Part shown: positions 1-64,000 of the stretch, piece after piece | How positions within the stretch are numbered: position 1 is the stretch's first letter | Layout of the letters: each line of letters begins with the position of its first letter | Assembly (NCBI GenBank): GCA_015233675.1 | Contig: JADFXH010000007.1 | Coordinates: 44,162 to 108,161 of the forward strand | Origin: Candidatus Omnitrophota bacterium | Lineage (GTDB): Bacteria; Omnitrophota; Gorgyraeia; Zapsychrales; Fredricksoniimonadaceae | Direction: 5' to 3' | Length of the DNA: 64,000 nucleotides | Position numbers and translations under genes: made by a program | Notes under the pieces: model-generated | What the model saw: only the letters and a program-made list of their open reading frames with translations | The model's database searches: none | Told to the model about the DNA's origin: nothing

Positions 1-1570
1 CAACCCTCTTGGCCTGGAAAATATCAGCAATCAATAAAGATCCGATTGCCGAATCAGGGCTGTAATATCCCAAAGGGATACGACGCTTATCCTGATCAAA
101 GAATTCCAGACCGTGCAGGGTCGTTCCATGCACCAATTCCCTGACCCCGTCTTTGGGATTATCAAAAACTTCATAAATACCATAATAATTCCTTTTTTTG
201 ATTATAAAATGAACTTTCTGCCAAATTGACTCAAGCCAAGGAGCCAGAAAAATAATCCCGATTAAAACAAATGCAAACAACTTTTTATCTGAGGCCAAAC
301 CTAAAAACGAAACCCAGACTGTAACCCATAATAAAGCAAACGACCACAAATGATACCCATTAACAAAGTTGGGCCATACAAAAAATGCTGCCACCAACAG
401 CAAAACACAAAGGCTACCCTGCCAAAAAGGCAGTCTTTTAGACGGCTGAGGTACCATTAGCGCCACCAACAATAACCCTGCTAAATATTCTATCAGGGTG
501 TTAGATATCCAGGGAATGATCCAGCTAGTAAGCATCCCGCCTAAAAAACCTCCCAGAGATATCATCACATAAAACAATGTCATCTGGGCACTCGAAGAAG
601 GTTTGGATTGAATCAGCTGATGTTGAGTGTACATGCAGATAAAAAACAAAAACGCGCACAGCAAGACAATAACAAGAATGACCGGCAATAGATGTTTTTG
701 GGACATAAAATACATCATGGCCGCAAACCCAATGATAGGCCCGATATAACGGACAATCCACAGAGGACACCAGGGTTTTTTCTTAAAGTTCAGAATAAAA
801 GCCATCAAATAAATTCCCAAAGGAATAATCCATAGCAAGGGCACCGGAGCCACTTCATAAGTAATGATATTAGTAACAGACATAAACATCACGACACCTG
901 CCGCCCCTAAGCAAAGCCAACGCAGAATTTGGCTTATAGCTACCGGAACAGCTTCCGACACGGACTGCTTCTCCAAGTGACGCCCATCTGTTTTGACCAT
1001 GCGCCAAGCCCACAAATTAGTAAAGGCCAAAACAAGATATAAGATTCGCCAAATTTGCAATTGTTCCGTGTTTGTCAAATACCGCTCAAAAACAAACGGG
1101 TAGGTCAAAAGCGCCGCGAAGGACCCTAAATTTGATATCGCATAAAGGCCATAAGGGTTATTGCGCTCTTTTAAGAAAGAATCGGCCAGCCAGCTTTGGG
1201 TCACCAGGCTCATGGTTGACAGTACAAAAAAGACCGGACCGATGGTAACTATTAAACGCCAAAATATGTCTAACACCAAAACCAAGGGAAGACTGCCAAA
1301 TGAAAAATGAAAATCGCGTAAAGGGAAGAACAAAAGCGGAATGAATAAAAGCAATAAATGCACTTTTAAATAGGACGACGTGCCTAAACGCCTCAAAAAA
1401 GTATGGGCAAAAACATAGCCTGCAAGCAAAACCGCCTGAAAAAAAACAATGCATGCCCCCCAAACCAAATAACTGCCGCCGTAATTAGGCAGGAATAACT
1501 TAGCTATGATAAGCTCGATTTGAAATAATAAAAAAGCCGAAAGAAAAGTAGGTATGATCAATAAAGCCAT
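1..1570 (-). CDS. polytopic membrane protein with spermidine-synthase-like domain (partial; C-terminus lies beyond window edge)
   Basis: Reverse frame is open from the ATG at 1568-1570 to position 1. It is absent from the ORF track because it has no stop in the window. Hand translation gives MALLIIPTFLSAFLLFQIELIIAKLFLPNYGGSYLVWGACIVFFQAVLLAGYVFAH..., many hydrophobic spans, then RNYYGIYEV...LVHGTTLHGLEF...GYYSPDSAIG. This is the pattern of membrane-fused spermidine-synthase-family proteins. Confidence 0.6.
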   Translation of the reverse strand, partial: MALLIIPTFLSAFLLFQIELIIAKLFLPNYGGSYLVWGACIVFFQAVLLAGYVFAHTFLRRLGTSSYLKVHLLLLFIPLLFFPLRDFHFSFGSLPLVLVLDIFWRLIVTIGPVFFVLSTMSLVTQSWLADSFLKERNNPYGLYAISNLGSFAALLTYPFVFERYLTNTEQLQIWRILYLVLAFTNLWAWRMVKTDGRHLEKQSVSEAVPVAISQILRWLCLGAAGVVMFMSVTNIITYEVAPVPLLWIIPLGIYLMAFILNFKKKPWCPLWIVRYIGPIIGFAAMMYFMSQKHLLPVILVIVLLCAFLFFICMYTQHQLIQSKPSSSAQMTLFYVMISLGGFLGGMLTSWIIPWISNTLIEYLAGLLLVALMVPQPSKRLPFWQGSLCVLLLVAAFFVWPNFVNGYHLWSFALLWVTVWVSFLGLASDKKLFAFVLIGIIFLAPWLESIWQKVHFIIKKRNYYGIYEVFDNPKDGVRELVHGTTLHGLEFFDQDKRRIPLGYYSPDSAIGSLLIADIFQAKRV

Positions 1571-1583
1571 GGGCACATAATAA

Positions 1584-2843
1584 ATGCAAATAGACCCTTT
1601 GTCATTGAAAAAAAATTCATTAACTGATAAAATCCAAAAAATGAGAATTTCGCGCCAATTTAAAAAACGTCATCTTCGAACGCGTGTCATCAATAAAATT
1701 GAAGAAATTTCACCCGAAGAATTCAACAAAGTATTCCCCCATGTCCCGGAAAGATACCATTTTCTCAAGACTTTAGACGAATCTAAATTTGGCCAATTTT
1801 CATTTTATTATATCCTTGTTTATACGCGTAAACAACCAGGCCCTCATCCCAGACACTCACAGCTGCCAGCCGGACATTCGTCCTTACTCGTTGGCATTGC
1901 ACCGTGCTTTACAGTAAACTATTCTCTGGATACCAGCATCAACGGCCCCTTGCGCCAATTTTCAAATTCAATCAAAAAAACATTTCCCAATCTCTTTAGC
2001 ATTAAAGCCCTGGTATGCGGCATCCCCATGGGCCAGGGGCAGATGGGAATTCTTCGCGGCTATTCAGGGGTCCTTAAGGCCATTGAAGAACGCATGGAAG
2101 CACTGGCACGCAAAATTCATGTTCCTATCATTGCCTTCAAAGACTTTGACCAATCGTATGACGATCTCTTTAATCCTCTGCTAAAAAATGATTTTCTGAA
2201 AATTGACAGTTTGCCTATGACCCGGCTTGCGCTCGACTTTTCTAATTTTGAAGAATATTTAAAGTCCCTCAGCGGCCCCACCCGCTATGATTTCAGAAGA
2301 AAAATTAAAAAAGCCTCAAGCATTAAAATTGAATCAAGCATGGAAACCCACCTTGACGACGACACTCTCAATGAAGTTTACGACTTGTACCTTCAAGCCG
2401 TTGAGACGCACGATATGGGCTTTGAAATCGTCCCTAAGGATTTTTTTCGTTTAATCTCAAAGAATATGCCCCAAGAAACTAAATTTTTCCTGTGGAAGAT
2501 CAATGGCAAGTTGGTTGCATTTGTATTCTGCCTTGTTTCAGAAGATATTTTGCTCGATTATTATCTGGGATTTGACTATACTCCGGCCCATGAATACCAT
2601 CTGTATTTTATTAAATTTAAAGAAATTTTGAACTGGTGCCTGGCCAATAACATTAAAACCTACGAAATGGGCGCCACAGGCTATGAGCCTAAACGCCGTC
2701 TCGGATTTGATTTTGTACCGGTCTATCTTTATGTCAAAATCCGTTATAAAATACTGCGTTTTTGTTTAAAATGTTTATGCGCACTTCTTAAATTCGAAAA
2801 CTTTGACCCGGAAATTAGGCGATGGAAAAAATCACAAAAATAA
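1584..2843 (+). CDS. FemAB/GNAT-like acyltransferase (Acetyltransf_6-type)
   Basis: 419-aa ORF. The C-terminal half (YDFRRKIKK, FFLWKINGKLVAFVFCL, HLYFIKFKEILNWC, YEMGATGYEPKRRLGF) resembles FemAB-family/GNAT acyltransferases. It is divergent from the membrane protein at 1-1570. The start could instead be 1644 (MRISRQF). Confidence 0.45.
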   Translation: MQIDPLSLKKNSLTDKIQKMRISRQFKKRHLRTRVINKIEEISPEEFNKVFPHVPERYHFLKTLDESKFGQFSFYYILVYTRKQPGPHPRHSQLPAGHSSLLVGIAPCFTVNYSLDTSINGPLRQFSNSIKKTFPNLFSIKALVCGIPMGQGQMGILRGYSGVLKAIEERMEALARKIHVPIIAFKDFDQSYDDLFNPLLKNDFLKIDSLPMTRLALDFSNFEEYLKSLSGPTRYDFRRKIKKASSIKIESSMETHLDDDTLNEVYDLYLQAVETHDMGFEIVPKDFFRLISKNMPQETKFFLWKINGKLVAFVFCLVSEDILLDYYLGFDYTPAHEYHLYFIKFKEILNWCLANNIKTYEMGATGYEPKRRLGFDFVPVYLYVKIRYKILRFCLKCLCALLKFENFDPEIRRWKKSQK

Positions 2844-3298
2844 ACCAGCTGCCCGTTAAAATATTCCTGTTAATCATTGCCAATGACCTGCTGGACACAT
2901 TAGCCCAGCTGTTAATGAAAAAAGGTTTAGGGCTTTGTGATTTAAGCAGTGTAGCCTCTTACTTTCAGCATCTCTTTAATTTTTCGAATCCTCATATATT
3001 CCTGTTTTGGATAGGACTCGGCATATATCTTTCCAATTTCTTTTTATGGATGAAGGTCCTTTCAAACACAGATCTAAGCGTTGCCCTTCCCTTGGCCAGC
3101 AGCAGCTATATTTTAATACCGTTTGCAGCGGTTTTCTTTCTACATGAATTTGTCAAGCCCATACGATGGCTGGGGCTGGTTTTGATCGTATTTGGGATAT
3201 ACTTTATCTCCAAAAGCAAACCCTCAGATTTATTAACACCCTCACCTGACCTCCCCTGTCAAGGGGAAGGAATAAACATAGGTGACACTCATGAATAA
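2822..3298 (+). CDS. small EamA/SMR-like (ArnE/ArnF-type) 4-TM transporter subunit
   Basis: 158-aa hydrophobic ORF with about 4 TM spans. It is paired with a similar ORF immediately downstream. Its last ~15 codons (SPDLPCQGEGINIG) read through a short hairpin repeat. Confidence 0.45.
   Translation: MEKITKINQLPVKIFLLIIANDLLDTLAQLLMKKGLGLCDLSSVASYFQHLFNFSNPHIFLFWIGLGIYLSNFFLWMKVLSNTDLSVALPLASSSYILIPFAAVFFLHEFVKPIRWLGLVLIVFGIYFISKSKPSDLLTPSPDLPCQGEGINIGDTHE
3252..3277. repeat. degenerate copy of the C-rich/G-rich hairpin repeat with GGAATAAA tail
   Basis: TCCCCT-GTCA-AGGGGA (6-bp stem, 3252-3267) is followed by AGGAATAAAC. It sits at the junction of the two small transporter genes and is translated as the tail of the first. 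Confidence 0.5.
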
Positions 3299-3662
3299 AA
3301 CCATCACCCTTGTTCTTATCGCCGAATTCTGGATAACTATCGGACAGGTTTGTTTCAAAAAAAGCGCCAATCGCCTCAACGCTCAAGAAACTGACGGAAA
3401 ATCATGGATTATGCATTTACTGGGATCTGTATTTAGCTACCCCACGCTGTGGATAGGGGCAACTGCGATACTGGTGGGAATGCTCTTTTGGTTCGCGGCC
3501 TTGAGCAGCGGTGAATTAAATTCTGTCTATCTGCTTGGAAGCATCCAGTACATCTTCGCACTTTTCGCCGCGCATTATTTCCTGCATGAAAAAATCAATA
3601 AGACTAAATTAATCGGGACCTTATTGATCACTCTGGGTATTATTTTAACTGCGGCCAGCTAA
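3291..3662 (+). CDS. small EamA/SMR-like (ArnE/ArnF-type) 4-TM transporter subunit
   Basis: Hydrophobic 4-TM ORF. The ATG at 3291 is preceded by AGGTGA with a 5-nt spacer. The ORF-track start at 3282 is a GTG. Confidence 0.45.
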   Translation: MNKTITLVLIAEFWITIGQVCFKKSANRLNAQETDGKSWIMHLLGSVFSYPTLWIGATAILVGMLFWFAALSSGELNSVYLLGSIQYIFALFAAHYFLHEKINKTKLIGTLLITLGIILTAAS

Positions 3663-5057
3663 TGCTTTTTGTAAGGCTTCTTCGAAGAGCATTAATGACA
3701 AATCTATTTCTTCTTCGGTGATATAAAGCGAAGGCGCCAGGGTGAAAACATTTTTATAATATCCTCCGATATCGAGAACTAACCCGCGTTTTTTACCGCC
3801 GGCCTGTAGATCTCCTTTTAACCCGATGTTCATGATCTTATCGGTCAACTCACGGTTTGGCGTGAAAGAATCTTTTTGGCACATTTCAATACGCAACGCA
3901 AGCCCTAAACCGTCCACATTTCCGATATAAGGATATTTTTTTTGCAAGGCTTGAAGTTTTTTAAGAAAATACGCGCCCTTTTTTGGGACTTCCTCATCAA
4001 AGTTTGACTCTTCGATAAGGTTCATGACCGCAAGGCCGGCAGCTGTACCCAGCGGATTAGAAGAAAATGTCGAATGGGTCATGCCCGGCCCGAAAACTTC
4101 CGGCGAAATAAGCTCTTCCTTGGCCCAAATCCCTGAAATAGGATTAAGGCCATTTGTAAGCGCTTTACCAAATACTATGATATCAGGCACCACATCAAAA
4201 TGCTCAATGGCCCATAACTTGCCGGTGCGGTAAAATCCCATCTGTATTTCATCCGAGACAAATAATACATGATGTTTATCGAGGGTCTTCTTTAATTCCT
4301 TAAAATAATTCATAGGCGGGACGATGTATCCGCCGGTAGCTTGTACAGGCTCGACAAAAAAAGCGCCGTATTCACAATTTTTATTTTTAGGGTTGACGAC
4401 CGAATAATATTCCGATTCAAACAATTTCTGGAACGACTTTAAGCAAGAAAGATCACAGCAGGAGTCTTTCGAATGGCTGGCCGAACAGCGAAAACGGTAG
4501 GGATAAGGGATAAAATGGGCCCTGTCAGAAAAATGGCCGTAGTGTTCCCGGTAACGATAGCTGGAAGTAATAGCCGTTGCCGCCAGCGTGCGACCGTGAT
4601 AACCGCCCATAAAAGCAAAAACCGGGATCTTGCCCGTAAAATTACGAACCACTTTAATGGCATCTTCAACAGCCTGCGCTCCCCCGACGTTAAAATGAAC
4701 CCTTCCTTTGACACCAAATTTCTTTTCAATATCCTGGGAGATCTTTGCGGCTAAACGAATTTTTTCTTCATGCAAATATTGACAGGCTAATTGCGGCAGG
4801 GTATCGATCTGCTTTTTAAGAACATCATTAAGTCGTTTATTCTTATAACCAAAATTAGCTGCGGAATACCACATCTGCAAATCCAGATATTCCACACCTT
4901 GAGAGTCATATAAATAAATGCCTTCTGCTTCACGAAAAATATTCAACTGTTTGGCATAATGGACTGTATCGCCCCAGGAGCAGTATTTTGACTCCAAGGC
5001 CAATAGTTGCTCGTCATTCATCTGATCCATGTTTTGTTCAGTGCTTTTTTTGACCAT
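3645..5057 (-). CDS. class-III (PLP-dependent) aminotransferase
   Basis: 470 aa. It carries GGYHGRT, DEIQMGFYRTGKLWAIEHFDVVPDIIVFGKALTNG (PLP lysine context) and THSTFSSNPLG, motifs typical of the acetylornithine/GABA aminotransferase family. Confidence 0.8.
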   Translation of the reverse strand: MVKKSTEQNMDQMNDEQLLALESKYCSWGDTVHYAKQLNIFREAEGIYLYDSQGVEYLDLQMWYSAANFGYKNKRLNDVLKKQIDTLPQLACQYLHEEKIRLAAKISQDIEKKFGVKGRVHFNVGGAQAVEDAIKVVRNFTGKIPVFAFMGGYHGRTLAATAITSSYRYREHYGHFSDRAHFIPYPYRFRCSASHSKDSCCDLSCLKSFQKLFESEYYSVVNPKNKNCEYGAFFVEPVQATGGYIVPPMNYFKELKKTLDKHHVLFVSDEIQMGFYRTGKLWAIEHFDVVPDIIVFGKALTNGLNPISGIWAKEELISPEVFGPGMTHSTFSSNPLGTAAGLAVMNLIEESNFDEEVPKKGAYFLKKLQALQKKYPYIGNVDGLGLALRIEMCQKDSFTPNRELTDKIMNIGLKGDLQAGGKKRGLVLDIGGYYKNVFTLAPSLYITEEEIDLSLMLFEEALQKALAGRS

Positions 5058-5766
5058 GGATCAGCAACTCCTGAAAATAATGATGCACGTCCCCCAAATT
5101 CTTGTAAGCAATGCAAGGCAATTCTTCCTTTGTCATAAAACGCAATAAATTATCCTTGGCAAATACAATGTCCGAAACACGCGCCGGACAAAAATCCGAA
5201 CGACCATCCCCGACGAAAACAATCACTTTATTCTCTGTCTTGTCTTTGGTTAAATGGATCTTTTTGCAGTGAGCGCAGGTAAGGCAAAAAGGGTTGTCAT
5301 AAGGGAAAGACGGAATGATATGATCACGATAGAAACGCAAGGCATTGCCATAAACCTTCAAATCTTTGATGCCCTGATACTTTAAAATCCACTCAATGAT
5401 ATAAGAAAAATTATCACTCAAAATAACCGGCTTGATTCCTTCCCGGACAAGCAGCGCCAAAAGATGGTGAAAATGAGGGTCAAGTTCAACGTTCTTAAGG
5501 AATTTATGTAAAGCGCTTTTAGTGACCCGAACATTCCTTAACTGCCCTTCAAGGCATTCCTTGGTACCAATTTTTTCTTCATGCCATGCCTTTTCCAAGA
5601 CCATCCATTGATCGTTGATAGAAAAACGCCGGATAACATCATCCAACACGTCTGAGGTGGTCATGGTATTGTCAAAATCAAGAAAAACACGGCAATTAGA
5701 TAAGACGATTGGTGATTTTGACTGCAGTTTTGACTCTAATTGATTGAGACGGTTAATAAATGGCAT
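5038..5766 (-). CDS. HAD-superfamily phosphatase (MtnX/PSP-like)
   Basis: FLDFDNTMT (DxDxT motif I), ILSDN (motif II-like) and VGDGRSDFCPA (motif IV). It overlaps the aminotransferase start by 20 nt. Confidence 0.65.
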   Translation of the reverse strand: MPFINRLNQLESKLQSKSPIVLSNCRVFLDFDNTMTTSDVLDDVIRRFSINDQWMVLEKAWHEEKIGTKECLEGQLRNVRVTKSALHKFLKNVELDPHFHHLLALLVREGIKPVILSDNFSYIIEWILKYQGIKDLKVYGNALRFYRDHIIPSFPYDNPFCLTCAHCKKIHLTKDKTENKVIVFVGDGRSDFCPARVSDIVFAKDNLLRFMTKEELPCIAYKNLGDVHHYFQELLIHGQKKH

Positions 5767-5772
5767 ATTATT

Positions 5773-6660
5773 TTATGCGAGATTGGGCTGTCCGGAGAAA
5801 AATCGCTGCATGTGCATGGCCACCGTATTGCGTTCCTGGTCAGCGGTTATGATATGGTAAGAATTATGTAAAAGGACCAATTCTTTACGATCGGATCTAA
5901 CCCGGTTATAAATAAACTGGGAATTGCGTTCACTGCTCATATCGTCATGCTTGGCCTGAATGAGCTGGACAGGCACGGAAATGCTCTGCAAACGGCCGCT
6001 TAAATATTTGACCAATTTTTCCAGCTGATACAGCAAGGTCAAAGGGAAAAATGGGTATCCATATTGATGGACTTGCTCCATATTATTCAAATCAGCTTTG
6101 CTATAAAATTCATGAATACGACGGCGAACAGCTTCATTCTTAATCCCGTAAGGCGGTTCTTCCTTAAAATAGAAAAAATATTTCAAAGGGGTTTTATATG
6201 CCAACGGCAGAAAAAAACTATACCATGGCGTATTCCAACCGTCATAAAATAAAGTAGGCGAAAGGCAGCTGACACCGGCAATTTCAGCCTTAAATTCATC
6301 TGCCAAAAGCAGGGCCAATAAAGCCCCCATTGAAAGGCCTCCGGCGTAAATGTGCTTGTACTGGCCGCGGATTTTAAGATAAGACTGACGGACCGTCTGA
6401 TAAAAATCCTGCCATTTGCTCATTTGAAGTATGTGGATCGGAGCCCCGTGATTAGCTAAACGCGGGCAATATACAGCATAACCCTGGCGGTTTAAATAAT
6501 TGGCCAAAAATCTCATTTCATGGGGCGTGCCTGTCATGCCGTGAATAAGAATGATGGCCTCTTGGTTTTGGCCCGGTAATTCGAACCCATTATCAGGCAG
6601 ATCTAGTTTTTCAGAAGGCCTGAATAAATTTTTTAAATTAACAGAAAATCTGACTGCCAT
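5773..6660 (-). CDS. alpha/beta-fold hydrolase (esterase/lipase-type)
   Basis: ILIHGMTGTPHEM oxyanion region, nucleophile elbow GGLSMGA, and a C-terminal NSYHIIT histidine region. Confidence 0.7.
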   Translation of the reverse strand: MAVRFSVNLKNLFRPSEKLDLPDNGFELPGQNQEAIILIHGMTGTPHEMRFLANYLNRQGYAVYCPRLANHGAPIHILQMSKWQDFYQTVRQSYLKIRGQYKHIYAGGLSMGALLALLLADEFKAEIAGVSCLSPTLFYDGWNTPWYSFFLPLAYKTPLKYFFYFKEEPPYGIKNEAVRRRIHEFYSKADLNNMEQVHQYGYPFFPLTLLYQLEKLVKYLSGRLQSISVPVQLIQAKHDDMSSERNSQFIYNRVRSDRKELVLLHNSYHIITADQERNTVAMHMQRFFSGQPNLA

Positions 6661-6665
6661 AATTT

Positions 6666-6914
6666 TTACTTTCCCTCTTTTTGAGAGGCAATATAATCCA
6701 CTATACTTTTAACAGTCTTGGCTTCATAAAGGGCCGCATCCGGAATTTTGATATCAAATTTTTCTTCCAGTTCAAATGCAACTTCCACCGATCCAAAAGA
6801 ATCCACTCCCAAATCTTCAACCAAGCGCGAATCCAAATTAATACGATCCGCCCCCATGGCTAATTGTTTGGCTAAAACTTCTTTGACTGTCGCTTCGACT
6901 TCGCTATAGGTCAT
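6666..6914 (-). CDS. acyl carrier protein
   Basis: 82 aa, acidic, with an LGVDSFGSVE phosphopantetheine-attachment serine motif. It lies directly downstream of the KAS gene. Confidence 0.85.
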   Translation of the reverse strand: MTYSEVEATVKEVLAKQLAMGADRINLDSRLVEDLGVDSFGSVEVAFELEEKFDIKIPDAALYEAKTVKSIVDYIASQKEGK

Positions 6915-6919
6915 AAAGA

Positions 6920-8167
6920 TTAACCTCCCTTAAAATCTGAAAAAACAATACAGGCGTTGCAATTACCGAATCCAAATGAATTGGATAAAACCGTATTCAA
7001 TGGGGCACGGCGTCCTTCTAACGGAACATAGTCCAAGTCACATTCCGGATCACGGTCCTTAAGATTGATCGTGGGCGGAATGAATTTATTCTTGATGGCT
7101 AATGCACAAACTACCGCTTCAATCCCTCCTGCGGCCCCGAGGCTGTGACCGATCATGGATTTCGTCGAAGAGACCGGTATTTTATAAGCTTGCTGTCCAA
7201 ACAAGTTCTTAATAGCCTTGGTCTCCGCACGGTCATTAGCCACTGTTGATGTTGCATGGGCATTTATATAATCTACTTTCGCCGGGTCTGCGTCTGCATC
7301 CTTGAGGGCATCAGCCATAACTCGAGTTGCGTCCTCACCGGTTATATCAGGCATGACCATATGTCGTGCCCCAGAATTGCTGGCATACCCGATCACTTCA
7401 GCATAAATCGGAGCATTTCTCTTAAGAGCATGGCTTAATTCTTCCAAAATTAACCCGCCGCCACCTTCACTCAAAACAAAGCCGTCGCGTTGTAAATCAA
7501 AAGGACGAGAAGCTTGGCTTGGAACATCATTTTTCTTAGAAACTACTCTTAACGCGCAATACGCTCCAAAATTTAAACGTGTCAGAGGGGCTTCAACTCC
7601 TCCGGTCACGCAAATATCCATATCGCCCCACTGAATTTTACGAAAAGCTTCTCCAACAGCATGACTGGAAGAGGCACAGGCTGTCGAGATCACCATGTTA
7701 GGTCCCAAAAGGCCATACATAATAGCAATATGGCTGGACACTGCATTAGGAGAAATTCTAGGAACCGAAGAAGGGTTGATTCGGTTTGCGCCCTTCTCAA
7801 GAATCGCCGCCATCTGTTCTTCGTGGAACATCATTCCGCCCAAACCGGAACCAATGACGACCCCAATCCTATGCTTATCTTCTTTTTCTAAATCTAACTG
7901 GCTGTCTTGCATGGCCATCTTGGTACAAGCCAAACCAAAATGGACAAATCTGTCGACCTTTTTAACCATCTCTGCAGGCATGAATTGGCTGGGGTCAAAA
8001 TTCCTGATCTCCCCGGCTATTTTTGTATCAAAGACATCCGTGTTAAAGCCGGTAATATTAACTATCCCTGAACGGCCTTCAACATTAGCCTGCCAAAAAT
8101 TATCTTTACCGACACCATTGCAAGCAACAACCCCTAAACCTGTAATAACCACACGCCGTTTATTCAT
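6920..8167 (-). CDS. fabF: beta-ketoacyl-ACP synthase II
   Basis: 415 aa. RVVITGLGVV N-terminus, active-site ISTACASSSHAVGEA, INAHATST and GHSLGAAG motifs. Confidence 0.85.
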   Translation of the reverse strand: MNKRRVVITGLGVVACNGVGKDNFWQANVEGRSGIVNITGFNTDVFDTKIAGEIRNFDPSQFMPAEMVKKVDRFVHFGLACTKMAMQDSQLDLEKEDKHRIGVVIGSGLGGMMFHEEQMAAILEKGANRINPSSVPRISPNAVSSHIAIMYGLLGPNMVISTACASSSHAVGEAFRKIQWGDMDICVTGGVEAPLTRLNFGAYCALRVVSKKNDVPSQASRPFDLQRDGFVLSEGGGGLILEELSHALKRNAPIYAEVIGYASNSGARHMVMPDITGEDATRVMADALKDADADPAKVDYINAHATSTVANDRAETKAIKNLFGQQAYKIPVSSTKSMIGHSLGAAGGIEAVVCALAIKNKFIPPTINLKDRDPECDLDYVPLEGRRAPLNTVLSNSFGFGNCNACIVFSDFKGG

Positions 8168-8357
8168 TGTGAAAGAACCCTGACTAATTTATATATTTTA
8201 ATATAATTCTTGTTAAAACCAGATTAGTTGATAATTATAAATTTTTAATACCCTTTTCCAAAACCATTATTAACCCTAAGACGCAACTGCCTTGTATAAA
8301 CAGGGTGATACTATATCACAATAATGGCAAAAAAGAGGAAAATTTTTGTAATAATAA

Positions 8358-8786
8358 TCAAAACTTAAAATTTGCCCCGTTTGCCGTTAAACTTGGCTCA
8401 TCATCAACTGTGCTTTCGGCACCGTCTGGGTTGAGCGATGCCATTAAATTTTCTTTATTTATCCATTTTTTCATTTGATCTTCACTTAAAATTTTGCTTA
8501 ATTTCTCATATTCATTCTCTTTTAAACCCTTTAAAGTGCTTTTGACAGCAACATGATCAACAATTCCCTGGCCTGCAACCTCATGTAAAACAGCCTCATG
8601 CTTGACCAGATAATCTTTAATAATTGGTCTTATGCCTGAAGCTTGACTGTCAGTCAACCTCAGCTCTGTTTTCATTTTATTAATCTTATAATCAACTGTT
8701 GACCAAACGTCCTCATCTTGCGCAAATAAAGAGACGTTTTGGACAATTAACAAGGACAAAACACATGCTAAACATTTGCGGATCAT
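8358..8786 (-). CDS. secreted hypothetical protein
   Basis: N-terminal signal-like sequence MIRKCLACVLSLLIVQNVSLFAQ. The mature part is helical and charged. No family was recognised. Confidence 0.4.
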   Translation of the reverse strand: MIRKCLACVLSLLIVQNVSLFAQDEDVWSTVDYKINKMKTELRLTDSQASGIRPIIKDYLVKHEAVLHEVAGQGIVDHVAVKSTLKGLKENEYEKLSKILSEDQMKKWINKENLMASLNPDGAESTVDDEPSLTANGANFKF

Positions 8787-8811
8787 ACCGATTACCTCAA
8801 AATTAAGCAGG

Positions 8812-9069
8812 CTATTTATTTTTTTTATCCCAATTCTTGGGGTTTAAATTAGGCATAAACCACTTGGACCCATTCTTGATCCAGCGTTGGCGAAACTTTT
8901 CAAAAACCGCAGGTTCATTGCCTCCGTCAAATCCAAATTCGAAACCACAACAGGGACAAATCTCATGCGACGGCTCGTTGCTTGAGCTGAAAGCCGCTTC
9001 ACCAAGTCCATCGAAGCCGCATACCGGACAAAAATGTTTTTTATTCAAAATTCCAATCCTCCTTATCAT
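8812..9069 (-). CDS. CPCC-family cysteine-rich small protein
   Basis: CPVCGF ... CPCCGFEFG pattern followed by FRQRW. Confidence 0.6.
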   Translation of the reverse strand: MIRRIGILNKKHFCPVCGFDGLGEAAFSSSNEPSHEICPCCGFEFGFDGGNEPAVFEKFRQRWIKNGSKWFMPNLNPKNWDKKNK

Positions 9070-9088
9070 TGCAGAGTCCTCTGCAATG

Positions 9089-9472
9089 TCATTGGGAAGC
9101 CCAATATCTATAATCTGTCTTAAAATAAGTCCGGATCCGGCCTCTTTTGGTCATCACAGCGAATTCGCCGGTGCTTAGCCTAAAATGCTCAATGTCCCCA
9201 TTGTTAGGCCTGATCTTTTCTAAAATATCTCCTTTAGCAGGAGCATCTAAAAGCGCCCGGGCGCCCTGCAAATATTGTTCCTGGGTGATCTCTCCGAATT
9301 GATAGCCGTGTTTCAAATAATGGGCCTCTAATTGTCCCGGAGCAAAATTACCCGCCTTGACACCGGCAAGATCCCAAGCCGCAAGATCCGGCTGAAAACA
9401 CAAAGGCACAGAAATACCGATAACAATAAATAACAACAAACCAAGAATAAATCTACATCTCAAATTACTCAT
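9089..9472 (-). CDS. membrane-anchored/secreted hypothetical protein
   Basis: N-terminal hydrophobic anchor FILGLLLFIVIGISVPLCF. It has a 4-nt overlap with the upstream dehydrogenase gene. No family was recognised. Confidence 0.4.
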   Translation of the reverse strand: MSNLRCRFILGLLLFIVIGISVPLCFQPDLAAWDLAGVKAGNFAPGQLEAHYLKHGYQFGEITQEQYLQGARALLDAPAKGDILEKIRPNNGDIEHFRLSTGEFAVMTKRGRIRTYFKTDYRYWASQ

Positions 9473-10512
9473 TTTAAAGAAGCTATATCAATGACGAATC
9501 GATATTTCACATCAGCCTTGATAACCCTTTCATAAGCCTCATTGATCTTGTTTATGGGTATTAATTCAATATCTGCGGTAATATTATGTTTGCCGCAGAA
9601 TTCCAGCATCTCCTGAGTTTCTTTAATTCCGCCGATCAAAGATCCCGCCAGACTGCGACGCCCCATAATCAAAGAAAAAGCATGAACTTGGGGAGCATCG
9701 CTGGGAACTCCCAGTAGGACCATGGTTCCGTCGCGTTTAAGTAATCCCAAATACTGCCCCCAATCCAATTTAACGGATACGGTATTAATGATCAAATCAA
9801 AATGACGCAACAAATTCTCAAATGTTTTGGGGTCACGGGTTTCATACACACAATCGGCGCCAAGACGCTTGGCATCGTCTTTCTTGTCCAAAGTTCGGGT
9901 CAAAACCGTAACCTCTGCCTTCATGGCATGTGCGATCTTAACGGCCATATGGCCTAAACCTCCTAAACCAATAACAGCCACCCGTTTTCCCGGGCCGGCA
10001 TTCCAATGGCGCAATGGCGAATAGGTGGTAACACCGGCACATAAAAGCGGAGCTACCTTATCAAGAGGAAGATTATCAGGAATATGAAGAACAAAATCCT
10101 GATGAACGACGATCTTGGTGGAATAACCGCCTTGAGCTAAGGTTTTATTATCTTTTTCAAGACAATTATAAGTAAAGACCGGTCTTGAACAAAACTGCTC
10201 TAAATTATCTTTGCAATCAGGACACTCACGGCAAGAATCAACCAAACAACCAACACCCACCTTATCTCCAACCTTAAATCGTGTCACCTTTGCCCCGACT
10301 TTCGATACTATACCTGCAATTTCATGTCCCGGAACCATAGGATAAAGGGAATTGCCCCATTCATTACGCGCTTGATGGATATCGGAATGGCAAACACCGC
10401 AATAAGCGATATCAATAGCCACATCATCAGCATCCACATCTCGACGAACAATTTGTAACGGCCCTAATGGCAGGGCGGCACTTAAAATCCCATAGGCTTT
10501 GACCTGCTGCAT
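9469..10512 (-). CDS. zinc-dependent NAD(P) alcohol dehydrogenase (cinnamyl-ADH/YahK-like)
   Basis: GVCHSDIH...PMVPGHEIAG catalytic-zinc motif, CRECPDCKDNLEQFC structural-zinc cysteines and GLGGLGHMAVK Rossmann motif. Confidence 0.85.
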   Translation of the reverse strand: MQQVKAYGILSAALPLGPLQIVRRDVDADDVAIDIAYCGVCHSDIHQARNEWGNSLYPMVPGHEIAGIVSKVGAKVTRFKVGDKVGVGCLVDSCRECPDCKDNLEQFCSRPVFTYNCLEKDNKTLAQGGYSTKIVVHQDFVLHIPDNLPLDKVAPLLCAGVTTYSPLRHWNAGPGKRVAVIGLGGLGHMAVKIAHAMKAEVTVLTRTLDKKDDAKRLGADCVYETRDPKTFENLLRHFDLIINTVSVKLDWGQYLGLLKRDGTMVLLGVPSDAPQVHAFSLIMGRRSLAGSLIGGIKETQEMLEFCGKHNITADIELIPINKINEAYERVIKADVKYRFVIDIASLK

Positions 10513-10620
10513 AGGTCCCTCCTTAATTTGACTCCTTTAATTTATTTTACAATAAAACAACTCCTAACAGGTAATAATTTTATTCAATAATTTCAAAATC
10601 TTAAAAAAACCCATAAAATC

Positions 10621-10649
10621 TTGGTTCTAAACGAAATCCGTGGTATAAA
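10621..10649 (+). promoter_or_regulatory. candidate sigma70-type promoter (TTGGTT-17 nt-TATAAA with TG extension), possibly giving a leaderless mRNA
   Basis: TTGGTT at 10621-10626, 17-nt spacer, TGGTATAAA with the -10 hexamer at 10644-10649. The ATG of the downstream ORF (10656) lies 6 nt after the -10 hexamer and has no Shine-Dalgarno sequence. Confidence 0.3.
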
Positions 10650-10655
10650 AAATAA

Positions 10656-12347
10656 ATGCTGAAAAAACACTTCCTGCTCTTAACTCTTTTGGCATCAGCT
10701 CTATTTTTCTTTTGTTCTCTGCATTATCAATACATCCTCTCTCAAGAAGATCACGGCCGCGACCTGTATACCTTTGCGCAAGTCTCACAGGGTAAACACA
10801 TCTACAAAGACATGTGGTGGGAGTATGGGCCGCTCATGCCCTACTATTACGCCCTGTTTGACATCCTGTTCGGATTAAAAATTTCCAGCGTACTTTTAGG
10901 CAAGGCGATCTTAAATATCTTTGGTTGCCTGTTTTTTTATCTGGCTTCCTGTGAGATAATGAGCACTCCCTGGGCTTTTCTATCAGCTTGCTTTTTCATG
11001 CTGCAACAGCATGACTTTTTTTATACCTATAATCATATCGGAGGCATTGCCCTATTCTTAATGCTTTTCTGGCAGATCTTGAAATATTTTCGAAATGGAG
11101 ATCAGAAAAATATTTTCTTAGCTCTTGGCAGTTGTTTATTGATCGGTTTTATCAAAATCAATTTTGGCATTAGCGCCCTGGCAGCAACTTTCCTATCTAT
11201 TATCATTATTGAAATTATCCATTCCCGTTTAAACAAAAAGAAACAAAGAACAAAACCTTTTTACCTCATCGGCCTCTTGATTGTACCGTTACTGTGGGGC
11301 ATCGTTTACTGTTTTATTCTTAATGGCTTAACGATCACCGAAATCAATCAATGCCTGCCTTATTTCGGAGACAATAAACCTATTATATCCACTCCCCTGC
11401 AAAGCATTAAGGGGTATTGGACACAAAATTACATATTTTTTCTAACTGATTGGTTATCTTTTCTGGAATCTTCGATTTTAATAACCCAAAATCCCACTCA
11501 ATTATTAAAGCCTTTTGTGCTCTTAACGTGTTCTATAGCTGTATTGAAACTATTTATTTATCCGTTAATTTTCGGGTCTATCATCAGCGCCTTTTGGATT
11601 TCTTTCACCAAGAAATTTAAAAGCAGACTCCTGGAATTCTGGCTGATCCAATCGGTTTTATGGCTCTTTATTGTCTTCAACCTTCACGAATATATTGTCA
11701 GCAATATTTGGTACAGGTCCTTTTGGTCACAGCCGTTTCTTTTATTCTTCTGCTTTTTTATGATCTCAACGGCCATATCCTTTGTCCCCAAATTCCGCTT
11801 CTTGGCTGGAGGGTTTTTCATTTCCCTTTTTATCCTCGTTACAATAAATGTTTGGATAGTTACGAAGAATTCCTGCACACCAGATAAATTCTTAAAAGCC
11901 ACAACCGGACAAATTTATGTCGGCAATGAATCAGGTTGGGTGTCTACATTTAACGAAGTCACCGATTATCTGAATAAAAATCTTAAAAAAGATGAACTAT
12001 TTTTTGCAATGCCTTGCGGCAGCCTTTTTTATTATCTGACAAATAAACCAAGCCCTAGCCGCCAGACCATCTTTTTTAATCTCTTCCATATCACGCCGCA
12101 ACAGGAACTTTCCGTTATTCGGGAATTGGAAAACAAAAAAGTCAACTATGTCCTGTTATCTAACCGCATAAAAACCAAATCGCCGGAATTGGGAGAATTT
12201 GGCAAGAGTTACTGCCGTCTCATCTATCAGTATGTCGGGAAGAATTTCATCCCTTTCTATAGTTATGGGGGCAACTGGAATATCCCTGCGGGGTGGGCCA
12301 ACAATCATGGGGTGATACTTTTAAAAAGGAAACCCGGGGCTTCCTAA
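10656..12347 (+). CDS. large polytopic membrane protein (ArnT/PMT-like glycosyltransferase fold suspected)
   Basis: 563 aa with at least 10 hydrophobic spans followed by a soluble C-terminal domain. This architecture resembles GT39/GT83-type lipid-linked sugar transferases. No catalytic motif was verified. Confidence 0.4.
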   Translation: MLKKHFLLLTLLASALFFFCSLHYQYILSQEDHGRDLYTFAQVSQGKHIYKDMWWEYGPLMPYYYALFDILFGLKISSVLLGKAILNIFGCLFFYLASCEIMSTPWAFLSACFFMLQQHDFFYTYNHIGGIALFLMLFWQILKYFRNGDQKNIFLALGSCLLIGFIKINFGISALAATFLSIIIIEIIHSRLNKKKQRTKPFYLIGLLIVPLLWGIVYCFILNGLTITEINQCLPYFGDNKPIISTPLQSIKGYWTQNYIFFLTDWLSFLESSILITQNPTQLLKPFVLLTCSIAVLKLFIYPLIFGSIISAFWISFTKKFKSRLLEFWLIQSVLWLFIVFNLHEYIVSNIWYRSFWSQPFLLFFCFFMISTAISFVPKFRFLAGGFFISLFILVTINVWIVTKNSCTPDKFLKATTGQIYVGNESGWVSTFNEVTDYLNKNLKKDELFFAMPCGSLFYYLTNKPSPSRQTIFFNLFHITPQQELSVIRELENKKVNYVLLSNRIKTKSPELGEFGKSYCRLIYQYVGKNFIPFYSYGGNWNIPAGWANNHGVILLKRKPGAS

Positions 12348-13195
12348 TCAAAGACAACTGTTTTATTGCCGTAACAAAGAATTTTTTTCTCCAGATGCCA
12401 ACGCACGGCACGGCTTAAAACAACCTTTTCTAAATCTTCACCTTTTCTTTTCAAGTCCTCCAGGGAATCGCGGTGACTAACGACCACAGTGTCCTGCGCG
12501 ATAATAGGCCCTTCGTCTAATTCTTCAGTCACAAAATGGCTGGTGGCACCAATGACTTTGACCCCTCTTTCATAGGCCTGCAAATAGGGGTTGCTCCCAG
12601 CAAACGCAGGCAAAAATGAATGGTGAATATTAATGATCTGCGACTCAAAGTGGCCGATGAATTGTTTTGTCAATATTTGATGATATCTAGCCAGAATAAC
12701 AAGATCAACCTTCTCAGCATTCAAAAGCTCTATCTGCTTTTTTTCCTGTTCGGCTTTATTATGGCGCTCAATAATAAATTCGGAAAACCTGATGGAAAAA
12801 TCATCCGCAACTTTCCTGGCATCGGGGTGATTGCTCACCAAAAGCACAATGTCGCAAAAAAGCTGTCCGGTCTTATGCCGCCACAAAAGATCGTACAGGC
12901 AGTGTAAATGTTTACTGACAAAAATAGCGACCCGCGGCTTTTGATCTGAAAACGAAAGCTTCCAGAACATATTAAAAGTATTGGCAATAACGGCGAAGGC
13001 CGGCTGAATATCCTCACGTTTTAGTCTAAAGTCATCAAGGGCCCATTCAATCCGCATAAAAAAAGTATTACTCTGTTCATCGATATGTTGATCAGCATGA
13101 ACGATATTGCCTTGATTATGAAATATGAAACTCGTGACTGCGGCAGTAATACCTTTTTGGTCCCTGCAAGAAATCAATAAAATGGCATGATTCAT
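12344..13195 (-). CDS. purU: formyltetrahydrofolate deformylase
   Basis: N-terminal ACT domain (ILLISCRDQKGITAAVTSFI) plus a formyltransferase core (VDLVILARYHQIL, NIHHSFLPAFAG, GATSHFVTEELDEGPII). Confidence 0.85.
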   Translation of the reverse strand: MNHAILLISCRDQKGITAAVTSFIFHNQGNIVHADQHIDEQSNTFFMRIEWALDDFRLKREDIQPAFAVIANTFNMFWKLSFSDQKPRVAIFVSKHLHCLYDLLWRHKTGQLFCDIVLLVSNHPDARKVADDFSIRFSEFIIERHNKAEQEKKQIELLNAEKVDLVILARYHQILTKQFIGHFESQIINIHHSFLPAFAGSNPYLQAYERGVKVIGATSHFVTEELDEGPIIAQDTVVVSHRDSLEDLKRKGEDLEKVVLSRAVRWHLEKKILCYGNKTVVFD

Positions 13196-13197
13196 GG

Positions 13198-13890
13198 CTA
13201 GTCCTTTTTTGGAATCGCTGGCATTGTGTCTGAAGACTTGACAGTCAAAGCAAAGACATCTGAAAACGGCCGGTCGCTTAACCAGCTGTCTGAGACCAGT
13301 ATATTCTTAACCGGTTGTGTTGGCCTGGGATTTGCAAAACTTATATGGTACATGGTGCAATCCCTGCGAACAGGGTTAACACCAACAGCCTTGCTTGTAA
13401 CGCCGTCTTTGGCCCAGGCAATCGATGGCAAATGAAACCAGTCCCAGAATACCGGAGCGGAGAGAATTTTATATGTCCCGTCCTGATAGGCAAAGGTCAC
13501 GGTCAAAACCGAATAGTAATAATTTTCTCCATACAAACGCAACAAAGAATCATGTTCATAGCTGTTTCCATAATTCCCCGAAGCTAAAAAATGGATCGCT
13601 TCAACCTTCATGCCGCAACGCACAGGAACAAGGAACATATTATTATTCCCAAGATTAAGCCTGCCATAATCTTGCCAATCATCAGCTCCTTTAACTAAAA
13701 AATCAACACCATCATATGCCAAATATTTGTTGGAGAATTTATTGGCTCCCGCACCCAAAGCAGCAAAATTCTCCCTCGTGTTTTTAGTCAAAAAATATAA
13801 ATTCCCCCAATTTTCCCACTGTTGGGTCGCCCCCCAAGAAGCTGTCATAAAAAGAAAACCCATGATTACAGAACATATAATTTTTTTCAT
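13198..13890 (-). CDS. secreted hypothetical protein
   Basis: The start was moved to the ATG at 13888-13890 (MKKIICSVIMGFLFMTASWGA signal peptide). The ORF-track start at 13926 is a TTG lying inside the neighbouring transposase remnant. Confidence 0.45.
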   Translation of the reverse strand: MKKIICSVIMGFLFMTASWGATQQWENWGNLYFLTKNTRENFAALGAGANKFSNKYLAYDGVDFLVKGADDWQDYGRLNLGNNNMFLVPVRCGMKVEAIHFLASGNYGNSYEHDSLLRLYGENYYYSVLTVTFAYQDGTYKILSAPVFWDWFHLPSIAWAKDGVTSKAVGVNPVRRDCTMYHISFANPRPTQPVKNILVSDSWLSDRPFSDVFALTVKSSDTMPAIPKKD

Positions 13891-13910
13891 GTTATTAATT
13901 TTAGGCGAAA

Positions 13911-14411
13911 TTATGGTGACACACAACTTAATTTATTTGGTTTAGGTCCTGGTTTTTGTCTTATTAATGCTCTGCCTGTTTTTCCTTCCAAAATTTTCAA
14001 AAATTCATTTGTTCCCAAAGGTCGTCCCGTACCGATGCTTTTTCTTAACTCTTTCACCTTTTCATCTTCCATCATCAAATACTCAGACCAATCTTTAATA
14101 ATATCCTGCAAATAACATCGCACGATCACCCCGTCTTGCCTTCCGTCTACATGACTTCTCGCACTAGACCAACGATAATCCTCTGCCCTCTTTACTATCC
14201 CTGTCCTTACTGGATTACGCTCAACATACCTTACCCCTAAAAAACTATACCCCCCATCCATTGGATAGCTTAAAAACCTTCCCTGCCATAAATACCCTTT
14301 CCATCCATGACATTCATTGATCACTTTTGTATACCGCCAATTTGTTTTCGCAAAGGCTTGAAAACTATCAGCATTATTGGGCACTGCAACCAAATGAACA
14401 TGATTATCCAT
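13911..14411 (-). pseudogene. IS200/IS605-type Y1 (HUH) transposase / RAYT-like gene, N-terminally truncated
   Basis: The ORF begins MDNHVHLV (HUH motif) and continues with [14 protein letters not shown] (catalytic Tyr region) and YRWSS. The roughly 60 residues that normally precede the HUH motif are missing. Confidence 0.6.
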
Positions 14412-14471
14412 TCAGGGGAAAACCTAAATTGAATTAAGTTGCGTGTCACCGTATCTCTGTCACCGTATCTC
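13915..14471. mobile_element. inverted-repeat-bounded transposase remnant
   Basis: GGTGACACACAACTTA (13915-13930) is the reverse complement of TAAGTTGCGTGTCACC (14435-14450) at 15 of 16 positions. The right end is followed by a direct duplication, TGTCACCGTATCTC x2 (14444-14457 and 14458-14471). Confidence 0.5.
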
Positions 14472-14485
14472 CATGAAGAGGCCTT

Positions 14486-15190
14486 TTACCAGGACACTTC
14501 CTTACGGTCCCGAAAGAGTTTACCTGAAGGCCCCCCATCAGGTAAGGTCGAAAGCCACACAGCTGTATCCGCCCCTTCTTCTACTGAACGAGTAGCGCCG
14601 GAACCGCCCATACGGGTTTTGACCCATCCAGGACACATACTATTTACTAAAATATTTGTTCCGGCAAGTTCCACCGCTAAAACTCTGGTTATGACATTGA
14701 TTGCTGTTTTAGACATTCGGTAGGCAAGGTAACCGCCGCCCATATCATTCAATTGCCCCAAGCCGCTTGAAATATTAACTATACGGCCATAATTGTTCTT
14801 CCTCATAAGCGGCAACAAAGCCTGACAAAGCAAATAGGGCCCATAAACATTTGTTTCCATAGTTTGGCGCACAGTAGCCACATCCGTATTAAAAAAATTA
14901 CCATCTTGATTATCAAGAAAAATCCCTGCATTATTGACTAAACAATCACAACGGCCAAATTCTTTTGTAAGAAAATCCGTTAGCTCTAAGATTTGGGAAG
15001 GATTAGTCACATCCAATGGGCAGAAACGCACCGGAAACTCATTTTTATTAAAATTAGTAACAGCTTCCAAACCGTCTTTTTCATGACGGGAAGTTAAAAC
15101 CACCATTAAATCTAACTTAGCCAGCTGACGGCAAATCTCATGCCCTATACCGCGATTGCCTCCGGTAACAACAACGACACGTTCTTTCAT
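14486..15190 (-). CDS. short-chain dehydrogenase/reductase (SDR)
   Basis: VVVVTGGNRGIG cofactor motif, NNAG, and the catalytic YRMSK (YxxxK). Confidence 0.85.
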   Translation of the reverse strand: MKERVVVVTGGNRGIGHEICRQLAKLDLMVVLTSRHEKDGLEAVTNFNKNEFPVRFCPLDVTNPSQILELTDFLTKEFGRCDCLVNNAGIFLDNQDGNFFNTDVATVRQTMETNVYGPYLLCQALLPLMRKNNYGRIVNISSGLGQLNDMGGGYLAYRMSKTAINVITRVLAVELAGTNILVNSMCPGWVKTRMGGSGATRSVEEGADTAVWLSTLPDGGPSGKLFRDRKEVSW

Positions 15191-15334
15191 GGGACACCTC
15201 CAGCTTTACAATTTCATTGCCTGCTTTAAAATAAAAACCGCCACGAACAGTCCTTCTGCAAGCGTCGCTGTAATACCCAATGGCTCGAAATTAATATTAT
15301 TAGCAGAATTCTTTTTACAATCAATTTAAAAACT

Positions 15335-16540
15335 TTAATCCTCATCGATTCCGCCTTCAGATATTTTTTCATGTTTTCCTTTATAAAGTTCAGCAAGAAG
15401 ATGCTTGGGCAAAAAAACAAGATTGGCGATCATGGTCGGGATCACGGCACTGGCAATAACTGCGGCAACAAGGAAAGAATACTGTTGCTTTGTCACTATC
15501 CCGTGAGAAAAACCATAAATCGCTGATATGGTTCCAAAAGTAAGCCCTGTGGACATCATCAGGGTATAATACCATTTTTCGAGACGCTGCTTACGAAATA
15601 AACCAATGACAGGATAAAGCCCGAAAATCTTAGAAAAGACTTTCCCTGTTAATAAAACCAAAAAGACAACAGGACAGGCAATTAAAGCGGGCATATAAAC
15701 TAGTGTTCCGGCCCGTAAAAAATAAAATGGCGTAAGAAAGCCTACTGTTAATGTCCTAAAACGTCTTACCCAATGCTCTTCCTTGGTGGCAAACTCAGCC
15801 ACTAATATTCCTGCAATATAGGCCGGTAATACAGCTTCACTTCCCGACCAATAAGCCAGCGCGCCTAAACCAAATAATACAAAAACTACCCATTTAGCCC
15901 TGATAGCAGCGGTCCTGTTACCATAAATATTCGTTAACTGCTTAGTAAAAAACGGAAACAACGAAAGCACGAGAGCACTCACTAAAATAAAAATAATTGA
16001 TTTGTAGGTGAATGGCGCAAATAAAAGTCCCAATACTATTACTGTACCTAGATCATTAACAAAACACGCCCCAAGGATGCCCTTGCCAAATTCCGTCTTG
16101 TTAAAGCCTGTCTCAAGCATAACAGCATAAACAACAGCCATTGACGTCGTGGAAAGAGCAACTCCCGCCAATAAGCTTGCCCGGGGATCCCAATGAAGCA
16201 CGTATCGTGCCAGTGTCGCGCACCCTAAGAATGGGGCCAAAAAACCGATAAATCCGACAACGGACACCTCCTTCCATTTTGTTTTAATAATTCGCGGATC
16301 GAGTTCTGCTCCGGCAAGAAACGTTAACAAGACAGCACCCGTAGAAGCTAAAAAACGCAGCCATTCTGAGTTGCTGCCAATAAAATCAGAGCCGCCAATG
16401 TAATAATTGGCGATAGCGGCAACTAAAATCCCTACACAAATTTCCACCAAAGCAATTGATATTCTAAGATGATACGCAATGATCGTAGATAAAACGGCAA
16501 GACCGATCCAAACAGTTGCAATAAAAAAAATCTGTTCCAT
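15335..16540 (-). CDS. cation:proton antiporter (CPA1/CPA2, Na+/H+ exchanger family)
   Basis: 401 aa with about 12 TM spans. Has the typical FLAGAELD and GLxxGTIS-like segments. RBS AAGGA lies upstream of the ATG at 16540. Confidence 0.7.
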   Translation of the reverse strand: MEQIFFIATVWIGLAVLSTIIAYHLRISIALVEICVGILVAAIANYYIGGSDFIGSNSEWLRFLASTGAVLLTFLAGAELDPRIIKTKWKEVSVVGFIGFLAPFLGCATLARYVLHWDPRASLLAGVALSTTSMAVVYAVMLETGFNKTEFGKGILGACFVNDLGTVIVLGLLFAPFTYKSIIFILVSALVLSLFPFFTKQLTNIYGNRTAAIRAKWVVFVLFGLGALAYWSGSEAVLPAYIAGILVAEFATKEEHWVRRFRTLTVGFLTPFYFLRAGTLVYMPALIACPVVFLVLLTGKVFSKIFGLYPVIGLFRKQRLEKWYYTLMMSTGLTFGTISAIYGFSHGIVTKQQYSFLVAAVIASAVIPTMIANLVFLPKHLLAELYKGKHEKISEGGIDED

Positions 16541-16571
16541 ACAACTTTCCTTTCTTCATATTAGCATATTA

Positions 16572-16738
16572 GTGTCAGTTCTCCCTAACCATTTGATTAT
16601 CAAAGGGTTAATTGTTAATTACCTCAATCTCAATAACTGAAATGCCGAGTTCTAATGCACTTTCCTTTTCGTAGGGGAAGAATATCGTGAATTTAACACT
16701 AACTTATTGTACTGCAATAGTTTGGGGAGAACTGACAC
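16572..16738. repeat. 167-bp intergenic unit bounded by a perfect 14-bp inverted repeat (MITE-like element or structured leader RNA)
   Basis: GTGTCAGTTCTCCC (16572-16585) and GGGAGAACTGACAC (16725-16738) are exact reverse complements. The unit lies between the stop of the GGDEF-EAL gene and the start of the antiporter gene. Confidence 0.5.
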
Positions 16739-16758
16739 CAATATAATATACTAATATA

Positions 16759-19700
16759 CTAGCGCGCTTGCGTTGCACAACTCTTTATGTACAAATCGGT
16801 TGCCTGGTCTTCGGGAACAGCTTTACTAAAAAGATACCCTTGAAAATAGTCACAACCGTCATTTGATAATTTCCTTAATTGCATCTCTGTTTCAACCCCC
16901 TCAGCCACAACACCTATATGAAGCTTATGAGCCAAATCAACAATTGCCGGGATTATAACAGCGCGTTCAGCATCTTTCTCGATTTCCTTAATAAATAACC
17001 TGTCGATTTTAACATTACCTATGGGTAACTGTTGCAGATGAACCAACGAGGAATATCCGCTGCCAAAATCATCCAAAGAAACTTGAACACCAAGAGAACG
17101 AATGGCTTTTAAAATCGAAATAGCGGCATCAAATGATTGAATCATCAGGCTCTCAGTAATTTCAATCTCCAAACACTCCGGGGGAAGTCCAGACTTATTG
17201 ATTGCGGAAATGATTACATCAAGAAAATCCTTTCGCCTAAGTTGATAAACGGATACGTTGACAGACACAACAGGCCTGCCCCAACCACCGTCAATCAGCT
17301 TCTTATTGAACCGGCATGCCTCATGCAAAACCCATTCGCCAATGGGAACAATAAGCCCGGTCTCTTCTGCCGCGGGGATAAATTCATCCGGAAAAATAAG
17401 CTCGCCTTCAGGAGGGAACCAACGTAAAAGGGCCTCAAACCCGCGGATCTTTCCGCTCCCAATGGAAATGATCGGCTGATAAAAAAGCCGAAAATTAGCA
17501 TTAGCCAGAGCTTGGTGCAACCCACGTTCAACCCACATTTTTCTTACAGCCTGGCGGTTCATTTCCGGATTAAAGAAACAATACGAATTCTTCCCGTCAT
17601 TTTTAGCTGAATACATCGCCGCATCAGCGTTTTTTAAAAGCTCCTCCATGTCATGCCCGTCATCAGGGAAAATAGCAATGCCGATGCTGGCTGTAATAAA
17701 AACCTCGTTGCCGGCAATTAAACGGGGGTTATCAAATTTCTCCCGAATGCGCTCGGCGACATACCGGGCACTTTCGCCGCTATCCAAGTCCCCCATAAAA
17801 ACAATAAACTCATCCCCTCCCAGGCGCGCAACGGTATCCATTTCCCGGACACATTCCCTGAGCTTCAGGGCCGCATCTTTCAGCAGCTCATCACCCATGG
17901 AATGGCCCATCGTGTCATTAACGCTCTTGGAGTTATCCAAATCAACAAACAAAATGGCGCAGCATTTCTTATCGCGTCTGGACAAAGCCAGGCCGGCGTT
18001 CGCCCTCGCAAAGAATAATGCACGGTTCGGAAGTCCCGTCAAAACATCATAATGAGCAAGGTATTCCAGACTGACTTCAAGCTTCTTTCTCTGGGTAATA
18101 TCGCGAATATTACACTGGATAACCTTACGGCTATCTACCAAGTAAACATTACTTACAAGTTCCACCTGAATAGCCCTTCCATCAGCTGTCTGAAGTTGTA
18201 TGTCTTCATAACGGACATATCCTTTTTCCCGCAATCTCTTAAAAACTTCCAGACCCTTTGTATTATCCCCAAAAAAATCAATATCCCAGAGATGCTTACC
18301 CAAATACTCCTTGTGTGAATACCCCAAGAGATTGACTAAAAACGGATTAACGTCCTCAATCAGGCCTGTTTCGGCGTTGACCAGAAGAATACCGTCTTCG
18401 CTCGACTCAAAAAGACGGCGATAGGAAAGTTCAGAAGCTTTCAAGGCCATCTCGCTTCTCTTTCGCTCTGTGATATCAGTTGTCAATCCCAAAATATACC
18501 GATCTCCAGCCAAATCAACCACCTCAGCTGATAAAGAAACGTCTCTGATCTGGCCTCCTCTCATGCGGAACTGTGTTTCAAAATCATCGATCCTGCCCTT
18601 TGTACGCAAAGCATCAATCATTTTTTCACGTTGTTCCATATAAACCCACATATTCAACATAAACGGAGTACTTCCGATCACAACCCCGCGGGGAAGATCG
18701 ATTAATTGTAAAAATTTATCATTAACATCGAGAATTTTTCCATCTGATAGTCTTATCAGGCTGCAGGCGATAGGGCTGGCACGAAAAACCGTGGCAAAGC
18801 GCTGTTCACTTTCCCTAAGAGCATCTTCAACCTGCCTTCGTTCGCTGACATTCTTAAAATATCCGATAATGCCATTAACCCTGCCTTGGGGATCACGCCT
18901 CGAAATATAATCCCCCTCGAAATATTCTTTTTCCCCTTTCTTCGAGATCAGGGGCAGATCGACATGCACAGGCTGACCCGTCTCAATAACGCGCCTTTTA
19001 ATCGCTGTAAGCTTATCCGCATCCTCTTTGGACAAAAAATCGTAATCGGTCTTTCCGACCATATCCTTTTCCGTAAATTCTAACTGGGGATTAATCACCA
19101 TTTCATACCTAAGATCAAGATCCTGAACTAGAAGTTGGTCGGGAGAATTAGCGGCGATAACCTTGAAACGCTCTTCGCTTTTGCGCAGCGCCTCCACCCC
19201 CTGCCAGCGCGAATCCTCATTGCCTAAGGCAGAAGCAAGTATCCCAAGAGTCCAGCGGTCATCTTTGCTGGGCTGATAATCCATCTGATACAGTACGCAA
19301 AGCGAACCCACCGGCCTGCCGTCACATTTGACTGAACAACCCATATATGTTCTAAGTCCGTATGCCCGGACATTGAGGTCAGTCTCAAAATATTTAGTAT
19401 TCGGCAAATCACAGACCACAACCACATCATCTTTTTGTGCGCGGATAATATCATAACAAATATGCCCCTCAGGGGTATTTTTTTGCCTGAACCCCGCCGG
19501 AGTATTCCATTGCCCCAGGGAACAAAGCTGGTCGTTCTCTAGACGGTTATAAAGAGCGCAAGAGGCCCCCAGTAATTTGCCGGCCAACGCGACCAGTCGG
19601 TTGATGTTGCCTTCGTGGTCACGGTCAAAACTCAAGAGGCAATCATTGATCTTTGCCAAACGCTCCGCGTTCTTATTTTGCAACTCCTGAGCCTTCACAT

Positions 19701-21744
19701 GCTCAGTAATGTCATAATTAACGCCTGTCTGGCGCAATGGCTTCCCATCGGAGTCTCTGGTTGTCTGAGCATATGCCTTAATATGCCTAACCGTTCCATC
19801 CGGCCAAACGATACGAAATTGCGTATCATATTCTTTTTCACCGCGCAAGGCTCTCTGAGACTCTTCAATGACAAAATCTTTGTCCTCAGGATGAATGCAG
19901 TTAAACCAGACGGCATAAACGCCGGTAAAATCTTCTCTTTTGACAGCATACAATTCAAGCATCCGGTCATCCCAGGTCAAATTATCTTTTTGAACATCCC
20001 ATTCCCACACGCCTAAACCGGCAGAGAGAGCGGCCAGGTTATACCTTTCGATAACCGATTTCCGCGCTTGTTCCGCCAATTTCCGCTCAGTTGTCACCTC
20101 AGTGTAGGAAATGACCCCGCCGATCTTGCCATCCAACTGATACCATGGCCGCATTTCCCAGCGATTATACGTAACAGACCCATCAGGCCTTTCGAAGGAG
20201 TCATTATCATTACGTTCTGTAGCCCCGGCCAAACATCGCTGATGAATTTCCTTCCATCTTTGAGGAATTTCCGGAAATACTTCGTAATGAGTCTTCCCTA
20301 TAATATCCGATTCCTTGACATTGTAATCACGCAGCCACCGGTCACTTGCCGCAATATAACGCATATTAAGGTCATGGACCGCGATGGCATAAGGATCATG
20401 TTTAATAATCTGCTGCAAAAGCGCTTGGCTTTTTCGTAACGCCTCTTCTGACTTTTTACGTTCGGTAATGTCCAGCGCTGCTCCTAATATCTGACAAACC
20501 TTACCCTTGCTATCACGGGCAAAGGGAATATCCCGACTATACAGCCAATGCCACTCACCGTTGGAATGCCGCATCCTGTATTCCAGTGTTAATATTTCGT
20601 CATTTTTCACGGCACTCAATTTATGATGATGCTCGGCTACAGCAGGGACATCGTCAGGATGCAAAATATTTTGAAATAATGCTGATCCCATCGCTTTTAT
20701 TTGATCAAACGTATAGCCTAAGAATTCCCAAATCTCACGATTGGTATAAATATTACGATGTTCGTTCAGGTCATAAATATAAACAAGGCTTGGGGAAGCA
20801 TTGAGAATGCTTTGATTGAAATGGGAAGCTCCTTTAAGATCCTCTTGCCCCCGTTTACGCTCGGCTTCTGCTTTTTCAATATCTCGTGACAAAGCCAGTG
20901 AGACCTGTACCATCACAATACTGATCAAAATGACAAAAGACAGGGTTAACAAAGCTGATACCAAACTCGGGTTGAACTGATACATAGATTTATATTTATC
21001 ATGAAGAACATCCGTAAAAACTATCGCTAAAATAACAATAGGGAGAGTATTGCGCAGTAATTGGGGTATTGGCTTATCTCCTGAAAATGGGCGTAAAATA
21101 ATGCTCTTCTCTGTTGATAATGCTATCAACCCGCATCCCAAAAATAAAAATGCAATGGCCGTGGTTTCTGCCAAAGGAATTACAGTGCTTTTATACAAAA
21201 GAGGTTCGTCATACAAATATCCTAATGTCGCAACAAACCCTACCACTCCTACGATCAGCCCTAAAAAGCCGACCGTATTCAAAAATTTCAACCGTCCATT
21301 GGCGAAGATAGACAACAGAATAGCAGCTGAACTTAAGAAAAACAATACGCCCGAGCAGGGTGACATGCGACGAAGAGGAAAATCCCCGAGCTTCTCAGTG
21401 ACCGGGAACAAATAGTTTTCTAATGTCAGGTCAAAACGCAAGAAATGACCGGCTAATTTCAACAGGACATATAACGCGAAAAAAGAAAAAATTGCCGTAG
21501 ATATTTTAAAACTGTGGCTATCCTGCATGCTCCCGGCAAAAAGCAGAAATACGCCGAAGGCGATAAACAAAACAGCATTTTCAGGAGGCATGGGAATATA
21601 CTCAGGACGCACACTGGCCAGAACACGTAAACCCGTAATCCAACCTAATAAAGCCAAAACACCAAGCGACGCAACCACTAATCCAAATAACCGCGTTGCG
21701 GCACTAAGCTCTGATCTGTCGCCTGTTTTAAATATCCTCAACAT
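16759..21744 (-). CDS. membrane-bound multi-PAS/GAF sensor with GGDEF and EAL domains (c-di-GMP turnover)
   Basis: 1661 aa. Contains an N-terminal multi-TM region, repeated PAS/PAC units (TERK/TERKRSE boundaries), a GAF-like segment, GGDEF (RLGGDEFIVF) and EAL (FEALLRW ... EITES ... DDFGSGYSSL). Confidence 0.85.
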   Translation of the reverse strand: MLRIFKTGDRSELSAATRLFGLVVASLGVLALLGWITGLRVLASVRPEYIPMPPENAVLFIAFGVFLLFAGSMQDSHSFKISTAIFSFFALYVLLKLAGHFLRFDLTLENYLFPVTEKLGDFPLRRMSPCSGVLFFLSSAAILLSIFANGRLKFLNTVGFLGLIVGVVGFVATLGYLYDEPLLYKSTVIPLAETTAIAFLFLGCGLIALSTEKSIILRPFSGDKPIPQLLRNTLPIVILAIVFTDVLHDKYKSMYQFNPSLVSALLTLSFVILISIVMVQVSLALSRDIEKAEAERKRGQEDLKGASHFNQSILNASPSLVYIYDLNEHRNIYTNREIWEFLGYTFDQIKAMGSALFQNILHPDDVPAVAEHHHKLSAVKNDEILTLEYRMRHSNGEWHWLYSRDIPFARDSKGKVCQILGAALDITERKKSEEALRKSQALLQQIIKHDPYAIAVHDLNMRYIAASDRWLRDYNVKESDIIGKTHYEVFPEIPQRWKEIHQRCLAGATERNDNDSFERPDGSVTYNRWEMRPWYQLDGKIGGVISYTEVTTERKLAEQARKSVIERYNLAALSAGLGVWEWDVQKDNLTWDDRMLELYAVKREDFTGVYAVWFNCIHPEDKDFVIEESQRALRGEKEYDTQFRIVWPDGTVRHIKAYAQTTRDSDGKPLRQTGVNYDITEHVKAQELQNKNAERLAKINDCLLSFDRDHEGNINRLVALAGKLLGASCALYNRLENDQLCSLGQWNTPAGFRQKNTPEGHICYDIIRAQKDDVVVVCDLPNTKYFETDLNVRAYGLRTYMGCSVKCDGRPVGSLCVLYQMDYQPSKDDRWTLGILASALGNEDSRWQGVEALRKSEERFKVIAANSPDQLLVQDLDLRYEMVINPQLEFTEKDMVGKTDYDFLSKEDADKLTAIKRRVIETGQPVHVDLPLISKKGEKEYFEGDYISRRDPQGRVNGIIGYFKNVSERRQVEDALRESEQRFATVFRASPIACSLIRLSDGKILDVNDKFLQLIDLPRGVVIGSTPFMLNMWVYMEQREKMIDALRTKGRIDDFETQFRMRGGQIRDVSLSAEVVDLAGDRYILGLTTDITERKRSEMALKASELSYRRLFESSEDGILLVNAETGLIEDVNPFLVNLLGYSHKEYLGKHLWDIDFFGDNTKGLEVFKRLREKGYVRYEDIQLQTADGRAIQVELVSNVYLVDSRKVIQCNIRDITQRKKLEVSLEYLAHYDVLTGLPNRALFFARANAGLALSRRDKKCCAILFVDLDNSKSVNDTMGHSMGDELLKDAALKLRECVREMDTVARLGGDEFIVFMGDLDSGESARYVAERIREKFDNPRLIAGNEVFITASIGIAIFPDDGHDMEELLKNADAAMYSAKNDGKNSYCFFNPEMNRQAVRKMWVERGLHQALANANFRLFYQPIISIGSGKIRGFEALLRWFPPEGELIFPDEFIPAAEETGLIVPIGEWVLHEACRFNKKLIDGGWGRPVVSVNVSVYQLRRKDFLDVIISAINKSGLPPECLEIEITESLMIQSFDAAISILKAIRSLGVQVSLDDFGSGYSSLVHLQQLPIGNVKIDRLFIKEIEKDAERAVIIPAIVDLAHKLHIGVVAEGVETEMQLRKLSNDGCDYFQGYLFSKAVPEDQATDLYIKSCATQAR

Positions 21745-21956
21745 TATCCAATTCCCCTAAATAGACCACAGCATGCTTTGCAATATTTTACTCCTTATCC
21801 CCTTTCCTAGCAACATATATCACATTACGAAAGTGTCAATGCAAAACTGAAATTTCCTCGTTATAATGTCGGTTAAATAAAAATTAAATTAAATTTGACC
21901 CCGATACTACAAAGTATTAAGATGTAAAGACTTTTCAATTTATGAATGGAGGAAAT

Positions 21957-24356
21957 ATGAATAAAACGTGGAAATTTTTTAAACCCGGCTTTTTTTGTTT
22001 TATCGCGCTTTTTTTAGGGATCCCTGCAGTTTGGGCAGGAGAATCAGACCTGAAGGTTCCGGATCTATCCATCGTTCCCATGATCTTTAATTTAAACGGA
22101 CGGACAGCCTTAATGTTTGGCATTCTTATATGTGCTATGGGCGCTTTCTTTGGAATACGTCAGTATGGACAATTGAGAAAAATGCCCGTGCATAAAAGCA
22201 TGAAAGAAGTCTCTGAACTCATTTATACAACGTGCAAAGCGTATCTAATCGCGCAAGGCAAATTCTTACTCATCCTGGAAGCCCTGATCGGATTGGTCAT
22301 GGTGGCATATTTCGGTTGGCTGCGTCATTTTGAAGCCACCAAAGTCATTCTTATCCTAGTATGCAGTTTAATTGGTATCGCCGGAAGCTATGGCGTCGCG
22401 TGGTTCGGCATGAGAATTAATACATTTGCCAATTCACGCTGCGCTTTCGCAAGCCTTGCAGGTAAACCGTTCCCAGTTTACTCCATTCCTTTACAAGCGG
22501 GCATGAGCATCGGTATGCTGCTAATAAGCATTGAACTTTTTGTCATGTTATGCATTCTCTTATTTATTGACCCAAATTATGCAGGTCCATGCTTTATCGG
22601 TTTTGCTATCGGAGAATCTTTAGGCGCTTCAGTACTTAGAATTGCCGGTGGAATTTTCACCAAAATTGCCGACATAGGGTCAGACTTGATGAAAATCGTG
22701 TTTAATATTAAGGAAGACGACGCCCGCAATCCCGGGGTCATTGCGGATTGTGTTGGCGATAATGCCGGCGACTCTGTCGGCCCGACCGCAGATGGCTTTG
22801 AAACATACGGCGTCACAGGAGTCGCGTTGATTTCATTTATTCTTTTGGCAGTTAAACAGCCCTTTAATCAGGCACAGCTTTTAGTTTGGATTTTTTGCAT
22901 GCGCTTGATGATGGTCATTGCCAGCAGTCTTTCTTACTGGATCAACGATTATTTTGCCAAAAAACGTTATGCCAATGTTGAGAAGATGGACTTTGAAGAA
23001 CCCTTGACATCTCTGGTATGGATCACTTCCTTTATATCCATCATCCTGACCTACGGGGCTTCCTATCTCATCATTCCAAATTTAGGTGACGGCACATTTT
23101 GGTGGAAGCTTGCCTCCATCATTACCTGCGGCACAATAGCAGGCGCAGTCATTCCGGAGGGAGTAAAAATATTCACCTCCATGAATTCGGATTTCGTGAA
23201 GAACATCTATGAATGCTCTAAAAAAGGCGGAGCTTCCCTCAATATTCTCTCTGGTCTTGTAGCCGGAAATTTTAGCGCTTATTGGATGGGATTAGTCATT
23301 ACTGTATTGATGGGATTGGCCTATTTCTTTAGCTTAATGGGTATCCATACACTCATGATCGCCCCAGCAGTGTTTGCTTTTGGACTGGTGGCTTTTGGGT
23401 TCTTGAGCATGGGACCGGTTACCATTGCCGTTGATTCCTACGGACCGGTTTCCGACAACGCTCAATCCATTTATGAGCTCTCTCTTATTGAGACCCTTCC
23501 CAATATTAAAGAAGAGATCAAGAAAGATTTTGGCTTTACGCCAAATTTCGAACTTGCCAAACATCATTTGGAGACCAATGATGGGGCAGGCAACACCTTC
23601 AAAGCCACCTCCAAACCGGTTTTGATAGGAACTGCTGTGGTCGGCGCAACCACTATGATCTTTTCTATTATAATGATTTTAACCCACGGTCTTACCATTA
23701 ATATGGCAAACCTCTCTATACTTTATCCTCCCTTCCTGCTTGGACTCCTAAGCGGCGGTGGCGTAATCTATTGGTTTACAGGGGCTTCCATTCAGGCTGT
23801 GACCGCAGGGGCCTATCACACCGTAGAATACATCAAAGAGCATATTAAACTTGAAAGCACAGAAAAATCTTCTACTAAAGACAGCACGAAGGTCGTGGAA
23901 ATTTGTACGATGTTTGCCCAAAAAGGCATGATCAATATTTTCGTGACGGTACTTTTTATGACACTTGCTTTTGCCTGCTTACAGCCCTATTTCTTTATCG
24001 GGTATTTGATCTCGATAGCCATCTTTGGCCTTTTTCAGGCTATTTTCATGGCGAACGCCGGCGGAGCGTGGGACAATGCCAAAAAGCTGGTGGAAGTGAC
24101 TTATCATGAAAAGGGAACAGAAATTCATGCGACAACGGTCGTCGGAGATACGGTAGGAGATCCTTTTAAGGACACCTCATCGGTTGCCATTAACCCGATC
24201 ATTAAATTCACAACCTTGTTTGGATTATTGGCCATTGAAATTGCTATTGGATTAAGCCGGAGCCTTGATATTCTCCTGGCCGTTATCTTTTTTGCCATTG
24301 CCGTGTTCTTTTTGATCCGTTCTTTTTACGAAATGCGTATTTCAACCAAAGTTTAA
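21957..24356 (+). CDS. hppA: membrane-bound proton/sodium-translocating pyrophosphatase
   Basis: GDNAGDSVGPTADGFETYGVTG, DSYGPVSDNA and GDTVGDPFKDTSS signatures. The ATG at 21957 is preceded by GGAGGA; the track start at 21942 is upstream. Confidence 0.9.
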   Translation: MNKTWKFFKPGFFCFIALFLGIPAVWAGESDLKVPDLSIVPMIFNLNGRTALMFGILICAMGAFFGIRQYGQLRKMPVHKSMKEVSELIYTTCKAYLIAQGKFLLILEALIGLVMVAYFGWLRHFEATKVILILVCSLIGIAGSYGVAWFGMRINTFANSRCAFASLAGKPFPVYSIPLQAGMSIGMLLISIELFVMLCILLFIDPNYAGPCFIGFAIGESLGASVLRIAGGIFTKIADIGSDLMKIVFNIKEDDARNPGVIADCVGDNAGDSVGPTADGFETYGVTGVALISFILLAVKQPFNQAQLLVWIFCMRLMMVIASSLSYWINDYFAKKRYANVEKMDFEEPLTSLVWITSFISIILTYGASYLIIPNLGDGTFWWKLASIITCGTIAGAVIPEGVKIFTSMNSDFVKNIYECSKKGGASLNILSGLVAGNFSAYWMGLVITVLMGLAYFFSLMGIHTLMIAPAVFAFGLVAFGFLSMGPVTIAVDSYGPVSDNAQSIYELSLIETLPNIKEEIKKDFGFTPNFELAKHHLETNDGAGNTFKATSKPVLIGTAVVGATTMIFSIIMILTHGLTINMANLSILYPPFLLGLLSGGGVIYWFTGASIQAVTAGAYHTVEYIKEHIKLESTEKSSTKDSTKVVEICTMFAQKGMINIFVTVLFMTLAFACLQPYFFIGYLISIAIFGLFQAIFMANAGGAWDNAKKLVEVTYHEKGTEIHATTVVGDTVGDPFKDTSSVAINPIIKFTTLFGLLAIEIAIGLSRSLDILLAVIFFAIAVFFLIRSFYEMRISTKV

Positions 24357-24485
24357 AATCTGTGTTAGCATTGACAGATTAAATCAATCATGAAGAAAGG
24401 AAATACAATATGGCAACTAAAAAAGCCCCTTGCAAATCATGCAAAAAGACAGCTAAAAAAAAGTAAATAATTACTAATAACTCTT

Positions 24486-24523
24486 ACACAAAACCCTCTA
24501 ATCATTTTTAGAGGGTTTTGTGT
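24486..24523. terminator. bidirectional intrinsic terminator hairpin
   Basis: ACACAAAACCCTCTA (24486-24500), an 8-nt loop, then TAGAGGGTTTTGTGT (24509-24523), a perfect 15-bp stem whose arms contain and are flanked by T-runs on both strands. It sits between convergent genes (hppA on + and 24548-25339 on -). Confidence 0.7.
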
Positions 24524-24547
24524 TTTATATCCTTCATTCTCTCATAT

Positions 24548-25339
24548 TTATTTCCTCAACTCTCCCCCTGCAAAATTGCCCCCATTGCCGGTTATTTTGG
24601 CTTTGAAGCCTGAGGTGTCTGGCAGGCTCTTGGAAAAGATCGCTGAAGCCTCGAGCGCATCCTTTGCGGTCACGGGCATTTTTTCCAAAACAGAAGCAGA
24701 TGCTGATGCAGATTCCGGCGATGTTGCCTTAACTGATGAAACTGGTGTTGCCGGCAAGCGAACATCAGCCTTCCCTAACGGATTTATAAATCCAGCCAAA
24801 CATAAAAAAACGGTTGAGATCAAACCAAAAAAAAGAAAGCCCACGGACCGACCATAGGCGTAATCCATCATCACATTAGAAATCCCTGTGTCGTCAATGG
24901 CGCGTTGCAAATGTTCCTCATTCCACTTGCTGTTTTTTTCTGCAAGGAGAATAGCAACTGAAAATCCGGCCAGCGCTGCCAATACCAGCACTGTCGACAG
25001 ATCCCCGGTCACAAACCCTGTAAAGATCATTACAGCAAGAATCCCCACAGCGCTCCAGGAAACAGCAACAATGATTCTGTTCCGGCCTGCCCTGGCTTCC
25101 ATGAAGGCCATCAATAAATTCCTAAACCTAGAATCATGGTCCTGTCTTAATTTAGCCTCAATCTGCTTTTCCCGTTGCGAGCTTTCATCACGTAATTTTA
25201 TGATTTCTTCAGCATGGCGGGCTTCCAAGTCAATGGCAAGCTGTTTTTGGTTCGCGGCATTTTCTTCCTGTAATTTCTGAAGCTGCTCTGAAAGCTTTTG
25301 GGCCATATATGACTCCTTTAAGAATTTAGGACTTCTCAT
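24548..25339 (-). CDS. hypothetical membrane protein with N-terminal coiled coil
   Basis: 263 aa. Contains a charged helical N-terminus, about 4 hydrophobic spans and an Ala/Ser-rich tail. No family was recognised. Confidence 0.4.
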   Translation of the reverse strand: MRSPKFLKESYMAQKLSEQLQKLQEENAANQKQLAIDLEARHAEEIIKLRDESSQREKQIEAKLRQDHDSRFRNLLMAFMEARAGRNRIIVAVSWSAVGILAVMIFTGFVTGDLSTVLVLAALAGFSVAILLAEKNSKWNEEHLQRAIDDTGISNVMMDYAYGRSVGFLFFGLISTVFLCLAGFINPLGKADVRLPATPVSSVKATSPESASASASVLEKMPVTAKDALEASAIFSKSLPDTSGFKAKITGNGGNFAGGELRK

Positions 25340-25381
25340 GTTAAAGGATTCGAGAAATTAAAGCGCTAAACACACTGCATA

Positions 25382-25624
25382 TTATTTCAACCCGCAGATC
25401 AACAGATACCCTGCGCTAAAAACAGCAACAGCAACGACCATAAGGCCCATGATCCTCGTATTACGGATTTCAAGGGCCATGTCTACAGGTTCTATACGCC
25501 AATTGATCTTAAGGTAAAATCTTTTCTGGATATCAATGGCCTGTGAAGGTTTTAAAGTAAAAAACAAACCCAAGGCCAGGCTGACTGAACAGATAAGGAT
25601 AAGGGAAGGAAAACAAAAAACCAT
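25382..25624 (-). CDS. small 2-TM membrane protein
   Basis: 80 aa with two hydrophobic helices. No family was recognised. Confidence 0.3.
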   Translation of the reverse strand: MVFCFPSLILICSVSLALGLFFTLKPSQAIDIQKRFYLKINWRIEPVDMALEIRNTRIMGLMVVAVAVFSAGYLLICGLK

Positions 25625-25726
25625 ACTTAACCTTGAAGAAGGGGGTCTTAAAACTTATATAAATATTTTACCATTTACTACAAAATAACAAACAAATTTC
25701 TATTCTCCCCCTTTGGTTCTGAAATT

Positions 25727-26302
25727 TTATGAAGTGACTTTTTTTAATAACCAGGACATGTTTTCGCCCAAGACGGTCATAGTTTTTATCCCTTCATCAT
25801 CGTTATTGACATCTCCTATTTCACGGCCAAAAGCAAAGTTCCAATAGCTGGAGCCGACCACAATCATCTCTGAGATCGTAAAAAAATGATTCATGGTATC
25901 AAATGCGTGAATAGCACCCCCGCGACGCACCGCCATGACCGCAGCGCCTATTTTCCGCTTTAAAAAACTATCATTAGCACGAGCTACAAGACATGTACGG
26001 TCAATAAGGGCTTTCATCTCAGAAGAAACATCCGCGACATAAACAGGAGAACCAAGGATGATCCCGTCAGCATCGGCCATTTTATCAATACATTCGTTGA
26101 CGAAATCTCCGTCGAATGAACAGCGCCTGTTTTTTTTGCTGGAGCATTTATAACAGGCCCTGCAACCGCGGATGGTATGGCCGGCCATCTGTATCTGCTC
26201 GCATTCAATTCCATTCTTTTTTAAGGGTTCAAAAACTTTCTCGATCAAAACAGATGTGTTCCCGTTCTTGCGTGAACTCCCGTTAATGGCAACGACTTTC
26301 AT
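25727..26302 (-). CDS. iron-sulfur flavoprotein / NADPH-dependent FMN reductase family
   Basis: MKVVAINGSSRKNGNTS flavodoxin-like N-terminus, and a compact cysteine motif CRACYKCSSKKNRRC typical of Isf-type proteins. Confidence 0.65.
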   Translation of the reverse strand: MKVVAINGSSRKNGNTSVLIEKVFEPLKKNGIECEQIQMAGHTIRGCRACYKCSSKKNRRCSFDGDFVNECIDKMADADGIILGSPVYVADVSSEMKALIDRTCLVARANDSFLKRKIGAAVMAVRRGGAIHAFDTMNHFFTISEMIVVGSSYWNFAFGREIGDVNNDDEGIKTMTVLGENMSWLLKKVTS

Positions 26303-26393
26303 TTCCCCCTCCGTTCATAAACAGTAAAAGTAGTTTTTTCTTGTAAATTTGTATTTTTTAAAATTTTATCACATTTAAACTAAAAAGTAAGTC

Positions 26394-26430
26394 ATAAAAA
26401 ATCCCCGCGAAAGCTTACGCTTGCAGGGAT
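26394..26430 (-). terminator. intrinsic terminator after the last gene of the long minus-strand array
   Basis: The minus strand reads ATCCCTGCAAGCGTAAGCTTTCGCGGGGAT followed by TTTTT. The outer 8 bp pair (one G-U wobble) and are GC-rich. It lies about 50 nt downstream of the stop at 26483. Confidence 0.5.
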
Positions 26431-26482
26431 TATTTATTGCCACGATAAACAATTACAAAATAAAATGGTGCGCTGTTAAACC

Positions 26483-26902
26483 TCAAAATTTCTGGCTGGG
26501 GTCTTTATCTTTAAACAGAAGGATCGCCCGGGCTAATTCCTCAAGCCTGATCGGTTTTACACAACAACTGTTCATCCCGATGCAAAGGCCTTCTTTTAGC
26601 TGTTCCCTCGTCGCCGAACCAGTAAGGGCAATAATCCACATCTGTGATCCTAATTCCTGACGGATGATCCTGGTTGCTTCCAAACCTCCCATAACAGGCA
26701 TCTGGAAGTCCATAAGGCACAGGTCGTACTTATTGGCCTTGACCTTATTGACCGCTTCCAACCCATTATACGCGTAATCGGCAGTACAGCCTAAGATATC
26801 AAAATAGGCTTTAATCAAATCCCTGTTAGGTTTAATATCTTCAACGACAAGAACGTGCAGCCCTTTACAACAATTAACCAAATCATTTTTTTCTTCTGTC
26901 AT
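26483..26902 (-). CDS. single-domain response regulator (receiver)
   Basis: VLVVEDIKPNRDL ... [16 protein letters not shown] ... IIALTGSA ... KP receiver motifs. Confidence 0.8.
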   Translation of the reverse strand: MTEEKNDLVNCCKGLHVLVVEDIKPNRDLIKAYFDILGCTADYAYNGLEAVNKVKANKYDLCLMDFQMPVMGGLEATRIIRQELGSQMWIIALTGSATREQLKEGLCIGMNSCCVKPIRLEELARAILLFKDKDPSQKF

Positions 26903-27051
26903 TTGCCTGCCTCACATACGCATAAATTAAAAGAACTAATTAAATTATAATAACAAATGGTCTATATAAAATATAACACTTTTTTTGGGCAAATGGTATT
27001 ATTTCGTTGTTTATGTCGTTGTTTAGCGGTTTAGCGGGCATGAAAGAATCA

Positions 27052-30000
27052 CTATCGACTGCATGCCCATTTAAGGATTTGCTCTTTGAGTTTATTGTGG
27101 TTCATCGGTTTGGTCAGGAAATCATTCATGCCGCTTTTCAGGGATTTTTCATGGTCTTCTTTCATTACCGCCGCCGTAAGGGCAATGATCGGAATATCCT
27201 TATTGACTTCTCTTCGAATAATTTCCGTAGCTTCTAGTCCGCCCATCACAGGCATTTGTATGTCCATTAGACATATATCATAAGAGTTTTGTCTTATCAT
27301 CTCAATTGCTTCCCGGCCGTTATTAGCATAATCACTGACACAGCCAAACATGTCCAGATACACCTTCATTAATTTCTGGTTAGGCGTTTGGTCTTCGACA
27401 ACAAGCACCCTTATGCCTTTTAAAGACAACTCCCCGACGGTATGACGGGTTATGATATCTTTTTCTATCCTTTTATCTCCCATCACAGCTTGTATTATTT
27501 TAATCAACTCATGCCTAAGTACCGGTTTTGACAAATAAGCGTCAAATCCTGCCTGCTGGGCTTCTTCCGAAGTGCCGGGCCTTACATCTGATGTGGCAGC
27601 GATAAATTTTATACAGCCATACTTTTCTTCTTCCCGTAAACGTTTAATTAATGTCATGCCATCCATTTCCGGCATCATGATATCCGATATAATGATCTCA
27701 GGTAAATCCTGTTGTCCGCTTATCCATGATAATAATTTCAAAGCACGGTCTCCAGTATAAATAACTTCCATACCGATATCTTTACAATATCTCTCAATAA
27801 GCTTTAGCCCATGTTCATTATCGTCGACAATGGCGACCTTCTTGCCTTTAAGGCTCATCATGTTAACCAATGAAATATCTGTTTGTCTCAGGGGTTTCCC
27901 TGTTTCCAGATGTAATGTGACTATAAACTCACTGCCGCGGCCAAGTTCCGAGAGAACCTCAATATCTCCTCCCATTTTTCGCGCCAGGGCCAAAGCGATA
28001 GAAAGACCTAATCCCGTTCCCCCGAATTTCCTTGTCGTTGAACTATCGGCTTGAGTAAATAATTCAAATATCGCCGATCGTTTATCCGCAGGAATGCCTA
28101 TCCCCGTGTCTTTCACTGAGATCTTAACCGTCCGAAAACTGCCGACCTGGGTTGAAGTCTCAGGTGATGAGACAGTGACTTTTATTTCGCCTTGTTCGGT
28201 AAATTTAACGGCATTGCTCAACAAATTTAGGATGATCTGGCGAACTCTTGTGGGGTCCCCCATAAAGAATGCCGGTGTGCCGGCTTGAAATTCAAACAAA
28301 AGATCAACATCTTTATTCATGGCTTTTACCGCTGTTATTTTTAATAAATTTCCTACCAAATATTCCAAATCAAAAGAAATTTTCTCAAACTTAACACTAT
28401 TGGCCTCAATCTTGGAAATATCAAGGATATCGCTGATAAGAGCCAGAAGGATGTCTCCGCTGCTTTTGATGGTATAAACATAATCTTTCTGCACTTCATT
28501 AAGCGGGGTGCCTTCCAAAAGATCGGAGAAGCCGATGATGGCGTTCATGGGCGTGCGTATTTCATGAGACATATTGGCCAAAAATTCACTTTTAGCCTTG
28601 TTGGCCGCATCAGCAATATTCTTTGCCTGGATCAGCTCCTGCTCTTGCTTTTTACGTACGGTAATATCAACGATGGCAAGCAAAACATGTTTCTCGTTGT
28701 CAATAAACACAGGCGCCGCATTAATGCTTAACCATACAGATACTTTTTTCTGATTTATAAAAAGTTCTTTTGGGGTTTCAATGCCATCAATTATTTGCTC
28801 CGTGGCCAAGGCCTGCTCAAAAAGATTACGGATAGCGCAAACCTTGCAAGCCGGAGTTTCACCACAACGTTGATTAGTAGTCAATGGATTGATACAACAA
28901 ATCGCCTCTCCGGGCCTTTCCAATAAAATATCACCCGCATTACGCCCGACCATGGCTGCTAAAATATTATTGACACGTTTGACAACGCCTTTCGAATCAA
29001 TAAGGATAAGGCCTACCTGAGATGAATCAAATATTGTCTGGAGATTGGTTTTTTCCTTTTCCAACAGTATCAAGCTCTCCTTTAAATCTTTTGTCTTTAT
29101 CCTCACAAGATTTTCAGCCCGAAAACGCTGGGTTACCATGGAATTCAAAAATGCAGCAATCAATGCTGTCAAAAAAATCCCCATAGGCAATACCGCCCAA
29201 TATCCATTGGATAAATTTTCTTCAATAAATGCCGAGCCCGGAACAATAGTGATCCGCCATTGACGATCAGGCATTTTCAGGATGGTTTGATATTTCAAAA
29301 AAGGATGGCCCCAATCAACCCTTCCCTTCCTCAGGACATGTCGATACAAAACACGATCCTGCGCAGGTGCCGTCATATCTTCGACAAGAAAAGACAGTCC
29401 TTCCGGCGGAGATTTTGAATAGGCCGCTTTAAGAAATTCATTTGTATTATAGACCCCAAGAACAAAACCCCGCAAGCTCTTGCGCCGCTCCTCAACGGTA
29501 TTCTTCGGCATATCCATGTCATACACAGGATAAAAAACCAATACCCCATTTTTCTTTGAAGATCCAAACAATTGAATCGGCGCTGTGGCCACCGGACGCC
29601 CCTCATCACGGCTTTTTTCTATGGTCAAACGCCTAAGCGTTTCAGAAGACAAATCAAACCCCAGAGCGGCCTTATTAACTTCAAAGGGCTGTACATAATA
29701 AACAGGAAAATACTCGTCCCGATCATGAACGGGGATCTTTTTGCCAAGAACATCCTTCTCATAAAGCTTAAAATTGTTTTCGACATAACTATTGGAGCTC
29801 TCATAAGAAGATAAATTCTCACGAGTGACACGCGGTATCCATGCTATGGCACGAATCGGCGCCTCTTCTAAAAATGGAGCAGTATATTGATTAAATTCCC
29901 TTAACCTCACGTTAGATCTGATGGCTTCCAAAAAACGCCGCAACCCGTCTAAGTTATCAAGCTGATGCCCCAACTCCAAAAAAACATTTTGAGCCCTGCT

Positions 30001-31497
30001 GACAGCTCGCTGCATAAAGGCCGTTTGGAAGCGGTCCCACGCGGTATTTTGCAGCTGCAAAAAAAGCCCTGCAGTGATCAAAGATCCAAATACTACTACT
30101 ATTACCGCTATCCCCCAACGCAGAGTGATGGGCATCTTTTTATCTTCAAGGGCCTGCTGCAGGGCCACATAAAACCTTCGCCAATAAGTAAATATACAAA
30201 GCACCATCAAACAGATAAATCCGACAATGAGGATAGACTTCAACCGGTTGTGGGCCACCGCATAACTAAAATCATGCGCGTTCTGGTCTATACCAAGTAC
30301 CCCGATCAGCTTTCCCGTACGGTAATCATTCAAAGGCGAAAATACTGATATCCAACTGCCCCACCTATCAGTGTAGGGCACCCCAACAATACTCTTTGAG
30401 GAGTCAAACACATCATAAACCGCTCGAGGAACTTCATCGTACACCTGTCCGGCAGGAGACTCGTCCTTACTGCCGATTGGTTCAGAATCGACAAGAAAGA
30501 CTATTTTCCCGCCTGCCTTACGCATAAGATAAATAAACCGAATGTGAGTCATGGCCTTGCGCAGGTTCTGAAGCTGGTCTTTCAATGCCCGATACGCCAA
30601 AGTGTTAACATCAGATGCCGAGCCAGTCAACTTCCTGACCAATGCATCGTCCATTACTGAAGTTACCTGTTGTGAAATATTTAAAAGCCTCGCACGCTGA
30701 AAATCTTTCTCATTAATCCCTGCCTTATCTGTGCAAAACCATCCCAAAGCAAGTATCAATATCATCGCAAGAAGAACCCCCGCCCCAAGTCTTTTTTGGT
30801 TATGAGCCATCTGAACATCAAGCTTTTCTATATAAATTTCTTCCTGATAATGCCAGATCATAAAAGCGATCACACCCGCAGCAAAACAACGCAAAAGTTG
30901 AACAGGAAATCCGGTAATAGTAAAAAATAAATCCTGATTGACTGTCAAAAAAGATAACTGCTCCGACTTAGGCAGAAAAAAACCAGCTAACGGGGCATAC
31001 ACAGCCATAGCAAATGCCGCAATGACCATGCTGCGAGCTCCCTGCTTGCTTTCTCTTGAAATCCTCCAGAATGCAAGGGCTGTCAGAAGCCCCCCGAAGA
31101 ATCCAAAAGAACAACGGATACACGCGTTCACTTGTGATACTCCGGCCCAAGTACCTAAGACTACCGCTAGAGATAGCGGAATATAGAACCATCGTCCTAT
31201 CCTGACATATTTAAACCGTTCGCATGTTAAGCGGCCAAATTCAAAAAGACAAATGAATGAAGCGGCCAATGAAATAATGAGAACCCGTTTAAAAAAGCCA
31301 TTATTGCCAAGGCTGATCACCAGCATGGACAGCCATTCATTGATTCCGTGGATCAACCCGAAAAGCCCCAGCCAATGCCAGGGAATCATGGACTCACGAC
31401 GTTTGGGAAAGGAAAAACATATCAAAAATAGTACAGTAAAGGCGAGGCTGTATACAAAAAAAATATAGTCCATCTGACTAGAAAAAAATTCACGCAT
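27052..31497 (-). CDS. multi-sensor hybrid histidine kinase (membrane sensor modules, CHASE-like domain, Cys-rich PAS, HisKA, HATPase, two receivers)
   Basis: 1481 aa. Contains N-terminal multi-TM and periplasmic modules, H-box [21 protein letters not shown], the G-boxes DTGIGIP and GGTGLGLSI, and two receivers ([12 protein letters not shown] and [11 protein letters not shown]). Confidence 0.85.
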
Positions 31498-31551
31498 GAA
31501 ACTTACCTCTCGGGATCATTCAAACTAGCTCCCAGATCGTTTTTATGTCTG

Positions 31552-31974
31552 TTATCCTGAAATTTGAGACAAGAAGCCTTTTTCTTTGAAGTATAAGCTG
31601 TATTGCTGATCCATATTGACCATATGATTATCAAGCCAGCTCGATAAAAAGGCAACCAGCTCCTGCGGCAAGGCTTTATTCCCTGAATTGAATTCTTCCC
31701 AAAACTCCAGCACTTTGGAGGTACAATTGCGGTGTTCCTTTGTATGCATCTCATAGCCGGGATAGGAAAACCTGATCATGAGGATCTCTTCAGTCGAGAA
31801 ATGTGCCCCAACATATTTTACAAGAGCTTCAAAAGTACTCGTAAGGACGCCTTTTTCGCAGCCCAGTTGTACGGCATTATCTAAAACATTCAGGGCCTCT
31901 AGGATCTCCTGATGCTGCGCATCAATGACTTTAATGTGCACGCTCATCTGCGATCCCCAGACAAGTTTGGGCAT
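31552..31974 (-). CDS. bacteriohemerythrin-like protein
   Basis: 140 aa. IDAQHQEILEALN, HFSTEE, HTKEH and the NHMVNMD His/Glu/Asp ligand pattern are those of hemerythrin-like metal-binding domains. Confidence 0.75.
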   Translation of the reverse strand: MPKLVWGSQMSVHIKVIDAQHQEILEALNVLDNAVQLGCEKGVLTSTFEALVKYVGAHFSTEEILMIRFSYPGYEMHTKEHRNCTSKVLEFWEEFNSGNKALPQELVAFLSSWLDNHMVNMDQQYSLYFKEKGFLSQISG

Positions 31975-32000
31975 AGACTAACTCCGAGGTATATTGCCGG

Positions 32001-32666
32001 TCATTCCAAATCGATCATTTGAGTATTGCCCACATAATCAACACGTTTGAGCTGCTGCAGGGCATCGATCTTCTTGAGAATAGCAGTGACCTTGCTTAGT
32101 TCATTTTTTATTTTTGACAATGTCAAATGCTTTTTGTCCTTTGGGTCATTTTGAGACAAAAGGATTTCAAGATAGGTGATCGCCGCCATTAATGGTTGAT
32201 TCATATTATGGTTATACGTCACCACCATATTCTTAACTGTCTCGAGATTTGTAATTTGAATTTTTTCTTCTTCAGCCCTTTTGATGCGCAGATGGGCCTT
32301 CACCCGGGTTTTGACTTCTTCGGGATTTATAGGTTTACTAATATAATCAGCCGCTCCTACAGAAAAACATTTAACCATGTCTTCAGGCTTATTCATTGCG
32401 GTAATAAAAAGTATCGGGATAGACTGATGTTTTTCATGCTTCTTAAGCCTTTGGCAAACCTCAAAGCCGTCTATATCCGGCATGATGACATCAAGCAGTA
32501 TAATATCCGGCTTTTCACGCTCCACAGCATCGAGAGCAGCACGGCCGGAATCAGCTTGCACAACTTTATACCCCTCGTCAGCCTGTAAAAGCAGCATTGA
32601 TAAAAGCTCACGGTTCGTCTTTTTATCATCTACAACAAGTATTTTCGAGGTTACTCTTTCCGTCAT
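32001..32666 (-). CDS. receiver domain fused to an H-box/dimerisation-like domain without ATPase domain
   Basis: ILVVDDKKTNRELL ... ILLDVIMPDIDGFE receiver, then YNHNMNQPLMAAITYLEIL. The latter parallels the H-box [20 protein letters not shown] of the kinase at 33224-34390. No N/G boxes follow. Confidence 0.65.
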   Translation of the reverse strand: MTERVTSKILVVDDKKTNRELLSMLLLQADEGYKVVQADSGRAALDAVEREKPDIILLDVIMPDIDGFEVCQRLKKHEKHQSIPILFITAMNKPEDMVKCFSVGAADYISKPINPEEVKTRVKAHLRIKRAEEEKIQITNLETVKNMVVTYNHNMNQPLMAAITYLEILLSQNDPKDKKHLTLSKIKNELSKVTAILKKIDALQQLKRVDYVGNTQMIDLE

Positions 32667-33205
32667 TTCTTTTTATCCCATTTTTTGACGATCGCGCTGA
32701 TCTTGTCCTGCACCTTGCTTTTGATCTCAATATCACTAAGAATAGAGTTCAGCAACTCCTCGTGTTCTTCGGCCATACGCAGGATATCCAGTTTTAATTC
32801 TTCGTTATACCTTTCCAAACGGAAACGTTCAATCGCATGCTTCAAAGGAAGAAGCACCTTATCTTTATCCTCAATGGGTTTAAGGATGTAATCAAAAGCT
32901 CCTTCTCTTAGGGCGTCCTGACAGGTTTCCATCGTGCCGAATCCTGTTAAGAAAATCACAGGGATTTCTTTTTTCCTTAAATTAAGATATCTTAGTAATT
33001 CTATCCCCATTTTACCGGGCATTTTAAGATCACTGATAATAGCTTCAATATCTCTTTTTAATTCAACGACCTTAATAGCATTATCAACGCAATCCGCTAT
33101 GTACACCTGAAAACCTAATGCTTCCAGGAGTTCTTGAAGCGATTCTCTGATGGCTTCTTCATCATCCACTACTAAAACACAACCTTGTTTTTCCTTTGTT
33201 GCCAT
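32663..33205 (-). CDS. response regulator (receiver plus short helical C-terminal tail)
   Basis: VLVVDDEEAIRESL ... IISDLKMPGKMG ... FLTGFG ... KP. It has a 4-nt overlap with the next gene. Confidence 0.75.
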   Translation of the reverse strand: MATKEKQGCVLVVDDEEAIRESLQELLEALGFQVYIADCVDNAIKVVELKRDIEAIISDLKMPGKMGIELLRYLNLRKKEIPVIFLTGFGTMETCQDALREGAFDYILKPIEDKDKVLLPLKHAIERFRLERYNEELKLDILRMAEEHEELLNSILSDIEIKSKVQDKISAIVKKWDKKK

Positions 33206-33223
33206 GGTCTGCCTCCGGTTAAT

Positions 33224-34390
33224 TTACAAATTTTCCAATTCAGCTTTTAGCTCTTTATTTAATGCCTCAACACCGGCCAAATCCTGTTCTTTATCAAGAG
33301 GAAGCACAAAATAAAAAATCTTTCGCTCATTCTTTAAAGATGAAAACCCGATTACCCCTTTATGGCTTTTTATAATGGTAAAAGAAACGGAAAGACCAAG
33401 GCCGGTCCCTTTACCCGGGGCCTTAGTGGTAAAAAAGGGCTCAAAAAGATTCTCCTCTGATCCGCTTTTGACCGCTATCCCATTATCAATAACACCGGAG
33501 ACAATTGCGGGGAAGTTCTTCAATTTTTTAGAAATAAACCAGATGTGGCCGCCTTCCTGTTGATTAAATTTCTCATCAATGGCATCACGGGCATTGATCA
33601 GGAAATTAACCACCACATCCTGGATCTGGTAGCGGTCAATATAAACCTCAGGGAGGTCTTCTTGCAGTTGTAATTCCACGGCAATATTGTGGTCCTTGAA
33701 CTGTTGCGTCAAAAGAAAAAGTCCGTCAGTGATCGGGCGTTTGACGTCCCCTTCGGTAAAGGTGCCCATACGGCTACCGGAATATTCATGCATCCGCTTA
33801 ACGATAGTGCCAAGCCTGACAAACTGGTCCTTGATCTTGAGCATCTTGTTTTTCAGCACCAAATTTGTCACGAGAGCATCATTCATCAAGAGTCCCTCGA
33901 GATAGGATGATATGGCCATCAAAGGCTGGTTCATTTCATGGGCAACACCGGCACCCAATTCCCCCATCGCGGTCAATTTCGCAGCCCGTAAAAGCTGTGT
34001 CTGTTGGATTTTTAACTGCAGGTACAATCTTTGATTTTCCGCGGCCCGGTTGATATTCATACACAGTTCTTCTAAATTAAAAGGTTTAATAATATAATCA
34101 AAAGCCCCTTTTTTTAATGAGGCAATAGCGCTTTCCATGTCCCCATGCCCTGTCAGCATAATCACCTGCGCCTCGGCGTTCATGAGTTTAACTTTTTCCA
34201 GCATTTCCATGCCATCCATGCCGGGCATCGAAATATCGCAAATGATCACTTCCGGTTTCTCTTTGACAAAAGCTTCCAGGCCTTGCTCGCCGCTTGAGGC
34301 AACAAAAACCTCATAGTTCTTGAGTTCCAAGCTGCTTTTGAGCATCTTGCGCTGTATTTCTTCATCATCTACAATCAATATTTTTATCAT
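33224..34390 (-). CDS. receiver-histidine kinase fusion (REC-HisKA-HATPase)
   Basis: [14 protein letters not shown] ... [12 protein letters not shown] receiver, H-box [11 protein letters not shown]-box NARDAI and G-box GKGTGLGLS. Confidence 0.85.
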
Positions 34391-34413
34391 CTTTTTTAAT
34401 TCCCCTTCCCATA

Positions 34414-36027
34414 TCAGGATTTTTCAACGAAGGCGCGTTGTAAATTTTCAAAATTAATTTTTACCTGAAAATATAATTTCTTGATCTCTTCAATACTCCC
34501 TTTCTCTCTTGCCAGATTGTTTATCTCTGCGGCAGGCGTCGACACCGAAGTCAGCCTCAAATTAGAAAAAACCCCCTTTAGTATGTGCGAAGTTTGATCG
34601 ATATGAGTAAAATCATTTTCTACAATCGCTTTTTCTAAATTAGCAACGTCTGCACTTCCTTCCTCCACAGCCCCCCGCGCTATTTTTAAGTAAATATCTA
34701 GGGGGCATTGCAATTCTTTAGAATTTTGCTGGACCATTTCTTCAAACGAATTGATGTTGTTTTCATTGTTCATAGTTTCCCCTTCGCTAACCCCTCCCGC
34801 CAAGGGGAGGGAATCTAATTTGTTATTGCCCCCTCTCTCCAGGGGCGTAGAATTTAATGAACTATTGCCCCCCCCCACCAAAGGTGTGGAATTTAATGAG
34901 CTATTATGGTCTTTCTCAAGTTCAAGAGCCTTGATCTGCAGGGCCTTGATCTGGTCCTCATATTTCTGGATCATCTGGTCCATATGAATGGATTTGCGGA
35001 ATTCCTCAAACTCCTTGCCTTGGGCAAACTGCGCTATCGACTCAACCGCGCCTTTTGTCTTTTCATCGATAAGCTCAAGTTTCATCTTGCCTTCTTGGAT
35101 ACGCAATTTGATCTTGTGCAGTTCTTTCTTTTCTTCATCCATCAGCTTTTCAATATGAAACATTTCAATCTCTGATTTTTTGAAACGGGCCATACGTTCG
35201 CTTGTATCCTTCTGTGCGAGCGTCATGCGCTCGATCTGGTCAGTAAGACGCTTAATCACACTTTCCTTAACTGCGAGTTCTTCATTATTTTGCGGTACGT
35301 TCTTGCCCTGTTGCTCCATCATTGACAGCTGGGCCTTGAGCTTCACGAGCTCTTGCTCTTTCTGGCCGGACTCGGTTGCTTTTGTCTCAAGCTCAGCTTT
35401 AAGATTCTTAACTTCACTCAGAAGACGATTGATCTCGGTTTCCTTGACTGCGATTTCTTCAGTTTTTTGTAAGGCGCTCTTGCTTTCTTCTCCTAATCTT
35501 ATCAGCTCAACCTTGAGCTTCACAATCTCCTGTTCTTTCAAAGTGAATTCGTTCGCCTTGCCCTGGAGTTTTACTTTAAGACTCTCCACTTCACTGAGCA
35601 GGACCCTGTTCTCGCTTTCCTTATGCGCAAGCTCTTCACTGTTTTGAGAAACGTTTTTACCCTGTTCCTCCATTTTTGCCAACTGGACCTTGAGTTTCGT
35701 AAGCTCTAGTTCTTTCTGGGAGGACTCAGTCGCCTTTGACTCGAATTCTTCTTTAATCCTGCGCACTTCACCGACCAAATCCCGAAGATCATTATTTTTT
35801 GAAAGCAATTCTTCATTTTTTCGTGAGGTCTCAGCTTGCAATCTGTCGGATTCTTCTTTTATTTGTTCCAGCTCTTTCTTAAATTTCTCTGGAGCGGTTT
35901 CCGCAAAACTCAACTGCTCCTTTAATATTTTGATCTGCTTGTTTAATTTTGCGTCCTCATTAATGATATAAATGACAACACCGATAGCAACCACAGCACA
36001 CGTTATTGAAAAAATTATTAGGATCAT
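34414..36027 (-). CDS. membrane-anchored long coiled-coil protein with C-terminal HPt (histidine phosphotransfer) domain
   Basis: 537 aa. Contains an N-terminal TM (ILIIFSITCAVVAIGVVIYII), about 340 residues of heptad-rich E/K/L/Q sequence with about 59-aa internal repeats, and a C-terminal SHILKGVFSNLRL HPt signature. It has a 4-nt overlap with the upstream gene. Confidence 0.7.
   Translation of the reverse strand: MILIIFSITCAVVAIGVVIYIINEDAKLNKQIKILKEQLSFAETAPEKFKKELEQIKEESDRLQAETSRKNEELLSKNNDLRDLVGEVRRIKEEFESKATESSQKELELTKLKVQLAKMEEQGKNVSQNSEELAHKESENRVLLSEVESLKVKLQGKANEFTLKEQEIVKLKVELIRLGEESKSALQKTEEIAVKETEINRLLSEVKNLKAELETKATESGQKEQELVKLKAQLSMMEQQGKNVPQNNEELAVKESVIKRLTDQIERMTLAQKDTSERMARFKKSEIEMFHIEKLMDEEKKELHKIKLRIQEGKMKLELIDEKTKGAVESIAQFAQGKEFEEFRKSIHMDQMIQKYEDQIKALQIKALELEKDHNSSLNSTPLVGGGNSSLNSTPLERGGNNKLDSLPLAGGVSEGETMNNENNINSFEEMVQQNSKELQCPLDIYLKIARGAVEEGSADVANLEKAIVENDFTHIDQTSHILKGVFSNLRLTSVSTPAAEINNLAREKGSIEEIKKLYFQVKINFENLQRAFVEKS
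34788..34904. repeat. three tandem 39-bp units of a hairpin repeat, in-frame inside the HPt gene
   Basis: The units at 34788-34826, 34827-34865 and 34866-34904 each have the form C-rich arm / G-rich arm / GAAT(C/T)TAAT. Unit A forms a 7-bp GC hairpin (34792-34811). They translate as SLNSTPLVGGGNS / SLNSTPLERGGNN / KLDSLPLAGGVSE. Confidence 0.8.
35224..35739. repeat. about 177-bp (59-aa) tandem coding repeats, ~3 copies, in the coiled-coil region
   Basis: Protein-level repeats are KATESSQKELELTKLKVQLAKMEEQGKNVSQNSEELAHKESENRVLLSEVESLKVKLQG, KANEFTLKEQEIVKLKVELIRLGEESKSALQKTEEIAVKETEINRLLSEVKNLKAELET and KATESGQKEQELVKLKAQLSMMEQQGKNVPQNNEELAVKESVIKRL. Confidence 0.75.
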
Positions 36028-36644
36028 GCCTTTTCTCCACCAGGCTTAGGTTTTAAGCCCTTTAGCCTGCGAAGTTTTTCAAGTGTCGAATCGATCCCCT
36101 TGGATTCCTTCTCTTCAACGCCGATATCTTCAAGATTGCTTTGGACCTCTTGGTGAACATAAAGCTTGGAAAGATCAATCGACTCAAATTCGGCTGCTTC
36201 TTTAAGCTCCTGTAGCTTGTACTCGCGGGCAGGGCCGCTGAGACCTTTGAGCTCCTTTAGCATACCTGCAATCTTGTCGGAAAGCTTCTCCGATACAGCA
36301 TCGAGGGAACCTTGAAGGATCGCCCCCATATGCGTCTTAAATTCCTCGAGCGTCATGCCAGCTTGCCCCGCTGCAGGAGATGCTACAAGCGGCGCCGGCG
36401 GGACCGATAACGGGACAGCAGGGACCGGCGGCTCTGGTAGCACAGTTCTGGGCTCCTGTATCCTATTTTTCACCCGGGCCGTCACCACATCCATAGAACC
36501 CACAAATTCACCCAGCAGTAATTCCATCTCCATGAGCTCATCATTAAGCTCCTTACGTGACTGCTGAGTGGCATTGATCCTTTGAAATAATCTTGGGACC
36601 AAAACCTCGGGATCATCTATGGTATTTGTATCTTCAGGGCTCAT
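36024..36644 (-). CDS. hypothetical protein with central proline-rich linker (cluster-specific)
   Basis: 206 aa with LPEPPVPAVPLSVPPAPLVASPAAG between two helical segments. It has 4-nt overlaps at both ends, with the actin-like gene upstream and the HPt gene downstream. Confidence 0.5.
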   Translation of the reverse strand: MSPEDTNTIDDPEVLVPRLFQRINATQQSRKELNDELMEMELLLGEFVGSMDVVTARVKNRIQEPRTVLPEPPVPAVPLSVPPAPLVASPAAGQAGMTLEEFKTHMGAILQGSLDAVSEKLSDKIAGMLKELKGLSGPAREYKLQELKEAAEFESIDLSKLYVHQEVQSNLEDIGVEEKESKGIDSTLEKLRRLKGLKPKPGGEKA

Positions 36645-38032
36645 TGGCTCCCACCATTAATTGCATTAAACAAACATCCGCGCACAACACTGGTAAAAGG
36701 CTCCTTGGCGTGAAGGATATTCCCCACGGGAAATCCGAATTTAACCGATTTAATCTCCTCTTGGACGACATCAATAAAACCTGGCACCATGGATGATCCG
36801 CCTGCAAAAACGATATCAGCCGGCTCTTTAAAATGGGGAGTATCCGTGCTTTTGCCAAAGACACGGGCCATGTTCTCAATAAGATAATGGATATAATTAC
36901 GGTAATAGATCGCGATCGCTTCTTCTTCGCGGTTGGCGGGGATCTTGATACTCATGCCATGTTCCTTGATAGTTGAGACACGGGTCGTAGGGACACCAAG
37001 GACAGTCGCCGCGCTTTTATCGATCCAGTCACCGCCGCGCGTGATCGAAAACGACAGCACAGGCACAGACTTAAACGCGGCACATATATTGACCATGCCG
37101 GCCCCACAGGAAATGCCGATACCCGTAAAATCCTGATCTTCCATCTCGGAAAGGACAACGGCATATCCTTCGTCGATAACTAAAGGCTTAAAACCGATAT
37201 TCTTTAGGATCCCTTCAAAAACACCACGGTGGTAGATCGTATCCTGGTCGCGGTCAAGAGGTTTAGCGGGTACTGAAAAACAACAAACCTCGCCTTTTTC
37301 GCGAGGCTCCCATAAAATATTTTTCACTAAAAGCTGGATGATCGGGATAGACTCGGCTTCAGAAGGGTTTAATATCCCCATGTTCATGGACCGTTGTGTT
37401 TCCCGCCCGAAAATGTCCGCAAGCTCCAAAGCCATGCCACCTAAAACATAAAGTTTGTCCTGCAGGGCAACATATTTGATCTTAAGGCGTGTTAACAAAT
37501 CCTTGGTCGATTGATCACAACGCACGGAAAGAAAGGCATTGCGTTCATTCTTCACAAATACCCGTTTGTCCTCAACCTCACGGCTTGCGACAATATAGGC
37601 TGTTCCCAAGTCCAGGCCGACGCCTGTCCTGACCGCAGCGTTCCTGCCGCGGCTCAGCGCCGGAAGTACAACCGTAGTGGTTTCTTCTTCTTTGACAGGA
37701 ACCGGTTCTTGCTCTTCGCCCACCTCCTCGACCGTCTCCTCTTCCATGACAAATGCAAGCTTCTCGACAGGTGGAGGGGGAAGCTCTTCCCTTAGAAAAA
37801 CAGGCGGCTTGACGTCGCGGCCCATGGCGCGAGCACGAATATATTCGTTAATGGCGCGCAGTTTCGCGCGCATTTCGTCAACGGGAATTTCCTGGTCCCC
37901 ACGAAGTCTTTGAGGTTTAATTTCTTTTTCGTTAGAAAACTGCGGGCTCTTGCTTAGGTTGGAATAACTCTTTATCTTATCATTTATCTTTAATAATCGC
38001 TTTCTGATATCCTGCAATTCCTCATCGACCAC
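36641..38032 (-). CDS. actin-like ATPase (MamK/Mad28/MreB superfamily) with ~140-aa N-terminal extension
   Basis: GTG start at 38032 with AGAGG 7 nt upstream. Actin-fold motifs are GVGLDLGTAYIV (phosphate 1), FTGIGISCGAGMVNI (phosphate 2) and IVFAGGSSMVPGF (adenosine). It is a clear paralogue of 38134-39123. Confidence 0.7.
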   Translation of the reverse strand: MVDEELQDIRKRLLKINDKIKSYSNLSKSPQFSNEKEIKPQRLRGDQEIPVDEMRAKLRAINEYIRARAMGRDVKPPVFLREELPPPPVEKLAFVMEEETVEEVGEEQEPVPVKEEETTTVVLPALSRGRNAAVRTGVGLDLGTAYIVASREVEDKRVFVKNERNAFLSVRCDQSTKDLLTRLKIKYVALQDKLYVLGGMALELADIFGRETQRSMNMGILNPSEAESIPIIQLLVKNILWEPREKGEVCCFSVPAKPLDRDQDTIYHRGVFEGILKNIGFKPLVIDEGYAVVLSEMEDQDFTGIGISCGAGMVNICAAFKSVPVLSFSITRGGDWIDKSAATVLGVPTTRVSTIKEHGMSIKIPANREEEAIAIYYRNYIHYLIENMARVFGKSTDTPHFKEPADIVFAGGSSMVPGFIDVVQEEIKSVKFGFPVGNILHAKEPFTSVVRGCLFNAINGGSQ

Positions 38033-38090
38033 TTACTTGCCTCTTTCTTTCCGGCTTCCAAAACTTTTCTCATATCTTCTTTCTATAAAA

Positions 38091-38122
38091 GATTGCTTCG
38101 TCGCTTCGCTCCTCGCAATGAC
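38091..38122. repeat. GTCAT-type palindromic-unit repeat, single arm
   Basis: GATTGCTTCGTCGCTTCGCTCCTCGCAATGAC lies in the gap between the two actin-like genes. It belongs to the same family as the units at 46335, 50001, 60165 and 61564. Confidence 0.6.
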
Positions 38123-38133
38123 ACAGGCTCTTC

Positions 38134-39123
38134 CTATTCTACCTCGCTTAAGCCCGCCAGGAGGCATCCTCTTGCGGTCGCGTACAACGGCTCATCGGCA
38201 AGCCTTACAGTATTGATCGGTATGGGGAAAGACAATTTCTTTAATTCTTCCTTAAAGACATCAACAAACCCGCCGATCATTGAGGAGCCTCCGGCACACA
38301 CAATATCAATGGGTTCCGGGAATTGCGGCATCTGTTCGGCTTTCTCAAATTTATTCTTGATATTGACCAGCGTATAATTAATCAGATTGCGATAATAGAT
38401 ACAGACCGCTTCTTCTTCGCGATTGGCGGGCTTGTTAATATTGATCCCTTTTTCCTTGATGGCGGTCGCCCGGTTGACCTTGATACCGAGAACTTGGGCC
38501 ACATTCTTGTCGATCCAGTCACCCGCTCGGCTCGTCGCAAAACTGATGGCAGGGATCGTCTTATAAGCAACACAAATATTAAACATACCGCCGCCGGCAG
38601 AAATACCGATACCGGTAAAATCCTTGTCTCCTAATTCCGCAAACACCACCGCATGGCCCTCATTCATGGGCTTACCGGTATATCCTAAATTCTTAAGCGC
38701 CCCGGCAATTACGCTTGAGTGGTAAACAATATTGAAGTTCGCATCAACAGGGTCAGCGGGAACGGAATAATAACAAAGCTGTCCTTTTTCATCAGGTTTT
38801 CCAAGGACCGCGTCGATCAAAAGCCCAAAAATGGGAACCGCATCCGCTTCACCGGGACTCATGACGCCATCCTGCATAGGCCGGCGCACGGTTTTATTCA
38901 TGATATTAGCAAGCTCAAAAGCAGAATCACCGAGGATATAAACCTTATTACCCATTTCGGCATATTGTACTTTTTGCTTTTTCAGCATGCTCTTGGTAAA
39001 CGAATTCGCTTCAATATCCAAGAACGTATGGCGCATCAGCTTCAACTTGATCTTGCCGTCTGCTCCCTGTTCAGAGCCAACCAGGTTCATTGTTCCGACG
39101 TCTAATCCCTTAACTTTTCCCAT
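38134..39123 (-). CDS. actin-like ATPase (MamK/Mad28/MreB superfamily)
   Basis: The start was moved to the ATG at 39121-39123 (AGGAG 8 nt upstream). Motifs are VKGLDVGTMNLV, RRPMQDGVM, FTGIGISAGGGMFNI and IVCAGGSSMIGGF. The track extension to 39186 covers a hairpin. Confidence 0.7.
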   Translation of the reverse strand: MGKVKGLDVGTMNLVGSEQGADGKIKLKLMRHTFLDIEANSFTKSMLKKQKVQYAEMGNKVYILGDSAFELANIMNKTVRRPMQDGVMSPGEADAVPIFGLLIDAVLGKPDEKGQLCYYSVPADPVDANFNIVYHSSVIAGALKNLGYTGKPMNEGHAVVFAELGDKDFTGIGISAGGGMFNICVAYKTIPAISFATSRAGDWIDKNVAQVLGIKVNRATAIKEKGININKPANREEEAVCIYYRNLINYTLVNIKNKFEKAEQMPQFPEPIDIVCAGGSSMIGGFVDVFKEELKKLSFPIPINTVRLADEPLYATARGCLLAGLSEVE

Positions 39124-39158
39124 ACGAAAAACTCCTTTTTTAACGCCCCCACCTAAGC

Positions 39159-39176
39159 GCCTGCCTGCTGGCAGGC
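39159..39176. repeat. intercistronic GC hairpin
   Basis: GCCTGCC-TGCT-GGCAGGC, a 7-bp stem with a 4-nt loop, lies between the coiled-coil gene stop (39211) and the actin-like gene start (39123). Confidence 0.5.
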
Positions 39177-39210
39177 TTCTCCCCATCAGTGAGGAGGAAT
39201 AATAGGATTC

Positions 39211-40023
39211 CTATTTATGTTTAGCTTTATAGTAATGTTCTCTGGCACGAGCCCTGGTATCAGCAAGCATCAGACGAATCTCATCAAGGCTCTCCTTGCT
39301 GCGCTCAAGTTCACGGCTGGCCTGGTCTCTTTCAGCAATGATACTGCCAAGTTGGGTTTCCGCCGCATCAAGTTTCCCTGAAATGGATTCTTTCTCATCC
39401 TCCAAAAGCGAAACCTGATGGTGCAGGCTCTGGATCGTCTTGTTAGCGCTCGAAAGCTCAAGCTCAATTTGTTCGATCCTGGTATCACGGGCTTCGCACT
39501 CTTTCTCAAGAGCCGCCATCTTGTTTGTCTGGTCCTTGATGACTGCTTCCCTGCCCTCAAGTTCTTCTTCCACAGACTTCATTTTTCCGACTGACTCAAG
39601 CCGTTCATTTTCAAGAAACTCGAGCTCGGAATTAAGCTCTTCCTGAGAAACCAGCAAACCTTTCATCTCTTTTAACTTTGCCTCGGCGATGGCCGCCTTT
39701 TCTTCCGCCTTTTGGCAACGCTCTTTTAAATTATTAATATCCTTTTCCTGGGCATCCTTAAGACTAAATGAAGCATCCAACTGCTTCTCTAGGTCTCCAA
39801 TGATTTCAAAAACGCTGACCTTCTCCTCCTCGGGAGACATGATATATTTTGTCGAATCCTTAATCTGCCTGACCGCAGAACGGATGGCCGCCTTTGATTC
39901 TGAGGACGTCGTTGCCGGCCTTTGGATCGCTGGCTTTATTGTTGACTGAAGAAGCGGATTATCTATGAGCTTGCTTTTTCTTGAATCCATGCCCCTGTTA
40001 GCTAACTTTTCTTGTTTTTCCAT
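39211..40023 (-). CDS. coiled-coil protein (cluster-specific)
   Basis: 270 aa, of which about 190 residues are E/K/L/Q-rich heptad sequence. Strong RBS AAGGAGA lies 6 nt before the ATG at 40023. It overlaps the ParA-like gene end by 26 nt. Confidence 0.55.
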   Translation of the reverse strand: MEKQEKLANRGMDSRKSKLIDNPLLQSTIKPAIQRPATTSSESKAAIRSAVRQIKDSTKYIMSPEEEKVSVFEIIGDLEKQLDASFSLKDAQEKDINNLKERCQKAEEKAAIAEAKLKEMKGLLVSQEELNSELEFLENERLESVGKMKSVEEELEGREAVIKDQTNKMAALEKECEARDTRIEQIELELSSANKTIQSLHHQVSLLEDEKESISGKLDAAETQLGSIIAERDQASRELERSKESLDEIRLMLADTRARAREHYYKAKHK

Positions 40024-40759
40024 TCAGGATCTCCTTTGCTAATTGACGGTAAGCCTCCGCCCCTTTGGAAGTCTTGTCATACTTATATATAGGAAGGTGG
40101 GCATTATGGGCTTCTTCTATCTTGATATTCTCCGGGATCACGGCCTTAAAAACCTTCTTGCCAAAATAATTCCTGATGGCGTCACGAGCCTCATTGGTCA
40201 CAACACGCTCGCGGTATCGGGTGATCACGACCCCGGTTATCTCAATATCGGAACCAAGTCCATGGCGGACATTCTCAACAATTTCTTCTAAAAGCTTGAT
40301 CCCTTTCAGGGAAAAAAATTCAGGGCAAATAGGCACAACAAGTTCATGACAAGCCGTCAGGGCATTGACAGTCAAAAGCCCCAAAGACGGCGGAGCGTCA
40401 ACAATCATAAAATCATACTTGAGCTTCTGCGTATAATGGTACAGCACTTTTTCGCGGCCGATATGCTCGTTAATCCGCAAAGTGGCGCCTGAGAGTTCAA
40501 TATCACTAGGCACGACGTCAATCCCAAAAGCATCGGAATGCTGGACGACGGTACGGATATCCATCTTATCGACAATGACATTATAAATATTAAATTCAAA
40601 ACGCTGGTTACCGAAGATGGCCGCCGTGGAAGAATACTGAGGGTCCATGTCAATTAAAATAACCTTTTTACCCGCCCGCGCAAGTTCAGCGGCCAGATTC
40701 AATGAAGTTGTGGTCTTGGCAACGCCGCCTTTTTGATTAGCGACACAGATTTTTCTCAT
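39998..40759 (-). CDS. ParA/MinD-family P-loop ATPase
   Basis: Deviant Walker A ANQKGGVAKTTTS with the signature lysine, IDMDPQ, and Walker B-like FMIVDAPPSLG. Confidence 0.85.
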   Translation of the reverse strand: MRKICVANQKGGVAKTTTSLNLAAELARAGKKVILIDMDPQYSSTAAIFGNQRFEFNIYNVIVDKMDIRTVVQHSDAFGIDVVPSDIELSGATLRINEHIGREKVLYHYTQKLKYDFMIVDAPPSLGLLTVNALTACHELVVPICPEFFSLKGIKLLEEIVENVRHGLGSDIEITGVVITRYRERVVTNEARDAIRNYFGKKVFKAVIPENIKIEEAHNAHLPIYKYDKTSKGAEAYRQLAKEILNGKTRKVS

Positions 40760-40763
40760 GGAT

Positions 40764-41066
40764 TCACTCTGACTTTCCTGATTCTAATAAAGCAGTTGCA
40801 TCACTAAACAAAGCGCCTATCTGAAAACATACGCTATTTAAAAATCCTTTGCGTGAAGAACTCTCGGCCTTAGAACTTTTGATAACTGTTTTATATTCCG
40901 GTTTCGTAACTGCAGAACTCGGCACTTCGACAACGTCCTGCTGTAAAGCGCGGACTTTCTTTATCCGGGAAACGGTCTTCCTGATAGGAAGCGACGATGC
41001 GCCCTTGACTGCAACCGCCTTTGACTTGGCAGGACTCTTTTTTTGTTTCTTCTTAGCCTGTGGCAA
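40764..41066 (-). CDS. small highly basic protein (Lys-rich N-terminus)
   Basis: 100 aa beginning MPQAKKKQKKSPAKSKAVAVKG. It lies 4 nt upstream of the ParA-like gene. Confidence 0.45.
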   Translation of the reverse strand: MPQAKKKQKKSPAKSKAVAVKGASSLPIRKTVSRIKKVRALQQDVVEVPSSAVTKPEYKTVIKSSKAESSSRKGFLNSVCFQIGALFSDATALLESGKSE

Positions 41067-41078
41067 AGCTTCTCCTTA

Positions 41079-41267
41079 TTAGCCCTTCGCGTAACCCTCG
41101 TAGAAGGATTCTTTCGCATCAGTTAAGATCGAAGTCATCTTTTCGCCGGCCCCATCGATTGATCCCTTGACCTTTTTGATGAAGTCAGGATTTTTCTTTT
41201 CCAATATCTTGTAACCAACAACACCGACAAAAACCACGGCCACTGCCGCTAATAAACCTTTAAACAT
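41079..41267 (-). CDS. small single-TM protein with amphipathic tail
   Basis: 62 aa. The N-terminal TM is LLAAVAVVFVGVVGY, followed by a charged helix. Confidence 0.4.
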   Translation of the reverse strand: MFKGLLAAVAVVFVGVVGYKILEKKNPDFIKKVKGSIDGAGEKMTSILTDAKESFYEGYAKG

Positions 41268-41269
41268 AG

Positions 41270-42304
41270 CTACCCCCTTGTTAAGTTTCGTTTAAATTTT
41301 GTCTGATTCTCTCGCCACCAGAACCTCCAAGACTCAATAGCGTCTTCCTTATCCCTTTTCGTGGACTTGGCTTTAAAGCCAAAATCCTCACCCGTTATTT
41401 TCTTTAATGATGCCGCAGCCGTTAACTGGACATCGCTTTCAGGATCTGCCAAAAGCGTAATAAGCCCTGATATAGCTTGTGGCACCTTCAGAGCACCGGA
41501 AATCTGGCTTGCGGCCTTTCTGACACCGGAATCCGGATCATGCAAAGCATTAACAGCATAAATCACGCATTTATCGCCAAAGCTCCAGCAAAGGCAATTT
41601 AAAATCTGCCTGCGCACCTCAGGGTCTTTATCTTTTATGAAAGAAACTAAAATATTAAAGCCTTCATCATCGTGATATTTGGAGATAGCCCGCAGGGCTG
41701 CCAGACGTATGCCTGTATCCTGGTGGTGAATGAATTTCTTGAATACATCTTTAGAAGTGGTTGCCTCTTCGCTGATAAATGCCAAGGCATTTAATAATTC
41801 AATGATCTGCAAAGTGTCTTGCTCGCGGGAAAGCAGATCTTCAAGCATCGCGGTTGCTGTGGCCCCCGAAAGCTTCTTGATCTGGCGCAAGGCCTGCATC
41901 CGTATGGCCCTGCTGGGCGACTGGAGGTCCCTAAAATATATTTCCACCTCGACCTCTTCGGTCTTGTTGGCATATGCCATATCTTTCATTGCGACCATAC
42001 GATTAGCAGGCTTCTTCGGGGCAACAGGCTCTGGAGTTATTCTCTCTAAAACAGCCGGAGGCGCTTCTGCCAGAGGCGATTCTTCCGTAGCTACCAAGGG
42101 AGCTGTTGGGATAATCACCGGCGACGGAGCTTGAGGCTGGACAACAGGAATAGGCATGGACACAGAGGACTTTGGAAAACTCTGACGTGGCATACTCTTG
42201 CCAAATGTAAAAAGATAGTTAAATTCTTTTTCCACGCCTTTGACCGCAGCTCCAAGAAAATGAGCCAAATTGTTCTGACCACCCGACGGAATTTTTGTTT
42301 GCAT
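41270..42304 (-). CDS. HEAT-repeat (PBS-lyase type) protein
   Basis: The C-terminal 200 aa contain repeats SPSRAIRMQALRQI, HQDTGIRLAALRAI, DKDPEVRRQILNCL, DPDSGVRKAASQI and DPESDVQLTAAASL. The N-terminus is proline-rich. Confidence 0.7.
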   Translation of the reverse strand: MQTKIPSGGQNNLAHFLGAAVKGVEKEFNYLFTFGKSMPRQSFPKSSVSMPIPVVQPQAPSPVIIPTAPLVATEESPLAEAPPAVLERITPEPVAPKKPANRMVAMKDMAYANKTEEVEVEIYFRDLQSPSRAIRMQALRQIKKLSGATATAMLEDLLSREQDTLQIIELLNALAFISEEATTSKDVFKKFIHHQDTGIRLAALRAISKYHDDEGFNILVSFIKDKDPEVRRQILNCLCWSFGDKCVIYAVNALHDPDSGVRKAASQISGALKVPQAISGLITLLADPESDVQLTAAASLKKITGEDFGFKAKSTKRDKEDAIESWRFWWRENQTKFKRNLTRG

Positions 42305-42356
42305 AAAATATTACCTGTCAAGTAAAGGTTGCCCCTGAACATTAAATTGCTTTTTT

Positions 42357-42384
42357 ATTATAAAGTCGTGAAAATAAAAAGCAA
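42357..42384 (-). promoter_or_regulatory. candidate internal sigma70-type promoter (TTGCTT-16 nt-TATAAT)
   Basis: On the minus strand, TTGCTT (42379-42384) and TATAAT (42357-42362) are separated by a 16-nt spacer. The site is in an AT-rich 99-nt gap about 50 nt upstream of the ATG at 42304. Confidence 0.3.
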
Positions 42385-42403
42385 GAAATTATAAAAAAAT
42401 AAA

Positions 42404-42589
42404 TCAAATGTCTTTTGACTTTTTTAGCAAGTCTTCCTTCTTCTGTTTGACATAATCAATGAGTCCTGTTAAACGCTCAACTTCCAGCTCAAGGTCCTTG
42501 CTGTGGCCGCCGTATGTAAATACGATCCTGTGGTCCCTGTGCCATTCGTAAAATTGCCTGCCCAGAGCTTGAAAACAGCGTTTATCCAT
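42404..42589 (-). CDS. small hypothetical protein
   Basis: 61 aa counted from the ATG at 42589 (MDKRCFQALGRQFYEWH...). No family was recognised and coding status is uncertain. Confidence 0.25.
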   Translation of the reverse strand: MDKRCFQALGRQFYEWHRDHRIVFTYGGHSKDLELEVERLTGLIDYVKQKKEDLLKKSKDI

Positions 42590-42634
42590 ATGCTTGACAC
42601 TCCATGCGGGCCGACACAAAATCGGCCCCTACAA

Positions 42635-42979
42635 TCAACCAATCAACATTTTTAAAGCCCGGCTTACAGCAGCGGAAGCTTTGCCCGCGCTGTATGCGCC
42701 CACTGCGATAAAATCCCGCGGCTTCACATCTTTAAGATCAGACTTAAACTGACGGCTAACACCCTTGAACATCAAAATTGTTTCATCCGTGATCTTTTTG
42801 CCCTTAAGGCCCTTAAGCTTGCTGTCCTCATCCAGGATAATATCCGCAACGCGCTGGGCGCTTTCTGATACGTTATGACCAATGCCAGCCACGGACTTTT
42901 TGATAATAGCGGCCTTGCGGCCCACATCTTTAGCCTCTATGACCTTTTTAATCTTTTTTTTCTTCGTCGAACTTGGCAT
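42635..42979 (-). CDS. small basic hypothetical protein (cluster-specific)
   Basis: The start was moved to the ATG at 42977-42979 (MPSSTKKKKIKK...), 1 nt after the stop of the upstream 565-aa gene. The track extension overlaps that gene. Confidence 0.45.
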   Translation of the reverse strand: MPSSTKKKKIKKVIEAKDVGRKAAIIKKSVAGIGHNVSESAQRVADIILDEDSKLKGLKGKKITDETILMFKGVSRQFKSDLKDVKPRDFIAVGAYSAGKASAAVSRALKMLIG

Positions 42980-42980
42980 A

Positions 42981-44678
42981 TTATTTCCGTCTTTTATTTT
43001 CCGCTGGCAAAACCGCTTTCTGCCCGAGCTTGTTGCCGGCAGCACTCTCCCTTTGTAAATCACGCAAGAGACGAGGTTTGGTATAACTTTCTTTAGCGAT
43101 CGCCTTCCAAACCCGCGCCTGCCGCTTGCGCTCAGGAAGAGGCGCTGAATAATCATACCCCTTATCTGTCCCGGTTATTGCCATAAGGGCTTCAATAGTT
43201 TCTTTACAAACCTTAATATTAACTGATTCTAGTTTCGGGACTAAAGTCACAAAGGCAAAATGGTTCGCCATAATCCCAAGCTTGCGAATCGCCAAACGAG
43301 CAACTCCTTCATCGCTATCACCGGAAAGACGCGCAATGGCCTCTGCTTCGGGACCACCGGCCCTGTGATCGAGATGGTTGACGATAAAACGTCTGATATG
43401 AGCATCAGGATCCCTGATAGCGGACACGATAACATGCTTTGCTTCCTCGGAGCCGAGCTTAACGAGCCCCATCATCCCCTGCAGCCGAAGCGAAGAATTC
43501 TCATCATTGATAAAGCGACGATAAACATCGACCATGGTCGGATAGTCCAGCGTGCCCAAAAGTGAAATGAGCTTCCTTTGAAAAAAAATATCCGCTTCAC
43601 GGGTGAGTTCATAAAGAAAAGGGACCGCCCTTTTAGGAGCATTACGAAAAAGAGTATGTAAGACCGCGAGCTTATCATCATCCGAAGTGCTCTCATTTCC
43701 CAGTTTGCGTGAGGCGGTCTCCAACAGGCCGTAGTCTCCCTGGTCCTCGAGCTCTTCGTCATTTCCGTTCTCAACGACTTCCTGTTGTTCGGACAAAACT
43801 TCTTCTTGTGTTTCACCAGAAACTTCTTCGGCGAGATCTTCCGGATATTCCGGTAGCGGCACAGGAGGTTCCAACGGCTGGGTGACAGGACGGAAAGATC
43901 CCTGACGGTCAATACGCGCCAGCTCAAGGTCTTTTTCATAGACATCGTTGATATTTTTAAAAAGGACGATGACCTCGTCGATAAGGTCATCCACACGCCT
44001 GGTCGTCTCGTTGACTTCCAGCCTAATCTGCTCAAGGAAAGACTCTTCAGCCTTCCACATGGCAACCTCGGGATTGTCCGCAAAAAATTTCTTTTTATTT
44101 TCCATAATACGTTTGATCTCCTCCCGCTTCTGGGCCATCAAAAAAGTAATCTTTTGGATCTTTTCATCCACAGCGGCCTGATAAGCCGCAGTCCTCTCGC
44201 CAGTAGTGTGCATAAGACCCGCAGAAAGACAATCACTCAAATCCTTCTGGACATCGAGGATCTTATTTTCGGCCACACGCAACGCAACATTAAGCTTAGT
44301 GTATGGCTCAAATTGCCCCCGCCGGGATATCCCGGATGGGCGCTGTTCTTGACTAACAGGCGCTGGCGCAAAAGAAACATCAGCCTCTCCCACACAGTTA
44401 ATCGGCAGGGATTCTGAAACTTTGAATTTTGGCAATGGCTCGGACTTAGCTACCGATAAAGGCTCCCGCTTCTCTTTTCTGTCAGAAATCTTTTCTGCGA
44501 CAACATCCCTGATAAGCCGCTTGGCTACAACCGTTAATTTAGGATTATCCGGTTCAAAATAATAAGCAATAGCCCCTGCCTGAATATTCTCATAAAGCAG
44601 CCTGCCGAAGGTGATGAATAAAGAATCAGCCTGTTTTTCGCATTCCTGAAGAAATTCACGTGTATTTTTTGTTGGCAT
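42981..44678 (-). CDS. coiled-coil plus HEAT-repeat protein
   Basis: 565 aa. Contains a helical N-terminal half, an acidic linker (EEVSGETQEEVLSEQQEVVENGNDEELEDQ), and HEAT units DENSSLRLQGMMGL, DPDAHIRRFIVNHL and DSDEGVARLAIRKL. Its start overlaps the upstream stop in a TAATG arrangement. Confidence 0.65.
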   Translation of the reverse strand: MPTKNTREFLQECEKQADSLFITFGRLLYENIQAGAIAYYFEPDNPKLTVVAKRLIRDVVAEKISDRKEKREPLSVAKSEPLPKFKVSESLPINCVGEADVSFAPAPVSQEQRPSGISRRGQFEPYTKLNVALRVAENKILDVQKDLSDCLSAGLMHTTGERTAAYQAAVDEKIQKITFLMAQKREEIKRIMENKKKFFADNPEVAMWKAEESFLEQIRLEVNETTRRVDDLIDEVIVLFKNINDVYEKDLELARIDRQGSFRPVTQPLEPPVPLPEYPEDLAEEVSGETQEEVLSEQQEVVENGNDEELEDQGDYGLLETASRKLGNESTSDDDKLAVLHTLFRNAPKRAVPFLYELTREADIFFQRKLISLLGTLDYPTMVDVYRRFINDENSSLRLQGMMGLVKLGSEEAKHVIVSAIRDPDAHIRRFIVNHLDHRAGGPEAEAIARLSGDSDEGVARLAIRKLGIMANHFAFVTLVPKLESVNIKVCKETIEALMAITGTDKGYDYSAPLPERKRQARVWKAIAKESYTKPRLLRDLQRESAAGNKLGQKAVLPAENKRRK

Positions 44679-45169
44679 TATACTTCCGCAACATCCTTGG
44701 TGACATTTTCAATTTCTTTTTCAAGATCAAGATTAACCGGCGCTTTTTTTTCGATCTGAGCCTTACTTTTAGTTTTTCTGACAGGACTTTTAGCGTTGGT
44801 CTTCTTACCCACGACTTTCTTTTTATGCGCAACAGGGACTTCAATAACAGCCTCTTTTTTCTGCAGGGTTGTTTTCTTGGATGAGCTCTGGAGGTGTCCT
44901 TCACCGACAGAATCCATCCCAGCCTTAAAAGACGCCCTTATTTCCCGCGTGCTTTTCTCAACGGTATCGGTCACCTGGCCCAATACAACCTCAGCCTTCT
45001 CACCAAAGGATTCACAAATATCCTGAGTTGCCACGACCATGCTTTTCAAAGGCTTCTTTTCTGCTACCTGGCCTAACTCCACAACCTTTTTGCAAAGAAA
45101 CCCCGTCTTGTACGAAAGGGTCTTTAAGAGCCCTATTATTTCATCTTTCTTACCTTTTTCTTTTACCAT
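44678..45169 (-). CDS. Lys-rich hypothetical protein (cluster-specific)
   Basis: 163 aa. It overlaps the upstream gene by 20 nt. No family was recognised. Confidence 0.45.
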   Translation of the reverse strand: MVKEKGKKDEIIGLLKTLSYKTGFLCKKVVELGQVAEKKPLKSMVVATQDICESFGEKAEVVLGQVTDTVEKSTREIRASFKAGMDSVGEGHLQSSSKKTTLQKKEAVIEVPVAHKKKVVGKKTNAKSPVRKTKSKAQIEKKAPVNLDLEKEIENVTKDVAEV

Positions 45170-46271
45170 AATTTTTATTCCTTTTTCTTTCGGGCATGAG
45201 CTTTTCTAATGCCTTCTCAGCCGCTTTTTTAACGTCTTGCTCTTTATCAGAAAGCAAATTCTTGACTACGGTCAGCGCTCCCTCGGGTTTAACGATTGAC
45301 AACATCTCCAGCAAACTTATACGGACATAAGGATTAGTGTCTTCCCAAGCTGTAATTGCCTTCTTAACACCTTCCTTGCCATAATAAATCCCCAAATAGG
45401 TCACGGCAAGCCCGCGGATATGCTCGTCACTGTCACTCAACAGGCCATCGAGAATCTTACGGTTCCTGTCACTCACATGACTGCCGAGCCCCTTGACCGC
45501 CGCTGTCCTGACCTTGGCATCAGCGTCATTCATGCCCAAGTCAAAGAATCCTTCAGCTTCGCCTTGTTTCATCCGTGATACATTCTTGATAACAGCAAGG
45601 CGGACCAGGCTGCTCTCATCCTTCATCGCAAATTCGTAAACCTGGTGCAGGATATCTTTCGGGGTAATATGGGCGATCTGGCCGATAGCGACCTCGCGTT
45701 CACGCTGGGTGCCCATTGAAAGCTGATTGATATTCTTTTCAAAAAGCCTCCTGTCCGCATCACAATTGAAACTGGCCGTCTCCAAAAGCCGGGTTAAAGT
45801 GTCATCCGGCCTGATCCTCTCCTCAACAAACGGAGAGCTCGCTGAACTTTCTTCCTCAACGGCTTTATTAACCTCAGATTCGACAGTACTCGTTTCTTCA
45901 AGCTCAATTTCGTCTTCTACTACGGCCTCTTGCTGGATCTCACCTTCATCTTCCTTTTCATCTTCTACTGCAGATTCCGCTTCAAGCTCATCTTCAACCT
46001 CATCTTCAATCTCATCTTCCTCTTGATAGACGGCTGTGTCATCCTCTGACTCTTCCTCATCTTCATCCTCAAGCTCCTCAATCTTCGTTATCCTTTCATC
46101 CAGATAATCCAAAAGCCTCGTAATCTTTTCAATCTCTTGTTCTTTTGGGCGGTCTTCAGATGCAAAACCAAAACTTATCTCTTTAGATTTATAAAGTTTA
46201 TAAACCGCTTCGCCGAACAAAAAGATCAACTTTCTCTGTTTAGACTTAAGTTCTTGCAGATGTTGATCCAT
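45150..46271 (-). CDS. acidic-domain plus HEAT-repeat protein
   Basis: RBS AGGAGAG lies 7 nt before the ATG. Residues ~65-150 are extremely Glu/Asp-rich (EELEDEDEEESEDD...EDEIEDEVEDELEAES...). The C-terminal HEAT units are DADAKVRTAAVKGL, DSDEHIRGLAVTYL, DTNPYVRISLLEML and DKEQDVKKAAEKAL. Confidence 0.65.
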   Translation of the reverse strand: MDQHLQELKSKQRKLIFLFGEAVYKLYKSKEISFGFASEDRPKEQEIEKITRLLDYLDERITKIEELEDEDEEESEDDTAVYQEEDEIEDEVEDELEAESAVEDEKEDEGEIQQEAVVEDEIELEETSTVESEVNKAVEEESSASSPFVEERIRPDDTLTRLLETASFNCDADRRLFEKNINQLSMGTQREREVAIGQIAHITPKDILHQVYEFAMKDESSLVRLAVIKNVSRMKQGEAEGFFDLGMNDADAKVRTAAVKGLGSHVSDRNRKILDGLLSDSDEHIRGLAVTYLGIYYGKEGVKKAITAWEDTNPYVRISLLEMLSIVKPEGALTVVKNLLSDKEQDVKKAAEKALEKLMPERKRNKNYGKRKR

Positions 46272-46334
46272 GAATTTTCTCTCCTAATTGTTAATTACAC
46301 CGTACTTGTTTAGCGTTCAGAAAAACTCAACAAG

Positions 46335-46360
46335 GTCATCCTGAGCCTGAAGAGCTAAGA
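46335..46360. repeat. GTCAT-type palindromic-unit repeat, single arm
   Basis: GTCATCCTGAGCCTGAAGAGCTAAGA lies in the 110-nt gap between the DtxR-like gene and the acidic HEAT gene. Confidence 0.5.
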
Positions 46361-46381
46361 ATAATAGATAATTATATAATA

Positions 46382-47140
46382 TTATCTTCGCCCTGAAAGA
46401 ATTGCCAGAACTTTTTTAATCCAATTTCCGCCCTTGTCTTTCTCATCAGCAGTCCTGTGGCAGCCCTCATCATTAGCTTCATTAAAATTCTTCCAAACGG
46501 ATATATTCGCCACAACATCCTGATCAAGGGCAATGCTTGATCCCTCGCATTCAATAACATATGTCGGATAATTCTGATGAAGCTTGACAATGACACCGGG
46601 GCGTATGCATAACCCATCGAGTTTGTGGATCTGCTGGTCGTTCTTACAATTAATATAAGCGATCCGGGCCGATTCTCCAAGCTTAATATCAGACAAAGGA
46701 ATTATGAAACTGGAAGCGCTCTTCATGGCCTGCCGGCAGCACTCACCCTCCGGTATAGGCATGCCGTGAGGGCATTCCTTAGGGTGTCCCAGAAGCGTAC
46801 AAATGCCGTTAACAAGCTCAAGTGAAACCGTATGCTCGAATTCACACGCTATCTGTTCAAGGTCTCCCCCGCCTAAAACATCGGCAACAAGCCGCTCCGC
46901 GAGCCGATGCGCCCTGATCAACTGACGGGCCCTTGCTTCGCCATCGGCTGTAAGTTTAATAATAGAGTCCTCTGGGTTTTGCTCAAGCATGCCTAGCAAA
47001 GAAAGCTCATTAATGATTTTGGAATCAAAAGAACGCTTCATGGTTTTCTTCAAAAAATCCAGCGAAGTCTCACCCTGCTCTTTCATATACCAGAGCTGCT
47101 CAATATGTTCGTCTTGTTCAACATTTCTTTCTATAGCCAT
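46382..47140 (-). CDS. DtxR/IdeR-family metal-dependent regulator with C-terminal FeoA/SH3-like domain
   Basis: A winged-helix N-terminus is followed by the LIRAHRLAERLVADVLG dimerisation/metal helix and EFEHTVS...HPKECPHGMPIP metal-site residues. The C-terminal FeoA-like region is LSDIKLGESARIAYI...GVIVKLHQ...IECEGSSIALD. Confidence 0.7.
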   Translation of the reverse strand: MAIERNVEQDEHIEQLWYMKEQGETSLDFLKKTMKRSFDSKIINELSLLGMLEQNPEDSIIKLTADGEARARQLIRAHRLAERLVADVLGGGDLEQIACEFEHTVSLELVNGICTLLGHPKECPHGMPIPEGECCRQAMKSASSFIIPLSDIKLGESARIAYINCKNDQQIHKLDGLCIRPGVIVKLHQNYPTYVIECEGSSIALDQDVVANISVWKNFNEANDEGCHRTADEKDKGGNWIKKVLAILSGRR

Positions 47141-48000
47141 ACCCGCTCCACCACTTTCCCGGCGCCCAAAGCTAAAACGCCATACAACATCAAGGCCAGC
47201 ACTGATGGCGATGATGAAATCTTCATTCTGAATGCTCCCAAAAATGCCAGAGGCTGATAATAAAAAGTTTTCTGAAAATTTGACCCCTTAAAACTTTGGC
47301 GCGGCAAAGCATCTATGTCGTTCAACCATGCTTTCCAGCGGGACTTCTCGGCGACAGTCAGCATCTGGACTTGTTGAGGCTTCTCAAATTGCACCACCTT
47401 GGCCTTCCAACCGTCAGTCAAAAGCAGCTCATCCTGCATGGGAAGATGATCTTCTGTCAAACCCTTAACAAATATCCGGCTCTCATAATCCGTAATCAGC
47501 GCTGTGGTTTTATCGAGCTTCACCGCGAAAGCTGTCCCCCTGACGCCGGCAATAGCGACAGGTGTACGCACCTTGAAGGTCGAGCCTTTCTCAAGATTAT
47601 CAAGTTTTAGCTTGATCTCGCCCTTATCCATAAAAAGTGTCGTGTCCTTCTGGATCCTGTTGCTTTCAAAAAATACCCGCGTATCGGCACCGATACGCAT
47701 GATATCTTTATAAACATCATCATAAGCGACTTCGACATAAGCACCCTTGCTTGTCGTGATTTCATCCTGCGGGTTTAAGAGCATGCCGGCACTTAGAACT
47801 ATCGCCTCCCCGCCGCGCTTAACAACGACACCGCCTTCGAAACGTACGATACGCGCGCGATCAGGGGTTTCGCTGGCCAAAAAATTGACCGCCAGAAGGA
47901 TTGCCAAGAGCGCCCCACCGGCCATTAAAATATGGGTAGAATTTGACGTATAACGTGCAATAAAATTAAAAACGATTTGTTTTTCAGAAGTCCAGCGCAT
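47131..48000 (-). CDS. membrane-anchored FecR-domain protein
   Basis: An N-terminal TM (ILMAGGALLAILLAVNFLA) is followed by VRFEGGVVVKRGGEAIVLSAGMLLNPQDEITTSKGAYVEVAYDD, a beta-rich FecR-type pattern. It overlaps the regulator gene by 10 nt. Confidence 0.5.
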   Translation of the reverse strand: MRWTSEKQIVFNFIARYTSNSTHILMAGGALLAILLAVNFLASETPDRARIVRFEGGVVVKRGGEAIVLSAGMLLNPQDEITTSKGAYVEVAYDDVYKDIMRIGADTRVFFESNRIQKDTTLFMDKGEIKLKLDNLEKGSTFKVRTPVAIAGVRGTAFAVKLDKTTALITDYESRIFVKGLTEDHLPMQDELLLTDGWKAKVVQFEKPQQVQMLTVAEKSRWKAWLNDIDALPRQSFKGSNFQKTFYYQPLAFLGAFRMKISSSPSVLALMLYGVLALGAGKVVERVWL

Positions 48001-48012
48001 TATACTCCTACA

Positions 48013-49977
48013 TTAGTGAGGCATCGTTAAAACTAGCAGCCAGTTAAGAGCTCCTGCCAGGATGAACGATGAGATAAAAATCAACGCCGCCATCGCCATC
48101 GCGGTTTTAAATCCCATCTCCCTGCCGATCGCGGTAACATTCGCCACACAAGGGAAAGAAATCGTTGTCACAACCACAGCAACAATAGACTGGACATAAT
48201 TCAATGACCCCGCATTCACCATCTTAAGGATAAGACCGGCGGCCGCTTCACGCCGGGCAAACGCAAGCAAGAAAACATCGACAATATCCTTAGGCAAACC
48301 CATCCAACCAACGATAAGAGGCGTCAACAGCTGTTTGATCAGATTCAACAAACCGGTCTTTTGAAAAGCAAAAAGACCGGCCGCAGATAACAAAAAAATC
48401 GGCAGGGCTTCCTGAAGAAAATCAGCAACGCGGTGGTAGGTTTTACGAAAAACCGCCTTTAAGCTTGGAAATCGCATTGGCGGGATCACCTGGATAAAAG
48501 AGCTTGCTTCTTTACTTTTGATCATCTTATTGAGGATTATCCCGGCCCCCATCTCGCAGAAGCCCAACATCGCAAAAACAATCAAAAAAGCGCTGATCCC
48601 CACCTTTGCAAGAATGGCCATGGAAATACCCAACTGCGCGGAACAAGGAATGGCAAACGCGATCAGGAAAACTGCAATGAACTTCTCCTTGGGAATCGTC
48701 AAGCTGCGCGCGCTCAAAGTCGCCATCGTCTTACAACCGAATCCCAAAACCAGCGAGGTGACCGCATTGCCCGGAATCCCAATCTTCGCAAAAATCCTTT
48801 TGGAAAAAACTGTAAAATTCGTAATATACCCGCTGTCTTCAAAACAACCAAAAATAAAAAAGAACACAGATAGAATAGGAAGTACGGTGCCTATGGCGTT
48901 AAAAAGACCAAGCGTTAATATGCCGTAGTCGCCGATCAAAAGGTCTTTCCAAAACGGCGGCAGGGTTAATTTTGATATCAAACTGGTCACTGGAAAAACG
49001 AGGAAGAAATCGATGAATTTATCGAGCGCTCCCGATACATAAACAACACTTAAATAAACGACAGCCATGAAAGCCAAAAAAATCGGTATCCCTAAAACAG
49101 GATCACGGCTGGCCCTTGTAAAATGATAAGAAAATCCCTGATACGTCATTTTCTGTTTCTTGATGACAGCCGCAGAAATTTGATCGACCCAACGGCTGCG
49201 CCTTTCGATGAAAACTTGATGAATATTCCCCTTCATCTGCCGCCGCACCTTGTTTGTTTCCTGACGTATAAGAGCGGCCCTTGGACTTCCAAATCTTTTT
49301 TCCAAAAACTTTTCGACGAATGGATCAGTCAACAGAAGCAGACTCGCGATTTTATATTTGAATTCCAAATCAAAAGGCAATTCCGCCGCCAACGCAATGA
49401 TGCATTTCTCTATCGCCAAACCATACTTAAGATCAAGAGACCCTTTGCGCGCGTGGCCTATGGCTTCTTTGATTTTCTCTTTGCCCAATCCGCGTGACGC
49501 TATTGATTCAACCACCGGTACGCCAATAATCCGCTCAAGGGCTTCGGAGTCGATCCAGATCCCCTTACGCGCCGTCTCATCCATGGAGTTAAGGACAATG
49601 ACCATCGGGGTCTCCAGTTCCAAGAGTTCGGCGGTCAACAGCAAAGATTGTTTATACTGGCTGGCATCAATGCATTGAAGAATAACATCCGGCGCCTCTG
49701 CTAAAATCATGTCACGGACCGCAATTTCTTCTTCGGAATGAATATAAAGGCAGTGCAGGCCGGGCGTATCGATGATCTCGTAATACTTATCTTTAATCCG
49801 TGTCAGTGACCGCCTCATTTCAACGGTCGTGCCGGGATAGTTGGCGACAATGTTATACTCGCCGGTTAAATTATTGAAAATCTGTGTTTTTCCTGTATTG
49901 GGAATCCCGATGATAGCGACCTTCTTCACCTTCGTCGCCTCGGGAACAGTAAGAATGGGGGGCTGGTTACTTTCCAT
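48013..49977 (-). CDS. feoB: ferrous iron transporter FeoB
   Basis: The N-terminal G-domain has IIGIPNTGKTQIFNNLTG (G1), DTPG (G3) and NSMD (G4). It is followed by the polytopic gate/permease domain. Confidence 0.85.
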   Translation of the reverse strand: MESNQPPILTVPEATKVKKVAIIGIPNTGKTQIFNNLTGEYNIVANYPGTTVEMRRSLTRIKDKYYEIIDTPGLHCLYIHSEEEIAVRDMILAEAPDVILQCIDASQYKQSLLLTAELLELETPMVIVLNSMDETARKGIWIDSEALERIIGVPVVESIASRGLGKEKIKEAIGHARKGSLDLKYGLAIEKCIIALAAELPFDLEFKYKIASLLLLTDPFVEKFLEKRFGSPRAALIRQETNKVRRQMKGNIHQVFIERRSRWVDQISAAVIKKQKMTYQGFSYHFTRASRDPVLGIPIFLAFMAVVYLSVVYVSGALDKFIDFFLVFPVTSLISKLTLPPFWKDLLIGDYGILTLGLFNAIGTVLPILSVFFFIFGCFEDSGYITNFTVFSKRIFAKIGIPGNAVTSLVLGFGCKTMATLSARSLTIPKEKFIAVFLIAFAIPCSAQLGISMAILAKVGISAFLIVFAMLGFCEMGAGIILNKMIKSKEASSFIQVIPPMRFPSLKAVFRKTYHRVADFLQEALPIFLLSAAGLFAFQKTGLLNLIKQLLTPLIVGWMGLPKDIVDVFLLAFARREAAAGLILKMVNAGSLNYVQSIVAVVVTTISFPCVANVTAIGREMGFKTAMAMAALIFISSFILAGALNWLLVLTMPH

Positions 49978-50000
49978 AGGGCTGCGGTAATTCTGTTATA

Positions 50001-50058
50001 GATTCCCGCTTTCGCGGGAATGACATAAGCTTCTTAAGAATGACATACTACTTATGTC
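50001..50058. repeat. nested palindromic units (GTCAT-type family) between the feoB start and the upstream stop
   Basis: The minus strand contains GTCATTCCCGCGAAAGCGGGAATC (8-bp hairpin ATTCCCGC/GCGGGAAT) and GTCATTCTTAAGAAG. In addition, GACATAAG (50022-50029) pairs with CTTATGTC (50051-50058). Confidence 0.6.
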
Positions 50059-50845
50059 CTCCGAATAGCATCTTGGGAAAAAGGGATTCACTGTGGGGCT
50101 TATCCTTTGTTTTCCCTGAGTGATGCTTGTCATCGGTTGCTTCTGAATCGGTCATATCCGAATCAATCATTACAGTCTTAATGGGACCATCAGCCCCTTC
50201 GGATTTTTCATCCTTATCGGCTTCTTCAATATTTTCTTGAATTCCCGGCACAGCTTCTTGAGGGGCAGGTGCTGGCGGCTGCTCTGGCGTCCGTGAAAAA
50301 TATTTCTTTGTCTTATCAACGCCGACCCCGCGCAAATGAAACGTGATCGTAAAATCTTTCCATTCGAACACGCGGTCGAGCTCGGCTTTAATGACTTGCT
50401 CAATCTCATTTAATTCCTCATAAATCGAGGAAACACCATCTAAACCAATGGCAATTGAAATCTCAACATCCTTTTTGCCTTTATGTTCAAATTCAATGCT
50501 AACATCAGAAGCGCACGGGCTCTGCTCAATAATCTGCAGGATAAAACTCCTGACCGCCTTTTCAGGGATACTCAAAGGCTTGCCGTCTTTTTCAACCTCG
50601 ATCACATGAGGCGCGGGTCTGGTCCTCGCAGAGAAGATCAAAAGGATAAATCCTAAAACAACAAAAAAAGCCCCCACCCCGGCAATAGTCGTGAGTGATC
50701 TCGGAGTTGCCATTAAATTGTTATAAAATTCCAGCAGCTTTTCAGAAGGCAGACGCCCCAGACCAACAGCAACAAGGACAAGGCCTTCCAACATGCACAA
50801 CGCCGCGGCGACCATCATAAACACTTTTATAAAAAATGATTTCAT
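50048..50845 (-). CDS. 2-TM membrane protein with Asp23/AmaP-like core and acidic tail
   Basis: The start was moved to the ATG at 50845 (MKSFFIKVFMMVAAALC), with AGGAGGA upstream. The track extension reads through the hairpin repeat. The C-terminal tail is Asp/Glu/Lys-rich. Confidence 0.45.
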   Translation of the reverse strand: MKSFFIKVFMMVAAALCMLEGLVLVAVGLGRLPSEKLLEFYNNLMATPRSLTTIAGVGAFFVVLGFILLIFSARTRPAPHVIEVEKDGKPLSIPEKAVRSFILQIIEQSPCASDVSIEFEHKGKKDVEISIAIGLDGVSSIYEELNEIEQVIKAELDRVFEWKDFTITFHLRGVGVDKTKKYFSRTPEQPPAPAPQEAVPGIQENIEEADKDEKSEGADGPIKTVMIDSDMTDSEATDDKHHSGKTKDKPHSESLFPKMLFGGHK

Positions 50846-50886
50846 TTCAACACCCATCCTCCTATAAATAACCATTTTGTATGTCC

Positions 50887-50906
50887 CCTCCCCCTCAAGG
50901 GGGAGG
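50887..50906. repeat. CCTCCCCC-TCAA-GGGGGAGG hairpin repeat
   Basis: Perfect 8-bp GC stem with a 4-nt loop, followed by the AATAAAAATC tail shared with the copies at 3252 and 34788. It is intergenic. Confidence 0.75.
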
Positions 50907-50915
50907 AATAAAAAT

Positions 50916-51257
50916 CTACAAATTAAACAACAAATCACGGCACGAAGGAGGTATCCTTAATTTCCCATACCTGCTCTCGACCCTCACCTCTATGGCCTTT
51001 GCCATATTCTTAAGATCTTCTTTAATCTGATTTGTTTTGCCAGACCCCAGCTTGATCTGGGTCCCCAAAGACATGATCCTTACCGTCTCGGAAAATGTCA
51101 TTGCATCACAAATACGATTAATGTCCTCTTTCATGACGGACTCAATGTCAATGCCGTTTAATTCCTTGGCAATCGAGGAGCCCTTATCAAGCCGGCTTAT
51201 CCCTTCGCGAGCGGCATTGGTCAAAAAAGAAGCCATTTGTTCTTTAATATATGACAT
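50916..51257 (-). CDS. hypothetical soluble protein (cluster-specific)
   Basis: The start was moved to the ATG at 51257 (MSYIKEQMASF...), 1 nt after the stop of the upstream PDZ gene. No family was recognised. Confidence 0.4.
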   Translation of the reverse strand: MSYIKEQMASFLTNAAREGISRLDKGSSIAKELNGIDIESVMKEDINRICDAMTFSETVRIMSLGTQIKLGSGKTNQIKEDLKNMAKAIEVRVESRYGKLRIPPSCRDLLFNL

Positions 51258-51258
51258 T

Positions 51259-51813
51259 TTACTTATTAGGCTGAATCGGTAAAAACCCTTCCATCTCTCC
51301 TTCACCGATAAAAATAATACCCTGTTTCTTGCGCAAGCCCCGCATATAGGTTATCTTCGCATCTTTTTCCGGAGGAGCCTTGGCCAAAAGATCCTGGAAC
51401 TGCTGTAAACCGGTAATATCCTTGGTATTAAAGTTCAGAATGACATCGCCTTCTTTTAGTCCGGCCTTATCCGCCCATGAGTTACCCATGACACCCGTGA
51501 TCTTGACTTTGCCGCCGCCAACCTGGATTGCCTCAACACCCATGATTTTAATGAGCACCGGCGCATCCTGCCCTTGAGCAATTGGCGGTGCCCCGGGCAT
51601 TACCACCTGCTGTAATGCGCCCTGGTTGGAATAATATCCCTGTCCACTGCCGGGTACCGGACAATATGCACTCTGTTTAAACATATCCGATGTCCTGATT
51701 TCATGCAGAGCATCTTGGGCTGTATCCTGCACAGCGTTATTAGTAAATAACGCGATAAGGATCATAACAAAAAACGCCCCGGCGCATATACTAATAATAA
51801 GTTCTTTTTTCAT
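51259..51813 (-). CDS. membrane-anchored PDZ-domain protein
   Basis: The ATG at 51813 has AAAGGA 6 nt upstream. An N-terminal TM (ISICAGAFFVMILIALF) is followed by the PDZ core GVEAIQVGGGKVKITGVMGNSWADKAGLKEGDVILNFN. Confidence 0.6.
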   Translation of the reverse strand: MKKELIISICAGAFFVMILIALFTNNAVQDTAQDALHEIRTSDMFKQSAYCPVPGSGQGYYSNQGALQQVVMPGAPPIAQGQDAPVLIKIMGVEAIQVGGGKVKITGVMGNSWADKAGLKEGDVILNFNTKDITGLQQFQDLLAKAPPEKDAKITYMRGLRKKQGIIFIGEGEMEGFLPIQPNK

Positions 51814-51823
51814 TGGGAGTCCT

Positions 51824-52864
51824 TTACACAAAAAATAATTTAACCGCTAGTATCACAAGAATAACTACAAAAAGGTAAAGCGTTACTTTTGTATTCAACT
51901 TGGGCGCAATGCGCGCCCCTGCCTGCGCTCCGACGATGACACCAATCCCCATCCACATGGCCTCTGCATAACAGACATTTCCCAGAAACACATGCGGCAA
52001 AAGCGCGATGGCGCACGTCAGAAGCGTCACAAAATGGCTCGTCGCTGTCGCGACATGCGACGGATATCTCAAAAGAAAAATCAAAATCGGCACTTGGAAC
52101 ACGCCGCCGCCAATACCCAGAAACCCGCATAAGAATCCCAACAAAAGGTTCATTGAGATACCAAGCTTATCATTCGAATAATAATCATACTTGACGCCAA
52201 AGCTGTCCATAAATCTTACCCTGCGGTGTCCTGCGGCCTTGGCTTCCTTAAGCAAAACCTGTTGCTGCTCATCTGTTTTGTCAACCCTGCCGACACTCAT
52301 GATGGTATACACAGCCAAAAAGATCAGAAAAACGCCGAAGACTTCATTGAAAAACGTCAAATTGATCAGGTGATGCGTAAAGCTGGAGATAAGCGCCCCG
52401 GGCATGGCGGCAAGAGTGAATTGTATGCCGCCTTTATAATCGATCCTTTTTTGCATGGCATAACCGACACAACCAGACCCTGCATTTAAAAAAACGATAA
52501 AGAGCGATGTGGCTACCAGAAGTTCATTTTCCCAACCGAAAAATAAGACCAGCAACGGAAGAATAATAGGGCCTCCGCCAATCCCAACGATAGTTCCATA
52601 GCAGCCGACAATAAGACCGCTCACAAGCAAAAGCCACGCCGGTTGATCAGGAATAGCCGCAGGTGTATTAACTGCCCCTGCCTGCGGGAGAGCGGCCAGC
52701 ATTGACGGCTGTCCTGAAAAAGGAACCTGCATCGACTGCGGGGTCGGAGCCGCTGTTTTAGACGGAAGGAACATCGCAGCAAAAATCACAAGTACTATCG
52801 CGATAACAAGCCCTATCTTAAGATAACTCATCCAATTATAAACAGTTTCATTTTTATTGAACAT
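51824..52864 (-). CDS. mamO: TauE/SafE-family anion permease (MamO C-terminal-domain type)
   Basis: 346 aa with two internal repeats of 4 TM, carrying GIGGGPIILPLLV and GIGGGVFQVPILI motifs typical of TauE. Its position in the cluster matches the split mamO-Cter of deep-branching clusters. Confidence 0.5.
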   Translation of the reverse strand: MFNKNETVYNWMSYLKIGLVIAIVLVIFAAMFLPSKTAAPTPQSMQVPFSGQPSMLAALPQAGAVNTPAAIPDQPAWLLLVSGLIVGCYGTIVGIGGGPIILPLLVLFFGWENELLVATSLFIVFLNAGSGCVGYAMQKRIDYKGGIQFTLAAMPGALISSFTHHLINLTFFNEVFGVFLIFLAVYTIMSVGRVDKTDEQQQVLLKEAKAAGHRRVRFMDSFGVKYDYYSNDKLGISMNLLLGFLCGFLGIGGGVFQVPILIFLLRYPSHVATATSHFVTLLTCAIALLPHVFLGNVCYAEAMWMGIGVIVGAQAGARIAPKLNTKVTLYLFVVILVILAVKLFFV

Positions 52865-52885
52865 TTCTTATCCTTTTCCCTCTTG

Positions 52886-52906
52886 CCCCTCCCTCAAGGG
52901 GAGGGG
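52886..52906. repeat. CCCCTCCC-loop-GGGAGGGG hairpin repeat
   Basis: 8-bp GC stem (52886-52893 pairs with 52899-52906), intergenic between the PDZ-permease gene and the TauE gene. Confidence 0.7.
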
Positions 52907-52918
52907 GCATAAATCCCC

Positions 52919-54721
52919 TTACGGAAGCATGCTTAAAAATATCAGGTAAATAGTCCCAATTGCAAGGACCATAAGAGCGACCGGGAATCCCCGGCGGCTG
53001 TAATTTGCAAAGGTCAAACCTTCATTCTTCTTGGGGTTTATCCCCAACTCCTCTACAAGAGTCTGAGAGACGATCCCTGCACTTGCCCCAGAAATGCAAG
53101 CACAAGCCCCGGCGATGGACCCAAGATTCAAGGCCCACCAGACAACATCCGTAAAATCAGCAAAACCTGAAGAAACAACAATAGGGACCAAAAAAGCCGT
53201 TGCCGGCCCGGAATTCAAAAGCGCCGTTAAAACTGTGGAAATCAGCATTAGAAAAATCGGATACAAAATCTTATTACCCATCGCCATCGTCAGAAGCATA
53301 TTGGAAATGACCTTCAAAAGGCCGGAATATAACGCTCCGCCGACAATAAGAAAAAGCGCGACAAAAAACAATATATCCATCAGGCTTATCTTTTTAATCA
53401 CGTCCCGGGCCTTCTGATTTTCAATAGCGAGCAGTAAAAACCCGCCACCCATCGCAATCGGCGCCAAGTGGACCCTAAACAACGGCAATATTATGAAAGC
53501 GACAAGGACGCATCCAAGAATAAAAAGAACCCTTTTGATCCGCGGCCAATCCATGTGCATATCCCGCAGTTCTTTTTCAACCTTCGAAAGAAAAGCCTTA
53601 TGGAGTTTCACTGACCTGATCTTGTCCTTGTGCCTCAATTCAAAAAACCACAAATACCAAAGGAAAATGGCTAAAAATACGCAACAGATCGGCCCCATGA
53701 CAATCAAAAAATCCAAAAACGATAAGCCAGCGCTTGATGCCATCAGCATGTTCGAAAAATCCCCTATCGGCGTAATGTTCCCACCGATGACTGAAGAAAT
53801 GATCTCAGCAATGACTACTGGAATAACGTCAAAATCCATGCCTCGGGCAGCATACACCGTGATCGGAATAATGACGAGAATGACCGAAATATTGTTCACG
53901 AACGCAGAGGAAATAAAAGTCATGACACACATACTCAAAATTACCTTGATCGAATCGGCTTTGGAGGCAACTATGATCTTCTTGGAAACATATTCAAAAA
54001 CACGCAGGTCTTCCAAAAATATGGTAAAAATGCTCATTCCTATATAAATGAAGATCGGGCTCACCCGAATGGCATCAAAAGCTTCGGACTGGTTGTAAAA
54101 CCCAAAGACCGAACCTGCAACCAGCATCAGTACCGCACCCAGCGTCACGCACACCGTGCGGTTAAAAAGGTTCAAAAAAAGCATGGTAAATGTGACTGCG
54201 ATGATGACCAAGACCACCAAAATATCACGCCCGCTGCCCCCCAAGATGTCGATGCCGGCATTGACAGGGATGGTATCGCTCATGTTTAAAGTCCTACCAT
54301 TACGGGAGATAACAAAGCTGATCTTGTCCCCGGGCTTGCTCTGTGACATAAGATACGCCATATGATTGGCTGACTGGACATCGATGCCGTTGCATTTAAG
54401 GATAACATCCCCGCGCCGAATATCAATGAGCCGGCGGGCAGAGCCTGCAGGCACATTGTTGACAAGGACCCCTGCCACCTGCGGAAGATTAAAGTCCCTC
54501 GCAATGATAGGATTAACGGTAATACCTTCAAATTCAATGGCATTGGTACCCCCCGACTGGGCAAGGCGCGGCGAGCCCCGCTGAGGCATATTCCTGGTAT
54601 CCATAAAAAGCGCGACCAAAACCACAATGACCACTAGGGCGATCGCTGCTTCCATGAACGGAAAATTCTTAAAACGCTTCAATTTGTCTTCGTCCATGGA
54701 TCTTCGGATGTCTAAAGCCAT
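52919..54721 (-). CDS. PDZ domain fused to ArsB/NhaD-type (CitMHS-like) ion permease; MamN-like
   Basis: 600 aa. An N-terminal TM is followed by a PDZ domain (GVLVNNVPAGSARRLIDIRRGDVILKCNGIDV...PGDKISFVISRNG), then about 11 TM spans with the two-fold permease architecture of arsenite/NhaD-type transporters. Confidence 0.55.
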   Translation of the reverse strand: MALDIRRSMDEDKLKRFKNFPFMEAAIALVVIVVLVALFMDTRNMPQRGSPRLAQSGGTNAIEFEGITVNPIIARDFNLPQVAGVLVNNVPAGSARRLIDIRRGDVILKCNGIDVQSANHMAYLMSQSKPGDKISFVISRNGRTLNMSDTIPVNAGIDILGGSGRDILVVLVIIAVTFTMLFLNLFNRTVCVTLGAVLMLVAGSVFGFYNQSEAFDAIRVSPIFIYIGMSIFTIFLEDLRVFEYVSKKIIVASKADSIKVILSMCVMTFISSAFVNNISVILVIIPITVYAARGMDFDVIPVVIAEIISSVIGGNITPIGDFSNMLMASSAGLSFLDFLIVMGPICCVFLAIFLWYLWFFELRHKDKIRSVKLHKAFLSKVEKELRDMHMDWPRIKRVLFILGCVLVAFIILPLFRVHLAPIAMGGGFLLLAIENQKARDVIKKISLMDILFFVALFLIVGGALYSGLLKVISNMLLTMAMGNKILYPIFLMLISTVLTALLNSGPATAFLVPIVVSSGFADFTDVVWWALNLGSIAGACACISGASAGIVSQTLVEELGINPKKNEGLTFANYSRRGFPVALMVLAIGTIYLIFLSMLP

Positions 54722-54736
54722 TATTTTACCCTCTCA

Positions 54737-55600
54737 TCATTTCGTTTGCGTTATCGCAACCTTGGCATTATTAAGCGCAGCCTCATCAATGGACTGGGCA
54801 GATAAAACTGTATCGTCCCTTTTAGGCTTTAAATAGTCCACAGAATCAGGATTGCCGGTCACACGATACGGTATGATATTGCCTTTGGTGACATCTTCGT
54901 CAACCTGTGCGTAATGAAACATTCTCTCTTTGTATCCAAAAAGCCAAGCATAGACACAACCCGGAAAAGTACGCACAGCGGCATGAAAAACACTGGCCGC
55001 CTTGTTGTACTCCATACGGCTGGCGGCAATACGGTCTTCACTAACAATAAGCGCGTCCATCAATTTCTGAAAATTCTGGCTTAATTTAAGGTCAGGATAC
55101 GCCTCAGCAACGGCCAGGAACTTGGATAGGGCATCTTCCATATTGCCCCCCCCATTTGTCGTCTTGGCTAAATCAAGAAGCCCGCCTTTCTTGAGCGTCT
55201 CAATAAGCTCTTCCGTTTTGCCTACGTTCTCTGCGCGCTTGTCTGCCATATACTCATACATCGTCCGTTCATGTTCCGCGTAAGCAATAACCATCCGGGC
55301 AAGATTAACAGCAAGATTTCTTTTTCTCTGTTGCTGCACTTCAATCTGGTGCTGTTCCATTTCCGTGAACCTTGACAGGTTGACGAACTTGTTAAAATAA
55401 TAAATACTGCCTCCGATACAAATGACGGCCGCGGCAAGACCCAGAAAAAGATATTTGTTCTCGAGCTTACTAAAGTTGATCTTGTTCCACCAATGTTTGC
55501 GTACCGGCCTCAACTCTTCAAAATCGCTTGGGAAAAGCCGTTTAACCGTATCTGATATGCGCATACTAATGCTCCCTCTACATGCGGGGCATATATCCAC
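54737..55600 (-). CDS. mamQ: LemA-family membrane protein (MamQ-like)
   Basis: A single TM (LFLGLAAAVICIGGSIYYF) is followed by a LemA-type helical domain (QQQRKRNLAVNLARMVIAYAEHERTMY ... AYPDLKLSQNFQKLMDAL..SEDRIAASRMEYN). It sits between the MamA-like gene and the permease gene. Confidence 0.6.
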   Translation of the reverse strand: MDICPACRGSISMRISDTVKRLFPSDFEELRPVRKHWWNKINFSKLENKYLFLGLAAAVICIGGSIYYFNKFVNLSRFTEMEQHQIEVQQQRKRNLAVNLARMVIAYAEHERTMYEYMADKRAENVGKTEELIETLKKGGLLDLAKTTNGGGNMEDALSKFLAVAEAYPDLKLSQNFQKLMDALIVSEDRIAASRMEYNKAASVFHAAVRTFPGCVYAWLFGYKERMFHYAQVDEDVTKGNIIPYRVTGNPDSVDYLKPKRDDTVLSAQSIDEAALNNAKVAITQTK

Positions 55601-55612
55601 CCGCTACAGTGT

Positions 55613-56515
55613 TTATTTATAATTACTCACTCTAACTTTTTTTACCCCCCCCGTGCGCTTCTGGCCTTTTTCAACATCCATGGCCTTTTTGAAGCATACG
55701 ATGGCATCTTTATGATTGCCGGAGGTTTCATACACGAATCCCAGGGCTTGGTAATATACGGCCTCGCGAGGCTCAAGGTCAATGGCTTTCTTGTAACATT
55801 TCTTAGCCTCTTCGATCTGTTCGGTCTTCTCATAACAGGTGCCCAGATGATAATAAATATCAGCCTCATCCGGATGTATTTCGCTCGCCTTTTTAAGAAA
55901 CGTAATAGCTTCGGGATATTCCTCAATGGAAAGAAGGCAGTCACCCAACTCGGTGATAAGGTTCGGATCATCTTTTTCCAGCTTGTCGGCTTTTCTCAAA
56001 TACTCAATGGCCTCCTTATATTCTTCCATATTCTTGTGGCACATGGCGATCATGTAAAGGATATTAGCATCCTTCTCATTTCCCTCTTCGAGATAAGAAA
56101 GAAACGAATCCTTGGCTTTTTCGTAATCACCTTTATCAAAAAACTTAAACCCTTGCTCCTTATTAAAATTGACCTTGGCCTCAGGCGGCGCCACAAATAT
56201 GCTCTGATAGGCATTCGAAAGTCCATTCATGATCCGTTCAGCCGCTGAAACAGACGCGAATGCGGCAACCTTCAGCTTCTCTTGGATCTGGGGCAATGGC
56301 TGGTCTTTCTTGACACTTTTGGATTTAGCAGGATGTTTCTTGCCCACCGATTTATTTTTTTCAAAGTGGTCGGACACGTTACCAAGATCAGCCACATCAG
56401 CTTCACTGGAAGAAACATCCGCTTCAACAGCGTCGATAGCACTCTTCTTTGCCTCAACGTCTTCCCTTTTATGTTTTTTAAGCTCTTCCATAACTTCCTC
56501 CATCAATTTCGTCAT
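55613..56515 (-). CDS. mamA: TPR-repeat protein (MamA-like)
   Basis: The C-terminal ~190 aa form 5 consecutive 34-aa TPR units (GDYEKAKDSFLSYLE, EEYKEAIEYLRKA, EEYPEAITFLKKA, EQIEEAKKCYKKAIDL, GNHKDAIVCFKKAMDV). It lies immediately downstream of the CDF pair. Confidence 0.6.
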   Translation of the reverse strand: MTKLMEEVMEELKKHKREDVEAKKSAIDAVEADVSSSEADVADLGNVSDHFEKNKSVGKKHPAKSKSVKKDQPLPQIQEKLKVAAFASVSAAERIMNGLSNAYQSIFVAPPEAKVNFNKEQGFKFFDKGDYEKAKDSFLSYLEEGNEKDANILYMIAMCHKNMEEYKEAIEYLRKADKLEKDDPNLITELGDCLLSIEEYPEAITFLKKASEIHPDEADIYYHLGTCYEKTEQIEEAKKCYKKAIDLEPREAVYYQALGFVYETSGNHKDAIVCFKKAMDVEKGQKRTGGVKKVRVSNYK

Positions 56516-56556
56516 TTTAAAAATGACAAGTTGCTAATTATTAAAACAACAATCTA

Positions 56557-57468
56557 TTACTTCTTTAATAAAACCGGCGCTTTTGCTTTTACTACCAAAT
56601 TTTCCTTACACGTAAAAGAAATAGTCACATCCTTTATCTGGACAAAACGGCGCATCAGAGCGGCACGCACTTCACGGCATATGGCATGCCCTTCCTTGAC
56701 CGTCCTTTTGGGATCAATAATGATCTCCATATCGATCCAGGCCTTTTGCCCAACCCTGCGGGCATGGATGAAATTAACCCCCTTGACTTCCTTATATTGA
56801 AGGGCCTCTTCCTCAATAAGCTTTTCCTTATTACCCGGCAGTGATTCGTCAATAAGATTCCTGAAAGCTTGAATGCCTAATACAATCGCTGACTTCATGA
56901 TCATGAGTCCGACAAAGATAGCTGCTAACGCGTCAAGTATGGGGAAACCTATGTTCGCCGCAAAAACGCCGACCAAAACCGCAATGCTTGAAAGCATGTC
57001 CGAGCGGTTCTCCTGTGCATTAGCAACCATTGCCGGAGAGTTCAATTTCTTCCCCGCGCAAAAACCGTAAGAGGACAGGATATAGTTTGCGATGATCGCA
57101 ACCAAAGCGGCGAAAAAAGCAGCCATGTGAGGAGGTCGGATGACTCCGCTCGTGATCACCACGATCGCATCGACTAAGATCATCACTGAAATGCCAAAAA
57201 GCAATACGTAAGCAAAAACAGCGCCAAGGAATTCCGACTTACCTAAACCCCAGGGATATTTCTTGTCATCCTTATGCCTGGAGAGTGCCACCGTGATAAT
57301 GACCATGAAGGTCGTGACCACGTCTGTCCCCGAATGGATACCGTCGGCAACAAGGCCTTTGGACTTGGCGATATGCCCGACGTAAATCTGAAAAATTGCC
57401 AGCGTTAAATTCCCCATAAGGACGACCCAGGGAACTATCCTGCCGCATCGGATACATTTATCTTGCAT
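56557..57468 (-). CDS. mamB: cation diffusion facilitator (MamB-like)
   Basis: N-terminal CIRCG (CxxC), TM2 ADGIHSGTDV (canonical metal site), KYPWGLGKSEF and a C-terminal ferredoxin-like CTD. It is tandem with a second CDF. Confidence 0.65.
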   Translation of the reverse strand: MQDKCIRCGRIVPWVVLMGNLTLAIFQIYVGHIAKSKGLVADGIHSGTDVVTTFMVIITVALSRHKDDKKYPWGLGKSEFLGAVFAYVLLFGISVMILVDAIVVITSGVIRPPHMAAFFAALVAIIANYILSSYGFCAGKKLNSPAMVANAQENRSDMLSSIAVLVGVFAANIGFPILDALAAIFVGLMIMKSAIVLGIQAFRNLIDESLPGNKEKLIEEEALQYKEVKGVNFIHARRVGQKAWIDMEIIIDPKRTVKEGHAICREVRAALMRRFVQIKDVTISFTCKENLVVKAKAPVLLKK

Positions 57469-57478
57469 GAATTATCCT

Positions 57479-58375
57479 CTACTCCGCCGGAACAACTTGA
57501 ATGGCAATGTTGCCGATATACCTGTCTTCACTGCGCAAAAAAGCCCTGACCGATTGATTGATCGCCTTTGCCTCAAGGACGCTGATGTTCGGATCCATCT
57601 GCATAGTTATATCAAGAATTATCTTCCTGCCTGTCTGGCGAGCCCTCACCTTACTGACATGTTTAATGCCTTTCACCGAGAGAACCCTGTTCTTGATGAT
57701 CTCAAGATAATTCTCGGGAAGATTCGTGTCCATGATGCCAAGAAGGCCGTCTTTAAGGATACCGAAACTGCCATGAAGGACATGCGCGCATTCAAAAATA
57801 GCAATCGCAGGGTCAACCCAATGCAGGCCGAAGCGCGTCAAGATGACGCCGATGGCAACCAGGATCGATGAAACAACGTCGATCTTGTTATGCTCCGCAT
57901 GGGCCTTAAGCGAGGGGCTGTTGAGCTCCTTGCCTCCGCAATGCGAAAATTTAAAAAGAAGGCCGCTGATAATAGCGCTTAAGATCGCCACAAAAAAAAC
58001 GACCGTGTGCTGGACAATGATGATTTTTTTAGCAATGACAATGAACGAACTTAAAATAAGAGCCACGGTGCCTAAGATCATCAAAACGCTCATCCCAACC
58101 TGGGCAATGAACTCGATCTTACCGTAACCGTAAGGATACTTCTCATCCGCCGGCTTTTTTGAATACCTGACACCCAGAATAACAACAATGGAAGAACCGA
58201 CGTCACTCAGGTTGCACAAGCCGCTGCCGATCAAAGCACGGCTGCGCCCCAAAAAACCGACAAAAAGCTTAAAAGCCGCAAGGAAAACGTTAGCAACTAT
58301 CCCCCAAATGATCGTCTTGCGGGCACAAGCCTCACATTTTTTCGGATCTTTTATCTTCTCAAGCTTCATCTTCAA
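57479..58375 (-). CDS. mamM: cation diffusion facilitator with degenerate TM2 site (MamM-like)
   Basis: N-terminal CEACA (CxxC), TM2 GSGLCNLSDV in place of HxxxD, KPADEKYPYGYGKIEF and TM5 HAEHNKIDV. Confidence 0.6.
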   Translation of the reverse strand: MKMKLEKIKDPKKCEACARKTIIWGIVANVFLAAFKLFVGFLGRSRALIGSGLCNLSDVGSSIVVILGVRYSKKPADEKYPYGYGKIEFIAQVGMSVLMILGTVALILSSFIVIAKKIIIVQHTVVFFVAILSAIISGLLFKFSHCGGKELNSPSLKAHAEHNKIDVVSSILVAIGVILTRFGLHWVDPAIAIFECAHVLHGSFGILKDGLLGIMDTNLPENYLEIIKNRVLSVKGIKHVSKVRARQTGRKIILDITMQMDPNISVLEAKAINQSVRAFLRSEDRYIGNIAIQVVPAE

Positions 58376-58637
58376 ATAACTCCTGGCCTTCTTCCGTGGA
58401 TTCGCTCACTTGGCGTTTCTTCTTCATCTTCGCGCCAAAATGGGTCATCAGCCAGAACATGTTCGATATTCCCAACAAATATGAAATCGCTATGATATAG
58501 ATTAACCCGCATTGCCTGTTTTTAATAAGCGGTATCCATATCCGTACAGGATCAGAGTTTTCAAAAACAAAAAATCCCAGGAAAATAAAAGCTAAAATCC
58601 CCGCGATTATTTTTATGACTGTCTTAACCTTCATCAA
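58359..58637 (-). CDS. small 2-TM hairpin membrane protein (LapA/DUF1049-like topology) with acidic tail
   Basis: 92 aa with two TM helices and a C-terminal SESTEEGQELFEDEA. It overlaps the MamM-like gene start by 17 nt. Confidence 0.45.
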   Translation of the reverse strand: MMKVKTVIKIIAGILAFIFLGFFVFENSDPVRIWIPLIKNRQCGLIYIIAISYLLGISNMFWLMTHFGAKMKKKRQVSESTEEGQELFEDEA

Positions 58638-58680
58638 GTTCTCCTGATTTCCGTATCAATCCCTTGGCAAACCGGGATTC

Positions 58681-59862
58681 TTAAAATATCGTTCCCGTTC
58701 CCGGCAATTTTTTCAACATAACATGGCAATTATTGCACTTGCCGCGATATTCATGGGGAGCAACAGCTCCCTTCATGATAGGCGGAGGATTTGGCAATAT
58801 GTCCCCGGCATCTGTCGGAAGCTGTCCGCCGGTCGTCATAATAATATGACAAACCGTGCACGCCTTGTTCCTGCTGCGATGAGGGCTTAAAGCGCCCGGC
58901 GTGATCGGCTGGGCCGCCTCATTTTGCGAAAAACCCATTGTCCTGACCGACGAGAAGGTAAATTCCATCAACTGCCCGCGCCTTGACACCAGCACTTGTG
59001 CTTTGTGCCTGTTCTTCACCCTTCTGGTGGCTTCAGTAAATGCCGCAAGGTCAGGTGTCGCAAAATCGTCCACCGCAACAACCATATCCCCTGCCAATAT
59101 CCCGGATTCAGCAGACTCAAGCGAAATCTCATCAACCAGAAGGCCTTTGGTATCAGGAGGAATTTTATATTCTTTAGACAACTCCGGCGTTGTTGGGATA
59201 AGCTCCAGCCCCAGCCAATGGCCTTCAATAAATTCTTTTTGTGCCGCGCCCTGTTCTTTAGGTGTCGGCAGATTAATTTGAGGCGCATTTACAGAAGGAG
59301 CAATCGCGCCCGCCTCGGCAGTTTCCGCAGGCGAACGGTTCGCGAATGCCGCAGGCAGCATTCCCTGAGGCTGATTAGAAGCAGGAGCCGCAACTGCCAG
59401 CGCACCCATTTTCGGGTCGATATTTAGCATTTTCTTGATCTTATCATGCAAGCCCAATTTATTCTCCATCGTGATATAAAGAGGCTGGCCGTTGCGAAGT
59501 ATGTCCAGAAGAAAGCCCGGTTCATGGCTTACTGTCCTTGCGACTTTAAGAAAATCTGATAAGTTTAATATTTTCTGATTATTGATCGCCTTGATAAGAT
59601 CACCACTACGAACGCCGGCTGAGTAGGCAGGGCCCTCACACCAATTGACCACAACACCTTGTTCATCCTTGGGAATGCCAAATTCCATCCTCATCGCAGG
59701 CGTCACATTCGAAACAGAGATCCCTCCCCATTCCGCATCTCCGGCGCCAATATGCATAAGCGCGGCAATAAAGAAAAGGGCCAAGGCCGCAAGCCCGATA
59801 ATCAGCCAAAGCTGCAACCACCTTTTTTGACGCATTTGTTTAAGTTCAAATTCAATAGCCAT
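58681..59862 (-). CDS. mamP: MamP-like protein: TM anchor, two PDZ domains, two magnetochrome (CxxCH) motifs
   Basis: PDZ cores are GVVVNWCEGPAYSAGVRSGDLIKAINN and GLLVDEISLESAESGILAGDMVVAVDD. The magnetochrome-type motifs are SPHRSRNKACTVCH (CxxCH at 58846-58860) and APHEYRGKCNNCH (58723-58737). Confidence 0.7.
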   Translation of the reverse strand: MAIEFELKQMRQKRWLQLWLIIGLAALALFFIAALMHIGAGDAEWGGISVSNVTPAMRMEFGIPKDEQGVVVNWCEGPAYSAGVRSGDLIKAINNQKILNLSDFLKVARTVSHEPGFLLDILRNGQPLYITMENKLGLHDKIKKMLNIDPKMGALAVAAPASNQPQGMLPAAFANRSPAETAEAGAIAPSVNAPQINLPTPKEQGAAQKEFIEGHWLGLELIPTTPELSKEYKIPPDTKGLLVDEISLESAESGILAGDMVVAVDDFATPDLAAFTEATRRVKNRHKAQVLVSRRGQLMEFTFSSVRTMGFSQNEAAQPITPGALSPHRSRNKACTVCHIIMTTGGQLPTDAGDILPNPPPIMKGAVAPHEYRGKCNNCHVMLKKLPGTGTIF

Positions 59863-59871
59863 AGGCTTGTA

Positions 59872-60135
59872 CTATTTCCCTAACTTTTCAGAGTCGATAT
59901 TAAACCTCTCAATCGCGGTATTGCATTCTTTGCAAACCCACAGATCCCTCTTTGAACCCAGCATATACAAACCGATAAAGAGAAGAGGAATACCTAGCAC
60001 CATGCCAATCCAAAAAAGCGTGGCCAGGATTCCGGCGATGATAAAAAACCCGGCGACCTTACGGTTGTAGCGAGGGCCTGAATACTGCTGCATTTCACCG
60101 TTACAATGTGTGCAAATGATTGGCTTACCTGCCAT
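59872..60135 (-). CDS. small membrane protein: split zinc-ribbon (CxxC ... CxxC) around a 2-TM hairpin
   Basis: 87 aa. CTHCNG is followed by two TM helices (FFIIAGILATLFWIGMVLGIPLLFIGLYML) and then CKECNT. Confidence 0.5.
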   Translation of the reverse strand: MAGKPIICTHCNGEMQQYSGPRYNRKVAGFFIIAGILATLFWIGMVLGIPLLFIGLYMLGSKRDLWVCKECNTAIERFNIDSEKLGK

Positions 60136-60164
60136 GAATAACTCCTTCCTCAGATCGAGGTGAT

Positions 60165-60234
60165 GTCATTCTGAGCCCGAAGGGCGAAGAATCTTAAGGA
60201 GTCTTAAGATCCTTCAGCTTCGCCTCAGGATGAC
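60165..60234. repeat. GTCAT-type palindromic element, two inverted arms (long hairpin)
   Basis: GTCATTCTGAGCCCGAAGGGCGAAGAATCTTAAG ... CTTAAGATCCTTCAGCTTCGCCTCAGGATGAC. The arms are imperfect reverse complements and fill the gap between two genes. Confidence 0.7.
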
Positions 60235-60251
60235 AAATAATTTTGTCCTTT

Positions 60252-61538
60252 TTATTTCCCCCCACCAATAACAATACGCGCAGAATTCGGGTCCTGCTGT
60301 CCTGCAAAATTCTGCTGCGTTTGATTGTTCTGCATCATATTCTGATTATTCTGCGCTCCCATTGAAGATTCCAATATCTGGTGGCAATTGGAACACACGC
60401 CCCGATAAGCATGCGGCAGGGTCGCGTCGCGCGTGATCGGAGGAGCCTGTGTTGTTGGCTGCGTCATAGCGACCTGATTGCCATAATTGCCGTTGCCGTA
60501 ATAGGCATTCTGATTTTGAGCAGGCACCATAGCGGCCTGATTGCCATAATTGCCGTTACCGTAATATCCATTGGGCTGAACATTATATTGAAAATTTTGA
60601 TATTGAGGAGCCATCTGGTTATATTGCGGGGCGGTAGGCTGCATATTATTGGGCTGTTGATAGTAGCCTGGCTGTTGATACATTCCTGCCTGCCCCTGCA
60701 TGGCACCAGCTTGTATTCTTGGAATTGGGCAATATGGGTTGTTCCCCATGCCCTGTCCCTGCATATATTGACCACCCTGACCATAGGCCACTTGTGTATT
60801 CTCAACAACGCCTTGAGGCGCTTGAAAATTCTGATATTGGGGAGCCATCTGATTATATGATTGAGCGCCAGCCTGCATTCTAGGAATCGGGCAGTACGGG
60901 TTATTTCCCATGCCCTGACCCTGCATATATTGACCACCCTGACCAAACGCCACCTGTGTATTGTCAACAACACCCTGAGGTGTTTGCACAGGAACATAGG
61001 CAGGTTGAACTGTGCCATCAACAGGCTGAGGTGATGCTGATATCCTTGCCTGCCTGTAAAGCTTGACGACTTTCTGTGCACGGCCCTGATATCCGCCGAA
61101 TACCCTGATACCGAATTGCATTAAAATGTTATAATCTTGCGGAACGATATTCCCGACAATAACAGCTTCTTCCCCTTTACTGGCAACCAGATAAACAAGC
61201 TGAGTACCGGAGGCCCCGCCTCGATAGGGATTCTTGACGGCTTCAACAAGTTTCCCTGACAAAGGATTGACCACCAGGAAATAACGCGCTTCGTTTAATG
61301 TCGGAGCCACGTTAGATGCCAGGGACTGCCCGTCGGTTGCAATTACAATCATCCCGCAGGCGGGATTGCCCTGCATGGCATTTTTGGCATCTGGTGAAAA
61401 TAAGGCATAAAGGCCAACAATCAGCACCACCAAAATCGCACCAAAAATGAAAAAGGTGTTCAGGTCGGTATTTTTAAACTTCGACATGAATTCCTCAAAG
61501 GATTTTTCAAAACTTTTCCCTTGCGGTTTTTTTACCAT
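60252..61538 (-). CDS. TM anchor + NifX/NifB-C-like (Nitro_FeMo-Co type) domain + Q/N/G/Y-rich repeat region + single magnetochrome motif
   Basis: The ATG at 61538 has GGAGGG 5 nt upstream. The NifX-like region is IVIATDGQSLASNVAPTLNEARYFLVVNP...KNPYRGGASGTQLVYLVASKGEEAVIVGNIVPQDYNILMQFGIRVF. The low-complexity region has 54-aa repeats. The C-terminal LPHAYRGVCSNCH carries CxxCH at 60381-60395. Confidence 0.6.
   Translation of the reverse strand: MVKKPQGKSFEKSFEEFMSKFKNTDLNTFFIFGAILVVLIVGLYALFSPDAKNAMQGNPACGMIVIATDGQSLASNVAPTLNEARYFLVVNPLSGKLVEAVKNPYRGGASGTQLVYLVASKGEEAVIVGNIVPQDYNILMQFGIRVFGGYQGRAQKVVKLYRQARISASPQPVDGTVQPAYVPVQTPQGVVDNTQVAFGQGGQYMQGQGMGNNPYCPIPRMQAGAQSYNQMAPQYQNFQAPQGVVENTQVAYGQGGQYMQGQGMGNNPYCPIPRIQAGAMQGQAGMYQQPGYYQQPNNMQPTAPQYNQMAPQYQNFQYNVQPNGYYGNGNYGNQAAMVPAQNQNAYYGNGNYGNQVAMTQPTTQAPPITRDATLPHAYRGVCSNCHQILESSMGAQNNQNMMQNNQTQQNFAGQQDPNSARIVIGGGK
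60702..60980. repeat. 162-bp (54-aa) tandem coding repeat, ~1.7 copies
   Basis: PQGVVDNTQVAFGQGGQYMQGQGMGNNPYCPIPRMQAGA... is repeated as PQGVVENTQVAYGQGGQYMQGQGMGNNPYCPIPRIQAGA. The DNA copies are near-identical (for example CCCATGCCCTG(A/T)CCCTGCATATATTGACCACCCTGACC). Confidence 0.8.
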
Positions 61539-61563
61539 ATAATCCCTCCATATGCCGCTGATT

Positions 61564-61657
61564 GTCATCCTGAGTGCAACGAAGGATCTTAAGACTCTTA
61601 AGATTCTTCGGCAAATATAACGATTGCCCGGTTTAAGGGCCTTCGCCTCAGAATGAC
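61564..61657. repeat. GTCAT-type palindromic element, two inverted arms with an insert
   Basis: GTCATCCTGAGTGCAACGAAGGATCTTAAG ... GGCCTTCGCCTCAGAATGAC lies in the gap between the PDZ gene stop (61664) and the start at 61538. Confidence 0.65.
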
Positions 61658-61663
61658 GAAAGA

Positions 61664-62299
61664 TTACCTAAAAATCGGCCCATAACGGACCCCTTGACCA
61701 ACAAGAGGCGAACCGAGCTGCCAGCTTCCCTTGTTCGGCCCCGCGAGAGGCCCGTACTGATACGTGAAAGGAATGGTCAAATAAAAAATGTTCCCATCCC
61801 GAAAAATTTCCAACAAGATACCTTCACGGTATTGAACCTTATTGGCCACTTCGATAAACTCGCGGGCAGTCGGGACCGCCTTGCGGCTGATCGAAATAAT
61901 CACATCGCCGGTTTTGACGCCGTACTGCTGCGCCAACTCTTTGCCTTCATCCACAACGAACATCCCTTTGATATTTTTGGGGATCTTAAAATCTTTCCTG
62001 ATAGTCCTTGAGACCGGCGCGATTTCCATGCCGACCCATATCGCACTGTCCCCTCTTTCAATAACCATGCCATTTTGCACAGGTCGAGTTTCCTGTCCTT
62101 CCGGAAAAACTTCTAAAGGAAGGATCTCTAACGATGACAGAAGCCAAAAGAATAAAATAATCGCTGCAATCAAAATCCCTACAAAAAGCACCGGTTGTTT
62201 GGCCCAGTAATCTTTGAGCTTATCAAAAAACTTTTCAAATTTGGATTCGAGAACTGACACTGGTTTTGCTGACACTGGTTTTGCTGGTTTTTTCTTCAT
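61664..62299 (-). CDS. membrane-anchored PDZ-domain protein
   Basis: A Lys-rich N-terminus and a TM (VLFVGILIAAIILFFWLL) are followed by the PDZ core GMFVVDEGKELAQQYGVKTGDVIISISRK. It has a 4-nt overlap with the protease gene. Confidence 0.6.
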   Translation of the reverse strand: MKKKPAKPVSAKPVSVLESKFEKFFDKLKDYWAKQPVLFVGILIAAIILFFWLLSSLEILPLEVFPEGQETRPVQNGMVIERGDSAIWVGMEIAPVSRTIRKDFKIPKNIKGMFVVDEGKELAQQYGVKTGDVIISISRKAVPTAREFIEVANKVQYREGILLEIFRDGNIFYLTIPFTYQYGPLAGPNKGSWQLGSPLVGQGVRYGPIFR

Positions 62300-63681
62300 T
62301 GTAGCCTCACTAGGATCTCATCTTCCCTGCCGTTTCTTAAAATACGCACGTTAACATTCTCGCCGGCCCTGAAATTCTGGACGACTTTCGGAATTTCATC
62401 TTTGTCCGTAATCGTAACACCAGCGACTGAAAGAACCACATCTCCGCGCTGAATACCGGCATCTTCAGCCGGCGAACCATGCATGACCCTGTTGACTAAA
62501 ACACCCTGAGTATCTCTTAACCCGAATTGTTGAGCAATGATGGAATCCATGGGCATGACCTCTAGCCCGAAACGGATCGGAACGGGAGACCTCTTCACGT
62601 TAGGGATATCAGCAGGCAAAGCGGCTAGCATCCCTTTTTGATCGACGGGGAAAGAATAATTCTTGCCGAGATTCCTTGATAAAAAATCTTTGCAGTCATT
62701 GATCGGAATAGCAAAACCTGTACCGCTAAAAACACCTGTCGGCGCGTAGATCGCCGTATTCATCCCGATCACCTCGCCCTTAAGATTGACAAGCGGGCCT
62801 CCGGAGGAACCGCGGTTGATGGCCGTATCGGTCTGAAAAAGATTACCATACTGGACGCCTTCAATCACAATGGACTTGCGTATGCCGCTTATGATGCCGC
62901 TCGTGACCGTCTGTTCAATACCAAAAGGACTTCCTACAGCGACCACATAATCACCGATCTGGCTGAAGGCTGAATCACCTATCGCGGCTTCAGGAAACGG
63001 GCCGTCACCCCTAAGCTTAAGAAGGGCCAGATCCATCTTAGGGTCCTGTGCCACCACATCCGCACGAAAATCACGGGGAGGAGTTCCAAAAATAGTAATA
63101 ACAATATCCGTTGCTTGCGCAATCACATGAAAATTCGTCAGGACAAAACCGCGCTCATCAACGATCATGCCGGCCCCGATATTCTCGAAACCTTTATTTT
63201 CAATGAATTTATCAATGGCACCGCTAAAAGGGGGGACAAACTGCATGTTCTGAGCATCAACAGGTTTTGCTGTAGGCATGCCAACAACGCGCGTGGCATG
63301 CACATCACACACAGAAGGGATAATAGCATTAACAGCGTTTTTTAATGAATCCTGGAAACCGGCATTGACCTGATTGCCGACAAGTTGCATATTGCCATAA
63401 GGGGTGGCCTTGGTAATGGCAGCGAGAGAATAATTCCTGTCAGCGGGAGCTCCATTCATTGCGGCCGGCACAACACCTTTAGGAAAAGACGGTTCACCGG
63501 GGATGGGCAGTTTGAGCTTAGGAGCTTCCACTTCACCTGCCCCCTGCAAGATATCTTCACGCTTCATCACGACCCAGAAGACCGACATGACTGAAAGGGC
63601 AACGACACCGATGATCCATGGGCCTATCGGCTGGTGGCAAAATCCGTCTTCAATTTCTTCCGGTTCTTTATCAAGCGGCAT
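62296..63681 (-). CDS. mamE: membrane-anchored HtrA/trypsin-like serine protease with C-terminal PDZ (MamE-like)
   Basis: A TM (WIIGVVALSVMSVFWVV) is followed by the catalytic triad contexts TNFHVIA, DLALLKL and NRGSSGGPLVN. The PDZ domain is GVLVNRVMHGSPAEDAGIQRGDVVLSVAG. No CxxCH is present in this ORF. Confidence 0.65.
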   Translation of the reverse strand: MPLDKEPEEIEDGFCHQPIGPWIIGVVALSVMSVFWVVMKREDILQGAGEVEAPKLKLPIPGEPSFPKGVVPAAMNGAPADRNYSLAAITKATPYGNMQLVGNQVNAGFQDSLKNAVNAIIPSVCDVHATRVVGMPTAKPVDAQNMQFVPPFSGAIDKFIENKGFENIGAGMIVDERGFVLTNFHVIAQATDIVITIFGTPPRDFRADVVAQDPKMDLALLKLRGDGPFPEAAIGDSAFSQIGDYVVAVGSPFGIEQTVTSGIISGIRKSIVIEGVQYGNLFQTDTAINRGSSGGPLVNLKGEVIGMNTAIYAPTGVFSGTGFAIPINDCKDFLSRNLGKNYSFPVDQKGMLAALPADIPNVKRSPVPIRFGLEVMPMDSIIAQQFGLRDTQGVLVNRVMHGSPAEDAGIQRGDVVLSVAGVTITDKDEIPKVVQNFRAGENVNVRILRNGREDEILVRLQ

Positions 63682-63720
63682 AAGAATGTATATCTTTCTT
63701 TTTAATAAAACCGTTCCGGG

Positions 63721-63939
63721 TCAAAAAACCAACTTCTCATCTGTCACGCCACCACCAGCTTGCTGGCTGGGAAAAGCTGCCTGCATGGCGGCTCGCGGCG
63801 GCACCTGAGGCAGCCTGCGATGCCGGCGGCTTCCTCTGGATTCGAAAAAAATGGCACTCGCAATAATGGCACAGACCGCGAGGATGACCAAATATCCGAA
63901 CCAAGGACTAAAACATTTGTCTTTCTTTTTACCGATCAT
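63721..63939 (-). CDS. small single-TM protein (cluster-specific)
   Basis: 72 aa with the TM WFGYLVILAVCAIIASAIFF and a basic, Pro/Gln-rich tail. It is the first complete gene of the array in this window. Confidence 0.4.
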   Translation of the reverse strand: MIGKKKDKCFSPWFGYLVILAVCAIIASAIFFESRGSRRHRRLPQVPPRAAMQAAFPSQQAGGGVTDEKLVF

Positions 63940-64000
63940 GATACCTCAAGAGGAGATCTATTTTTTGTCCTTCTGGAATTTCAAGCCTGTATTAATAGCG

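What the first reader, a model, noticed from the sequence alone, without database searches (positions are those of the whole stretch)
60252..61538. Chimeric protein: NifX-like cofactor-binding domain, prion-like Q/N/G/Y repeats with conserved Cys, and one magnetochrome haem motif
Seen: after a TM anchor, residues ~70-175 follow the Nitro_FeMo-Co (NifX/NifB-C) pattern (IATDG...ARYFLVV...NPY.GGASG...LVASKGEEAVIVGNI.P....L...GIRVF). Next come ~200 residues of Q/N/G/Y/M/P-rich sequence. This region includes a 54-aa tandem repeat (60702-60980) carrying the invariant NPYCPIPR, and a YYGNGNYGNQ duplication. The C-terminal LPHAYRGVCSNCH carries CxxCH at 60381-60395.

Established: magnetochrome domains are c-type haem modules of MamP/E/T/X that oxidise Fe(II). 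NifX-type domains bind Fe-S or metal clusters.

Inference: combining a metal-cluster-binding fold, a low-complexity (possibly phase-separating or mineral-templating) region and a redox haem in one membrane-anchored protein is not something I can match to a described Mam or Mad protein.
Basis: partly seen in the sequence, partly recalled or inferred. Interest (0 to 1): 0.75.

Follow-up and report, generated by a model that had tools for sequence, protein, structure and literature searches.

The report
Omnitrophota magnetosome NifX-like haem protein
This gene encodes a membrane-anchored magnetosome protein with a NifX-like domain, a long disordered spacer and one magnetochrome haem site; it belongs to a conserved, uncharacterised family of magnetotactic Omnitrophota that rearranges the domains of the known FmpB/MamP-like proteins.

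Summary
The gene (60252-61538, minus strand, 428 aa) passes Pfam's curated cut-offs for Nitro_FeMo-Co and for the magnetochrome domain.

It is not a one-off chimera. About 55 homologues, nearly all from Candidatus Omnitrophica MAGs, share the layout: membrane anchor, NifX-like domain, charge-poor Q/N/G/P/M-rich middle, then 1-2 magnetochromes. In three other magnetosome gene clusters the gene sits in the same place, between MamE plus a PDZ protein and a MamP-like protein.

The claim that no described Mam or Mad protein matches is wrong for the domain combination. FmpB (MamP*, DMR_41100) of Desulfovibrio magneticus RS-1 and the "MamP-like" proteins of other magnetotactic Deltaproteobacteria have magnetochrome x2, PDZ and NifX. 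Their NifX domains are homologous to this one. RS-1 mutations predicted to eliminate that domain give fewer, smaller crystals.

What is new is the arrangement: reversed order, no PDZ, a single haem and a roughly 200-residue disordered spacer with CPxP cysteines. Most homologues carry Cys4 zinc-ribbon modules in the spacer; this copy has none.

The likely role is iron redox and iron handling on the lumenal side of the magnetosome membrane. That role is inferred, not shown. I rate it a new variant of a known kind, of moderate interest.

The parts
60252..61538 (-). Coding sequence, 428 aa plus stop (stop codon 60252-60254). A member of the Omnitrophota family with the layout membrane anchor, NifX-like domain, spacer, magnetochrome.
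   Evidence: The ORF is open. It is 100% identical to the GenBank MAG protein P0001, annotated 'magnetochrome domain-containing protein [Candidatus Omnitrophica bacterium]'. Start codon chosen.
61545..61549 (-). Shine-Dalgarno GGAGG, 6 nt upstream of the ATG at 61536-61538.
   Evidence: Read directly from the sequence.
61458..61538 (-). Cytoplasmic N-terminal segment: 27 aa, 6 K/R, predicted helix. It ends in the family-invariant D-L-N motif just before the membrane helix.
   Evidence: Charge count. D25 and N27 are invariant in the 49-sequence alignment. AlphaFold predicts helix 10-22.
61395..61457 (-). The only hydrophobic segment, a signal-anchor transmembrane helix. Predicted orientation is N-terminus in the cytoplasm and C-terminus outside.
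   Evidence: Kyte-Doolittle 19-residue maximum of 2.84 at residue 39, with no other peak. AlphaFold predicts helix 26-46 in 428-aa numbering. Positive-inside count is 6 K/R on the N-side and 1 on the C-side.
61038..61370 (-). NifX/MTH1175-like alpha/beta domain (Pfam core 61053-61316). It begins with the family-invariant NPACG cysteine.
   Evidence: Pfam 31.2 bits against 26.3. PDB profile hits at E 4e-10. AlphaFold pLDDT 88 and Foldseek TM 0.69-0.83 to TM1816, TM1290, ORP, NafY and NifX. It is the most conserved part of the family, with 72% mean column identity.
60444..61037 (-). Disordered, nearly uncharged Q/N/G/Y/P/M-rich spacer of about 198 aa.
   Evidence: Composition and charge. pLDDT below 50. 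The same compositional bias is seen across the family.
60819..60980 (-). Repeat copy 1 (PQGVVDNTQVAFGQGGQYMQGQGMGNNPYCPIPRMQAGA...). Its NPYCPIPR motif is at 60879-60902.
60657..60818 (-). Repeat copy 2. The conserved core runs to about 60703. Its NPYCPIPR motif is at 60717-60740.
   Evidence: 85% nucleotide identity over 122 nt, with 14 synonymous and 5 non-synonymous codon differences.
60465..60572 (-). Two copies of the YYGNGNYGNQ-encoding 45-mer (60465-60509 and 60528-60572), 91% identical.
   Evidence: repeat family D3.
60369..60443 (-). Single magnetochrome (MCR) domain, PPITRDATLPHAYRGVCSNCHQILE. The CxxCH is at 60381-60395.
   Evidence: Pfam 35.4 bits against 30.4. It aligns to both MCRs of MamP 4jj0. 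P, H, G, C, C and H are invariant in 49 homologues.
60255..60368 (-). Q/N-rich C-terminal tail ending in ARIVIGGGK. It lacks the C-terminal Cys motif (for example GTCILR or GRCVIR) that many family members carry.
61664..62299 (-). Upstream neighbour: a membrane-anchored single-PDZ protein of 211 aa. It is conserved at this position in other Omnitrophota clusters.
   Evidence: Pfam and NCBIfam PDZ hits. 35% identity to the PDZ domains of the local MamP-like protein. Synteny.
62296..63681 (-). MamE-like trypsin plus PDZ protease. It has no magnetochrome.
58681..59862 (-). MamP-like protein with two PDZ domains and two magnetochromes. It is the only other haem protein of the cluster inside the window.
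   Evidence: Pfam. NCBIfam MamP 207.6 bits, below the 300 cut-off. MCR scan of the whole window.
60164..60235 (-). Downstream copy of a palindromic intergenic element that folds into a long hairpin.
   Evidence: RNA fold -37.7 kcal/mol, z-score -6.4.
61565..61657 (-). Upstream copy of the same palindromic element, carrying a 29-nt insertion.
   Evidence: RNA fold -42.6 kcal/mol, z-score -6.1.

Best explanation
The gene encodes a conserved component of the magnetosome gene cluster of magnetotactic Omnitrophota. The protein is held in the magnetosome (or cytoplasmic) membrane by one N-terminal signal-anchor helix, and everything after that helix faces the lumen or periplasm.

In order from the membrane it has:
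- a NifX/MTH1175-type alpha/beta domain. Outside the Omnitrophota family, the best matches to this domain are multidomain magnetosome-type proteins, including those built like FmpA and FmpB (MamP*) of magnetotactic Deltaproteobacteria;
- a disordered, uncharged spacer of about 200 residues with two CPIP cysteine motifs;
- one bis-His c-type haem magnetochrome.

Proposed mechanism:
- The haem exchanges electrons with Fe(II)/Fe(III), or with the magnetochromes of the neighbouring MamP-like protein. This helps set the iron redox balance during early crystal growth.
- The membrane-proximal NifX-like domain holds an iron-containing ligand or a partner protein.
- The flexible spacer lets the haem reach across the lumen.

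Shown here: domain identities, fold, conservation, synteny, and homology to the FmpB NifX domain.

Inferred: the topology (from one TM helix, the positive-inside rule, and the need for c-type haem attachment outside the cytoplasm) and the function (from RS-1 fmpA/fmpB phenotypes and MamP biochemistry).
For: **Domains and fold**
- Both Pfam domains score above their curated cut-offs.
- The NifX-like fold is confirmed by a PDB profile search and by AlphaFold plus Foldseek.
- The MCR aligns to the solved MamP structure.

**Family and conservation**
- 58 hits were found, of which about 55 have the same layout; nearly all are from Omnitrophica MAGs.
- The MCR residues P, H, G, C, C, H and the NifX core are invariant in 49 sequences.

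**Synteny**
- The order MamI, small gene, MamE, PDZ protein, this gene, two small genes, MamP-like is conserved in three further clusters.
- Two of those clusters are followed directly by haem-biosynthesis genes, and one of the two also by a cytochrome-c-assembly gene.

**Link to FmpA/FmpB-type proteins**
- An exhaustive HMMER search with the NifX-core profile ranks two kinds of protein just after the family itself: PDZ-NifX(x2-4) proteins with Cys4 ribbons, some from Desulfamplus MAGs, and MCRx2-PDZ-NifXx2 proteins. Ordinary single-domain NifX-like proteins rank lower.
- hhalign of the profile gives 97.7% probability against Ca. Desulfarcum 'MamP'.
- It gives 95.4% probability (E 1.9e-8) against the 423-aa Solidesulfovibrio magneticus protein with MCRx2, PDZ and NifX, which I take to be FmpB.

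**Experimental background from the literature**
- FmpA and FmpB are enriched on early-stage magnetosomes.
- Mutations predicted to eliminate their NifX-type domains give fewer, smaller or misshapen crystals (PMC12748827, PMC4287615).

**Topology**
- There is one hydrophobic segment, with 6 K/R on the N-side and 1 on the C-side.
Against: - No experiment exists for any member of this family, and the organisms are uncultured.
- The ligand of the NifX-like domain is unknown. The HFG-type histidine common in NifX-like proteins is absent here (TLNEA replaces it; read from the alignment).
- A Sec-exported domain cannot carry a pre-assembled cluster.
- The protein has only one MCR, whereas magnetochromes usually come in tandem (PMC3971196).
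- It has no PDZ domain, so it cannot form a MamP-like PDZ/MCR iron-binding pocket on its own.
- Three family members lack the haem motif entirely (P0036, P0051, P0053), so the haem may be accessory to a core function that is still unknown.
- No dedicated topology predictor was available.
Confidence: 0.6

Rival explanations
1. The low-complexity Q/N/G/Y region is the functional core. It acts as a prion-like, phase-separating or mineral-templating matrix in the magnetosome lumen, and the two folded domains only deliver iron and electrons to it.
For: - The composition is extreme: 82% Q/N/G/M/P/A/Y, 20 Tyr and 3% charged residues.
- The region is predicted to be disordered.
- A similar Q/A/G/P/N/M bias is found in the middle region of every family member.
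- The repeat copies are under purifying selection.
Against: - This is the least conserved part of the family in both length (51-406 aa) and sequence. Overall column identity is 25%, against 72% in the NifX core.
- It has almost no acidic residues. From my own knowledge, characterised magnetite-interacting proteins such as Mms6 rely on acidic residues.
- In most homologues the region mainly carries 1-6 Cys4 ribbon modules, which points to a tether for metal-binding modules.
- Nothing here tests condensation or mineral binding.
Confidence: 0.15
2. The family is a lumenal multi-centre electron wire or iron chaperone. The invariant NPACG cysteine, the CPxP cysteines and the rubredoxin-like Cys4 ribbons would bind Fe or Fe-S centres that connect the NifX-like domain to the haem. 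The window copy, having lost its ribbons, would be a reduced version.
For: - Cys4 modules of the form FxCPxCNWRM...FPxCPNCG are present in most members, and also in FmpA-like PDZ-NifX giants.
- The NPACG cysteine is invariant.
- Members without CPxP motifs usually carry a C-terminal Cys motif instead.
- Omnitrophica clusters group with greigite-type clusters in one published analysis (PMC7449369).
Against: - Cys4 ribbons usually bind zinc.
- No metal assignment is possible from sequence.
- The window protein and at least six relatives have no ribbons at all, so the ribbons are dispensable.
- RS-1 makes magnetite, yet it also has NifX-type domains.
Confidence: 0.15
3. It is simply the MamT or MamP orthologue of this lineage, and the NifX similarity is incidental.
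For: The only NCBIfam hits are MamP and MamT, through the MCR segment. GenBank names the protein 'magnetochrome domain-containing protein'.
Against: - Scores are 20.4 bits against the MamP cut-off of 300, and 19.3 against the MamT cut-off of 200.
- A separate MamP-like gene with two PDZ domains and two MCRs lies about 400 nt downstream, with one small gene between.
- The NifX-like core is the best-conserved part of the protein and folds confidently.
Confidence: 0.05
4. The ribbon-less, repeat-containing middle region is an assembly artefact or a decaying gene in this MAG.
For: - The closest relatives, P0002 and P0003 (69% and 48% best local identity), carry two Cys4 ribbons where the window protein has a duplicated CPIP module.
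- The source is a short-read MAG, and read depth could not be examined.
Against: - The ORF is intact.
- The repeat copies differ at 23 of 123 nucleotides, mostly at synonymous sites.
- Ribbon-less members occur independently in JGI, ENA and Logan assemblies (P0004, P0026, P0028, P0029, P0033, P0052). P0028 was seen on 24 contigs.
Confidence: 0.05

Closest known systems
FmpB (DMR_41100; formerly MamT / MamP*) of Desulfovibrio (Solidesulfovibrio) magneticus RS-1, and the 'MamP-like' proteins of Ca. Desulfarcum epimagneticum, Ca. Magnetomorum HK-1, Ca. Magnetananas and Desulfamplus
   Same: - Encoded in a magnetosome gene cluster.
- Exported or membrane-anchored.
- Combines magnetochrome haem with a Nitro_FeMo-Co (NifX-type) domain.
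- The NifX-type domains are homologous (hhalign 95-98% probability).
- The likely role is in early biomineralisation (PMC12748827).
   Different: - FmpB runs signal peptide, MCR x2, PDZ, NifX. This protein runs membrane anchor, NifX, about 200 aa of disordered spacer, then MCR x1.
- It has no PDZ domain; a separate single-PDZ gene sits immediately upstream.
- Best local identity is low, about 21-27% within the NifX domain.
FmpA (DMR_41090; MamE-Cter) type PDZ-NifX proteins, including the Desulfamplus proteins with PDZ x2, NifX x3 and Cys4 ribbons (P0064, P0065, P0086)
   Same: - They are the best out-of-family matches to the NifX-core profile (E 1e-31 to 1e-18).
- They share the Cys4 ribbon modules found in most members of the Omnitrophota family.
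- FmpA is reported to have a transmembrane domain (PMC12748827).
   Different: They have no magnetochrome, carry multiple NifX copies and PDZ domains, and are much larger (about 940-1500 aa). The window protein has no ribbons.
MamP (solved structure 4jj0) and other magnetochrome proteins (MamE, MamT, MamX)
   Same: The MCR motif P...PHxYRGxCxxCH is conserved residue for residue. Fe(II) oxidation by MamP magnetochromes is established knowledge.
   Different: It has a single MCR instead of a tandem pair, and no PDZ domain to form the MamP iron-binding pocket. NCBIfam MamP and MamT scores are far below their cut-offs.
MTH1175 / TM1290 / TM1816 / PH0822 small NifX-like proteins, the orange protein (ORP, 2wfb), and NifX/NafY
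   Same: Same fold (TM 0.69-0.83) and same sequence family (E down to 4e-10). From my own knowledge, ORP, NifX and NafY bind metal clusters non-covalently.
   Different: Those are soluble, cytoplasmic, single-domain proteins. This domain is predicted to be extracytoplasmic, membrane-tethered and fused to a haem module. It sits in a magnetosome cluster rather than a nif or Mo-related context.

Membership tests
Pfam Nitro_FeMo-Co (PF02579; NifX / NifB-C / MTH1175-like) | Sequence matches the family profile above the curated cut-off | tested here: met
   31.2 bits against a gathering score of 26.3, covering profile positions 3-93 of 94. The family-profile search of the PDB gives E 4e-10 to MTH1175.
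Pfam Nitro_FeMo-Co (PF02579; NifX / NifB-C / MTH1175-like) | Three-layer alpha/beta fold of NifX-like proteins | tested here: met
   AlphaFold pLDDT 88.3, pTM 0.83. Foldseek TM 0.76-0.83 to 1o13, 1rdu, 2wfb and 2yx6; 0.74 to NafY 1p90; 0.69 to NifX 9ian_F.
Pfam Nitro_FeMo-Co (PF02579; NifX / NifB-C / MTH1175-like) | Binds FeMo-co, its precursors or another metal cluster | not testable with these tools
   Needs metal analysis of purified protein.
NifX/NafY proper (nitrogenase cofactor chaperones) | Cytoplasmic protein encoded with nif genes | tested here: not met
   The gene lies in a magnetosome cluster. No nif gene turned up among the roughly 37 window ORFs that I scanned. The domain follows a signal-anchor helix and shares the polypeptide with a c-type haem site.
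Magnetochrome domain (PF18509) | Profile match above the cut-off, with CxxCH and the upstream P-H...G residues | tested here: met
   35.4 bits against 30.4. Aligns to both MCRs of 4jj0. P366, H376, G380, C382, C385 and H386 are invariant in 49 homologues.
Magnetochrome domain (PF18509) | Located outside the cytoplasm, so that haem can be attached covalently | tested here: inconclusive
   Inferred from the single TM helix and the positive-inside rule. No dedicated topology predictor was available and there is no experiment.
Magnetochrome domain (PF18509) | Covalently bound haem c | not testable with these tools
   Needs haem staining or spectroscopy.
MamP (NCBIfam NF040965) | Equivalog score of at least 300 bits; PDZ plus tandem MCR | tested here: not met
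   20.4 bits, through the MCR segment only. No PDZ hit.
MamT (NCBIfam NF040992) | Equivalog score of at least 200 bits; tandem MCR | tested here: not met
   19.3 bits. Single MCR.
FmpB / MamP* class of magnetotactic Deltaproteobacteria | Magnetochrome and NifX-type domain in one exported magnetosome-cluster protein | tested here: met
FmpB / MamP* class of magnetotactic Deltaproteobacteria | NifX-type domain homologous to that of FmpB | tested here: met
   hhalign 95.4% (E 1.9e-8) to the 423-aa S. magneticus protein P0283, and 97.7% to Ca. Desulfarcum MamP. That P0283 is DMR_41100 is inferred from the organism, the 5,248,049-bp contig and the domain positions.
FmpB / MamP* class of magnetotactic Deltaproteobacteria | Architecture MCR x2, PDZ, NifX (N to C) | tested here: not met
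   The order is reversed, there is one MCR and no PDZ. A PDZ domain is encoded by the separate upstream gene.
Prion-like / low-complexity domain | Q/N-rich, charge-poor, disordered segment | tested here: met
   The 190-residue stretch counted (186-375) has Q 21%, N 12%, G 14%, Y 11% and 4 charged residues. pLDDT is below 50.
Prion-like / low-complexity domain | Self-templating aggregation or condensation | not testable with these tools
   Needs an experiment.

The most novel reading that the evidence does not exclude
Deep-branching magnetotactic bacteria may share a lumenal toolkit of modules (NifX-like domain, Cys4 ribbon, CPxP cysteine motif, magnetochrome, PDZ) that is shuffled between lineages. 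Within it, the extracytoplasmic NifX-like domain would be a true carrier of iron or iron-sulfur clusters, handing precursors to the growing crystal. The Omnitrophota family would then be a self-contained 'carrier plus electron wire', and the window protein its minimal natural form (carrier plus one haem). That would be the first cluster-chaperone chemistry known outside the cytoplasm.
Probability: 0.15. Interest if true: 0.75.

Novelty: new variant of a known kind. Interest (0 to 1): 0.4.

Why it matters
NifX-type domains are among the least understood parts of magnetosome proteins in deep-branching magnetotactic bacteria. In RS-1, mutations predicted to eliminate them impair crystal number, size and shape, yet nobody knows what they bind.

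This family shows that the same kind of domain is kept, and is the best-conserved element, in a different phylum and in a different arrangement. That argues the domain has a core role of its own rather than being an accessory to PDZ or magnetochrome.

The window protein is one of the simplest natural versions: one anchor, one NifX-like domain and one haem, with no PDZ and no zinc ribbons. That makes it a convenient construct for asking what the domain binds and whether it communicates with the haem.

The sequence is already in GenBank under a generic name, and the domain combination is published for RS-1. The gain is therefore one of classification and experimental tractability, not a new principle.

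Tried and rejected
- **Tandem Repeats Finder** on 60200-61600 found nothing relevant. The repeat was recovered only with seed-and-extend and codon-level comparison.
- **The single genome-contig scan**, run with an FmpB-like alignment, did not retrieve RS-1. It returned Myxococcota MAGs (Sandaracinaceae, Polyangia) with MCRx2-PDZ-NifXx2 proteins, and Magnetococcales MamP loci. RS-1 FmpB was then found through a protein search seeded with the Ca. Desulfarcum 'MamP'.
- **NCBIfam** gave no family assignment beyond weak MCR-only hits to MamP and MamT.
- **Literature searches** for a name or description of this family in Omnitrophica/Omnitrophota found none in the text I could search. Gene-map figures are not held, so a label in a figure cannot be excluded.
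- **A possible "split FmpB"** (upstream TM-PDZ gene plus this gene). The PDZ is of the MamP/FmpA type but only weakly similar to the FmpB PDZ (E 9e-4). I keep this as a suggestion only.
- **The flanking palindromic element** was searched for in the 11 fetched loci, with no match.
- **The CPxP motifs** resemble Cys-Pro haem-regulatory motifs. This is a recollection, not a test, and it is not used in the verdict.
Full report
**1. What is at the locus**

The ORF 60252..61568 on the minus strand is open. The biologically sensible start is the ATG at 61538 (MVKKPQGK...), which has a GGAGG 6 nt upstream. That protein, P0001, is 100% identical and is annotated [quoted passage not shown]. Residue numbers below follow the 438-aa ORF unless stated.

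Pfam gives two hits above the curated cut-offs:
- Magnetochrome PF18509: 35.4 bits against 30.4, residues 376-400.
- Nitro_FeMo-Co PF02579: 31.2 bits against 26.3, residues 85-172.

There is a single hydrophobic segment at residues 38-58. It has six K/R on the N-terminal side and one on the C-terminal side.

The CxxCH maps exactly to 60381-60395.

**2. The NifX-like domain is real**

- A profile of the domain built from 24 family members hits the solved MTH1175 (E 4e-10), TM1290 (5e-10), TM1816, PH0822 and, more weakly, the orange protein ORP.
- An AlphaFold model of the domain is confident (pLDDT 88, pTM 0.83).
- Foldseek matches that model to TM1816, TM1290, ORP (TM 0.83), PH0822, the NafY core and NifX.
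- This is the best-conserved part of the family, with 72% mean column identity. Invariant residues include NPACG, N-P, K-G-E-E-A and Y-R-x-A.

**3. The haem site is real and conserved**

The segment APPITRDATLPHAYRGVCSNCHQI aligns to both magnetochromes of the solved MamP structure 4jj0. In an alignment of 49 family members, P366, H376, G380, C382, C385 and H386 (428-aa numbering) are invariant. Fifty-two of 55 family members carry one or two CxxCH motifs. Published work states that magnetochromes are usually tandem and rarely single (PMC3971196).

**4. The repeats and the low-complexity region**

- Two copies lie 162 nt apart and share a 122-nt core at 85% identity. About 41 of the 54 residues are conserved.
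- Over 41 codons there are 14 synonymous and 5 non-synonymous codon differences. This is an old duplication under purifying selection, not a collapse or expansion of identical repeats.
- Two shorter duplications were also confirmed: the YYGNGNYGNQ unit (45 nt, 91% identical) and the NQMAPQYQNFQ unit (57 nt, 81% identical).
- Tandem Repeats Finder does not report the array.
- The 190-residue stretch counted (186-375) is Q21 G14 N12 Y11 P10 percent, with four charged residues. AlphaFold predicts it to be disordered.
- Read depth could not be examined.

**5. It is a family, not a chimera**

The protein search returned 58 hits, about 55 of them with the same layout. Nearly all are from Omnitrophica MAGs, one is labelled Planctomycetes, and one is labelled Patescibacteria.

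The middle region varies from 51 to 406 aa. In every member it is Q/A/G/P/N/M-rich and charge-poor.

In most members the middle region carries one to six Cys4 modules of the form FxCPxCNWRM...FPxCPNCG, and up to three single-Cys CPxP motifs. The window protein has two CPIP motifs and no Cys4 module. Six other members from independent assemblies also lack ribbons. Its closest relatives, P0002 and P0003, have two ribbons where the window protein has a duplicated CPIP module.

**6. Conserved neighbourhood**

In three other clusters the gene order is MamI, a small gene, MamE (trypsin plus PDZ), a PDZ protein of about 200 aa, this gene, two small genes, then a MamP-like PDZ/MCR protein. What follows differs:
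- In one cluster, a small 91-aa gene, then MamB, MamM, an unassigned 269-aa gene, MamQ and a PDZ-CitMHS protein.
- In two clusters (L007, L010), haem-biosynthesis genes; L010 also has a cytochrome-c-assembly gene there.

The window has the same order, except that only one small ORF (87 aa) lies between this gene and the MamP-like gene:
- MamE-like 62296-63681
- PDZ protein 61664-62299
- this gene
- an 87-aa Zn-ribbon membrane protein
- MamP-like 58681-59862
- MamB- and MamM-like CDF proteins
- TPR (MamA-like) and LemA (MamQ-like) proteins
- PDZ-CitMHS and TauE proteins
- FeoB and DtxR-FeoA
- HEAT-repeat proteins
- a ParA-like ATPase
- two actin-like proteins

Only this gene in the window has a NifX-like domain. 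Only this gene and the MamP-like neighbour have magnetochromes.

**7. Relation to known proteins**

The literature describes RS-1 FmpB (DMR_41100, earlier called MamT and then MamP*) as having an N-terminal magnetochrome, a PDZ domain and a C-terminal NifX/NifB domain. [quoted passage not shown]

A 2025 study reports the following (PMC12748827):
- FmpA and FmpB both carry the dinitrogenase Fe-Mo domain.
- Both are enriched on early-stage magnetosomes.
- Alleles predicted to eliminate that domain give fewer, smaller or misshapen and mislocalised crystals.

An exhaustive HMMER search with the NifX-core profile found 936 proteins. Directly after the family itself come two kinds of protein:
- PDZ-NifX(x2-4) proteins with Cys4 ribbons, several from Desulfamplus MAGs.
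- MCRx2-PDZ-NifXx2 proteins, which the genome scan places in Myxococcota MAGs.

These identifications rest. Generic single-domain NifX-like proteins rank lower.

A protein named "magnetosome protein MamP" from Ca. Desulfarcum epimagneticum has MCRx2-PDZ-NifX and matches the profile at 97.7% hhalign probability.

A search seeded with that protein returned 93 proteins, all but two of them with precomputed MCR, PDZ and NifX hits. They include "MamP-like" proteins of Ca. Magnetomorum HK-1 and Ca. Magnetananas, whose architecture I confirmed. They also include a 423-aa Solidesulfovibrio magneticus protein on a 5,248,049-bp contig. Its NifX domain at 292-379 lies just after the published frameshift position 270. 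I take this protein to be FmpB. It matches the profile at 95.4% probability, E 1.9e-8.

The domain combination and the homologous domain are therefore known. The arrangement here is different: reversed order, a single MCR, no PDZ and a long disordered spacer. The protein is neither MamP nor MamT by NCBIfam (20 bits against 300, and 19 against 200).

**8. How it probably works**

One N-terminal signal-anchor helix and a c-type haem site on the same side of it imply that the NifX-like domain, the spacer and the haem are all extracytoplasmic, that is, in the magnetosome lumen or periplasm. This is an inference and from the established requirement that c-type haem is attached outside the cytoplasm.

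The most economical reading is that this is the Omnitrophota counterpart of the FmpB class. It would be an early-acting lumenal protein whose haem exchanges electrons with iron or with the neighbouring MamP-like magnetochromes. Its membrane-proximal NifX-like domain would hold an iron-containing ligand or a partner. The spacer is best seen as a flexible tether that carries extra cysteine-based metal sites in most relatives.

None of this has been tested in any member of the family.

**9. Rivals**

- A phase-separating or mineral-templating role for the spacer cannot be excluded. It is weakened by poor conservation, by near-absence of acidic residues, and by the ribbons that occupy the region in relatives.
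- A multi-centre Fe/Fe-S electron wire built from the cysteine modules is possible but speculative. The window protein lacks the ribbons.
- MamT or MamP orthology is contradicted by the scores.
- An assembly artefact is unlikely, given the synonymous divergence of the repeat copies and the independent ribbon-less relatives.

**10. Verdict**

The gene is a member of an uncharacterised but conserved Omnitrophota family, and it represents a new architectural variant of the known FmpB/MamP-like class. Interest is moderate. The main value is that it gives a minimal natural construct for finding out what magnetosome NifX-type domains do.

Noticed in passing
window 60164-60235 and 61565-61657 (minus strand): The target gene is bracketed by two copies of a palindromic intergenic element. 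They share the outer arms GTCATYCTGAGGCGAAG...CTCAGRATGAC and the inner palindrome GAAGRATCTTAAGA. They fold into long hairpins (-37.7 and -42.6 kcal/mol, z about -6). These are the only two copies in the 64-kb window, and none occurs in the 11 related loci fetched. The element looks REP- or MITE-like and may act as an intra-operon mRNA stabiliser or attenuator.
   Followed up: partly
homologues P0002-P0051; also P0064, P0065, P0086: Most family members, and the FmpA-like PDZ-NifX giants of Desulfamplus, carry repeated Cys4 modules (FxCPxCNWRM...FPxCPNCG) that are predicted to be extracytoplasmic. These rubredoxin- or zinc-ribbon-like units appear to be a shared lumenal module of deep-branching magnetotactic bacteria. 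The window protein has lost them.
   Followed up: partly
family alignment: The cysteine in NPACG, just before the first strand of the NifX-like domain, is invariant in this family but absent from FmpB-type domains. Members without CPxP motifs usually end in a C-terminal Cys motif (GTCILR, GRCVIR, RLCPVR). Members with CPxP usually do not. This suggests a partner cysteine for the NPACG residue.
   Followed up: no
L007 9594-13692; L010 8900-13311: In two other Omnitrophota clusters the MamP-like gene is followed directly by haem-biosynthesis genes (glutamyl-tRNA reductase, porphobilinogen deaminase, HemD/CobA, an NAD_binding_7 family protein). L010 also has a cytochrome-c-assembly gene there. 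Haem supply seems to be wired into the magnetosome cluster.
   Followed up: no
window 59872-60135 (minus strand): An 87-aa protein with CxxC, two predicted membrane helices (read by eye) and a second CxxC. It gives only weak, sub-threshold LITAF-like and zinc-ribbon Pfam hits. It sits between the target and the MamP-like gene. Small unannotated genes occupy the same position in related clusters.
   Followed up: no
L001-L003 (Sandaracinaceae, Polyangia and 'Deltaproteobacteria' groundwater MAGs): Proteins with MCRx2-PDZ-NifXx2, an FmpB-like architecture with a doubled NifX domain, occur in Myxococcota MAGs.
   Followed up: no
window 36641-39186 and 41270-46271 (minus strand): Two adjacent actin-like genes hit the Pfam Volactin family strongly (E about 1e-80). 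Three HEAT-repeat proteins and a ParA-like ATPase lie nearby. These are presumably the MamK/Mad28-, Mad23- and Mad29-type chain-organisation genes of this cluster.
   Followed up: no
window 26483-36027 (minus strand): Directly after the cluster lies a block of signalling genes: a 1481-aa CHASE hybrid histidine kinase, four single or hybrid response-regulator proteins, an Hpt protein and a hemerythrin.
   Followed up: no
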